Source: Phycisphaerales bacterium
GTDB taxonomy: Bacteria; Planctomycetota; Phycisphaerae; Phycisphaerales; UBA1924
Assembly: GCA_043101835.1 (NCBI GenBank)
Contig: JBICHM010000198.1
Span: 1-34,682 of the forward strand
Length of the DNA: 34,682 bases
Direction: 5' to 3'
Below, in pieces: positions 1-34,682 of this stretch. Both the position numbers and the translations under genes were made by a program. How positions within the stretch are numbered: the first letter of the stretch is position 1; the number at the start of each line of letters is the position of its first letter. Under the pieces are notes generated by a model. The model was not told the origin of the DNA. It was given only the letters and a program-made list of their open reading frames with translations, and ran no database searches.

Positions 1-53
1 CCGCGCCGTCGAGCGGGCGATCGGGTGAGTTTGAGCCGGGAAGGAGTCGCGCC

Positions 54-296
54 ATGAGCGGCGGCAAGTCCAACGGAGCCACACCGGATGTGCGCCTCGA
101 GGTCGCGTGCGTCAACCTGCGTCACAAGATGATGTACTGCGACGAGCGCCAGCAGACGCCCGGCATGGTGGATGACTCCTCGGAGACGCGCGTCTTCTTC
201 TGCATCCGGAGCCACGACGCGATCGGCCCCGACGCCGAGCCGGTGGCGCCGAAGTACTGCACGCCCGGGCGCGGGTGCTACGGCGCGCCTGAGTAG
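54..296 (+). CDS. small (80 aa) Cys-containing hypothetical protein
   Basis: ATG at 54 with AAGGAG at 41-46 (7 nt spacer). Codon position 3 is almost all G/C. Balanced, non-shadow amino-acid composition. Cys residues in CVNLRHKMMYC ... FFC ... KYCTPGRGCY. No family recognised with certainty. Confidence 0.65.
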   Translation: MSGGKSNGATPDVRLEVACVNLRHKMMYCDERQQTPGMVDDSSETRVFFCIRSHDAIGPDAEPVAPKYCTPGRGCYGAPE

Positions 297-308
297 TTCT
301 CCGCCGTT

Positions 309-325
309 GCCTTCCGCGAGAAGGC
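309..325. other. short GC hairpin between the small ORF and the ATPase gene
   Basis: GCCTTC (309-314) / GAAGGC (320-325) with a 5-nt loop. The stem can be extended through G-U pairs to 305-329. No U-tract follows. Function unknown. Confidence 0.25.
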
Positions 326-341
326 GGCGTAGCAATCCTCC

Positions 342-2705
342 ATGGCCCATGAGCACCACCCGGGCGGGGGCGACGGCGCCGCCGCGTCCTGCTGCGCGCA
401 CCAGTCGGACGACGTCGGGGCGACCGACCCCGTCTGCGGCATGACGGTCGACCCCGCGAAGGCCGCGGGAACCTGCGAGCACGGCGGCGAGACCTACCAC
501 TTCTGCAGCCAGGGATGCCTAAAGAAGTTCCGCGAGGATCCCGAGCGGTACCTCGACGGCGGCGGTGGCGACGATGCGCCTGACGATCCCAATGCCATCT
601 ACACCTGCCCGATGCACCCGGAGGTGCGCCAACGCGGCCCGGGCGACTGCCCGAAGTGCGGCATGGCGCTCGAGCCGGAATCAGGCGGCGAGGGCGACGA
701 CACCGAGCTGAAGTCATTGACGCGCCGGTTCTGGGTGAGCGCCGCGCTCACGGCGCCGCTGGTCGTGATCGCGATGGGCGACATGCTGCTGCCCGGCGAC
801 CCGATCCACGAGGCCATCCCACCTGCCGTGCGCCAGTGGATCGAGGCGGCGCTCGCGACGCCGGTGGCGTTCTGGGGCGGGTGGCCCTTCCTGGTGCGCA
901 TGTGGCGGTCGATCCCCGGGTTCAACCTGAACATGTTCACGCTCATCGGCGTCGGCGTGCTCGCGGCGATGGGATACAGCCTCGTGGCGATCATCGCGCC
1001 GGGTCTGTTCCCTGAGTCGGTGCGCGCCGAGTCCGGGCGCGTGCCCGTGTACTTCGAGGCGGCGGGCGTGATCGTGACGCTCGTGCTGCTCGGGCAGGTG
1101 CTGGAGCTACGGGCGCGGAAGCGGACGGGGCGCGCGGTGCGTGCGCTGCTGGAGCTGGCGCCGCGGACGGCGCACAGGATCGACGATGATGGGAACGAGA
1201 CGGATGTGTCGCTGGATGAAGTCACTGAGGGCGACCGCCTGCGCGTCCGCCCCGGCGAGAAGGTGCCGGTCGACGGCTCGGTGCTGGAGGGCGAGTCGTA
1301 CATCGACGAATCGATGCTGACCGGCGAGCCGGCGCCGGTCGGCAAGCAGTCGGGCGACGAGGTCGTCGGCGGCACGGTGAACGGCGAGAGCTCCTTCGTG
1401 ATGCGCGCCGAGCGCGTCGGCGCCGACACGATGCTGAGCCAGATCGTGGAGATGGTGGCGAAGGCGCAGCGCAGCCGCGCCCCGGTGCAGCGCCTCGCGG
1501 ACGCCGTCGCCGGCTGGTTCGTGCCGATCGTGGTGGGCGTCGCAGTCGTCGCGTTCGGCGTGTGGATGCTGTTTGGCCCGGAGCCGCGCCTGGCGAACGC
1601 GCTGATCAGCGCGGTGAGCGTGCTGATCATCGCGTGCCCGTGCGCGCTCGGGCTGGCGACGCCGATGAGCGTGATGGTGGGCGTCGGCCGCGGCGCCGGG
1701 GAGGGCGTGCTCTTCAAGGAAGCCGCGGCCCTCGAGCAGATGGAGGCGATCGGCGTCATCGTCGTCGACAAGACGGGCACGCTGACCGAGGGCAAGCCGC
1801 GCCTGGAGTCAGCCCACGCGTCCGACGGCTTCGACGCCGATGAGGTTGTGCGACTCGCGGCGGCCGTCGAGCACGCCAGCGAGCACCCGCTGGGGCGCGC
1901 GATCGTCGAGGGCGCGAAGGAGCGCGACCTGCGCGTCGGCGAGGCGTCGGACTTCTCCTCGTCGTCGGGCAAGGGAGTGCAGGCGACGGTGGACGGGCAG
2001 CGCATCGCTGTCGGCAACCGCGTGCTGCTCGAGGAACTCGGCGTCGACGGCGGTGCGCTGCGCGAGCGCGCCGCCGAGATCCAGGGCGAGGGCGCAACAG
2101 CGGTCTTCGTCGTCATCGACGGTTCCTGCGCCGGCGTGATGGGCGTCGCCGACCCGGTGAAGGAGACGACGCCGGAGGCGATCGAGGCGCTGCACCGCGA
2201 GGGGCTGGAAATCGTCATGCTCACCGGCGACAGCCGGCGCACGGCGGAGGCGGTGGCGAAGCGTCTCGGTATCGACCGCGTCGAGGCGGAGGTGCTGCCC
2301 GATCAGAAACGCGCCGTCATCGAGAAGCTGCAGGGCGAGGGCCGCAAGGTCGCCATGGCCGGCGACGGCGTGAACGATGCCCCCGCGCTTGCACAGGCCG
2401 ACATCGGCGTCGCGATGGGCGCGGGGTCGGATGTCGCGATCGAGAGCGCCGGCGTCACGCTCGTGAAGGGCGATCTGCGCGGGCTCGTGCGGGCGCGCCG
2501 GCTCAGCGAGGCGACGATGCGGAACATCCGCCAGAACCTCGTCTTCGCCTTCGGCTACAACGCACTGTGCGTGCCGATCGCGGCGGGCGTGCTCTACCCG
2601 ATCACCGGGATGCTGCTGAGCCCCATGCTCGCCGCGGCGGCGATGAGCCTGAGTTCCGTCAGCGTCATCGGCAATGCGCTGCGGCTTCGGGCGGTCAAGC
2701 TGTAG
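342..2705 (+). CDS. copA: copper-translocating P1B-type ATPase with N-terminal TRASH/YHS-like and YTCPMHP-type metal-binding modules
   Basis: Motifs read in the translation: CPC in [13 protein letters not shown] (TM6), DKTGTLT phosphorylation site, [15 protein letters not shown] hinge, [13 protein letters not shown] and [11 protein letters not shown] (the YN / MxxSS signature of Cu(I) P1B-1 pumps). N-terminus carries [10 protein letters not shown]...[11 protein letters not shown] and YTCPMHPEV...CPKCGM. Confidence 0.93.
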
Positions 2706-2803
2706 GGCGGGCTCCGCCCACCGTCGGCCGTCGAAATCTGTAGGCTGAAGTGGTGGTCCGCCCGCAGGACTGGTGGGCAGAGCCCACCCTACGGAGACAG
2801 ACG

Positions 2804-4525
2804 ATGCGCGACGGACGGGGCGGCGTAGATCGGCGGGGATTCCTGGCGGCGGGCTTCGCCGGCGGCGCCGCGGCCGCATCGGCCCCGTGGTTCGCGCCGT
2901 CGGCCGCACTGGCCCAGCAGGCGCAGGGCGAGGCGCCGACGCCGCCGGGCATCGGCCCGGAGACGATTGCCGAAGCGCAGAAGGTCCTCGGGCTCGAGTT
3001 CACCGGCGAAGAACGCGCGATGATCGCTGAGTCGATCGAGCAGCTCGTCGAGTTCTACGGCGAGGTCCGCAGCGCCGGCCTGCAGAACGCCGACGGCCCG
3101 GCTGAGATCTTCGACCCCCGCCTGCCAGGGTTCGAGCCGCCGTCGGGCATGGCGCTCGCGGGCCGGTACATGCAGCCCCGCGCCGGCACGCTGCCGGAAG
3201 ACGAGGCGGACATCTGCTTCGCGCCGGTCTCGCACCTCGCCGAGTGGGTCCGCACCCGCCAGATCACGAGCGAGCGTCTCACGCGCCTGTACCTGTCGCG
3301 TCTGCGTCGCCTGAATGCGCAGCTCGAGTGCGTCGTGACATTCATGGATGACGCCGCGCTCGCGCAGGCGCGCCGGGCGGACGCCGAAATCGCGGCGGGC
3401 AACTACCGGGGGCCGCTGCACGGCCTGCCCTGGGGGGCCAAGGATCTCTTCGACACGGCCGACGTGCCGACCACATGGGGCGCCGCGCCGTGGAAGAACC
3501 GTGTTCCCGATCGCGACGCGACCGTCGTGCGCAGGCTCGACGAGGCCGGCGCGGTGCTGATCGCCAAGCTGACGATGGGCGCCCTCGCCTACGGCGACAT
3601 CTGGTTCGGCGGGCGCACGCGCAACCCGTTCAACCTCGAACAGGGCTCGAGCGGATCGAGCGCGGGGTCGGCGTCCGCGGTCGCGGCGGGGTGCTGCGCG
3701 TTCACGCTGGGGACGGAGACCTACGGCTCGATCGGCTCACCGAGCGCCCGCTGCGGCGCCACGGGATTCCGGCCGACGTTCGGGCGCGTGTCGCGCGACG
3801 GGGCGATGGCGCTCTGCTGGTCGCTCGACAAGGTCGGCCCTATCTGCCGCACCGCCGAATGCTGCGCCCACGTGCTCGAGGCGATCAACGGCTACGACCC
3901 TGGCGACCCGGCCACGACGCGCGTGCCGCTTCCGATCGACATGATTACGCCGATCCGCGGGCTGACAATCGGGTACGACCCCTCGACCTACGAGGGCGAG
4001 TGGGTGTCCGACGAGGACCGCGCGGTGCTCGACATCCTGCGCGAAGAGCGGTGCGAACTGGTGGAAGTGTCCATTCCAGACGGGCCGTGGGGCCAGATGA
4101 TCTTCCTGCTCATCACCGTCGAAGCGGCCGCGGCGTTCGATGAAATGACGCGGACCGATCAGGACGACCAGCTCACCTGGCAGTCGCCGCAGGCGTGGCC
4201 CAACACCTTCCGCACGGGCCGGTTCATCCCGGCGGTGGACTACTACAACGCCACGCGCTGGCGTCGGCGCCTGATGCATCGCGCGGCGGAGCTCTTCGGC
4301 GGCGTGCAGGGCATCGTGGCGCCCCAGGCGCACGGCGCGATGCACGCGATCACGAATATGACCGGCCACCCCGCGATCACGTTCCGCACCGGATTCCGAG
4401 AGAACGGCACGCCGCGCGCGAACACGGTCTGGGGCGGGCTCTATGACGACGCGGCCACGCTGCGCATCGGCGCCACGCTGGAGCAGCGCCTGGACCAGTG
4501 GTCGAGACGGCCGGCGCTGGACTGA
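2804..4525 (+). CDS. amidase-signature family hydrolase with twin-arginine (Tat) signal
   Basis: ATG 2804 preceded by GGAG (2793-2796). The track ORF begins at an upstream GTG (2750), but that extension looks non-coding. Tat-like DRRGFLAAGFAGGAAAASAP at the N-terminus. Gly/Ser-rich amidase signature GSSGSSAGSASAVAAG. Catalytic-Lys context PWGAKDLFD. Confidence 0.85.
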   Translation: MRDGRGGVDRRGFLAAGFAGGAAAASAPWFAPSAALAQQAQGEAPTPPGIGPETIAEAQKVLGLEFTGEERAMIAESIEQLVEFYGEVRSAGLQNADGPAEIFDPRLPGFEPPSGMALAGRYMQPRAGTLPEDEADICFAPVSHLAEWVRTRQITSERLTRLYLSRLRRLNAQLECVVTFMDDAALAQARRADAEIAAGNYRGPLHGLPWGAKDLFDTADVPTTWGAAPWKNRVPDRDATVVRRLDEAGAVLIAKLTMGALAYGDIWFGGRTRNPFNLEQGSSGSSAGSASAVAAGCCAFTLGTETYGSIGSPSARCGATGFRPTFGRVSRDGAMALCWSLDKVGPICRTAECCAHVLEAINGYDPGDPATTRVPLPIDMITPIRGLTIGYDPSTYEGEWVSDEDRAVLDILREERCELVEVSIPDGPWGQMIFLLITVEAAAAFDEMTRTDQDDQLTWQSPQAWPNTFRTGRFIPAVDYYNATRWRRRLMHRAAELFGGVQGIVAPQAHGAMHAITNMTGHPAITFRTGFRENGTPRANTVWGGLYDDAATLRIGATLEQRLDQWSRRPALD

Positions 4526-4528
4526 CGG

Positions 4529-7468
4529 TCATCTCGCGTCGGCGGGCGCTTCCTCCGGATACTCCAGCCCCAGCGTGCGCCCCTTCTCGACCGCCGGGAC
4601 GCCATCGGTCATCCACACGGGCGCCGGCGCGTCCTTCAGGTAGTGGTCGAAGAACTGCTGCATTCGGACGGCCCAGTCCACGCGATTCTGGCGCTTGACG
4701 AGGTTGTGATCCTCGCCGTTGTAGTTGATGAGCCAGGCGGCCTTGTCGAGGCGGCGCAGCGCCATGAACATCTCGATGCCCTGCTCCCACGGCACGGCGC
4801 CGTCCTCGTCGTTGTGCATCATGAGCAGCGGCGTATTCACCCGATCGGCCCAGAAGACCGGCGAGTTCTCGATGTAGCGCTGCTGCGCCTCCCAGAGCGT
4901 GCCGCCGATGCGGCTCTGCGTCTTCTCGTACTGGAACTGCCGGCTCATGCCGCTGCCCCAGCGGATGCCGCCGTAGGCGCTGGTCATATTGCTGACCGGC
5001 GCGCCCGCCTCCGCGGCGGCGAACATGTCGGTCTGCGTCACCATGTAGGCGATCTGGTAGCCGCCCCACGAGTGCCCCTGCAGACCGAGTCGCGCGGGAT
5101 CGACGTAGCCCTGCTCGAGAATGTGCAGCACGCCCGGCACGATGGCGTTCATCGCCGAGTCGCCGGGGAAGCCGTCCTTGTAGGGGATGTCGGGCACGAA
5201 GACGACGTACCCGCGGCTCACATAGAAGGTGATGTTGATGATCGAGCGGTACGGCTCCGGCGCGCGGTGCTGGTGCAAGCCGTCGCTCGAGCGCTCGTAG
5301 AAGTACGACATCATCGGGTACTTCTTCTGCGCCGAAAAGTCCTCCGGCTTGAAGAGGATGCCCTGGAGCTTCTCGCCATCGGCGCTGAACCACTCGACGA
5401 GCTCGGCCGTGCCCCAGCGGTAGTCGTCCTGCTGCGGGTTGGCGTGGCTGATGCGGGTGAAGCCGTCGAAGTCGAGATCAGTGATGTGCAGGTCGGGAAA
5501 CTCGCTGTAGTCCTCGCGCGTGATGAGCACGGCGTCGGCGTCGTCGGCCTTGTCGGGACGGCCGAACCGCTTCGGCGCCATGATGAGGCGTTCGGGCTTG
5601 CCATCGCCGGTGACCGTGTCGCGGTAGAAGCCGTCGTCCTTGGTGAAGTCACCGAACGCCGAAAGCAGCAGCGGTTCGTCGGCGGGGATCGCATCCTCGT
5701 CAGGATCGAGATCGACGACACGGAAGCGGATCGATTCGGCTCGGCCGACGCCGTCGGTGATGTTGCGCGGGCCCCAGAAGCCGGTCGGGTCCACCGCCCA
5801 GATGTCGTAGCGGTCGTAGACAAGGAACGCGCTGTCGTCGGTCGTCCAGCCCGCGGCGCCGTAGGGCCCGGGCATGTCCGGCGTGTCGTGGAGTTCATCG
5901 ATGATCGGCGCGTCGATGCGGTCGGTGAGATTCACGATCTTCTTCGAGCCGGTGTGCATCGCGAACCAGTCGCCTGCCTCGAGATCGAACCAGTAGGCGA
6001 AGCTCGCGCCGGGGCTGAGACGGATACCCGGACCAAAGCCGCCGGTTCGGACATCGTCGAGCACCTGCTCGCGCGCGCCGGTCGCGGGGTCGACGAGCCA
6101 CGCGTCGGTCGGCAGCTGCACATCGAATGAGAGCATGCGCCGGTGCTCGAGCGATGAGGTCCCGAGGGCCACATCGGCGTCGCCCTCGTCCCCGACCGTG
6201 ACATCAGGCATGTCCTCACGCGCGAGCTGCACCAGTCGCGCATCGGCGTCGAGGTGCGCGAGCGCGAGGTATGACCGCTCGCGCTCCTCGCGCGCGTTCT
6301 CCTTCTGCATGGGCTGGATGAAGGGATCGCGATAGTGCCAGATGTCCACGACGACCTTCTCGTCGTCGAGCAGGTCGCTCTCGGGCTCCGGCTCGGGGCG
6401 CGGCGCCGTGCCGAAGTAGAGCCGCGCACCGGAGTCGCTGAACGCCACGCGCCCGTGCTCGCTGACGATCCAGCCCTCGGGCAGCCCGTCCGCGCCGGCG
6501 CCGGCGATCTTCGTCGCGCCGCCGTCGCCGCCCGTCCATGCGTAGAGATCAAACGCGGGTTCGTCGGCGTCGTACTCCTCGAGGTTGGCGAGAAACGCGA
6601 GGCGGTCGCCGTCTTCGCTGAACGTCATCGACTTCGCGTCGAACTTCCCGCCGAGCGCCGTAGCGACGACGCCGTTCGCAGTGTCGATGACAAAGACGCC
6701 GTCGGTCTCCCCCTCCCTGGTCACCGCGCTGTAGGCGACGTGCCGGCCGTCTTTGCTGACCGCGTAGTCCGCGGCGTTGTCGAACGACCACACCTCGCCG
6801 GTGTCGAGGTTGCGCACTTCGAGGCGCGTGCCCGGCTTGCGGTCCTTCTTCTTCTCGTCGTCCTCCTTCTCTTCCTCCGCCTCGGGCTCGGGCGCAGGTT
6901 CTGACTCGGGCTGGGCCTCGGGCTCGGGGGCGGATTCGGCTTCGGGCTCGGCGGGCGCGTCGTCGTCGGCGGCCTTCTCCTCTTCGAGCGCCTTCTCGAA
7001 GTGCACGACGAGAATCGGGCCGCCCTCCTCGGGCACGGTGTACCCCTTCACGCGCTCCACATCGGTGCGCTCGCCGGAATCCAGGTCGATGATCGCAAGC
7101 CCGCTCTTGGGCATGTCGTCGGGCTTGGTCTTGTCCTTCTTCGCCTGACGCACGGTCTCCTTGGGGGGCACGATGCGGACGACAGCGAAGCGGCTGTCGC
7201 TCGTGAGTTCGCCGGCGCTGCCGAGTTCGACGCTGTATTCCCGATCGTCAATCGCGCTGCGAATCCGCGCCTCGGGATCGCCGTCCTGCGGCTGGAGCAC
7301 ATAGAAGACCCAGCGCCCGTTGTTCGAGATCGATTCGCGCGCGATCGACTTCCAGCCGTCGTAGACGCTGTGGTCGAGCGGCATCTTCTCGGCGAAGGCG
7401 ACGGATCCGGCGACAAGCGCCAGCGCGGCTGCGGCGAGGGGGCGGAGGGCGGTCTTCGAATGCGTCAT
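4529..7468 (-). CDS. secreted prolyl-oligopeptidase (S9) family serine peptidase, 979 aa
   Basis: Start trimmed to ATG at 7468 (MTHSKTALRPLAAAALALVAGSVAFA, a signal peptide). The 135 upstream codons of the track ORF are Arg-rich shadow sequence. Nucleophile motif GHSWGGY, then DEDGAVP (Asp) and GEDHNL (His). Long N-terminal propeller-like region. Confidence 0.9.
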   Translation of the reverse strand: MTHSKTALRPLAAAALALVAGSVAFAEKMPLDHSVYDGWKSIARESISNNGRWVFYVLQPQDGDPEARIRSAIDDREYSVELGSAGELTSDSRFAVVRIVPPKETVRQAKKDKTKPDDMPKSGLAIIDLDSGERTDVERVKGYTVPEEGGPILVVHFEKALEEEKAADDDAPAEPEAESAPEPEAQPESEPAPEPEAEEEKEDDEKKKDRKPGTRLEVRNLDTGEVWSFDNAADYAVSKDGRHVAYSAVTREGETDGVFVIDTANGVVATALGGKFDAKSMTFSEDGDRLAFLANLEEYDADEPAFDLYAWTGGDGGATKIAGAGADGLPEGWIVSEHGRVAFSDSGARLYFGTAPRPEPEPESDLLDDEKVVVDIWHYRDPFIQPMQKENAREERERSYLALAHLDADARLVQLAREDMPDVTVGDEGDADVALGTSSLEHRRMLSFDVQLPTDAWLVDPATGAREQVLDDVRTGGFGPGIRLSPGASFAYWFDLEAGDWFAMHTGSKKIVNLTDRIDAPIIDELHDTPDMPGPYGAAGWTTDDSAFLVYDRYDIWAVDPTGFWGPRNITDGVGRAESIRFRVVDLDPDEDAIPADEPLLLSAFGDFTKDDGFYRDTVTGDGKPERLIMAPKRFGRPDKADDADAVLITREDYSEFPDLHITDLDFDGFTRISHANPQQDDYRWGTAELVEWFSADGEKLQGILFKPEDFSAQKKYPMMSYFYERSSDGLHQHRAPEPYRSIINITFYVSRGYVVFVPDIPYKDGFPGDSAMNAIVPGVLHILEQGYVDPARLGLQGHSWGGYQIAYMVTQTDMFAAAEAGAPVSNMTSAYGGIRWGSGMSRQFQYEKTQSRIGGTLWEAQQRYIENSPVFWADRVNTPLLMMHNDEDGAVPWEQGIEMFMALRRLDKAAWLINYNGEDHNLVKRQNRVDWAVRMQQFFDHYLKDAPAPVWMTDGVPAVEKGRTLGLEYPEEAPADAR

Positions 7469-7572
7469 GGCGCGTCGGGCTCCGGTCGGCGTAGGGCGGC
7501 GGTCGCCGCGCATGCCGGACGGGAAGCCCGACGGGGGCGCACGACGCCGCGTTGTGCGGACGCTCTCTCTCG

Positions 7573-7595
7573 GCGCAGCCGAAACCCGGCTGCGC
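7573..7595. terminator. 9-bp GC hairpin downstream of the globin gene
   Basis: GCGCAGCCG (7573-7581) / CGGCTGCGC (7587-7595) with a 5-nt loop. It sits 52 nt past the globin stop, in the 179-nt spacer before the peptidase start. A T-rich run (TTCTTT) occurs only on the plus strand, so terminator function for the minus-strand gene is uncertain. Confidence 0.3.
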
Positions 7596-7646
7596 GCCGT
7601 TCTTTGGATATAGCCGGGCGGCGATCGGGCTGCAATGAAATTCGAG

Positions 7647-8114
7647 TCAGCCGCCCGGATGCCCGTCGGTATCGGACGCTGGCGGCGCGATGTTGACCAT
7701 CCACCCGCTGAAGGCGTCGAGAAACGCGTCGAACCCCGGCAGGTGCTCGGCGGGAAATCCGTATTTCGCCGGCGCATCCGCGAGCGTCTCGCGGAAGGTC
7801 GCCAGCCACGCTTGGCGCGCATCCTCGTCGATCGGGAAGGGCATGTGCCGGGCCCGAAGCATCGGCGAGCCATACCGCTGCTGGTACAGCGGCGGGCCCC
7901 CGAGCAGACCGACGAAGAACGCCGCCGACTTCTTCGAGGCCTCGACGATGTCGTCGGGGAACATCCAGCGGATCTCGGACTCGGCGAGACGCAGGTAGAA
8001 GTCCTCGAGCATCCGGAAGATCGCGTCCTCGCCCATGCGGGCGTAGATCTCGGGGTTCGGGCGCTCGACGCGCGGCGGGCCCCCGACCGGAATGTGCACC
8101 TCTCGACCCGACAT
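7647..8114 (-). CDS. truncated (2-on-2) haemoglobin / bacterial-like globin
   Basis: 155 aa. Motifs FYLRL...FVGLLGGPPLYQQRYGSPMLRARHMPFPIDEDARQAWL are typical of group II/III truncated globins, with the proximal His in the RHMPF context. Confidence 0.8.
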   Translation of the reverse strand: MSGREVHIPVGGPPRVERPNPEIYARMGEDAIFRMLEDFYLRLAESEIRWMFPDDIVEASKKSAAFFVGLLGGPPLYQQRYGSPMLRARHMPFPIDEDARQAWLATFRETLADAPAKYGFPAEHLPGFDAFLDAFSGWMVNIAPPASDTDGHPGG

Positions 8115-8197
8115 CGAGGTCGATCCTAGCCCCGTCGAGCCGGTCGCTGCACTGGGTTGGGTCTAGAGTCTCCCCACGCGCCGAATCCCCACCGTCG

Positions 8198-9412
8198 ATG
8201 ACCACGATCGCGCCCAATGAGAATCTCGACCACCGTCGAGCGCTGAACGCGGCGATCCCGCTGCTGGCGATCGCCTCGCTTCCCGACGCCATGGTGGTGC
8301 CGGTGCTCAAGGGGCTGCTGGTCGATCGCTACAGCGTGAGCGTCGGTGCGGCGCACTGGTTCCTGGGCGTGAACATCCTCGGCGGGGCCCTCGCGGCGAT
8401 CGCGATGCGCCGGCTGGGTGCGCGCGCGGGCGGGCGCTCGAGCATCGCGATCGCGTGCCTCGTGAACGCCGCGATGCTCGCGGCGATGGCATTCCCGGTC
8501 GGATTCGGCCCGACGCTGCTGCTCCGCTTCTTCGAGGGCGGGGCGGACCTGTTCGTCTTCGCGGCGCTCTTCCATGTGGTCTCGCAAAGCGGGCCGGCGG
8601 ATCGGCGGGGCCGGCGTCTCGGCTGCGCCGCGACCTGCATGATGCTGGGCATCGCGACGGGTGTGGGCGTCGGCGGCGGGGTGGGCGCCGTTGAGCCGAC
8701 GCTGGCCCTGTGGGTCGGGGCAGGCGCATGCCTGGTCGGCGCGCTCGTGGCCCGGCTCTCGCTGCCCCAGCAGACCCTTCAGCCGCCGAGCCCTCGGGGC
8801 GATGCACCTGTGCCGCCTCGCGGGCCTCTGTGGCCCGCCATGGCGATGCACGCGGCCGACCGCGGGGTCGGCGGCCTGCTGGCCACCACGCTGCCCCTGG
8901 GCCTCGGTGTGAGCCTCGGATACGGACCGGCGGCCACAGGGCTGATCGTCGGTGTCGCCATGCTCGGGCTCGCCCTGGGCGTCTGGCCGGCAGGGCAGGT
9001 GGCTGACCGGCTCGGCTGGCGGCGCGTCCGCATCTGGAGCGCCGCTGCGCATCTGGCGGCGATGGCCCTGCTCGTCCCGGGAGCGTCCATCGGCCTTGCG
9101 CCGGCGACGGCGCTCGCCGGCTTGCTGGGCCTGGCGGGCGCCGGCCTCTTCGCGTCGAGCCTGACGCTGATCGGCCGGCACGGACCGGGCGCGATGGGCG
9201 CCTACCACGCGGCCGGGAGCGCGGGATTCCTGGCACTGCCGCTGGTCGCCGCGCTCGGGCTGACCTTGGCCGGCGGCGCCCTGCCAGGCGCCGGCGCGCT
9301 GGCGTGGGCGATCGGCGTCGCGGCCGCGATGCACGGACTGGTGAGCGTGGCGTCGCTCCTCGGCGCCCGCGATGCCGTCGTGCGCGCCCGCAGCGCACTT
9401 TCGCACGGCTAG
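8198..9412 (+). CDS. MFS-type transporter
   Basis: 404 aa with about 12 hydrophobic helices. Loop motif MRRLGARAGGRSS after TM2 resembles MFS motif A. ATG at 8198. The stop TAG (9410-9412) overlaps the convergent gene's stop. Confidence 0.75.
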   Translation: MTTIAPNENLDHRRALNAAIPLLAIASLPDAMVVPVLKGLLVDRYSVSVGAAHWFLGVNILGGALAAIAMRRLGARAGGRSSIAIACLVNAAMLAAMAFPVGFGPTLLLRFFEGGADLFVFAALFHVVSQSGPADRRGRRLGCAATCMMLGIATGVGVGGGVGAVEPTLALWVGAGACLVGALVARLSLPQQTLQPPSPRGDAPVPPRGPLWPAMAMHAADRGVGGLLATTLPLGLGVSLGYGPAATGLIVGVAMLGLALGVWPAGQVADRLGWRRVRIWSAAAHLAAMALLVPGASIGLAPATALAGLLGLAGAGLFASSLTLIGRHGPGAMGAYHAAGSAGFLALPLVAALGLTLAGGALPGAGALAWAIGVAAAMHGLVSVASLLGARDAVVRARSALSHG

Positions 9413-11409
9413 ATCAGCGATGCGTCGGTGAGGATCTCGACCGTGGCGGGCCCCGGGTACGCCAGCGCCCGCTCGATCGCATCGTCGATCGCGCCGGCGC
9501 CTTCGACGCGCAGCCCAAGGCCGCCGCATGAACTCACATACGCCGCGATATCCGGATTGGTCAGCCCGGTCTGCCAGACCGGAAGCTCGACAGCGCGCTG
9601 CTCCTTGGAGATCTTCGCGAGTTCGTTGTTGTTGAGCAGGATGTGCGTGATGTTCATGCCGTAGCGGACAGCGGTGTTGACCTCCCAGGCGTACTGCCCG
9701 AAGCCGCCGTCGCCGGACACGCAGACGACGGGGCGATCCAGGAAGCGTCCCCCCCACCGGCCTCTGACCTGCGTCGCGCACCACGCGCCGATGGCGGCGG
9801 GATAGCCGAAGCCGATGGAGCCGAGATAGCCGCTCATGAGCACGGCCTGACTTCCTGACGCCTCGAAGTACCGCCCGAAGGAGTAGGTGTTGTTGCCGAC
9901 ATCGACGGCGAGGATGGCGTCATCGGGGATGACGCGATTCATCGCGTCGAAGACGGCGATGGATGAGACGCCGGCGCCCCGGTCGTCGGCGAGTCGGCTG
10001 GCCTTCTCGAGACGCCAGATGGCCCAGCGCTCGGCGACCTCGGCCGATTGATCGGTTGCGCTGTGGCCGCCGCGGAGCGCTTCGAGAAGGAACGAGGCGG
10101 TGACGCCGATGTCGCCCCAGACTGGGACCTCCACGGCGTGGAACTTCCCGAGGTGCATGCGGTCGAAGTCGACCTGCACGATGGGTTTCTTGGGCGTGAT
10201 GCCGGTGTGGTTGCTGAACGAAGCGCCGAAGACGAGCATCGCGTCGCACTCGTTCATAAACCACGACGCGATCGGCGTGCCGCTGCGCCCCAGCACCCCC
10301 GCGCCGAGCGGGTGGCGCGGATGGTCGGCGACGAGCCCCTTGGCCTTGAAGGTGGTGAGGACGGGCGCGCCGAGCTCCTCCGCGAGCGCGAGGACCGGCG
10401 CCATGTCGAATCGCGCGCCGTGGCCGACGACGATGACCGGTCGCTTCGCGCCGCGCAGCAGCGTGGTCGCGCCGTCGAGCGCATCGGCCGGCGGCGTGAT
10501 GCGGTGGTCAGCGAAGCGCCCGTCCGGCGCACCGGCCGCGGCGCCCTCTTCCGCTGGCATCTCCTGCACATCGTCGGGGAAGATGATGTGCGCGACCTCG
10601 CGCTCGACCTTGGCCGTCTTGCACGCGAGCGACATGAGCTCCGCGTGATTCGAACCCGGCAGACAAAGATGGCTGAAGCGCGCGACCGCGCTGAATGCTT
10701 CTTTCAGCGGCAGCTCCTGGAACGCGCCGGGGCCGAAGACCTGCTGGTTCACCTGCCCCGTGAGGGCGAGCACCGGTGCACGATCGACCTTTGCGTCCCA
10801 GAGCCCGGTAAGGAGATTCGTCGCCCCGGGGCCGGCGATGGTGAGGCACGCCGCGGGATCGCCGGTGAGCTTGCCAAAGGCGCTCGCTGCGAATGCGGCC
10901 GCGCCCTCGTGGCGGATGCCGATGTAGGTGAGTTCCCCGGCGTCGCAGCGCCGCCGGATGGCGTCGGCGAGCCCGAGGTTGGAGTGGCCGACCATGCCGA
11001 AGACATGCGTCACGCCCCAGGCGACCATCGTCTCGGCCATGACATCGGTGACGGTGCGCACATGCGCCGGCTCGGCCTCGATACCGATGTAGACGCCGTC
11101 CGCGCGTTCCTCAACGGGGTAGGTCTCGACGCCGTCGTCGTAGCCGCCGGGCGGCTTGCCGGTGAGCGGATCGAAGTCCCACCCGTGCCACGGACAGCGG
11201 AGGCAACCGTTCTCGATGGAGCCCTCGCCGAGTGGCCCGCCCTGGTGCGGACAGGCGTTGTCGAGGGCGCCGTACGTCCCGTTCACGCGCGTGAGGCATA
11301 CCTGCTTGGCGCCGGCGACCACGGTCTGCACGCGACCTTCGGGCAGCGCGTCGCGCTCGGCGACTTTGTGCCAGCTGAGGGTGACCGGCCGTGGCTGTGG
11401 TTCGTTCAT
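9409..11409 (-). CDS. Rieske [2Fe-2S] domain fused to a thiamine-diphosphate enzyme (pyruvate oxidase / acetolactate synthase-like)
   Basis: N-terminal CPH-x16-CPWH (coordinates 11185-11253). The rest is a full three-domain ThDP enzyme: GPGATNLLTGLWDAKVDRAPVLALTGQV, then the ThDP-binding motif GDGGFGQYAWEVNTAVRYGMNITHILLNNNE. The ATG at 11409 overlaps the upstream stop as ATGA. Confidence 0.9.
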   Translation of the reverse strand: MNEPQPRPVTLSWHKVAERDALPEGRVQTVVAGAKQVCLTRVNGTYGALDNACPHQGGPLGEGSIENGCLRCPWHGWDFDPLTGKPPGGYDDGVETYPVEERADGVYIGIEAEPAHVRTVTDVMAETMVAWGVTHVFGMVGHSNLGLADAIRRRCDAGELTYIGIRHEGAAAFAASAFGKLTGDPAACLTIAGPGATNLLTGLWDAKVDRAPVLALTGQVNQQVFGPGAFQELPLKEAFSAVARFSHLCLPGSNHAELMSLACKTAKVEREVAHIIFPDDVQEMPAEEGAAAGAPDGRFADHRITPPADALDGATTLLRGAKRPVIVVGHGARFDMAPVLALAEELGAPVLTTFKAKGLVADHPRHPLGAGVLGRSGTPIASWFMNECDAMLVFGASFSNHTGITPKKPIVQVDFDRMHLGKFHAVEVPVWGDIGVTASFLLEALRGGHSATDQSAEVAERWAIWRLEKASRLADDRGAGVSSIAVFDAMNRVIPDDAILAVDVGNNTYSFGRYFEASGSQAVLMSGYLGSIGFGYPAAIGAWCATQVRGRWGGRFLDRPVVCVSGDGGFGQYAWEVNTAVRYGMNITHILLNNNELAKISKEQRAVELPVWQTGLTNPDIAAYVSSCGGLGLRVEGAGAIDDAIERALAYPGPATVEILTDASLI

Positions 11410-13067
11410 CGCGTTGGCTCCGCTCCGGAGGCGATGCCGACGCCCGCGTAGCGCACGCCCGCAAGGTCAGCGACCTCACGCTTCCACGAGGTCAGACTCG
11501 TCGCGTCAAACCCATGCACGTGATCATGCCCGCACGCGCGAGCCATGACCTGCATGAGTTCGACCGAGGCCTCAAAGAAGCGCGCAAGGCGCTTCGCCGA
11601 CTCGTCGATGATCAGGCGGGCGCGCAGGTGGTCTTTCTGCGTGGCGATGCCCACCGGGCAGTTGTTGCTGTCGCAGGCGCGCATGCCGAGGCAGCCGATC
11701 GCCTGGATTGCGCTGTTGGCCAGCGCGACCGCGTCGGCGCCGAGCATCATGGCCTTCACGAAGTCCGCCGGCGTGCGCAGGCCTCCGGTGATGATGAGCG
11801 TCACCGGCGCGTCCGAGCGGCGCCCGCGCCCGAGCGCTTCGAGATGGCGCCGGGCGCGCGCAAGCGCGGGGATCGTCGGCACGCTGATGTGATCGCGGAA
11901 GAGCAGCGGCGCCGAGCCGGTGCCGCCGCCCCGGCCGTCGAGAATGATGTAGTCGGCGCTCGCGGCGAGGGCGAAGTCGATGTCGTCCTCGATGTGCTGC
12001 GCGCTGATCTTGAACCCGACCGGAATGCCGCCGGTCGCCTCCCGAACCGCATCGGCGACCGCCTTGAAGTCGGGCGGCGTCTTCAGATCCGGGAAGGTCG
12101 CCGGGCTCACCGCCGTCGCGCCGACCGGAACGCCGCGGACGGTGGCGATCGCCTCGGTGACCTTCGATCCGGGCAGGTGCCCGCCGGTGCCGGTCTTCGC
12201 CGCCTGGCCGCCCTTGAAGTGGAACGCCTGACACTTCGCCACCTTGTCCATCGAGAATCCGAAGCGGGCGCTGGCGAGCTCGTAGAAGTACCGGCTGTTG
12301 GCCGCGCGCTCGTCCTCGAGCATGCCGCCCTCGCCGGAGCAGATGCCGGTCCCGGCGCGCTCGGCGCCGGTCGCAAGGGCGATCTTCGCCTCGGCGCTCA
12401 GTGCGCCGAACGACATGTCGCTGACGAAAAGCGGGATCTCGAGGCGGAGCGGCTTCGCGGCGGCGGGGCCGATGACGACCTCCGTTCCCACCGACTCATC
12501 GTCGAGCAGCGGGCGCGTTGCGAGCTGCGCGGTGAGGATCTGCAGATCGTCCCATGTCGGCAGTTGATCGCGTGGCACGCCCATCGCCCCGGACGGGCCG
12601 TGGTGCCCGACCTTCTCGAGGCCGTCGCGCGCCAGCGACTGGATCAGCCCGTTGTGCGGCTCGGCGTCATCGCCGTGGTGATCCTGGTACGGCCCCAGAT
12701 ACTGGTCGCGGTCGTAGGGCTGGGGATGCCTTGCCTCCCATGCCGCGACTTCGTCGGCGTCCACGAAGACGGCGCCATCTTCGATCCAGCAGGCGAACTT
12801 CTCGAGCCGCTCCTCGTTGTTGTACGCGCTTACGCCGGTGTCGTAGCGGTAGTCCCGCCCGTGCAACCCGCAGATGAGGTTGTCGCCGTCGATGTGCCCG
12901 TCGCTCAGCAGGGCGCCGCGATGCAGGCATCGCCCGTAGAGCGCGGAAACCTGTGTCGCCCCGGCGCGCTCGAAGCGGATGAGCACCAGATCCACTCCGC
13001 CGACGAGCGCGTGCACCGGTTCGAGCGTCTTGAGATCTGAGAGCGTCGCGACTCGGGTTGCCTGCAT
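11406..13067 (-). CDS. Rieske [2Fe-2S] domain fused to a glutamate-synthase-like FMN-binding domain (GltB domain-2 family)
   Basis: N-terminal CLH-x16-CGLH (12861-12929). Followed by DMSFGALSAEAKIALATGAERAGTGICSGEGG, GQAAKTGTGGHLPGSKV, ILDGRGGGTGSAP and IITGGLRTPADFVKAMMLGADAV. Start chosen at ATG 13067 (GGAG 6 nt upstream). ATG 13094 is an alternative. Confidence 0.88.
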   Translation of the reverse strand: MQATRVATLSDLKTLEPVHALVGGVDLVLIRFERAGATQVSALYGRCLHRGALLSDGHIDGDNLICGLHGRDYRYDTGVSAYNNEERLEKFACWIEDGAVFVDADEVAAWEARHPQPYDRDQYLGPYQDHHGDDAEPHNGLIQSLARDGLEKVGHHGPSGAMGVPRDQLPTWDDLQILTAQLATRPLLDDESVGTEVVIGPAAAKPLRLEIPLFVSDMSFGALSAEAKIALATGAERAGTGICSGEGGMLEDERAANSRYFYELASARFGFSMDKVAKCQAFHFKGGQAAKTGTGGHLPGSKVTEAIATVRGVPVGATAVSPATFPDLKTPPDFKAVADAVREATGGIPVGFKISAQHIEDDIDFALAASADYIILDGRGGGTGSAPLLFRDHISVPTIPALARARRHLEALGRGRRSDAPVTLIITGGLRTPADFVKAMMLGADAVALANSAIQAIGCLGMRACDSNNCPVGIATQKDHLRARLIIDESAKRLARFFEASVELMQVMARACGHDHVHGFDATSLTSWKREVADLAGVRYAGVGIASGAEPTR

Positions 13068-13214
13068 GCTGTGCTCCGATCGAACCGGCGCCATCGCCGC
13101 GTACCGCGATCACGCTACCATCCCCTCGCGGTCACATGGCCCTGCGATTCCGCATGTCGGGGAATACTTCACCGACGGCGACCGATTCGCCGGTTGACGA
13201 GGGAGGGGATCCCG
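13068..13214. promoter_or_regulatory. divergent intergenic region between the two Rieske operons
   Basis: 147 nt of non-coding sequence between divergent starts 13067 (-) and 13215 (+), so it must hold both promoters. No confident -35/-10 or operator could be read. Confidence 0.3.
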
Positions 13215-13436
13215 ATGCTTGTTGCAACGATCGCGTTGCTCGTACTCGCTGGGTACGTCGCCATCGGCGTCGTCTTCGGTGTGGCCTTTTCTGCTCGGGT
13301 CGTCGATCGGCTCGATTCCGCGGCGGAGGGCGCCGGCCTGGGATTCCACCTGATCATCATCCCCGGCGCCGCCGCGCTCTGGCCGCTTCTGCTCCGACGA
13401 TCACTCGGTGCGCACCGGGCAGGAGACGGCGCGTGA
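13215..13436 (+). CDS. small two-helix membrane protein (73 aa)
   Basis: ATG 13215 preceded by GGGAGGGG (13201-13208). Hydrophobic helices MLVATIALLVLAGYVAIGVVFGVAF and GFHLIIIPGAAALWPLLL. The stop overlaps the next start (GTGA). Confidence 0.55.
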   Translation: MLVATIALLVLAGYVAIGVVFGVAFSARVVDRLDSAAEGAGLGFHLIIIPGAAALWPLLLRRSLGAHRAGDGA

Positions 13437-13573
13437 CCCGCGGCCAGCGACGGGCGCACCTTCGAATCTGGCTCGTCCTCGGGCCGCTCCTCCTCGGTGC
13501 GATAGTCGTGTTGAGCGCGCTCAGGCCGGAGCGACTGGTGTCGGCGGCCCACAGCATCGAGGCTGCGCCGTGA
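13433..13573 (+). CDS. small single-helix membrane protein (46 aa)
   Basis: GTG 13433 overlaps the previous TGA (13434-13436). One helix, LRIWLVLGPLLLGAIVVLSAL. Its TGA (13571-13573) overlaps the next GTG (13570). Supported mainly by the double GTGA coupling. Confidence 0.4.
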   Translation: MTRGQRRAHLRIWLVLGPLLLGAIVVLSALRPERLVSAAHSIEAAP

Positions 13574-14631
13574 CGCACCAATACCGCATGGTGCAATGGA
13601 ATCGGCACAAGCGCATCTACGACGCGCTGGCGCTCGTGTGCATCGTGCTCTTCATCGGGGCGTTCATCATTGGCGGCAAGCTTGCCTACTCCGGCGCCAG
13701 TGCCCTCTCCGATGAGGTGTTGCTGCTCCGCGCTCTTGGCGTATGCGCGTTCCTGATGCTGCACATCGTGCTTTGCATCGGACCGCTTGCGCGGTTCAGT
13801 GACCGATTTGCGCCGCTGTTGTACAACCGCCGACACCTTGGCGTGCTGACGTTCGTCGTCGGTCTGGGACACGCGGCGCTGACCGTGCTCTACTACGGCG
13901 GCTTCGGCGACAAGAACCCCGTCGCGGCGCTGCTTGCCCACGAGGGCGCAACCGCGACAATCTCCGGTTTCCCGTTCGAGTGGCTCGGGTTCGCTGCACT
14001 GCTCATTCTCTTCGTCATGGCGGCGACCAGCCACGACTTCTGGCTGGCGAGCCTGTCGCCGCGCGTGTGGAAGCGCCTGCACATGCTGGTGTACGGCGCA
14101 TACGCGTCTTTGGTGCTGCATGTGCTGCTCGGGGTTCTGCAGAGTGAGCCGAGCCCGGTGTACCCGGCGTTGCTTGCATCCGGGGTCGCGACGGTCGCAG
14201 GGCTGCATATCGCAGCCGGCCTCAAGGAGGCTCGGCGCAATCGCGCCGCGCCGTCCGGCGCGGATGGATGGATCGACGCCGGCCTGGCAGCGGACCTGCC
14301 GGAGAAACGAGGGCGCATCATTTGTCTCTCGGGGGGCGAGCGTGTGGCGCTCTTCAGGCATGACGGCAAGATCTCGGCGACCAGCAACGTGTGCGCGCAC
14401 CAGGGCGGCCCTCTAGGCGAGGGGGAGATCATCGATGGCTGCCTGACCTGCCCGTGGCACGGTTACCAGTACCTGCCGGAGTCTGGAACGAGCCCGCCGC
14501 CGTACTCCGAGAAGATTGCGACCTACGAAGTGCGCATCGAGGGCGGACGCGTGCTGATCAACCCGGCCGCGTGTGCGCCTGGCGCCCCGGTCGAGCCGAC
14601 CCGCTTCGAAGGAGCGCCGACTGATGAGTGA
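13570..14631 (+). CDS. ferric-reductase-like (YedZ/MsrQ-type, di-haem b) transmembrane domain fused to a C-terminal Rieske [2Fe-2S] domain
   Basis: Six helices with conserved His residues (FLMLHIV, VGLGHAAL, AATSHDFW, RLHMLVYG, LVLHVLLG). C-terminal CAH-x16-CPWH at 14392-14460. Start at GTG 13570 (alternative ATG 13588). Confidence 0.85.
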   Translation: MTHQYRMVQWNRHKRIYDALALVCIVLFIGAFIIGGKLAYSGASALSDEVLLLRALGVCAFLMLHIVLCIGPLARFSDRFAPLLYNRRHLGVLTFVVGLGHAALTVLYYGGFGDKNPVAALLAHEGATATISGFPFEWLGFAALLILFVMAATSHDFWLASLSPRVWKRLHMLVYGAYASLVLHVLLGVLQSEPSPVYPALLASGVATVAGLHIAAGLKEARRNRAAPSGADGWIDAGLAADLPEKRGRIICLSGGERVALFRHDGKISATSNVCAHQGGPLGEGEIIDGCLTCPWHGYQYLPESGTSPPPYSEKIATYEVRIEGGRVLINPAACAPGAPVEPTRFEGAPTDE

Positions 14632-15448
14632 GCGCAGCGACGAACCGATCTACGTCGGCTACCTGCCGGCGCCGGCGCGCCACGGCCGCCTAGTGCGGAT
14701 TGCGGTTCCGGCGATCGCGCTGCTCGCGCTGGCGGTTGGGGTCGGCGCGGCGCTCTCGCAGCGCGATCCCGGCCCGGGCGTGTGGAGCGACGGCAGCGCG
14801 GAGTCGTTCCGCGGCGTGCTCGTCGAGCGGCCGTACCCGATGCTCGTGCCGGCCGATGGGCCTCCGCTGCTGCTTGTCGAGATGAGCAAGCGCGGCGCGC
14901 AAGGGCGCGTCGCCGGGCTGGACGGGCAAAGCGTCGAGGCGACCGGCTGGCCACTCACCCGCGAGGGGCGCAGGATGCTCGAACTCTCCCCGGAACCGGA
15001 TGCGCTGCGCGAGCTCGAGACCCCGGTCCGCGCTGCAGTCGTCGAGATGCTGTCGCAGGGATCGGCGACGCTCGTTGGCGAGATCGTCGACTCGAAGTGC
15101 TACCTCGGCGCGATGAAGCCGGGTGACGGCAAGGGTCACAAAGCGTGCGCGACACTATGCGTCACCGGAGGCATTCCGCCTGTCCTCGTCACGTTCGATA
15201 AGGACGGCGCGGCCGTTGGCTTCTACCTCATCGCCGATGAGGCCGGCGACGGCGCGAACGCGATCGCGGCGCCCTTCCTCGGCGAGCCGGTCGAGGTGTC
15301 GGGGACGCTCGCGTCGTATGCGGGGATGCAGGTCCTCCGCGTGCGCGCCGACGGGATCAGCGTCCGCTCCAGCGCAAAAAGAGAGCCGGCGGCGCCAGGA
15401 ACGGTCGCCGCCGACTCCCCACGAAGGGTGAACCAGGGTGTGCGCTGA
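14624..15448 (+). CDS. membrane-anchored hypothetical protein with a C-x14-C-x3-C motif
   Basis: ATG 14624 overlaps the upstream stop by 8 nt. N-terminal anchor IAVPAIALLALAVGVGAAL. Conserved-looking motif SKCYLGAMKPGDGKGHKACATLCVTGGIPPVL. No family recognised. Confidence 0.7.
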   Translation: MSERSDEPIYVGYLPAPARHGRLVRIAVPAIALLALAVGVGAALSQRDPGPGVWSDGSAESFRGVLVERPYPMLVPADGPPLLLVEMSKRGAQGRVAGLDGQSVEATGWPLTREGRRMLELSPEPDALRELETPVRAAVVEMLSQGSATLVGEIVDSKCYLGAMKPGDGKGHKACATLCVTGGIPPVLVTFDKDGAAVGFYLIADEAGDGANAIAAPFLGEPVEVSGTLASYAGMQVLRVRADGISVRSSAKREPAAPGTVAADSPRRVNQGVR

Positions 15449-15458
15449 CGCGCAGCGC
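15442..15458. terminator. short GC hairpin between convergent genes
   Basis: GCGCTG (15442-15447) / CAGCGC (15453-15458) with a 5-nt loop, overlapping the TGA of the upstream gene. Only 20 nt separate the two convergent stops. Weak. Confidence 0.25.
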
Positions 15459-15468
15459 CCGATTTCGG

Positions 15469-16404
15469 TCAGTTGGAGGGCGGGAGGATGACGGTGTCGA
15501 TCACGTGGATGACGCCGTTGGCCGCCTCGATGTCGGTGGCGGTGACGGTCGCATCGTTGACCGTCACGCCGCCCTGACCGGCGTTGATCTTGACCTTGGC
15601 GCCGTTCAGCGTCTTCGCGCTGTTCAGCTTCACGACGTCGGTGGCGTAGACACGCCCGGGCACGACGTGGTAGGTGAGAATCGCCTTGAGCTGATCGATG
15701 TTCTCCGGCTTCAGCAGGCTCTCGACCGTGCCTGCGGGCAGCTTCGCGACCGCCTCATCGGTCGGCGCGAAGACGGTGAAGGGACCGTCGCCCTTGAGCG
15801 CGTCGATCAGACCGGCTGCGCTCAGTGCCGCCGCGAGCGTCTCGAACGAACCGGCGCTGACTGCAACATCAACGATGTCGCGCGTCTCCGGCATGATGAC
15901 GCTGTCGATGACGTGGATCACGCCGTTCGACGCCATCACGTCGGTGGCGATCACGTTAGCGCCATCGATCGTGACCTTATCGCTCCACGCCTTGATGTCG
16001 ATCAGCTGACCGTTCAGCGTCGCGGCGGTGTCGAGCTTCACGGCCTGCGCCGCCTTCACCTTGCCGGGAACGACGTGGTAGGTGAGGATCGAAACGAGCG
16101 TGTCCTTGTTCTCCGGCTTGAGAAGGTTCTCAACCGTGCCGGCCGGAAGCTTCGCGAACGCCGCGTCGGTCGGCGCGAAGACGGTGAAGGGGCCGTCGCC
16201 CTTGAGCGCGTCGACGAGACCCGCAGCCTTGAGCGCGGCGGCGAGCGTGTTGAACTGGCCCGCGGCGACCGCGGTGTCGACGATGTCAGCCTGGGCGCCG
16301 TAGCCCTTGGCATTCTCCTTGCCGCCGGCGTTGTGGTTGTGGGCGAAGGCGGCGGGGGCGGCGGCGAGGCTCGCGGCGGCGACGAAGGTCAGCATGGTGC
16401 GCAT
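15469..16404 (-). CDS. secreted protein with two fasciclin (FAS1) domains
   Basis: Start trimmed to ATG 16404 (GAGGAG upstream). Signal peptide [21 protein letters not shown]. Two repeats of the FAS1 pattern ([33 protein letters not shown]...LTYHVVPG...[11 protein letters not shown]). Confidence 0.9.
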
Positions 16405-16760
16405 CGTGTGCTCCTCATGGCCCGCCGCAGCAGTGTGCCGGCGGGCGTGGGTGTTCGTGGTTGGTCGGAAGCCGCCCGGAAGGGCGACTTGGCCCCGTGC
16501 GCTTGTGGGGCGTGTGAACCGGTTCCTCGGAATCGCCAGCGGCTTTCGCGGCGCCGCCGCGGCCGGATTCAGCGAACTCGGCAGGTGACCCCGCGGGGCC
16601 GGGGTGCATCCGGGCACTCCTCGGTGTCGAACGAGGTCAGGAGCGATCTGCCAGCAGTCGATCGCCGCTGGTCGATTCGCCGTCCGCCGACATGTTCGCC
16701 GTCTGGACAAGGCGACTTGGGGTTGCCATGATCGATGTGTTGAACTATCGCCGAGGGGGT

Positions 16761-17441
16761 ATGACGCCGAGCGGATCGGCGCACGCGACCCCCGGCGAGT
16801 CCCGGTGGGCGATAGCGCGAACCCGCGCCAGGCCCACGCATCCGCGAGGCCGCGTGAGCGACCCGAGGTACAGCACCGAGCCCCTCCTTCCCCGCGTTGC
16901 CGAAGGCGACGACGCGGCGGTCAAGGATGTCATTCGCGAATACGGCGGCCTCGTCTGGTCGCTCGCCCGCCGGCTCTGCGGCAACCAGTCGGAAGCCGAG
17001 GAAGCCGTCCAGGAGATCTTCATCGATCTCTGGAAGAGCGCGGCCCGATTCGACCCGAGCATCGCGGCGGAACGCACGTTCGTCGCCATGATCGCCCGGC
17101 GCCGGTTGATCGACCGCCGACGCAAGGCCGGGCGACGGCCGACCATGACCTCGCAGGTGGAGGTCGCCGCCGACGCGCCGGCCGCCGGCAGCGACATGGA
17201 GATCTCCGAGGAGGCGCGCCAGGCTGCAGAAGCGTTTGAGCAGCTTCGTCCCGAGCAGCGCGATGTGCTGCACATGGCCATCTGGCGAAACATGACCCAC
17301 GAGCAGATCGCCTCCGCCACCGGCATGCCGCTGGGGACGGTGAAGACGCACGCGCGCCGGGGCATGATCCGGGTGCGCGAAATCCTTGCGAAAGCCAATG
17401 AAGCCGAGGCGGGCTCGCCGTCGAAGGGGGTGACGCGATGA
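16761..17441 (+). CDS. ECF-type RNA polymerase sigma-70 family factor
   Basis: Region 2 ([21 protein letters not shown]) and region 4 ([48 protein letters not shown]). Start is uncertain: ATG 16761 is chosen, GTG 16854 would give a more typical 195 aa, and the track ORF begins at 16692. Confidence 0.85.
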
Positions 17442-18244
17442 CCGCGATGCCCCACAACGAGCGGCTCTTTGACCTGCTTGCCGACCGCGCCCTCGACGGC
17501 CTCGACGCCGCCGAGGCGATGGAGCTGCAACGTCTGCTCGCCGAGTCCGGAGACGCCATCGCGGAGGACGAGCTCGATCTCGCCGCCGCCGCCCTGCACC
17601 TTGGATTCGGAGTCGAGCAGGAGGCGTTGCCGGAGGGCCTGCGCGATCGCATCGCGCTCGACGCCGATCGCTACGTGCGTCCGTCGTCGGCATCGAAAGC
17701 CGAAGTGCATCATGAGATTGTTCGACGACCCGACGTTGTCGCTCGCATCGGCTGGATGCCGTGGCTGGTCGCCGCGGCGGCCATCGTGATCGGCGCCGTC
17801 GGGTGGATGCGCACGTCCCCCACCGCGACACCTGAGACCCCGAATGCTGCCCCGATCACCGCGCAGTTCGCGTCGCTGCGCGACGCCCCCGGGACGGAGG
17901 CGATCGCCTGGGCGGCCCTTGAAGACCCGACCGCGCAGGGCGCCGCGGGCGAGGTGATCTGGAACGCGGCTGAGCAGCGTGGATTCATGCGCTTCGAGGG
18001 GCTTGCAGCAAACGATCCCTCGATCGAGCAGTACCAGCTCTGGATCTTCGATTCGACCCGTCCGGAGGCGACGCCTGTGGACGGCGGCGTGTTCGATATC
18101 TCCGCACAGGGCGAAGTGATCGTGCCGATCCGCGCGAAGCTGCCGGTGCGTGACGCCGCGGCCTTCGCTGTGACTGTTGAGCAGCCCGGCGGCGTGGTCG
18201 TCAGCGATCGCTCCCGGCTCGCCATGCTCGCCGCGAGAGGTTGA
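17438..18244 (+). CDS. anti-sigma factor, RskA-like (one TM, extracytoplasmic RskA domain)
   Basis: ATGA overlap with the sigma gene. TM helix IGWMPWLVAAAAIVIGAVGWM. C-terminal YQLWIFDS...PVDGGVF...FAVTVEQPGGVVVSD is typical of the anti-sigma-K RskA C-terminal domain. Confidence 0.8.
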   Translation: MTAMPHNERLFDLLADRALDGLDAAEAMELQRLLAESGDAIAEDELDLAAAALHLGFGVEQEALPEGLRDRIALDADRYVRPSSASKAEVHHEIVRRPDVVARIGWMPWLVAAAAIVIGAVGWMRTSPTATPETPNAAPITAQFASLRDAPGTEAIAWAALEDPTAQGAAGEVIWNAAEQRGFMRFEGLAANDPSIEQYQLWIFDSTRPEATPVDGGVFDISAQGEVIVPIRAKLPVRDAAAFAVTVEQPGGVVVSDRSRLAMLAARG

Positions 18245-18247
18245 CCT

Positions 18248-18622
18248 TCATCGTCGAGTGAGGCGAAGGCGCACCGGCCCGCGGATCGTGCCCGGATCAA
18301 GCACCTCCCCCTTCCGCGTGACCTCGATCCGTCGCGCCCGCGCCAGCCGTCTTGCGGCACTGTGCACCTCGGGCATAAGCGCACGCCACCGGCCGGGATC
18401 CACACGGCGAGCCGCCTCCGACGGACAGATCGAGGCTTCGGGAGCCCGCTCGTTGAGCAGCGCCAAAATGGCGCTTTCGATGCGTCGACCGAACGTGCTG
18501 TTCTTCGTGCGGCGGCACGCATCGGAGCAATAGACGATCTGATTCCAGCAGTTCGCCCATTTGCGTCGCCAGGCAAATGGCCTGCCGCAGACCGGACAGA
18601 TCTTCTCGGCGGCCCCGCTCAT
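18248..18622 (-). CDS. DUF2256 zinc-ribbon-like + DUF3253 fusion protein (124 aa)
   Basis: Start trimmed to ATG 18622, which shares 1 nt with the upstream TGA. CPVCGRPFAWRRKWANCWNQIVYCSDACRR matches my memory of DUF2256. SICPSEAARRV...WRALMPEVHSAARRLARARRIEVTRKGEVLDP...GPVRLR matches DUF3253. Confidence 0.8.
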   Translation of the reverse strand: MSGAAEKICPVCGRPFAWRRKWANCWNQIVYCSDACRRTKNSTFGRRIESAILALLNERAPEASICPSEAARRVDPGRWRALMPEVHSAARRLARARRIEVTRKGEVLDPGTIRGPVRLRLTRR

Positions 18623-21108
18623 CACGCGTCGGTGCCCGGCGCGCAGTCGAAGAGCGTCGGGTCCGTTCGTCGCTCGACCACAACACCTGCAATCCGGCCG
18701 GCAAGTGCGCAGCCGCTGAGGAAGGCGCCTTCGATCCGAGGCTCGAGGCACCAGTCGCCGGCGAGACCGATCTGTAGTTCCGGGTCGTAGACGCACGCCT
18801 CGCCGACGGCTTGCTCGACCTGCGCATACCGCCACCGATGCGCTGTGGCGCGGAGAACTCTGCGCTCCTCGTTGGCCACGGCGCCGAACGCGTCGATCAG
18901 TGAACGAGCGACCGTCTCGTGATCGTCCTCGAGATGCTCGCGCGACCACGCCGGCGATGCGTGTAGCGTCCAGCGATTGCCCGGAGCGCGCCCCGGCTTC
19001 GACGCCTCCCGCGCCGCCCAGGCAAGCGGCCCCTGCTCGATGCGAAGCGCATCAAACTCGATGCTCGGGTTGGTCTCAAACTCCACCATGCAAACCCAGC
19101 ACGGCGCCAGCGTGGGCGCGGCGACGGACCCGCGCAGCGACGGGACGTCGGCGACAAGCGACGCGGCCTGCACCGGCGGTATCGCGATCGCGAGCGCATC
19201 ACACTCAAGCCGGTTCTCCCCCCCATCGTCGGTGCAGCGCCAAGCCCCCTCGACGCGTTCGACCGATGCAATCCGCACCCCGGAATGCACGGTCAGGTCG
19301 TTGGCGAGGTGCGTCGCGATCGACCGCATGGCGGGAGCGCCGACAAGCATCGGCGGCGCGTCGTCCGGCCGTGGGGCCGGATCGATTCGCCCCGCGCGCA
19401 CGATGCCGACCCGTGGTCGCCAGCGCGCGACAACACCCTCCTCGACCCACGACCGGACACACCGGCCGAAACGAGGATCGCGGACGGTGAAGTACTGGGC
19501 GCCGTGGTCAAAGTGTGCGCCATCGTCACGACGCGTGCTGATCCGCCCGCCCGGCGCCCGGCCCTTGTCGAACACCACGACCTCGTGCCCCTGGTCGTGG
19601 AGCGCACGGGCGCAGCCGAGTCCGGCGATCCCCGCGCCGATCACGCCGACCCGCCGGGCTCCGCCCGATGGCGGCGTCGAGACGGCGTCGCCGTATCGCG
19701 CGAGGTCGAGCCGTTCCGCATGCGTCGCCGTGTCGCGCGATCGAACCACACCCAGCACCGGCTTCGCGGGCTCGAAGGGCCGATCGAACTGTCCGAGGCA
19801 CCAGAGGATGCCGCCATATGAGTTGGGATCGCACCCGTCGAGCGCGAAACGGTGGTTGAGGTCTATCAGGGCCGCGAGCGCATCACGTGGCCCGGCCGTC
19901 CACATCGGTATGGCCTTGCCCCATGTCATCCGAAGGTTGTTGTGCAGCCACCCCCGGCGGATCAACGAACGCTGCGCCAGGTCCCACACCCTGTCGCCGG
20001 TGCGCCCGCGCGCAAGCGTCTCCCACGTGGCAAGCCCATCGCGCGGATCCTCGCCGCGCTCCTCCAGCGTGCGTCGCGCCCAGTCGGGCAGCGCATCGAG
20101 GCTGTGGAGCGTCCGTTCAGGCGTATGGAAGCAGAAATGGTGCGCGAGCTCGCGCCAGATGATGAGCTCGTCGAGGAACTTCTCCGGGCCGGGGCCGCCG
20201 ACCGCAGCGCATTCCCGAGCCACCCGCATCGGCGAGACATGCCCGTGATGCAGATACGGCGAGAGCGCGCTGACGCCATCGTCCGCGGCGTCGTTGCGCC
20301 GCCGGTGATAGGCGCCGAGCCGATCGCGCCGGAACGCCTCCCACCGTGCATACCCCGCCTTGGCGCCGCCCGGCGCACTGCGCACCGGTGCGATCGTGTG
20401 ATCGACCGCCCTGCTCGCGACTCGCGCCGCGATCTCCGTGTCGTCGAGCGCGGCGATGTCTGTCGCGACGAACCCGGGATCGAAGCCCTCGGGTACGCGA
20501 TGCGCCGGTGACGGCGGGGCCGGCCAAGGTGCTCGCACCGCGCTGTCGAGCCGGTCCTTGATCGCGCTGCGAAAGCGGAACGCCCGGTTCGCTCGAGCGC
20601 CGACCGACTGCATCGGAATTACGCACGCGCAGTCGATCGCGATCGTGGGAACACCAGTCCGTCCGGCGACCGCCTCGGTCCAGCGCGGCATCGGCGGGGC
20701 CGGGAAATCCTCGGTGACGAGGATCGCGGCGCGTCGGGCGAGGTCATGGAGCGGCGATGCCGACGTCGGGTCGTCGGGAAGCCAGAAAAGCGTGCGCAGC
20801 CCACGCGCCGCGAGTCCGGCGTGGGCCTCCCGCGCCCCCTCGAGAATGAAGGTGTCGCTCCGATCACTGTTGTACCGATGGCGGCCACCGAGGCCCTGGT
20901 AGACCACCACCGGCAGGCCGAGGCGGTTCCCCAGCTCGATGGCGCCATCGACGGCCGGATTCTCGTGGTCGCGTACGGCGTGGTGCAGCCAACACAGCAC
21001 GAACTCGCCGGACGGCGGGCGCACTCCCGCAGAGAGAAGCCGCGCCCGCTCGCGCACGGCGGCGGGAAGTTCGGCGAGCAGCTCAGACGTAGCGGGCGCG
21101 CGCGACAT
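18622..21108 (-). CDS. class-II-like DNA photolyase domain fused to a renalase-type NAD(P)/FAD-dependent oxidoreductase
   Basis: Residues 1 to about 480 (about 19669-21108): FVLCWLHHAVRDHENPA, SPYLHHGHVSPMRVA, FLDELIIWRELAHHF, GWLHNNLRMTWGKAI, LDGCDPNSYGGILWCLGQFDRPF. Residues about 485-828: dinucleotide fold VGVIGAGIAGLGCARALHDQGHEVVVFDKGRAPGGR followed by amine-oxidase-like sequence. Confidence 0.85.
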   Translation of the reverse strand: MSRAPATSELLAELPAAVRERARLLSAGVRPPSGEFVLCWLHHAVRDHENPAVDGAIELGNRLGLPVVVYQGLGGRHRYNSDRSDTFILEGAREAHAGLAARGLRTLFWLPDDPTSASPLHDLARRAAILVTEDFPAPPMPRWTEAVAGRTGVPTIAIDCACVIPMQSVGARANRAFRFRSAIKDRLDSAVRAPWPAPPSPAHRVPEGFDPGFVATDIAALDDTEIAARVASRAVDHTIAPVRSAPGGAKAGYARWEAFRRDRLGAYHRRRNDAADDGVSALSPYLHHGHVSPMRVARECAAVGGPGPEKFLDELIIWRELAHHFCFHTPERTLHSLDALPDWARRTLEERGEDPRDGLATWETLARGRTGDRVWDLAQRSLIRRGWLHNNLRMTWGKAIPMWTAGPRDALAALIDLNHRFALDGCDPNSYGGILWCLGQFDRPFEPAKPVLGVVRSRDTATHAERLDLARYGDAVSTPPSGGARRVGVIGAGIAGLGCARALHDQGHEVVVFDKGRAPGGRISTRRDDGAHFDHGAQYFTVRDPRFGRCVRSWVEEGVVARWRPRVGIVRAGRIDPAPRPDDAPPMLVGAPAMRSIATHLANDLTVHSGVRIASVERVEGAWRCTDDGGENRLECDALAIAIPPVQAASLVADVPSLRGSVAAPTLAPCWVCMVEFETNPSIEFDALRIEQGPLAWAAREASKPGRAPGNRWTLHASPAWSREHLEDDHETVARSLIDAFGAVANEERRVLRATAHRWRYAQVEQAVGEACVYDPELQIGLAGDWCLEPRIEGAFLSGCALAGRIAGVVVERRTDPTLFDCAPGTDA

Positions 21109-21152
21109 CGCAGCAGCAGGTTCGGCGCCGCCTGCCAGACGGATGCGGCGGA

Positions 21153-22103
21153 TCAGAAGCGGGTGGTCGGCTTGCTCGCGGCTCGGGCGCGCCAGCGAGA
21201 CTCGAGACCAGGGTCGAGGTCGTACGGCGTGTCAGAGTCAAGCGGCAGTTCCGCCGGCGTCGCGCGCAGGCAGTAGAACTCGTCGGCGCGCGGCGGCCCG
21301 GCGAGCAGGTCCAGCCACTGCCCCTCGTCCGGTCGCAACGCGATGACCGCGCTTGGCCCGCCAAGCGCCGCGTCGACGAGCAGTGCCCAGTCCACCAGTT
21401 CCTCGCTGTCATCACGGATCGAACGCGGCGCCCGGATCTGGAGCGACGATGCGGGCGCCCCCTTCGACGCGGGCGCCGCCTGCTCGACAACACGCAGGAT
21501 CCGGAGCAACCCGACGGAACTGGGGCCGAAGGCGCCGCTGGTGAAGAATCGATCGAGGATCTGCGGCAGGTCGGGATCGTCCCGATCGGGGACGCCTCCC
21601 GGATCAGTGAACTCCGTGAGTCGTCGGCGCAAGTCCTGCTGCGCCGCCTGGTGTGCGGCCAGCACACCGGCCTCGTTGCGGCTCGCGCGAGCGTGCTCCT
21701 CGAAGGTGCGGACCGCGCCCATCGCCACATCCTGCAGCCAACGGATCGGGACACCCTCGGCCTGCACCAGCGCGACCATCGGGAACTCACCGCGTCCGCG
21801 CGCATCGCTCGACGCCCACATGCGCCCGACAAGCACGGAGCGCTCGCCGAGCGCAACGAACTCATGGCCGAACCGATCGACGAGTTCTCCGTCCGCCTTG
21901 CCGACCCACGCGCCCGTGTCGATGAGCTTCTTGATGCCGCCGTTGTAGAGGCGCTTCTTGAACGCGAGGATCGGGTCGGTCAGTTCGCCGATGCCCGGCT
22001 CGATGTGGTCGCTCCACGCGGGATGCTTGCCGAACGCGAAGAGCGAGAGCGTGGGCGCCTTTCCGCCAAGGATGCGCGACTTGAGGTTACGGATCAGTCC
22101 CAC
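21153..22103 (-). CDS. tagF: TagF-like (DUF2094) T6SS-associated protein with a C-terminal extension
   Basis: FAFGKHPAWSDHI and VGRMWASSDARGRGEFPMVALV resemble the FYGKLPxxGDF and PSxDxVGRxFPL motifs of TagF. Start taken at GTG 22103 (GGAG 7 nt upstream, 20 nt after the upstream stop). The track ORF starts at GTG 22184 and would overlap by 61 nt. Confidence 0.65.
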   Translation of the reverse strand: MGLIRNLKSRILGGKAPTLSLFAFGKHPAWSDHIEPGIGELTDPILAFKKRLYNGGIKKLIDTGAWVGKADGELVDRFGHEFVALGERSVLVGRMWASSDARGRGEFPMVALVQAEGVPIRWLQDVAMGAVRTFEEHARASRNEAGVLAAHQAAQQDLRRRLTEFTDPGGVPDRDDPDLPQILDRFFTSGAFGPSSVGLLRILRVVEQAAPASKGAPASSLQIRAPRSIRDDSEELVDWALLVDAALGGPSAVIALRPDEGQWLDLLAGPPRADEFYCLRATPAELPLDSDTPYDLDPGLESRWRARAASKPTTRF

Positions 22104-22123
22104 GCGGGCGCTCCGGTCGGGTT

Positions 22124-24208
22124 TCAGAATCGGGGCCACTCGTCGAGCGGCGGCAACGGACGATTGAACACAAGCCGGAGCCACACCTCACCGGACGCGA
22201 CCGGGATGCGAACGTCCCACATGTCGGAGGGCGCTCCCGCCGGCGCCTGCGCCGGACGCGCGTCGAAGGCGTAGAGCATCTTCAACGCGGACCACCCGCC
22301 GAGTTCGAACCGGCCGACTGGCGCAGCGTCATTCTCGGTGTTGAGCAGTTCGAGCGTAAGCGAGCGCGACGCGTTGAAGCGGTACGGGGCGTTGATGCGC
22401 ACGTCGGTGTACGAGGCGTCCTCGACGCCCGTGAATGCCTGCGGGCGATTACGCTGCCCGCCCTCGCTCACGCGCAGGTAGTTGACATTCGTCGGCCGGT
22501 CGAGGTTCCGCTCTCCGAGCAGCACCACCGAGCAGGCGAGGTCAACAGCGGCGCCCTGCGGGCCGGTGAGCGCCTGCTTGAGCGCAAAGAGGCGCTCAGC
22601 ACGCTGTCGCTCCTGCGGGCCGAGCAGATCGGCCAGCGACGTTGCTGCGTCGCGGAGCGATGCTGGATACCCGGCGAATGCCTGCGCATCCTCCGCAGGA
22701 TCACCGCCGCCGACCAGCGACTCCACGCCGCCGAAGGCGCCGAGGGCGCCCGGCTCCACCGCCGGCACGCCCGTGTACTGCGCGAGCGGCAGCCCGTTCG
22801 AGGGCGGCGCAAAGGGGAAGCGTCCCTGGTTGTTCTGCACGAACTGGTTGTACTGCCCGACCAGCCCGCCGAACGTGTCGGCGCGGATGGCCTCGATCGC
22901 CGCGACGAGCACCTGGATCGAGTAGCGCGTCTCGAAGATGAACTCGCGTCCGCCGAGGTTCTGGCGCGCCTTCTTCAGGAAGTCGAAGGGCTCGACGACC
23001 CCCGCGCGCATCTCGGCGAGGATCCGGTCACGCGCCGCGTCCGGAGCCGCGGGGAGGCTTCGCAGGTAGTTGGTGACGAGGTTGAGCTGGCTGTCGAGTG
23101 GGTAGACGGCGAGCACGGAGCTCTCGGCCTGGCGCCCGGAGTCGATCCGGGAGAGCAAGCGGGAGACCGCGGCGCCGCGCTCGTTCTCCGGGATGACGCT
23201 CAGCGGCGTCACAGCGGTCTGGATGGCGGCGCGCACCTGCTCGAGTTGCTGCTTGGCGTCGAAGGGACGGATGTCCGGGAGCGCCTGCTCGCGGAACCCG
23301 GCCCAGGTGTCGAAGTCGCGGATGTCCGTCGCATCGGCGAGCACCGTGTCCCAGTACGCGGCGTATTCCCCGAGCCAGCCCTGCATCTGGGGCTTGATCG
23401 CGGCGAGCGCGCGTCGCGCTTCGTCGGGATTCAGCAGCGAGCTTCCCTCGCCCGTCGGCGCCACGCCGGACTGCACCATCGCGTACGCCCCCGCGATCGC
23501 CTGGCCGGCGCCGACCGAGTAGTCGGCCCGGATCAGCTCGCCGTCGGAGCGCGGCTGCAGACGCGAGAGCGTCGGCGTCGGGAACGAGCGGTCGGAGTCG
23601 GCAAAGGACGACGCGATGCCCTCGGGCGACGGCCAGCCCGCATCGAGGGCCTGCACCACGGCCTCCTGGCGCCGGAGCGCCGCGGCGAGGTCGAGCGCGA
23701 ACTGGAGCGACTCCTGCGCCGACGCCGCGCTTGCGCGAAGCTCCGGTCGATCGGACGAAAGGACGGGGTTGAGCGCCTCGTCGGCGCGGCGCAGGCGATC
23801 CTGCGCATCACCGGTGTCGGCGTCCAGTGTCGTCGCAAGGCTGGTCAGATAGATCGGCCCGTCGAGCGATGCGCCCGCGGCGAGTCGGTCCTGCGCGAGG
23901 GCGTACGCATCGAGTCGCCGCCCGATCGCGTACGAGCCGTTCGCGTCGAGGCGCTGCACGTGGGCCGCCCAGTCCTGCGCCCCCGCGGCAAGCACCTGCG
24001 CCCGTGCGTCGAAAGTTTCGTTGAACTCCGCCTGCTGCAGCGCGATTCGCGTCCGGATCGCTTCGAGCCAGCCGGCGTCGGTCTGCGGGTCGGGCGGGGC
24101 GCCCTCCGCGCCGGGCGCCGGCGGGAGCGCGCCGAGCATGCGGTTGAATGCCGCGGCGGCGGTTTCGCGGCGCTGGTTGATGACGCCGCGGACGAATGTC
24201 GGCGTCAC
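22124..24208 (-). CDS. tssM: TssM/IcmF C-terminal (periplasmic) half encoded as a separate ORF
   Basis: GTG 24208 overlaps the TGA (24205-24207) of the N-terminal half. The 117 upstream codons in the track are Arg-rich shadow. YAAYWDTVL and NNQGRFPFAPPS resemble IcmF-related and IcmF_C motifs (GRYPF). No signal peptide or TM helix at its N-terminus. Confidence 0.65.
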   Translation of the reverse strand: MTPTFVRGVINQRRETAAAAFNRMLGALPPAPGAEGAPPDPQTDAGWLEAIRTRIALQQAEFNETFDARAQVLAAGAQDWAAHVQRLDANGSYAIGRRLDAYALAQDRLAAGASLDGPIYLTSLATTLDADTGDAQDRLRRADEALNPVLSSDRPELRASAASAQESLQFALDLAAALRRQEAVVQALDAGWPSPEGIASSFADSDRSFPTPTLSRLQPRSDGELIRADYSVGAGQAIAGAYAMVQSGVAPTGEGSSLLNPDEARRALAAIKPQMQGWLGEYAAYWDTVLADATDIRDFDTWAGFREQALPDIRPFDAKQQLEQVRAAIQTAVTPLSVIPENERGAAVSRLLSRIDSGRQAESSVLAVYPLDSQLNLVTNYLRSLPAAPDAARDRILAEMRAGVVEPFDFLKKARQNLGGREFIFETRYSIQVLVAAIEAIRADTFGGLVGQYNQFVQNNQGRFPFAPPSNGLPLAQYTGVPAVEPGALGAFGGVESLVGGGDPAEDAQAFAGYPASLRDAATSLADLLGPQERQRAERLFALKQALTGPQGAAVDLACSVVLLGERNLDRPTNVNYLRVSEGGQRNRPQAFTGVEDASYTDVRINAPYRFNASRSLTLELLNTENDAAPVGRFELGGWSALKMLYAFDARPAQAPAGAPSDMWDVRIPVASGEVWLRLVFNRPLPPLDEWPRF

Positions 24209-26682
24209 GCCCTGTCCCCCGCTGCGCTGCGCAGTCGGGGCAGCACCTCGTCGATCCTCGCGCGGTGACGCTGGAGGTCGGCGTACCTGCGGAGCCAGTC
24301 GCTCTGGAGGCGCGCCGCCTGCTCCTCGGTCATGGCGCCGCCCTGCTCCGCCGCCATCTGCCAGAGCGCCCGCTCGACATCGAGGAACTGGTTGACCGCA
24401 TCCTCGAGTGTCACGAGCGAGCCGAACGCCGAGGTGTCGTTGTCCGGAGACTGGTAGCGGCCCACGACGCGCTCGACGGATCGCACAAGCCACTCGCGCC
24501 GCTGCGCAGCGCCGGCGCCTTCCGCCTCGCTGCCAAGGCCGATCGCGAACGCAAGCCACTCGCGATACTTCGCTTCATCCTCTGCGCGAAGGCGTGACGC
24601 GGTCTGCTTGAAAACCTCGGCGAACCCTGCGCCGTCCTCACTCCACGAGACGAGGTCCGCCTCGCCGGTCTGGACACGCACCACCTCCGCGACACGACCG
24701 AAGTCGATGAGCGCCGGGTCGGCGCCCAGCGCGGCGACCGCGCCGGTTGCCTCTGCGTCGATCGCGGCCTTGGGGCGCTCGCCCAGCGCGAGCGTCGACC
24801 ACCGGAGCAATTCCGCAAGCGCGCGGGCGTCGGCGTCGAGGTCGGTCGCCTCCTGCGTGGCGAGGGCGCCATCGGTCCCGGGCGCGCCCGAGAGTTGCTG
24901 CAGCGCGAAAGTCGCCGCCGGTCGGGCGGTGACGCGCGCAAGCAGCATCGCCTGCGCCTGACTCGTGTCGGCGCCGAAGGACGACCCGAAGAGGCGGCAC
25001 ATGAACCCGCCCTCGGCCGTCTCGAGGCGCGTCAGGAGGCGACGCTGAATGTCGAGGCTCGTGCCGCCGAACGCGTCGTCCCCGCCCGGCGTCGCGTTGT
25101 ACACCGGCACCGAGTCGCCGATCGGCAGGATGAGCGCCGCCCGTTCGGGGATGAACTGCCCGCCCTGATCCTCGTTGTAGAAATACGCGTCGCGCGCATT
25201 CCGCCACGGGTCGAGGTTCGCCTTCTGCCAGTTCCAGGAGCAGATGACGCCCCAGATCATGGAGGTCAGCAGCAGCGCCGCCGCGGCCCCGCCGGCGACC
25301 CACATGATCATGCGCGCCTTGCGGCGCGTGCCCTCGGCGTCGGCGGCGTCGGTGACGAGCCCCTTCTCCTGGAAGACCTTCTTCTCGATGACGTCCTTGA
25401 GGAAGTAGGCGCGATCGGCGCGGAAGATCCCGCCGCCCGAGACCGCGTCGGCGTCCTCGGCGCCGACCAGATCAGCCAGCGCATTGTCGATCGCTGCGCC
25501 CTTCTGCATCGACGAGGTGAAGAAGACGCCGCGGAAGAACGGCGGCTGATACCACGCCGTCTTCGTGAACAGGCGGTCGAGGTAGGCGCGGAGATTCGGC
25601 GCGAGCGAATCGAACGCTTCGGGGAACGCGTAGAGCTTCTCGACCTGCTCGGCGCGACGCTTGTTGGCGTCCTCGGTGTGCACGGGGTCGCGCAGCAGTT
25701 CGAGGCGGCGCTTGCGGAGTCGATCGCTGATCTCCGAGAGCGCGCCGACGACCATGTCCGGCTTGTACGGCTCATCGAGCGAAGCCGGGTTCGACCAGCC
25801 CAGCATCTGGTGCTGCTGCTCGACATCAGTGAGGTCGTCGAAGAACTCGCGGAAGCCGAGCACGCGGTCACACATGGTGACAACGATGAAGACCGGAAAG
25901 CGCACGCCGAGTCGCTGCTGCAGGCGGCTGAGACGATCGACGAAGCGCGTGGCGCGCTGCTCGATCTGTTCCGTCGTGTCGTCGAGCAGGCCTCCGGTCG
26001 CCGGCTGCTGGCCGGGCTCCACGGGCGGCGCTGCGGCGGGGAGCATGAGCACGACGCCGTTGATCGGGCACTTCTTCCGCTGCCCCTTGAGCATCGTGAG
26101 CAGTTGATCCCACTCGGCGACTTCGCCCGCTGCAACCTCCTCCACGATGATGCGGCCTGCCGTGTCGATGATCACCGCGTCGTTGGTGAACCACCAGTCC
26201 ATGTTCACTGTGCCGCCGGCGCCCTGGAAGCGATCCTGCAGTCCGGGCGGGAAGGCGATATTGCTGCGCCGGATGGCCTCGGTCTTGCCCGACCCTGGCT
26301 CACCGATCAGGATGAACCACGGCACGTCATAGACGGAGCGCCCCGCGGAGCGGAACTTCTCGATGCCTTCCTCGAACTTCTCACGCATATGCTCGAGGCG
26401 ACTGCGCTCCTCGGCGCTGGCGGTGCGCGGTTGGAGCTTGAGCATTGCCTTCAGTGATTCACTGAAGGTCTTGCCCTCCTTCTTGGCCTTGTAGCGTCGG
26501 AAGATCTCGAACGCGATGACGAGCAGCAGCACGACGACAATGCCGCCGATGAGCCAGCCCGCGGCCGCGCGCAGGAAGTAGATCGCGCCAACGCCGATAG
26601 CGCCGACGCCGACGAACGCCCCGATGCGCGCGGGCTTCGGGAGTCTGTTGAACCCGACGAGGTCGAGAACATCGCTCAGCAT
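24205..26682 (-). CDS. tssM: TssM/IcmF N-terminal half: 2 TM, P-loop NTPase, third TM, start of periplasmic domain
   Basis: TM1/TM2 (IGAFVGVGAIGVGAIYFL, WLIGGIVVVLLLVIAF). YDVPWFILIGEPGSGKTEA (Walker A at 26281-26301). NMDWWFTNDAVIIDTAGR. FPVFIVVTMCDRVLGFREFFDDL (ImcF-related domain). Third TM MIMWVAGGAAAALLLTSMIWGVI. Confidence 0.85.
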   Translation of the reverse strand: MLSDVLDLVGFNRLPKPARIGAFVGVGAIGVGAIYFLRAAAGWLIGGIVVVLLLVIAFEIFRRYKAKKEGKTFSESLKAMLKLQPRTASAEERSRLEHMREKFEEGIEKFRSAGRSVYDVPWFILIGEPGSGKTEAIRRSNIAFPPGLQDRFQGAGGTVNMDWWFTNDAVIIDTAGRIIVEEVAAGEVAEWDQLLTMLKGQRKKCPINGVVLMLPAAAPPVEPGQQPATGGLLDDTTEQIEQRATRFVDRLSRLQQRLGVRFPVFIVVTMCDRVLGFREFFDDLTDVEQQHQMLGWSNPASLDEPYKPDMVVGALSEISDRLRKRRLELLRDPVHTEDANKRRAEQVEKLYAFPEAFDSLAPNLRAYLDRLFTKTAWYQPPFFRGVFFTSSMQKGAAIDNALADLVGAEDADAVSGGGIFRADRAYFLKDVIEKKVFQEKGLVTDAADAEGTRRKARMIMWVAGGAAAALLLTSMIWGVICSWNWQKANLDPWRNARDAYFYNEDQGGQFIPERAALILPIGDSVPVYNATPGGDDAFGGTSLDIQRRLLTRLETAEGGFMCRLFGSSFGADTSQAQAMLLARVTARPAATFALQQLSGAPGTDGALATQEATDLDADARALAELLRWSTLALGERPKAAIDAEATGAVAALGADPALIDFGRVAEVVRVQTGEADLVSWSEDGAGFAEVFKQTASRLRAEDEAKYREWLAFAIGLGSEAEGAGAAQRREWLVRSVERVVGRYQSPDNDTSAFGSLVTLEDAVNQFLDVERALWQMAAEQGGAMTEEQAARLQSDWLRRYADLQRHRARIDEVLPRLRSAAGDRA

Positions 26683-27419
26683 CAGCGGGCCTCCCCTTCC
26701 GGAGCGGGCGTCTCGCTCATGGTCTCGGTGATAGTGCGCACCTCGGCGCGGGAGCCGTTCACGACCGCTCGGGTCGCCCCGAGCAGCGTCACGATGCCGA
26801 CGAGCACGATGATGGCCGTCTTCAGGAGCGAGCCGGCCGGGTTCAGGCTGAGCGTCTCGGTGCGGACATGCCGGTAGGCGTCGGGACAGAGCTTCCGCTC
26901 ACCGCCGACCCCGCGCGTCTTCTGCACGCGCATCCACGCCTGGTTCATCTTCTGGCGGAGCATGTCGTGCATGCCCTCGTAGGAACCGGTGAAGCCGAGG
27001 CCGACCATGATGTAGTACGCCTCGACGCACTGGTCGGCGGCTTCATCGCTCCGGGCCATCGCGTCGTCGAAGAGCTCCCAGAACTTGTCGTCGCCGCCGT
27101 GCTCATTGTGGTCGTACTGAATCGGCTTCCACTGCGGCACGCCGGCCCACTCGCTCGTCAGCAGCATGCTGTCGGCGAAGAAGACAAGCGACAGGAACGC
27201 CTGCTCGTAGGCGCGCCCCGCGACAGGGTCGCCCGAGCAGCACCGCTGCACGCGGTCGAGGATCGCCACGACCTCGGCGCGGACCTGGTCCGCGGCGGGC
27301 TGCGCCTCTGCCTCGAGCTTCGCCGAGCGGTTGACGCGCATGACGTACTGGAACAACTCGTCCGCGCAGCGGGCGAGCGTCGGACGCGCGGTGTCGGTCT
27401 GTTCAGGGGACTGTTGCAT
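26682..27419 (-). CDS. tssL: TssL / DotU family protein (no peptidoglycan-binding extension)
   Basis: AFLSLVFFADSMLLTSEW...W...GGDDKFWELFDDAMA...VEAYYIMVGLGFTGSYEG matches the DotU core. Single C-terminal TM LLKTAIIVLVGIVTLLGA. The ATG at 27419 lies 17 nt inside tssK, and the stop shares 1 nt with the tssM ATG. Confidence 0.85.
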   Translation of the reverse strand: MQQSPEQTDTARPTLARCADELFQYVMRVNRSAKLEAEAQPAADQVRAEVVAILDRVQRCCSGDPVAGRAYEQAFLSLVFFADSMLLTSEWAGVPQWKPIQYDHNEHGGDDKFWELFDDAMARSDEAADQCVEAYYIMVGLGFTGSYEGMHDMLRQKMNQAWMRVQKTRGVGGERKLCPDAYRHVRTETLSLNPAGSLLKTAIIVLVGIVTLLGATRAVVNGSRAEVRTITETMSETPAPEGEAR

Positions 27420-28767
27420 AGATCGCTAGCCGCCAGTCGGAGTCACCGGCCTCGGCGAAGTTCGCAACCGCCGCCGAGGCGCTCTTGATCGCTTCCCATT
27501 TCCGATCGGTCACATCAAGCTTGTAGAAATGCAGGCCGGCGCGCCCGGGAAGATGGGGCGAACCGACGCGGTCGTACTCGAGCGGAACGCCCCAGATGAG
27601 GCGACGCGCGAGCGACGGGGGAAGGAGCCGGAAGTTGTCCTTATTCTCGACGACCTCATTGACCTCGCGCGCATCCTGGTTGGTCTGCACACCGAGGTAC
27701 CAGACGACGCCGCGCGCGAACGCTTCCGCCGGCAGATCGACCTGGTACTGGTCCTGTTCCTTCTTGAAGTCGTACTTGATGAAGCGCTCCGCCACCTGCC
27801 CGGGGAGCAGGCCGCGGATGCGCTGGTCGAGGTCGAGGAAGAGCGCGCCGAGATTGTCGTGCTTGTACTCCGGCGGCGCCGCCTCGTCGCGTCCGGGCGA
27901 CAACGCGCGCAGCTCCGCCAGGCACTCGATCATCTCGCTGTACGCCTCGAAGGGCGCGGCGGCTCTGGCGTATTGCGCCAGCGCGCTCAGCCGGACCGCG
28001 AATCGCGAAAGCGTGCGCAGCCGGAAGAACTGCTCGATCTGCCGGCCCTGGAGGTTGTCGATCTCCATGCCCGCCGCGGCCATCTGGGCGGCGAGATCGG
28101 CGCGGCTCGCCTCGATCTGCTGCGCAAGGTCGCGCACAAGGCGGGTCAGACGACCGGCGCCCGCGAGCACGAGGCTGGGCGGGATGAACCGTGGGTCCTG
28201 CTTCGGAAGCCCGCCGCCCTCGCCCACGCCAAGCACAAGGCGCGCCAGCGGGATCGTCTCCATGTCCTCGGTCGGTTCGCCCTCAATGACGAGGCGGGCG
28301 TTGACCCGACGGACGACTTCCTTGCTGGCGCCCTCGCCAGTGTTCTCATCGACCAGGTCGCGCAGCGCGACGCGGTGGCGGCGCATGTGCCGGTGCGGCG
28401 CCGTCTCGTTCAGATCATCGACGACGTTGGCGCCGTGCGGACGTGACACGGGCACGCCGAGGCGGATCTCCAGCTTGCCGCCCGACTCCTCGAACGCCTT
28501 CTTGAAGTCGAGCACCGGGATCTCGGCGTCGTCAGGATGGCGAACGACGAGCCCGCTGGGCATCACGGCGACGAGTTTGTCGACCCGCACCTGAAAGTTG
28601 TCGAGCGCATCGTCGCTGATGACCGTCTCGACCACGCCGTACGGATGCGCGAAGCGCATCGCACGCTCGCCATCGAGGCGCGCGAGGAGTCCGCGCTGCA
28701 GGTGCTGGAGGTGATGGGGCTTGAGGAACAGCCCCTCGTGCCAGTGGACCAGAGTGATGTCATCCAC
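27403..28767 (-). CDS. tssK: TssK (VasE) baseplate-to-membrane-complex adaptor
   Basis: GTG start at 28767. N-terminus VDDITLVHWHEGLFLKPHHLQHLQR matches the canonical TssK opening (V.W.EG..L.PQHFQQ). Length of 454 aa and overall pattern are consistent. Confidence 0.9.
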   Translation of the reverse strand: MDDITLVHWHEGLFLKPHHLQHLQRGLLARLDGERAMRFAHPYGVVETVISDDALDNFQVRVDKLVAVMPSGLVVRHPDDAEIPVLDFKKAFEESGGKLEIRLGVPVSRPHGANVVDDLNETAPHRHMRRHRVALRDLVDENTGEGASKEVVRRVNARLVIEGEPTEDMETIPLARLVLGVGEGGGLPKQDPRFIPPSLVLAGAGRLTRLVRDLAQQIEASRADLAAQMAAAGMEIDNLQGRQIEQFFRLRTLSRFAVRLSALAQYARAAAPFEAYSEMIECLAELRALSPGRDEAAPPEYKHDNLGALFLDLDQRIRGLLPGQVAERFIKYDFKKEQDQYQVDLPAEAFARGVVWYLGVQTNQDAREVNEVVENKDNFRLLPPSLARRLIWGVPLEYDRVGSPHLPGRAGLHFYKLDVTDRKWEAIKSASAAVANFAEAGDSDWRLAIYATVP

Positions 28768-29575
28768 GCGCCGTGCTCCCTGCAGACGCGTTGAGCGTCT
28801 CGATCACGTACTCGGCGAGGCGACGCTGGATCTCGCCAAAGACCGCCTGCACATCGGCGGCGTGGTGCGATTCGACCAGCGTCTCGTACTGATTCCAATA
28901 GGCCGCTTCTCGCGTCGCGTTGCGCTTCCCCGGCAGGCTCGACCGGATCGCGTCCGGCGAGAAGATGCGGACGTGCCCCTGGGCGTGCTGCTTCGCGGCG
29001 TCGGCCAGGCCCATCAGCATGCCGGAGATGAGCCGGCGCAGCAGATCGAGCTGGCGACGCACCTCATCGGGCCCCGTATCGCCCTGCCCGGAGAGAAACG
29101 CCGCCGACACCGTCCGGATGGCCACCGGCGCCGGCGCCTTCGCTCCGTCATGGCTCTGCGCGTGCTTGGCCAGCTCGCGCCAGATCGTGCGCACCGCGGC
29201 GTCGACCGCGAGGGTGAACTGCATCCACGTCGCGGCGAGTTGGATCAGCCGGTGCTCGTCGATGGCCTCGACCGGTACGCCGAGCGCATCGGTGAACTCC
29301 TTGAGGTCCACCCCGCTCGGTGCGCGTGGGGCCGGCGCCGCCGGGCGCGGCGCACCCCCGGCTGGGCCGAGCTCGCCCTCGTCGATGTACTCGCGGATGG
29401 GGAAGCGCTCGGCGAGGTCGCGGTAGAACGCGCGCGGGTCGGCGGCGGCGTCGATCACGCACGCAGCGAGCTCGCGCACGCCCGCGGCGCGCTCCTGCTC
29501 CGAAGCGCTGCCGAGATCCGCCTCGAGCAGCCGCAGCGCTCTGGCCAGGCCGTCAACCGACACACGAGCCGTCAT
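28760..29575 (-). CDS. hypothetical protein in the TagH/Fha position; possible TagH C-terminal-domain homologue without an FHA domain
   Basis: ATG 29575 with a purine-rich GGGGGGAAGGG upstream. 8-nt overlap with the tssK start. Good coding composition. The C-terminal part (LISGMLMGLADAAKQHAQGHVRIFSPDAI...AAYWNQYETLVE...FGEIQRRLAEYV) loosely resembles the non-FHA C-terminal region of T6SS Fha/TagH proteins as I remember them. CDS call is confident, function call is not. Confidence 0.5.
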   Translation of the reverse strand: MTARVSVDGLARALRLLEADLGSASEQERAAGVRELAACVIDAAADPRAFYRDLAERFPIREYIDEGELGPAGGAPRPAAPAPRAPSGVDLKEFTDALGVPVEAIDEHRLIQLAATWMQFTLAVDAAVRTIWRELAKHAQSHDGAKAPAPVAIRTVSAAFLSGQGDTGPDEVRRQLDLLRRLISGMLMGLADAAKQHAQGHVRIFSPDAIRSSLPGKRNATREAAYWNQYETLVESHHAADVQAVFGEIQRRLAEYVIETLNASAGSTARG

Positions 29576-29926
29576 ACGGCGCCCTTCCCCCCGACGCTTC
29601 GACCAGAGGAACGGGGAAAGTCGGCAGGCTCCTGCCCCCTCGGAGCGCCTCCTCCCCCACCGCGCTGCGCGGCGTCAGCTCGCGCACGGGAACGAATGCC
29701 AAACCTACCTGCCCCCCCCATTGGTGTCCACCCTTGAGCGCCCGAGAGCCGGACGCCGCCGACGCCCCTCCCGAACGACCGAGAACCATGCACAGGCGCG
29801 CCGGTCGCGGCGGAACGCGCGGCTGGGGGGATCGGGCAACCCCGCAACCGCGCCCCCCGACATCCGGCGGTCAAGCGCTCCGGCGCCGGGGCCGATCCAA
29901 CTCCGAACGAACCGGAGGAGCCAGAC
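29576..29926. promoter_or_regulatory. divergent intergenic region (T6SS-like operon versus lipoprotein gene)
   Basis: 351 nt with no credible ORF, lying between divergent starts 29575 (-) and 29927 (+). Contains polypyrimidine/G tracts and a small GGCAGG/CCTGCC palindrome (about 29622-29635). No promoter could be assigned confidently. Confidence 0.3.
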
Positions 29927-30244
29927 ATGCGCCACGCGCGAATCCTGAAGTCGCTGACCTGTCTCACGATCTGCGCCGGCGCCATCGGCTGCAGTTCCAC
30001 CCCGGCCGCCCCGGCCCGCGCCCATGCCGAGTTGACGCGCGAAGCGCAGCTCATGCAGGACGAGGCCATCTTCGCTGTCGGCGACTCGCTCGGCGCCCGC
30101 CTCGTGCGGAGTCCCCAGCACGAGACGCTCGACTCTCCCGTCTTCGCAAGGCGCACGCCGATGGGCTTCCAGGCCGCCGATGCGCTGGGCGCCACCGCGC
30201 TCTCCAGCCGCCCGGCGCTCGCGGGCGTCGTCGACGACGAATAA
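29927..30244 (+). CDS. small lipoprotein (105 aa)
   Basis: GGAGGAG 6-7 nt upstream of ATG 29927. Signal and lipobox MRHARILKSLTCLTICAGAIGC|SS. Codon position 3 is almost exclusively G/C. TAA stop at 30242-30244. Confidence 0.75.
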   Translation: MRHARILKSLTCLTICAGAIGCSSTPAAPARAHAELTREAQLMQDEAIFAVGDSLGARLVRSPQHETLDSPVFARRTPMGFQAADALGATALSSRPALAGVVDDE

Positions 30245-30257
30245 GCGGAAGCGTTCG

Positions 30258-33200
30258 TCACGGCGTCGCCTCCCCGGCGCTGATGACGGCCGCGAGATCT
30301 TCCATTGTCTGCGCGTATCGCCCGGCGAGCGATCGCGGCGCTGCGTCACCGACGCCAAAGGCAAGGCGCACGCCGACATCGGGGAATCCGCTCCCTCCAC
30401 CGCGCACCACATCAGCAAGCAGATTCGCGCGTCGATCACGCCGCGACCGGCTCAGCGTGACCACCTGGTCCGGCTCGCCCGCGCCGCTGAGCGCGGAGAT
30501 GCCGACGATCCGTGCCGACGCCTCCAGATCCTCATCGGCGAGCGACGGCGCAGCGAACTCCGGCGGCCGCTCGTTGGCCAGCGCATCCGCCCACTCGGCG
30601 ACGTTGCCCACCATGTCGCGCAGCGCTGGCGTGCCCGGCGCAAGGTCGATCGGGCGGAGCCACAGCCAGCCGTCATCTTCAGCGTCGTACGACGACGGCG
30701 TCTCGCGCGTGCCGTATCCAAAGAACGATCGGGCCTGCGGCGACGGGATGCCTCGCTGCTCGCGCTGCACCTGGCGGAGCCAGGCAGCGTCGCTGACGTT
30801 CGGCGCCGCGCCTTGGCGGAGGTCCTCTCTCCCATACGCCGCGAGCCATTCCTCGGGGCTCGGCAGGCGGCATCCGGCAGCGCTGGCCGTCGCCCATGCG
30901 CCCTGGAATCCAATCAGATGCAGCGGCGTTCGCTCGGTCGGTGACCATGCCTGCGAACGAGCCGCGTCCTGTTCACCGTAGATCAGTCGCCGGTGCGCCG
31001 GCCAATCCACGCCGCCCTCGCGCACCTGCGCGGGTGGGCTGATCCAGTCAACCTGCAACTCGACCTGCCGCTGGGCTGTGACCCAGTATCCACGGATTTC
31101 GTTGGGGATCGCGTCGTCATCCGGGGCGTTGCCCCAATCCTTGAGCAGCGCGTGCTGCGCGATCATGTCCCAGGACGGGCCGTCGGCGTCGCGGGCAATC
31201 TGCTGGAACGCCTCGAGCGACAGCTCATCCGACGCCATGTAGAAGGGCGGATCGAACTCCTCGATCAACGCGAATCCCATCGTGACGCCGTTGCGCTCGT
31301 AGACCGGCCGCTCGATCGTGGACTCGGGCCGCAGCGTCCACGCGGCGCCACCCGGCCCAATCGTTGCGAGCAGATCAAGATCGAGCCGCGGCCCGCCGCG
31401 CCCCGCTTCGAGATCGGCGAGACGCTGATCCGCGACGCCGAGCAGCGTGTACCAGTCGCCATCGCCCGGCACACCGGGGCGGATGTCCGCGATGCGCGCA
31501 CGGAACGCGCCGAGCCGGGGGCGCACCTCTTCATCGGGCGCATCCTCGGCGGGCGCGTAGCCGACCACCTCGGCGAGGAGGCGCGCCGCTTCGATGTGCG
31601 GCTGCACGCCGCCGCCACCAACCTCCGGGAGAATCTGTTCGACGCCGGCCAGATCGGCGAGCGCATCGGCGTTGGTCGCCCAGGTCGCCGGGCGGCCCGC
31701 CAACCACGAATCGAGTCGCTGCGGCACGGTGGGAGCGCCAAGACGATCGGGGAGCACCTCGTAGGCCGCGACGAGACGATCGCGGATCACGCGCTCGAGT
31801 TCGATGTCGTCAATCGCCAGCGACGGGTCGACCTGGGCCTCCGCCTCGCGCAGGAACTCGTATGCGTTCCAGAGCACCTCGGTGCGGATGACGCCGGATC
31901 GCAGGTCGATCGCAAGACGATCACGCAGGAACTCCCACTGACCGCGCGTGTCGATGTACGCCTGCAACTGCACCAGCGCCTGGAAGAGACGCCCGTCGCC
32001 GGGGTGCGCAGCGGGATCGACGCCGACGCTGCGGAGCGACTCGGCGAGCGCGGTCACCGCGCCGGCGGCGTCCGGCGTCAGCGGCCCCTGCCGAGCATCG
32101 ATGCTCGCAAGCACCGCTGCAGCGCCGTCGCGCAGTTCAACGATGCGCTCAATGGTCGCCCGGATCGGCGCCGCGTCATCCGGCGAGGCCACCGCTGTTG
32201 TCCGCCACTCCTCGAGCAGTGTCGCGGCCCGGCTGCGGAGCACATCGCCGAAGGTGCTGTTGTCGCCGCGGACCGACTCGACACTCGCGAGCAGAACGAG
32301 CGCATCCCGCGACACAGCGCGCAGGCGCTGCGTTTCGTTGGCCAGTTCGTCGAGAATCGGCTCGAGAACGTCGTCCTCCGCGCCGCGCGCCTGATCGACG
32401 ATCGGCGTCAGATGCGCATCGAACCAGCCGGGGAACTCCTCGATGAGCGACTCAGCGCGCGAGATGGCGCCGCGCCGCCGAAGCTCGATGTTCGCCCGCT
32501 CCTCGAGGTACGACTCGGCGCCGGCCAGCCGGTCGAACGACTCGGCGAGGCGCGATCCGGCGACCGCGACGGCGTCGAGCACTGTCTGCTCGTTCTCGAG
32601 GCTCCACTCGCCGACACCGTCCAGCGGCTCCTCAACGGTCGCCAACTGTGCTTCGAGCGCATCGATCCGGTCCTGAATGATCGCCATCTCCTCGCCGGTG
32701 AGCCCGGTGACAAGATCTGTGATCTGCTGGCGAAGCTCGTCGCGCTTCGCAAAGAGCTGCAGCCTCGGATCGGTCCCGATGTTGACGAACTGCGAGTCGC
32801 GAACGGTCCGCTGCCACCGATCGAATGCGTCGCGCCCCGTCGCCGCGTCCGCGAAGGCCTGCCCGCCGACGCCCGCGCCCTCAGCAAGGAACCGCTCGCG
32901 GTCGAACCGGGCGTTGCCCGACCAGTACTCTGCGGTGTCGGCGACCTGTTCGAGCACGACCGCGCTCTGGCTCGAAAACCGCGCGATCGTCGCCTCCGGC
33001 GCCTCGCCGGGCTGCGCCTGCGCGAGCGAGTCGAGCCACTGCCGAGCAGCTTCGCCCGCCGGCCGGGGCTCGCCGGCGCCGTCGACCACGATCATCGCGC
33101 CGCTCGCGTCGATATCGATCAACGTGTTCTCGGTGCGGTCACGCGCATCCGCCAGCCGTGCGAACCATCCGCTGAGCTGCGTGTGCAGTCGCGCGGCGTC

Positions 33201-34523
33201 GTCGACGGTCTCGGCAAGCGCCCGCAGCTCCGCCCGCTCGATGAGACCAGCGCAGCGATCCGCCATCTGCTGCGCTTCGCGCGCGGGGCCCGACCACCCC
33301 TGCGCAGCCGCCTTCGCCGACGCCTCCCGCAGCGGCTCGATGAGCCTGGCGCCGACCTCCTCCATCGCCGCGTCGTACGCCGCCTCCCACGCCGCGACAT
33401 TGGAGATCGTCCAGCGGATCATTCCGTGGTGATCGGCGCCGACGTTTTCGACGCGTCTGCGACCGCGCGTGAACCACTTGTTGAAATCGTCGGATCGCTT
33501 CAACGCCTCCACGCTCAGCAGACCGACGGCGTCCTGGAACTCCGGCGTCGCCAGACGTTCGCTGAGCGCCGGGTCGTCGGCACGACGCAGCGCGTTCTCC
33601 AGAAGCAGCGCGAAGGTCTTTGCCTCGTCGAACTGCCGCTTCGGCGGCGCGTCCCCAAGCGGCTCGCCTTCGGGTCGCGTCGCGACCCACGCCGCCGCGG
33701 CCCCGCCGACGATCACGAGCGCCAGCGCTGCGCCGCCGCCGATCCGAACCGCCTTGCGTGTGCCCGGGCTGGCCGGGCGGATGGATCGCAGCGCATCACG
33801 CGCCTCGATGACGCCGAAGTCGCTGCGCGATGGCGAGGCGGTGAGCAGGTCGGCGCACAGGCGGCGGTGCCGCACCCCGCCGCGACCGAAGCAGCGGAAC
33901 GCGGACGCGTCGCCATCGTCGCTGAAGATCGTCGGATCCGGCTCGCGATGCGTCGCGATCAGGTGCATCAGGCGCCCGATCGCACGGAGATCGGCGGCAG
34001 GCCCGTCCGGCGGCGCCGCCGCGGCAGGCGCATCGCCGATGCGCACCGCCGTCGTCCATTCCACCACCGGCCCACTGAGGTAGATGCCCGCCGGCGTCAG
34101 CGCGCCATGACCGCGCCCGGTGCGCTCGTGCAGCACCGCGCAGGCGTCGAGCACCCGTTCGATGAGCCGATGCAGCGCCGACTGGTCCGGGCGCAGCCGG
34201 CGGTTGACCAGATCGTCCGCCGTCGCCGGCGGAAGGTCGACGACATCGAAGACGCCGCCGGAGCACCGACCGCTCTCGTGCACGGTCGCGAAGAGATCCG
34301 GCTCGGCGAGCGCGGCGTCTCGGAGCGCCGCCACGCTCGTGAGCCGGCCCTTGCAGAACCGATCGTACTCCTCGTCCGTCAGGACCCCGAGCGGGTTGCG
34401 CGTGGAGCGGAGCAGGAAGGACCCGGGGCCGCCCTCGCCGGCGCGCGATGCGCGCCACGCCACAACGAGCGCGCGCGTACGCCACTCCTCCTGCGGCTGG
34501 AACCCGCCGATGGCGTCGTGCAT
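30258..34523 (-). CDS. 1421-aa membrane protein: N-terminal degenerate protein-kinase-like domain, one TM, about 790-aa helical region, C-terminal FGE-sulfatase (SUMF1-like) domain
   Basis: Kinase-like layout with degenerate catalytic motifs: LVVAWRAS in place of VAIK, GHGALTPAGIYL in place of HRDLKPxNILL, IGDAPA in place of DFG. TM AVRIGGGAALALVIVGGAAAAWVA (about 33678-33749). C-terminal about 340 aa (about 30261-31290) carries HLIGFQGAWATASAAGCRLPSPEEWLAAYG, LRDMVGNVAEWADA and FPDVGVRLAF, typical of FGE-sulfatase domains. Confidence 0.85.
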   Translation of the reverse strand: MHDAIGGFQPQEEWRTRALVVAWRASRAGEGGPGSFLLRSTRNPLGVLTDEEYDRFCKGRLTSVAALRDAALAEPDLFATVHESGRCSGGVFDVVDLPPATADDLVNRRLRPDQSALHRLIERVLDACAVLHERTGRGHGALTPAGIYLSGPVVEWTTAVRIGDAPAAAAPPDGPAADLRAIGRLMHLIATHREPDPTIFSDDGDASAFRCFGRGGVRHRRLCADLLTASPSRSDFGVIEARDALRSIRPASPGTRKAVRIGGGAALALVIVGGAAAAWVATRPEGEPLGDAPPKRQFDEAKTFALLLENALRRADDPALSERLATPEFQDAVGLLSVEALKRSDDFNKWFTRGRRRVENVGADHHGMIRWTISNVAAWEAAYDAAMEEVGARLIEPLREASAKAAAQGWSGPAREAQQMADRCAGLIERAELRALAETVDDAARLHTQLSGWFARLADARDRTENTLIDIDASGAMIVVDGAGEPRPAGEAARQWLDSLAQAQPGEAPEATIARFSSQSAVVLEQVADTAEYWSGNARFDRERFLAEGAGVGGQAFADAATGRDAFDRWQRTVRDSQFVNIGTDPRLQLFAKRDELRQQITDLVTGLTGEEMAIIQDRIDALEAQLATVEEPLDGVGEWSLENEQTVLDAVAVAGSRLAESFDRLAGAESYLEERANIELRRRGAISRAESLIEEFPGWFDAHLTPIVDQARGAEDDVLEPILDELANETQRLRAVSRDALVLLASVESVRGDNSTFGDVLRSRAATLLEEWRTTAVASPDDAAPIRATIERIVELRDGAAAVLASIDARQGPLTPDAAGAVTALAESLRSVGVDPAAHPGDGRLFQALVQLQAYIDTRGQWEFLRDRLAIDLRSGVIRTEVLWNAYEFLREAEAQVDPSLAIDDIELERVIRDRLVAAYEVLPDRLGAPTVPQRLDSWLAGRPATWATNADALADLAGVEQILPEVGGGGVQPHIEAARLLAEVVGYAPAEDAPDEEVRPRLGAFRARIADIRPGVPGDGDWYTLLGVADQRLADLEAGRGGPRLDLDLLATIGPGGAAWTLRPESTIERPVYERNGVTMGFALIEEFDPPFYMASDELSLEAFQQIARDADGPSWDMIAQHALLKDWGNAPDDDAIPNEIRGYWVTAQRQVELQVDWISPPAQVREGGVDWPAHRRLIYGEQDAARSQAWSPTERTPLHLIGFQGAWATASAAGCRLPSPEEWLAAYGREDLRQGAAPNVSDAAWLRQVQREQRGIPSPQARSFFGYGTRETPSSYDAEDDGWLWLRPIDLAPGTPALRDMVGNVAEWADALANERPPEFAAPSLADEDLEASARIVGISALSGAGEPDQVVTLSRSRRDRRANLLADVVRGGGSGFPDVGVRLAFGVGDAAPRSLAGRYAQTMEDLAAVISAGEATP

Positions 34524-34533
34524 GCGCTGGCCG

Positions 34534-34682
34534 TCACTGCCCCGAGGGAACGCTCGGTGTCACGAGCACGCTCCCCCGCCTGATGGTCACCCGGATGTCC
34601 TGGTGCTCGACACCGGCCTCGTCCCACGCGCAGCCGCGGAGCGCCACGCTCTGTCGGCGCGGGTCGGCGGGGCCGCTGCGCC
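34534..34682 (-). CDS. 3' end of an upstream minus-strand gene (partial, runs off the window)
   Basis: My own translation of the reverse strand gives an open frame: ...RSGPADPRRQSVALRGCAWDEAGVEHQDIRVTIRRGSVLVTPSVPSGQ*. Third-position G/C is high and the TGA lies at 34534-34536, 10 nt before the ATG at 34523. Not in the supplied track because it has no start in the window. Confidence 0.4.
   Translation of the reverse strand, partial: RSGPADPRRQSVALRGCAWDEAGVEHQDIRVTIRRGSVLVTPSVPSGQ

Follow-up and report, generated by a model that had tools for sequence, protein, structure and literature searches.

Do three different redox modules, each fused to a Rieske [2Fe-2S] domain and encoded next to one another, form a single electron-transfer chain, and in which direction would electrons move through it? 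The six genes concerned, A to F, occupy 6 kb as two back-to-back operons within the window (the whole 34.7-kb stretch of Phycisphaerae-type planctomycete DNA analysed here; Table 1). The initial annotation had placed one C-x-H-x16-C-x-x-H motif in each of A, B, and E, and had read these as Rieske domains joined to unlike redox modules. A regular-expression scan of the translated genes returned all three motifs at exactly those positions, and Pfam confirmed the fusions, with Rieske (PF00355) scores of 63.0, 42.4, and 51.1 bits for A, B, and E, respectively, against a gathering score of 20.3 bits. Scanning the whole window in six frames yielded one extra match (10994–11062, minus strand), which we rejected as a GC-rich chance match in a non-coding frame within A. 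Since each in-frame motif lies inside a Rieske match above the gathering score, and the sole extra match is of this chance type, the motifs in A, B, and E represent real domains. The gene overlaps reported earlier (ATGA, GTGA, GTGA, and 8 nt) are likewise all correct in the sequence.

Databases name the fusion families only "thiamine pyrophosphate-binding protein", "glutamate synthase-related protein", or "hypothetical protein". Each Rieske fusion is a large, conserved, and as yet unnamed family, and our literature search found no paper characterising any of the locus proteins. Membership in a known catabolic oxygenase system was the counter-case named by the initial annotation. Pfam and NCBIfam detected no oxygenase catalytic non-haem-iron domain in the locus proteins, and therefore no fusion could be assigned to a known Rieske oxygenase system. 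A conventional catabolic system built around a Rieske non-haem-iron oxygenase can thus practically be dismissed: although the PDB entries nearest to the Rieske domains are ferredoxin components and the Rieske domains of oxygenase alpha subunits, what the locus encodes contradicts this explanation, with no Ring_hydroxyl_A, VanA_C-type domain, or FNR-type reductase in the six proteins or their neighbours.

Table 1 Coordinates of the genes, domains, and motifs of the locus within the window.
Feature	Position	Strand	Description
Gene A	9409..11409	-	666 aa; N-terminal Rieske [2Fe-2S] + PoxB/pyruvate-oxidase-like ThDP enzyme
ThDP core of A	9418..11058	-	residues 118-664
ThDP motif of A	9625-9714	-	GDG-x24-NN
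Catalytic-Glu motif of A	10903-10914	-	RHEG
Rieske domain of A	11086..11376	-	residues 12-108; motif 11185-11253 (residues 53-75), CPHQGGPLGEGSIENGCLRCPWH
B stop/A start overlap	11406-11409	-	ATGA
Gene B	11406..13094	-	562 aa; N-terminal Rieske + GltS-type FMN/[3Fe-4S] TIM-barrel
GltS FMN domain of B	11529..12497	-	residue-by-residue alignment to 2vdc
[3Fe-4S] motif of B	11655-11693	-	Cx5Cx4CP
FMN motif of B	11907-11930	-	GGGTGSAP
FMN-domain segment of B	12168-12206	-	QAAKTGTGGHLPG
Rieske domain of B	12750..13055	-	residues 14-115; motif 12861-12929 (residues 56-78)
Intergenic region B-A/C-D-E-F	13095..13214	.	120 bp, divergent
Gene C	13215..13436	+	73 aa; small, two predicted membrane helices; kept upstream of E
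C stop/D start overlap	13433-13436	+	GTGA
Gene D	13433..13573	+	46 aa; single predicted membrane helix; GTGA overlap at both ends
D stop/E start overlap	13570-13573	+	GTGA
Gene E	13570..14631	+	353 aa; six-helix ferric-reductase domain + C-terminal Rieske
Ferric-reductase domain of E	13735-14112	+	Ferric_reduct PF01794, 47 bits (Pfam)
First His pair of E	13834-13872	+	H89/H101, H-x11-H
Second His pair of E	14080-14121	+	H171/H184, H-x12-H
Rieske domain of E	14269-14559	+	C-terminal, predicted cytoplasmic; motif 14392-14460
E/F overlap	14624-14631	+	8 nt
Gene F	14624..15448	+	274 aa; membrane anchor, then predicted periplasmic double beta-barrel
N-terminal membrane anchor of F	about 14678-14758	+	
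Invariant patch of F	15077-15181	+	GEIVDSKCYLGAMKPGDGKxHKACATLCxxGGIPP (alignments)

The two minus-strand genes encode enzymes in which no membrane helices are predicted. In A, the ThDP part matches TPP_enzyme_N/M/C at 109, 101, and 100 bits (Pfam). Its top NCBIfam match is pyruvate oxidase PRK08611 (337 bits, under the cut-off of 742), and all its NCBIfam equivalog scores are far under their cut-offs. Among PDB structures, PoxB of E. coli (3eya, E 2.5e-52) matches best, aligned over PoxB residues 3–526; because the alignment stops at residue 526, where A itself ends, the C-terminal lipid-binding (membrane) tail of PoxB is absent from A. For B, Pfam identifies Glu_synthase (PF01645) at 287 bits, and the protein aligns with residues 854–1141 of the Azospirillum GltS alpha subunit. 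Its start may be the ATG at 13067 instead of 13094, giving 553 aa, and its database representative is also 553 aa. Judging from the ATGA overlap, B is translationally coupled to A. Among the three Rieske domains, those of A and E share 41% identity (77 bits) and are nearer to each other than to any solved Rieske protein (best 40–46 bits), the nearest solved relatives of the A domain being small Rieske ferredoxins of oxygenase systems; the B domain is the most divergent, with 28–32% identity to the other two.

On the plus strand, a 74-sequence alignment of E revealed four invariant membrane histidines at NOX-like spacing, arranged as two pairs, along with invariant H155, H213, and Rieske ligands C275/H277/C294/H297. 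E is predicted to bind b-type haems through its two His pairs, and its loop charges as read from the sequence (RFSDRFAPLLYNRRH, PRVWKRLH, KEARRNR) would place both ends in the cytoplasm under the positive-inside rule. The combination of a ferric-reductase-type domain (FRD) with a Rieske domain had been listed earlier as an architecture model by Zhang et al. 2013 (PMC3591440), with no function given. F has a weak DUF5818 hit as its sole domain match, and its AlphaFold2 model (pLDDT 88) matched no PDB fold at an E-value under 1e-3. We predict it to be a new, single-pass, periplasmic double beta-barrel with a Cys/Met/His/Cys/Cys patch, whose residues C159/M164/H172/C175/C179 are invariant across alignments. 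E lies directly 5' of F in every F locus whose contig extends that far, and E and F form a single fused protein in locus L166 and in 4 of the 150 top-ranked family representatives, which is compatible with the topology proposed for E and F. The smaller genes also recur: tblastn matches to C occur upstream of E in most F loci, C belongs to an ORF cluster found in 31 loci, and D is detected by tblastn in 8 loci (49–61% identity), with genes of 49–56 aa called at its position in L084 and L166.

We then evaluated whether these genes travel together. A and B are 63–88% identical over >10 phyla. Across the 47 A loci with full flanks, B was found ≤10 kb from A in 18 (38%) and was not nearby in 62%, while C/E/F were found within this radius in 9 (19%), against a chance expectation of ~0.5%, and E-F were not within it in 81%. 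Loci in which A co-localises with C/E/F belong to Planctomycetota, Alphaproteobacteria, Myxococcota, and one Poriferihabitaceae MAG, with shuffled gene orders; one of them, L166, has the same divergent layout as here, with B and A coupled in the same order and strand. Locus L155 holds all the genes. Of the 82 F loci, one had full-length A nearby and three had B. On one chromosome, B-A and C-E-F lie ~2.5 Mb apart, and one complete genome (L165) carries B without A nearby. The six genes are hence not co-conserved as a unit, and of the self-contained six-gene chain proposed by the initial annotation, what holds is that its halves recur together well above chance. Because A and B are rare near F, E-F are rare near A, and the two sets can be separated by ~2.5 Mb, the locus is best described as two autonomous operons, B-A and C-D-E-F, facultatively linked: they are separately conserved, and side by side only in some genomes.

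Such autonomy might mean that the three fusions serve three independent processes, each exchanging electrons with generic unlinked partners (ferredoxin reductases, quinones), and that their adjacency reflects co-transfer or chance. Each module is alone in most loci, the complete genome of L165 has no A near its B, and the identity of A and B between phyla, very high at 63–76%, suggests horizontal spread, which is able to carry adjoining genes. We nevertheless consider this unlikely, as the operons co-localise in at least 4 distant lineages with different gene orders, at ~30× the chance expectation, the Rieske likeness between A and E is specific, and coupled start and stop codons point to operons rather than random neighbours.

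The surroundings of C-D-E-F point to the cell envelope. Recurrent neighbours include an ECF sigma factor, a zf-HC2 anti-sigma factor, an AhpC/Redoxin+YHS protein, DinB_2, DoxX, and TANGO2, and many stand-alone C-D-E-F loci adjoin an ECF sigma/anti-sigma pair. The window carries an ECF sigma/RskA pair 1.2 kb downstream. In the intergenic region between the operons, we detected neither a sigma-70-like promoter nor an Rfam match nor a clear ECF-type motif, whereas some other loci have an ECF-like motif upstream of C.

Taken together, our preferred reading, with a probability of roughly 40%, sees A and B as substrate dehydrogenases that hand electrons through their Rieske domains to E for export to F. 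The minus-strand operon supplies two soluble enzymes, each with an N-terminal ferredoxin-type Rieske domain that would act as the one-electron outlet of a two-electron dehydrogenase: B may interconvert an amino or imino acid and a 2-oxo acid, and A may oxidatively decarboxylate a 2-oxo acid, probably via a predicted FAD. The plus-strand operon, with all its junctions overlapping, encodes a membrane complex of E, F, and the tiny membrane proteins C and D. Again by the positive-inside rule, E would have its Rieske domain on the cytoplasmic side and F its barrel in the periplasm. E-F would then work as a NOX/MsrQ-style electron exporter (Rieske to inner haem to outer haem to F) for an envelope redox task, e.g., thiol, metal, or repair chemistry, in many cases controlled by an ECF sigma factor. 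Where the operons adjoin, as here, A and B may serve E, which has a Rieske domain similar to that of A, as dedicated electron donors on the cytoplasmic side. The link is facultative, with each module also working where the other is not nearby.

Several observations support this reading: the A–E Rieske likeness, which exceeds that to any solved Rieske protein; the co-localisation over several phyla and gene orders, together with L166 and L155; and the recurrent ECF sigma, AhpC/Redoxin+YHS, DinB_2, DoxX, and TANGO2 neighbours of C-D-E-F. Poribacterial A loci, which have no B nearby, carry genes for a class-III aminotransferase and a PLP enzyme upstream of A; such enzymes are other producers of 2-oxo acids, and we count this in its support as well. 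Against it, C-D-E-F mostly stand alone, as do most A loci with respect to E-F, including the ~2.5-Mb separation in one chromosome. In addition, Phe465 of PoxB, implicated in ThDP-to-FAD electron transfer, is replaced by Lys in A.

In vivo, the GltS domains characterised so far work in the reductive direction. This favours another possibility, in which A feeds B. A would oxidise pyruvate or another 2-oxo acid, and the electrons would pass from its Rieske domain through the Rieske domain, [3Fe-4S] cluster, and FMN of B to reduce an imino or oxo acid, i.e., a GltS-like reductive amination without NAD(P)H or ferredoxin, C-D-E-F being a separate envelope system and a mere neighbour in some genomes. 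We regard this as possible but somewhat doubtful. B to A is the tightest link of the locus, with the same order, strand, and translational coupling here and in L166, and B is within 10 kb of A in over a third of full-flank loci; at least 18 of 31 A contigs >100 kb also appear to hold a B homologue, as deduced from contigs of equal length in the A and B lists. In established enzymology, every GltS FMN domain characterised so far is an electron acceptor and every POX/PoxB enzyme an electron donor. Transfer from one Rieske domain to another is known from oxygenase systems, and C-D-E-F are autonomous in most loci. On the other hand, no conserved nearby gene for an amidotransferase or GXGXG domain completes GltS, and ferredoxin-type Rieske clusters, with potentials of ~−150 mV, would be poor reductants for a GltS-type [3Fe-4S]/FMN pair. 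Most full-flank A loci have no B nearby, Poribacteria swap B for enzymes that make 2-oxo acids rather than consume electrons, and C/E/F occur next to A far more often than expected by chance.

Electrons might also flow inward, from a periplasmic donor or quinol via E-F and the cytoplasmic Rieske domain to B, or to A in reverse. The domain layout fits either direction, GltS-type domains are normally reductases, and the similar Rieske domains of E and A could both donate to B. This is very improbable, however, because a quinol is too weak to reduce a low-potential Rieske cluster or FMN without energy input, and the neighbours of C-D-E-F indicate envelope stress rather than assimilation. Moreover, electrons travel outward through every FRD-superfamily protein characterised to date, namely NOX, FRE, STEAP, and MsrQ (PMC3591440 and established knowledge).

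Compared with known systems, A shares the three-domain ThDP fold of E. coli PoxB (pyruvate:ubiquinone oxidoreductase, 3ey9/3eya) and L. plantarum pyruvate oxidase (1pow/2ez4), including the RHE and GDG-x24-NN motifs, and differs in its extra ~115-residue N-terminal Rieske domain, in the missing lipid-binding peptide, and at Phe465. B shares the PF01645 barrel of the GltS alpha subunit FMN domain (Azospirillum 1ea0/2vdc, Synechocystis 1llw) and of stand-alone GltB-domain-2/N-methylglutamate-synthase MgsC-like proteins. It retains the Cx5Cx4CP and GGxGTGxAP motifs and, in the alignment to 2vdc, the KxxQxAKxGxGGxLPG loop, but lacks the Ntn amidotransferase, central, and GXGXG domains, reaches 138 bits where the GltS large-subunit cut-off is 1047, and carries its Rieske domain in place of a beta subunit or ferredoxin. 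Like soluble Rieske ferredoxins (BphF, T4moC, CarAc, NDO ferredoxin) and NirD, their nearest solved relatives at 40–46 bits, the Rieske domains of A and E contain the low-potential-type box C-P-W-H-G-W, yet here they are fused to non-oxygenase enzymes, and oxygenase and reductase components are absent. E shares the six-helix domain, with His pairs on helices 3 and 5 spaced by 11 and 12 residues, of MsrQ (YedZ), bacterial and eukaryotic NOX/FRE, and MamZ, and a periplasmic partner is encoded directly downstream. Electrons would enter through a Rieske domain rather than an FNR-like FAD/NADPH domain or Fre flavin reductase, the partner would be F rather than the molybdoenzyme MsrP, and E scores only 36 bits against the MsrQ cut-off of 130. 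Finally, the ECF sigma factor, RskA_C anti-sigma factor, and tandem-fasciclin protein encoded directly downstream of C-D-E-F resemble the mycobacterial SigK-RskA regulon with its MPT70/MPT83 fasciclin proteins and the transmembrane reductant conduit DipZ. The window has no ECF-like motif upstream of C of the kind found in some other loci, and its transmembrane conduit would be a haem/Rieske protein instead of a CcdA-type thiol carrier.

The gene set of the locus at 9409–15448 was obtained from an ORF listing combined with Pfam and NCBIfam scans, and consists of a minus-strand pair (B-A) and a plus-strand group (C-D-E-F). A regular-expression scan of the translated genes located the motif C-x-H-x16-C-x-x-H in A, B, and E, each time inside a Rieske domain (PF00355) scoring 63.0, 42.4, and 51.1 bits, respectively, against a Pfam cut-off of 20.3. 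The motif positions given by the initial annotation were thus exact, each falling in an above-threshold domain, and the gene overlaps it described (ATGA, GTGA, GTGA, and 8 nt) all match the sequence. The sole other six-frame occurrence of the motif in the window lies in a non-coding frame of A, indicating that a bare motif can arise by chance in the Cys/His/Arg-rich off-frames of 70% G+C DNA, a composition that holds approximately along the entire window. Identity between the Rieske domains of A and E reaches 41% (77 bits), and the domain of B shares 28–32% with either of them; the nearest PDB relatives of the A and E domains are small Rieske ferredoxins (40–46 bits). Gene B has two candidate start codons (ATG 13094 yields 562 aa, and ATG 13067 yields 553 aa); its database representative has the shorter form (553 aa), and homologue alignments start near residue 10. 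Long stop-free ORFs also lie antisense to A and B. Both are high-G+C artefacts, and the strong conservation of the sense genes is enough to group such antisense ORFs into 'conserved' clusters across loci.

Features of the locus and of the surrounding window
Feature	Coordinates	Strand	Length	Description
Gene A	9409–11409	−	666 aa	Rieske + thiamine diphosphate (ThDP) enzyme
Gene B	11406–13094	−	562 aa	Rieske + glutamate synthase (GltS) FMN domain
Gene C	13215–13436	+	73 aa	Small membrane protein
Gene D	13433–13573	+	46 aa	Small membrane protein
Gene E	13570–14631	+	353 aa	Ferric-reductase domain (FRD) + Rieske
Gene F	14624–15448	+	274 aa	Membrane anchor + novel beta-barrel
Rieske motif of A	11185–11253			C-x-H-x16-C-x-x-H
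Rieske motif of B	12861–12929			C-x-H-x16-C-x-x-H
Rieske motif of E	14392–14460			C-x-H-x16-C-x-x-H
Off-frame motif	10994–11062	−		Non-coding frame of A
ORF antisense to A	10048–11451	+	467 aa	Stop-free
ORF antisense to B	11391–13040	+	549 aa	Stop-free
Tandem-fasciclin protein	15469–16710	−		Directly beside C-D-E-F
ECF sigma factor	16692–17441
Anti-sigma factor	17438–18244			RskA_C type
P-type ATPase	333–2705			Copper type (YHS, HMBD)
Globin	7647–8114			Truncated (bacterial-like)
MFS transporter	8198–9412
Type VI secretion genes	24205–28803			Include a gene with an IcmF-related N-terminal domain and a VasE (ImpJ) family member

The three Rieske fusions are genuine and conserved. Protein A is closest to pyruvate oxidase and PoxB. 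All three domains of a ThDP enzyme are present, as are the catalytic Glu and a GDG-x24-NN motif, and its best PDB match is 3eya (E = 2.5e-52). Its best NCBIfam match is the pyruvate oxidase PRK08611 (337 bits, cut-off 742); SpxB scores 255 bits (cut-off 638) and PoxB PRK09124 253 bits (cut-off 792), and A falls far below every NCBIfam equivalog cut-off. The alignment to PoxB covers residues 3–526 and A ends six residues further on, without the C-terminal lipid-binding peptide (~549–572), so that A lacks the tail by which PoxB docks on the membrane; at the position of PoxB Phe465, A has a Lys. Binding of FAD and use of pyruvate by A are predicted solely from family affinity. The top 120 homologues listed for A are 68–88% identical to it, all have the Rieske + TPP architecture, and are named 'thiamine pyrophosphate-binding protein' or 'pyruvate oxidase' only.

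Protein B can be aligned with the GltS FMN domain (Azospirillum residues 854–1141), from which it retains the PF01645 barrel, the Cx5Cx4CP [3Fe-4S] motif, GGGTGSAP, and the QxAKxGxGGxLPG loop. Unlike GltS, B consists of Rieske and PF01645 only, without the Ntn amidotransferase, central, and GXGXG domains, and scores 138 bits against an NCBIfam cut-off of 1047 for the GltS large subunit. No gene for these missing domains recurred among the neighbors in the A loci, as judged from ORF clustering. All of the top 120 homologues listed for B (69–88% identical) share the Rieske + Glu_synthase architecture and are named 'glutamate synthase-related protein'.

All three fusions, whose presence in databases the initial annotation had left to be checked, are found there, and they are not components of a well-characterized pathway, the other outcome it had envisaged. 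We found no characterization of a Rieske-ThDP, Rieske-GltS, or FRD-Rieske protein in full-text searches of the literature. The FRD + Rieske architecture was catalogued in a 2013 domain survey, with no function given (PMC3591440). A conventional Rieske non-haem-iron oxygenase system was considered and rejected: neither the six proteins nor the rest of the window include a catalytic alpha-subunit domain or a reductase, making this reading highly improbable.

Protein E matches PF01794 with 47 bits (cut-off 28) and has six hydrophobic segments. Across 74 aligned E-family sequences, H89/H101 and H171/H184 are invariant, as are H155, H213, and the four Rieske ligands. E thus shows the four predicted haem-ligating His on helices 3 and 5 that define the ferric-reductase-domain superfamily, and their spacing (11 and 12) is the same as in NOX/FRE. 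Unlike NOX/FRE, however, its C-terminal domain is a Rieske domain rather than an FAD/NAD(P)H-binding dehydrogenase. E also scores below the MsrQ threshold (36 bits, cut-off 130), and its partner F, devoid of a molybdopterin domain, is not MsrP. Basic residues of E are concentrated at the N-terminus, in loops 2–3 and 4–5, and after helix 6, which under the positive-inside rule suggests that the Rieske domain is cytoplasmic. Tat export of this domain was rejected on the same rule, and because no RR motif precedes helix 6.

Protein F belongs to no Pfam family, with a sub-threshold DUF5818 match only, and its homologues, of which an exhaustive profile search recovered 2,850 cluster representatives at E ≤ 1e-3, are named 'hypothetical protein'. 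The family alignment contains an invariant patch, GEIVDSKC-x4-M-x7-H-x2-C-x3-C. In an AlphaFold2 model (pLDDT 88), the chain forms an N-terminal helix and then two beta-barrels that include a helical insert; a search of solved structures returned no fold with E < 1e-3, and weak similarity to generic OB folds (SSB, LysRS; best E 1.5e-3, TM 0.2). Tat export of F was also rejected, since the alignment shows no conserved twin-arginine motif and the window's F reads RHGRLVR at this position.

E and F are partners. At locus L166 (6535–8367, minus strand), both form a single 610-aa ORF, and similar fusions of 600–629 aa occur in 4 of the 150 best F-family representatives (P0366, P0394, P0445, and P0447). 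Such natural fusions support the view that E and F function as a complex, and their domain order (FRD [Ferric_reduct], Rieske, F membrane helix, barrel) agrees with a Rieske domain in the cytoplasm and an F barrel in the periplasm. By analogy with other FRD proteins, E-F would export electrons outward; inward flow through the same proteins, for which this topology would equally provide a path, is judged improbable.

Next, we evaluated the conservation of the neighborhood. A scan of species-representative genomes yielded at least 599 matched stretches, 575 of them with an A relative, and the best 80 were kept (63–76% identical to A, from >10 phyla, and mostly marine MAGs). Together with L001 and L002, these 82 A loci were searched by tblastn with the six window proteins, and all ORFs were clustered. 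Among the 47 loci with full flanks (≥8 kb on both sides), B was found within 10 kb of A in 18 (38%), nearly always upstream and on the same strand, and E and F, usually with C, in 9 (19%). Under independent placement in a ~4 Mb genome, A would be expected near C/E/F in ~0.5% of loci. Loci in which C/E/F accompanies A belong to Planctomycetota, Alphaproteobacteria, Myxococcota, and a Poriferihabitaceae MAG, and their gene orders vary: C-E-F-B-A on a single strand (L015), A-B-C-E-F (L075), A-C-E-F without B (L018), and divergent layouts (L017, L060, and L068). The window's own divergent layout is reproduced in L166, on a 4.74-Mb contig.

Several other genes recur beside A. One of them, which encodes 290 aa, matches DUF5996 weakly, and is absent from the window, adjoins A, often between B and A, in 20 of the 82 A loci (e.g., L058:9071–9955, L048:9144, and L034:9028), and lies within 10 kb, usually next to A, in 11 of the 47 full-flank loci (23%); its hosts include Gammaproteobacteria (Woeseia), Nitrospirales, Gemmatimonadota, and Myxococcota, and its product could be an additional component of the B-A system. 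In Poribacteria (L036, L042, L047, and L059; ~7.2–9.8 kb), the place of B ahead of A, on the same strand, is taken by a class-III aminotransferase and a PLP-dependent (PALP) enzyme; since 2-oxo acids are products of both enzyme types, this gives a hint of the kind of substrate that A uses. A gene of the Na+/H+-exchanger family, in many cases together with one encoding a TrkA_C domain, adjoins A or B in eight loci from different phyla (L001, L002, L024, L048–L050, L061, and L075), where the window has an MFS transporter instead.

Viewed from F, the picture is of a separate module. In 82 F loci (80 from a metagenome scan with the F alignment and two exact look-ups), the gene immediately upstream of F is E wherever the contig reaches, and C precedes E in most. 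Full-length A was nearby in one (L155) and B in three (L099, L142, and L155), and on chromosome OZ245745.1, B-A is at ~2.58 Mb and C-E-F at ~0.04 Mb. C-D-E-F is thus an autonomous module, much more widespread than its link to A/B. Recurrent neighbors of C-D-E-F (ECF sigma factor, zf-HC2 anti-sigma factor, SpoIIE phosphatase, AhpC/Redoxin + YHS protein, DoxX_2, DinB_2, and TANGO2) suggest a role in envelope redox or thiol stress. Overall, there are two operons, B-A tightly linked and C-D-E-F very tightly, whose association is facultative but non-random. The self-contained six-gene chain initially proposed is therefore partly supported: the locus comprises two modules, rather than one obligate unit of six genes. 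That the operons are unrelated neighbors is considered rather unlikely.

Searches for regulatory signals gave no Rfam match across the whole window and no sigma-70-like promoter in 9000–16000. A guessed ECF pattern (GGAAC-N15-18-CGT) upstream of C showed no clear enrichment (5 of 49 loci versus 1.8 in shuffles). The motif [G/C]CATC[C/G]A occurred in 13 of 48 regions upstream of C (L087, L088, L092, L128, and others), compared to 2.4 ± 1.4 in shuffles, and in 5 of the 13 was preceded by GAA[A/C][C/T] at 14–19 nt, forming an ECF-promoter-like pair (0.07 expected). This pair is absent upstream of the window's own C. The adjacent fasciclin, ECF sigma, and RskA_C genes (15469–18244) form a trio that resembles the mycobacterial SigK-RskA-MPT70/83 arrangement.

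We consider the best reading, with a probability of about 40%, to be that B makes a 2-oxo acid, A oxidizes it, and both pass electrons to E for export outward. Electron donation by A would follow from its resemblance to pyruvate oxidase (POX)-type enzymes, and B would act as a dehydrogenase supplying the acid. The main rival is a closed couple in which 2-oxo-acid oxidation by A drives reductive amination by B, with C-D-E-F independent. The autonomy of C-D-E-F is in keeping with this rival; the potential of ferredoxin-type Rieske clusters (~ −150 mV) and the occurrence in Poribacteria of an aminotransferase and a PLP enzyme where B would otherwise stand would both favor B as a dehydrogenase, and we regard the closed couple as possible, if on the unlikely side. 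In its fullest form, the outward-export reading would make A, B, E, and F an undescribed electron route without NAD(P)H or quinone, from amino-acid/2-oxo-acid oxidation (by B with FMN/[3Fe-4S], and by A with ThDP and presumably FAD) via docking Rieske domains and a di-haem membrane protein to a new type of periplasmic Cys/His/Met beta-barrel protein, a proposal we make tentatively. If true, redox work in the envelope, for example on thiols, metals, or repair, would draw its power directly from central-carbon oxidation.

The A family is large, with members in Planctomycetota, Acidobacteriota, Gemmatimonadota, Poribacteria, Myxococcota, Alpha- and Gammaproteobacteria, and a tubeworm symbiont. 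Cross-phylum conservation of A and B is unusually high (63–88% identity). Between Planctomycetota, Proteobacteria, Gemmatimonadota, Poribacteria, and other phyla, both are 63–76% identical, uncommonly similar for enzymes of 550–670 aa, which suggests horizontal transfer among bacteria that are mostly marine, very strong constraint, or a combination of the two. The parts of this widespread system fall in known superfamilies but lie outside PoxB, GltS, MsrQ, and NOX proper. By incorporating a Rieske cluster, a POX-type ThDP enzyme would gain a new means of withdrawing electrons one at a time from ThDP chemistry, and a GltS barrel that is fed or drained by a Rieske domain would represent an electron interface new to that fold. 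The bacterial systems known to move electrons across the inner membrane to the envelope form a small set (DsbD/CcdA, MsrQ, and NOX), which C-D-E-F, with a partner of novel fold, would join.

Follow-up and report, generated by a model that had tools for sequence, protein, structure and literature searches.

The window, a stretch of 34,682 nucleotides from a Phycisphaerales bacterium, encodes on its reverse strand (30258-34523) a giant 1421-aa membrane protein. It belongs to an undescribed family whose genes adjoin T6SS genes in Planctomycetota and Verrucomicrobiota. We propose, with a probability of about one half, that it is an inner-membrane T6SS accessory acting as a phosphorylation-independent transmembrane regulator or scaffold which resembles PpkA and TagR together, and that it probably controls or anchors the T6SS machine without phosphorylation. 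The open reading frame is a real gene with a coding-type GC3 of 0.84. Its product includes a cytoplasmic degenerate Hanks-type kinase-like domain (residues 1-260; 33744-34523, reverse strand here and for the other domains), a single transmembrane helix (residues ~261-283; 33675-33743), a very acidic, all-helical periplasmic region forming a stalk or bundles (residues ~284-1060; 31344-33674) and a periplasmic, non-catalytic domain with the FGE-sulfatase fold (residues ~1061-1421; 30261-31343). This is the layout given in the initial annotation, and it is borne out by profiles, an AF2 model, Pfam and Foldseek. The helix, placed there at about 33678-33749, is the only hydrophobic peak of the protein (Kyte-Doolittle 1.9). 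It is flanked by RKAVR on the N-terminal side and by acidic residues on the C-terminal side, and the N-terminus is predicted to lie inside because the positive charges are on the N-terminal side. The family comprises at least 352 cluster representatives in an exhaustive HMMER search, its named members coming from Phycisphaerae, Chthoniobacterales and Sumerlaeota.

Profile comparison identifies residues 1-260 as a true but degenerate Hanks-type kinase homologue rather than a non-kinase fold. A family profile gave 111 matches in the PDB, with StkP the best (E=1e-8) and all of those listed being protein kinases, and a subfamily profile matches GCN2 (E=0.002) over alphaD-alphaE and the catalytic loop. 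The model of this domain is of low confidence (pLDDT 53); the top 50 Foldseek matches to it are all kinases. As had been noted earlier, the domain of the window protein includes no Gly-rich loop, and its catalytic loop H139-G-A141-L-T143-P-A-G146 aligns with HRDLKPxN using either profile. In addition, the alphaC Glu position is occupied by T62 and the activation segment is deleted, only 14 residues separating D164 from the alphaF Asp, D178. Two details of the initial annotation require adjustment. The replacement of the beta3 Lys by Arg is correct, but it occurs at R39 in FLLR (residues 36-39), the equivalent of VAIK, and not in VAWR(A) (residues 21-25), which aligns with strand beta2 ('VY.A'). 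The reading of GDA as a substitute for DFG is plausible since the family motif [KR][VI]xL[TAC]DP makes D164 ('IGDAP') a candidate for the DFG Asp, but HMMER did not align it there because the beta7-beta8 turn of the family is 5 residues longer. Judged by these residues, the loss of those required for phosphotransfer supports the assignment of the window protein as a catalytically dead pseudokinase. The loss extends to the family, whose consensus is HGNLKPxN, with Asn at position 141 in 107 of 153 members, so that the catalytic Asp is replaced by Asn family-wide.

The C-terminal domain was recognised by Pfam (PF03781, FGE-sulfatase; 25.2 bits against a cut-off of 23.3, residues 1194-1316) and by Foldseek with an AF2 model built on a 42-sequence alignment (mean pLDDT 82.6). 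The top 31 structural matches are FGE or EgtB (best E=6.6e-4, probability 1.00, with a target-normalised TM-score of ~0.4); in a sequence-profile search of the PDB the domain is below detection. It includes the motifs GCRLPSPEEW, GNVAEW and GFPDVGVRLAF. The catalytic Cys pair is absent, the single Cys, C1218, being off the catalytic positions, and Pfam reveals no other catalytic domain in the protein and no DinB-type domain, which binds iron in EgtB. The domain is therefore non-catalytic.

The neighbouring genes are those of a T6SS. Downstream of the giant gene, and on the same strand, are a gene for a 271-aa Fha/TagH C-terminal-like protein (28760-29575), tssK (27403-28767; Pfam T6SS_VasE, E=9e-58), tssL (DotU, 26682-27419; E=1.9e-21), tssM (22124-26682; IcmF-related_N, E=7.7e-55) and a gene for a TagF-like protein with an FGKHPxWxDH motif (21153-22184). 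tssM is split into two open reading frames by a 1-nt deletion near 24214 in the DNA alignment, and tblastn with the 1519-aa TssM of a close relative (L001) locates the frame change at 24211-24223. That the TagH-like neighbour carries no FHA domain, as proposed in the initial annotation, agrees with our searches: Pfam T6SS_FHA_C gives repeated weak, sub-threshold matches, in 5 of 11 orthologues when E<=1 is allowed (lowest E=0.0085), whereas FHA matches none of them. Its gene is always located just upstream of tssK. Matches to TagF_N are likewise weak and sub-threshold (5 of 7 orthologues at E<=1, best 0.0065), and a profile search of the PDB gave no TagF match; the gene follows tssM, as tagF does in P. 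aeruginosa H1. On the other side, a reverse-strand gene for a lipoprotein of ~186 aa, which belongs to the upstream T6SS operon and of which the window retains the last 48 codons and the stop (34534-34682), ends 10 bp upstream of the giant gene. A lipobox is present in its full-length orthologues at 22 loci, and by position it is a TssJ candidate, with no sequence match to TssJ. A second, 105-aa lipoprotein gene, which had been annotated beside the giant gene, is confirmed on the forward strand (29927-30244, convergent with it) by a GC3 of 0.887 and the lipobox AIGC; the overlapping reverse-strand open reading frame 29572-30261 was rejected as non-coding.

Comparison with related genomes shows that what had been called a T6SS-like operon is rather one half of a complete T6SS cluster split by the window edge. 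In close relatives the giant gene ends an upstream tssE-F-G-clpV-vgrG-PAAR operon, which the edge hides. The order lipoprotein - giant - (small lipoprotein) - Fha-C-like - tssK - tssL - tssM - TagF-like is retained in relatives with 81-84% and with 59% identity, as well as in more remote relatives. The linkage anticipated in the initial annotation was found in 17 of 33 loci, where the FHA-less Fha-like gene and/or tssK/L/M lie directly downstream of the giant gene (both tssK and tssL in 13 of the 33); these loci are from Phycisphaerae and Chthoniobacterales, and hence from two phyla.

We therefore retain in part the earlier idea of a PpkA analogue without phosphotransfer chemistry. It is favoured by the pseudokinase domain, by the linkage and by a Fha-like partner devoid of the phosphothreonine-binding FHA domain, which is consistent with a phosphorylation-free pathway; it is weakened by the loci in which linkage is not seen and by a structural role that fits equally well. 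In such a pathway, the FGE head would bind either a ligand in the envelope or a lipoprotein partner in the outer membrane, a conformational or oligomeric change would be transmitted through the transmembrane helix, and the dead kinase domain would provide a docking surface for TssL, TssM, TssK and the FHA-less Fha-like and TagF-like proteins, so that T6SS assembly might be licensed or positioned without phosphorylation.

The strongest alternative, to which we give about half the weight of the regulator or scaffold, is that the protein forms part of the structure of the membrane complex rather than transducing a signal. With its stalk and FGE head it would tether or space the TssJ-like protein, TssL and TssM, or anchor them to the wall, across the wide planctomycetal periplasm, with the dead kinase as a fixed structural plug. 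The ~780 residues between the transmembrane helix and the FGE domain, which had been described as about 790 aa of helical sequence with no known motif, are indeed almost wholly helical in the AF2 model (helices of up to 52 residues) and gave no significant fold match among PDB structures with Foldseek. Homology of this region across the family is detectable only by profile-profile comparison (hhalign probability 99.7, E=2.8e-26), and a 758-aa Chthoniobacterales version carries a Pro-rich linker in its place, as might be expected of a spacer. The fixed position of the gene between those of the TssJ-position lipoprotein and of Fha-like/TssK, together with the unusual length of TssM, also suits a structural part, and a membrane pseudokinase serving as a core secretion component has a precedent in YukC/EssB of the type VIIb system, as reported in a preprint (bioRxiv 10.1101/2020.05.09.085852). 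Against this are the copies without T6SS genes nearby, the FGE fold, which is known in the regulator TagR and not in structural T6SS parts, and domain swaps: the module of transmembrane helix, helical region and FGE domain is also fused to a TagF-like domain (L005, 979 aa; L035, 1439 aa; phmmer E=3e-39). In this way homologues of the two known post-translational regulators of the T6SS appear to be coupled to one periplasmic module.

The orphan copies raise another, unlikely possibility, namely that the protein serves PVC bacteria as a general envelope sensor with no T6SS-specific output, adjacency to tssKLM being one of several wirings. T6SS-module genes are absent from the examined flanks in 9 of the 33 loci, mostly Tepidisphaerales, including 6.3 kb downstream in a complete Tepidisphaera genome (L016); either these genomes carry their T6SS at another site or the tie of the family to the T6SS is not a strict one. 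Unrelated systems, too, repeatedly use FGE-sulfatase domains as sensor modules. The term also appears in the literature on pattern-recognition receptors of bacteria and on orthocaspases (PMC13581612 and PMC7475262). However, loci without tssKLM (L005, L016, L035) often keep genes that belong to the module, for the lipoprotein and the 660-aa protein, or else the TagF-like fusion, and the tssK/L/M synteny spans two phyla.

It is very improbable that the protein is still an enzyme, whether on the inside, as an atypical kinase or a nucleotide-dependent switch, or on the outside, as an oxidase of the FGE/EgtB type. Most members retain the beta3 Lys (K in 92, R in 9), the catalytic-loop Lys (111/153) and Asn (138/153) and the DFG-like Asp (117/153), so that nucleotide binding or atypical activity is possible for those; eight of the 153 are of the HGD type, which resembles active non-RD kinases, and some members bear the NCBI name 'SUMF1/EgtB/PvdO family nonheme iron enzyme'. 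In the window protein, however, substitutions at R39, T62, A141, T143 and G146, the missing Gly-rich loop and activation segment and the lone Cys of the FGE domain argue against both activities. A T6SS cargo effector is just as improbable: although the giant gene follows vgrG - DUF6931 - PAAR - lipoprotein in the window lineage (L001 and L002), in other lineages VgrG/PAAR are either absent or set apart from it by the genes for the lipoprotein and the 660-aa protein, Pfam and NCBIfam detect neither a toxin nor a PAAR, MIX or Rhs module, the protein has a bitopic inner-membrane topology, the synteny is kept across phyla, unlike variable effector cassettes, and the small lipoprotein on the opposite strand, with its GDx[LI]G motif, keeps its place and orientation in only 8 of 32 related loci, one of them distant and non-T6SS.

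Among known systems, the C-terminal domain shares its fold with SUMF1/FGE and EgtB, but without the Cys pair with which SUMF1/FGE binds Cu(I) or carries out catalysis. A Ser/Thr kinase that ends in an FGE-sulfatase domain is a common bacterial architecture and shows the same order of kinase-like domain, transmembrane helix and FGE-sulfatase domain. The proteins described here differ in a kinase-like domain that fails to reach the Pfam Pkinase threshold in any member tested, in the HGN rather than HRD consensus, in the long helical insert and in their ties to T6SS genes. YukC/EssB, as reported in the same preprint, is comparable by analogy only, as a bitopic membrane protein with a cytoplasmic pseudokinase and an extracytoplasmic domain in a secretion apparatus. 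It belongs to another secretion system and phylum, includes no FGE domain and is not among the best 60 of the 111 PDB matches of the family profile. PpkA (TagE; P. aeruginosa H1, Agrobacterium, Serratia), compared by description, is the Hanks-type Ser/Thr kinase of the T6SS threonine-phosphorylation pathway and shares the N-terminal Hanks fold, the single transmembrane helix, the periplasmic domain and a location beside tssK/L/M and genes for Fha-type and TagF-type proteins. The giant protein, unlike PpkA, carries neither catalytic residues nor activation segment, and its periplasmic part is helical plus FGE where that of PpkA is a vWA domain; its Fha-like partner has no FHA domain, and no canonical HRDLKPxN kinase was found within +-10 kb of any locus. 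TagR, which belongs to the TagQRST module and activates PpkA from the periplasm, is listed as COG1262, which we take to be the FGE/SUMF1 group, and by that listing it shares with the giant protein an FGE/SUMF1-type domain in the periplasm; the adjoining lipoprotein gene is reminiscent of TagQ beside TagR. No TagS/TagT-like genes were seen here, and TagR is a free periplasmic protein whereas the FGE domain here is the C-terminus of a bitopic membrane protein. The giant protein thus looks as though a PpkA-like and a TagR-like module had been joined in one chain.

The ORF at 30258-34523 (-) of the window encodes a protein of 1421 aa and is, as the initial annotation held, a real gene: its codon-position GC content (0.76/0.52/0.84, in a window of 70% GC) is of the coding type. 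The protein includes a single hydrophobic segment (Kyte-Doolittle peak at residues ~261-283), which corresponds to the one TM helix that had been placed after the kinase-like domain. The flanks of this segment are basic on the N-terminal side (RKAVR) and acidic on the C-terminal side, so that the N-terminus is predicted to be cytoplasmic and ~1140 residues periplasmic, as in a bitopic inner-membrane protein with its N-terminus inside. The predicted periplasmic part has a net charge of about -75 and only two Cys. NCBIfam gave no match to the protein, and the sole Pfam match was FGE-sulfatase (residues 1194-1316; 25.2 bits, cut-off 23.3).

The first ~230 aa had been read as following the Hanks kinase layout, and this reading is borne out by profile comparison. 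The window sequence alone reaches GCN2 only at E~0.7. A profile of five close homologues does so at E=0.002, over alphaD, alphaE and the catalytic loop, with HGALTPAG of the window protein opposite HRNLKPVN of GCN2. The family profile A6, built from 25 N-domains including that of the window protein, retrieved 111 PDB matches at E<=0.01, all of them protein kinases; the best was StkP (1e-8), followed by phosphorylase kinase gamma, RNase L, PknA and PknI, and the A6-to-kinase alignment spans beta1 to beta8. In the alignment to the Pkinase HMM, which had been proposed as a check, Pfam Pkinase stays below its gathering score in the family (E<=0.01 in 5 of the 25 members) and does not match the window protein at E<=1; the catalytic residues were scored. 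An AF2 model of the N-domain is of low confidence (pLDDT 53); its top 50 Foldseek matches are all kinases, none of them individually significant. Homology of the N-domain to the Hanks kinases is thus established.

Catalytic positions are replaced in the window protein. The Gly-rich loop has the family consensus ELxRSGLAxV rather than GxGxxG and reads EEWRTRALVVAW in the window protein, where such a loop had already been called absent. The beta2 strand is VYxA in the family and VAWRA (residues 21-25) in the window protein; VAWR, initially equated with VAIK, aligns here, and the proposed Lys to Arg replacement holds at beta3, which is FVVK in the family (K in 92 members, R in 9) and FLLR in the window protein (R39, shared by all 5 close homologues). 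The alphaC motif is FL[DE]SA (D/E in 67 members) in the family and RLTSV (T62) in the window protein. The catalytic loop, R[PA]HGNLKP[ST]N in the family, is RGHGALTPAG (H139-G-A141-L-T143-P-A-G146), and the loss of Asp, Lys and Asn noted for HGALTPAG in place of HRDLKPxN is evident at A141, T143 and G146. Position 141, that of the catalytic Asp, is N in 107, A in 18 and D in 8 of 153 family sequences, and HGDLDP is present in one of four close homologues. The DFG region is L[TS]DP in the family and IGDAP (D164) in the window protein. As to the equation of GDA with DFG, D164 fits the beta8 pattern (D in 117/153); HMMER does not align it to DFG, owing to a preceding turn that is 5 residues longer, and model confidence is low at this point. 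At alphaF the Asp (D178) is conserved without exception and lies only 14 residues after D164, compared with about 36 in StkP, a spacing which indicates that the activation loop, P+1 loop and APE motif are absent. The features of an active Hanks kinase which the window protein lacks are therefore the Gly-rich loop, the beta3 Lys with the alphaC Glu, the Asp, Lys and Asn of the catalytic loop, and the activation segment. Apart from the one misassigned motif the initial observation was largely correct, and the pseudokinase conclusion stands and extends to the whole family, whose consensus is HGN; the window subfamily is its most degraded part.

For the periplasmic region (residues 284-1421), AF2 modelling on 42 aligned sequences gave a mean pLDDT of 82.6 and a pTM of 0.48. 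In the model, helices (the longest of 52 residues) continue until about residue 1060, in agreement with the ~790 aa of apparently helical sequence first described after the TM segment, and alpha/beta structure follows. In a Foldseek comparison with the PDB the top 31 matches are FGE and EgtB (best E=6.6e-4, probability 1.00), and the helical part has no significant structural match. A sequence profile of the C-terminal domain found no match in the PDB, the fold being confirmed only via the AF2 model; with the Pfam score above cut-off, this upholds the FGE-sulfatase-type domain originally placed there. The domain carries the FGE-type motifs GCRLPSPEEW, GNVAEW and GFPDVGVRLAF. Both members of the catalytic Cys pair of FGE, singled out earlier for verification, are missing from the RGGGSGFPDVGVRLA segment, the stretch expected to bear them being absent, and the last 380 residues contain a single Cys, C1218 in GCRLP, outside the catalytic motif. 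A catalytic formylglycine-generating enzyme has two Cys for Cu(I)/substrate, and the window domain does not appear to be one.

An exhaustive HMMER search with residues 1-1080 against 1.84 billion representatives retrieved 352 proteins at E<=1e-3 and 114 at E<=1e-10. The family has at least 352 cluster representatives, most hits being 1300-1460 aa long. Among the hits listed, the best match lies within residues ~5-470 and nearly always within the first ~300, except for the cluster representatives P0003 (that of the window's own subfamily, matching 1-1080) and P0007 (a C-terminal fragment). Where a taxon is given for members, it is Phycisphaerales, Sedimentisphaerales or Planctomycetota. Members are called only 'SUMF1/EgtB/PvdO family nonheme iron enzyme' or hypothetical at source, an annotation problem for a family of this size whose proteins are mostly ~1400 aa long. 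HMMER iteration found no link between the helical region of the window subfamily and the rest of the family; by hhalign the helical regions are collinear and homologous across the family (probability 99.7, E=2.8e-26, 724 aligned columns), despite divergence beyond the reach of HMMER. The Chthoniobacterales version is ~700-760 aa long and consists of a kinase-like domain, TM helix, Pro-rich linker and FGE-like domain. The family core thus comprises pseudokinase, TM and FGE, with the stalk as an insert of particular lineages.

Upstream of the giant gene the window extends for 160 bp. Of the four close homologues, three (84, 81 and 59% identity) were looked up, and the complete arrangement is visible at the two loci on long contigs (84 and 81%). 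It runs tssE - tssF - tssG - clpV - 169-aa ORF - vgrG - DUF6931 - PAAR - 186-aa lipoprotein gene, then the giant gene, a 105-aa lipoprotein gene on the other strand, a 270-aa protein, tssK, tssL, tssM (1519 aa) and a 316-aa protein. Only 10 bp separate the 186-aa lipoprotein gene from the giant gene. For the 59% homologue, an 8.2-kb contig covers only the 186-aa lipoprotein gene to tssL; the window carries the right half of the cluster and, at 34534-34682 (-), the final 48 codons of the gene for the 186-aa lipoprotein. The 105-aa lipoprotein gene between the giant gene and tssK is real, as first proposed, and an overlapping minus-strand ORF (29572-30261) that would couple the giant gene to tssK was rejected as non-coding by codon-position GC. 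The giant gene therefore closes the upstream operon and lies, as also proposed, outside the tssK transcript. Scans of 29400-30500 for sigma-70 promoters and intrinsic terminators found nothing and are uninformative for this phylum. The tssM gene of the window (22124-26682, -) is present as two overlapping ORFs of 825 and 811 aa, the break near 24214 being a 1-nt deletion, beside a G5 run, relative to the 1519-aa orthologue of L001 (one of the two long-contig loci). This would be either an assembly error or a pseudogene; if the frameshift is real, the T6SS of the window would be non-functional.

Linkage was assessed from the gene tables of distant members and from 28 GTDB species-representative loci searched with the L001 proteins. 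The latter scan was seeded with an 8-sequence N-domain subset (pattern [GHS]R[PA]HGNLKP), and the loci it supplied (L009-L036) are biased toward HGNLKP-type members; a profile scan of genome contigs with the full-length close-homologue alignment had found no relative. Among the 33 loci (window included) whose giant ORF is complete and has 1.2 kb or more of sequence downstream, the Fha-like gene and/or tssK/L/M lie directly downstream in 17, from Phycisphaerae and Chthoniobacterales. Of these, 13 have tssK and tssL, and L006 has tssL and tssM without tssK; in the other three the contig stops after tssK (two loci) or after the Fha-like gene (one locus). Seven loci show upstream module genes only (the ~165-aa lipoprotein, ~660-aa protein, or VgrG/PAAR), with no tss genes downstream in the available sequence, and 9, mostly Tepidisphaerales, have no T6SS-module gene in the available flanks. 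The co-occurrence with tssKLM that had been put forward as a check is thus observed in the first group but not, within the available flanks, in the last. No canonical HRDLKPxN kinase was found in any locus examined. These proteins form an unannotated T6SS-associated family in PVC bacteria.

Several neighbours resemble T6SS components. The 271-aa protein upstream of tssK gives weak Pfam T6SS_FHA_C matches in 5 of 11 orthologues (best E=0.0085), and Pfam never matched an FHA domain in these Fha-like proteins. The protein after tssM gives weak TagF_N matches in 5 of 7 orthologues (best E=0.0065) and carries the motif FGKHPGWxDH, which is similar to the N-terminal motif of TagF. Neither family has a meaningful match in the PDB. 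Immediately upstream of the giant gene, a lipoprotein family (~135-165 aa) is found at 22 loci in three phyla (full length in L001, 9430-9990). The cut gene at 34534-34682 (-) represents it in the window, and the family has no match in Pfam or, by sequence, in the PDB. It is a candidate TssJ by its lipoprotein nature, size and position only; there was no Pfam T6SS-SciN match, nor a TssJ match in the PDB with an 18-sequence profile.

In most family loci a ~640-670-aa protein without Pfam match is encoded upstream of the lipoprotein-giant pair (L004 7371-9392, L007 7517-9445, L008 7223-9205 and ~20 others). Its gene is on the opposite strand in Chthoniobacterales, and in the window lineage DUF6931 and PAAR genes occupy its place. 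A second gene of ~1390 aa, without Pfam match and convergent with the giant gene, is present in L007 (14242-18423, -), L010 and L014, and replaces the Fha-like/tssK block in Sedimentisphaerales-type loci. The 169-aa ORF of L001 (6058-6567) occupies the position between clpV and vgrG at which one might look for an Hcp gene. It is kept only in the closest relatives and is without a Pfam match. Elsewhere in the window, an 828-aa ORF (18622-21108, -) combines an N-terminal DNA photolyase/FAD_binding_7 region with a C-terminal NAD(P)-binding amine-oxidase-type Rossmann domain, an unusual fusion. Three adjacent genes at 9409-14631 each join a Rieske [2Fe-2S] domain to another domain: a TPP enzyme (9409-11409, -), a glutamate-synthase-type FMN domain (11406-13094, -) and a ferric-reductase membrane domain (13408-14631, +).

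The periplasmic module also occurs with another partner. At L005, a homologue locus, a 979-aa protein (1628-4567, -) is encoded divergently from the giant gene; in it a TagF-like N-domain precedes a TM helix and a region matching the last ~580 residues of the giant protein, FGE domain included (phmmer E=3e-39). At L035, a Sumerlaeota locus, a 1439-aa protein (~6950-11270, -) begins with a TagF-like N-domain, followed by a TM helix and an extended stretch bearing family-type motifs; its C-terminus carries the FGE-type motifs GNVAEW and SDVGLRLAF. One and the same periplasmic module is thus attached to either a PpkA-like or a TagF-like domain. We know of no TagF fusion to a periplasmic sensor described so far. 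PpkA and TagF are described as the two known arms of post-translational T6SS control (the review PMC13584744; PMC5995506).

Building on the observed anatomy, loss of catalytic residues, FGE fold without its Cys pair, family size and taxonomy, and synteny, we favour, with a probability of about one half, the view that the window protein is a signalling regulator or scaffold of the T6SS. The FGE head would bind an envelope ligand or lipoprotein, the signal would cross via the TM helix, and the dead kinase domain would dock cytoplasmic T6SS parts, licensing or positioning assembly. A purely structural anchor or spacer is rather unlikely. It is improbable that the protein is a general envelope sensor, as the flanks without T6SS-module genes might suggest. 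A residual enzyme is very improbable in a protein that has lost both the kinase residues and the FGE Cys pair. An equally slight chance attaches to a T6SS effector (cargo), a reading we rejected: effector hallmarks are absent, with no toxin, PAAR, MIX or Rhs domain in Pfam or NCBIfam; synteny is kept across phyla, not that of a variable locus; and the small neighbour gene on the opposite strand (a convergent lipoprotein with a GDx[LI]G motif) is present in only 8 of 32 related loci, one of them non-T6SS.

Extending the regulator or scaffold view, we tentatively suggest that PVC bacteria have a phosphorylation-free T6SS checkpoint, in which the stalk and a TagR-like FGE head would be wired by the TM helix to a dead PpkA-like or TagF-like domain, envelope cues switching assembly through protein contacts with the FHA-less Fha and TssK/L/M. 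To our knowledge, post-translational control of T6SS is known almost only from Proteobacteria (PpkA-PppA-Fha, TagQRST, TagF). Here, in another superphylum, homologues of these parts appear rearranged: a dead kinase-like part is joined to a TagR-like one, the Fha-like protein is without a phosphothreonine reader, and on the same periplasmic module a TagF-like domain can substitute for the kinase. Should the suggestion be true, the signalling logic of the pathway has no need of phosphorylation, and the module would provide a defined periplasmic domain for asking what T6SS sensors detect.

PpkA is a bitopic membrane protein, part of which forms a periplasmic domain, and the window protein shares with it the location of its gene in a T6SS cluster and the kinase-TM-periplasmic topology. 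It differs in that its kinase-like domain is dead, its Fha-like neighbour is C-terminal-like only, without FHA, and its flanks include no HRD kinase. The FGE/SUMF1-fold domain is a likeness to TagR (we take COG1262 to be the FGE/SUMF1 group) but is fused to a bitopic membrane protein instead of being free in the periplasm. TagR, assigned to COG1262, is described as activating PpkA (TagE) to dimerise and autophosphorylate, after which PpkA phosphorylates TagH (Fha); the outer-membrane lipoprotein TagQ is the partner of TagR (PMC13584744). ABC-type TagST genes were absent from the gene tables of the homologue loci L001-L008. In the library searched, no paper combines TagR with formylglycine, and among the titles and abstracts listed none describes a T6SS pseudokinase or T6SS accessory genes specific to Planctomycetota. 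YukC/EssB, a membrane pseudokinase at the T7SSb core (bioRxiv 10.1101/2020.05.09.085852), offers a functional analogy. The initial proposal of a PpkA analogue in a scaffold-only pathway is partly supported, by the dead kinase, the FHA-less partner and the T6SS linkage, and gains from the link to TagR and the swap with TagF. The window protein is not PpkA proper, nor an active kinase, a free TagR or a catalytic FGE. It looks like PpkA and TagR joined in a single chain that has lost the chemistry and has an FHA-less partner alongside.
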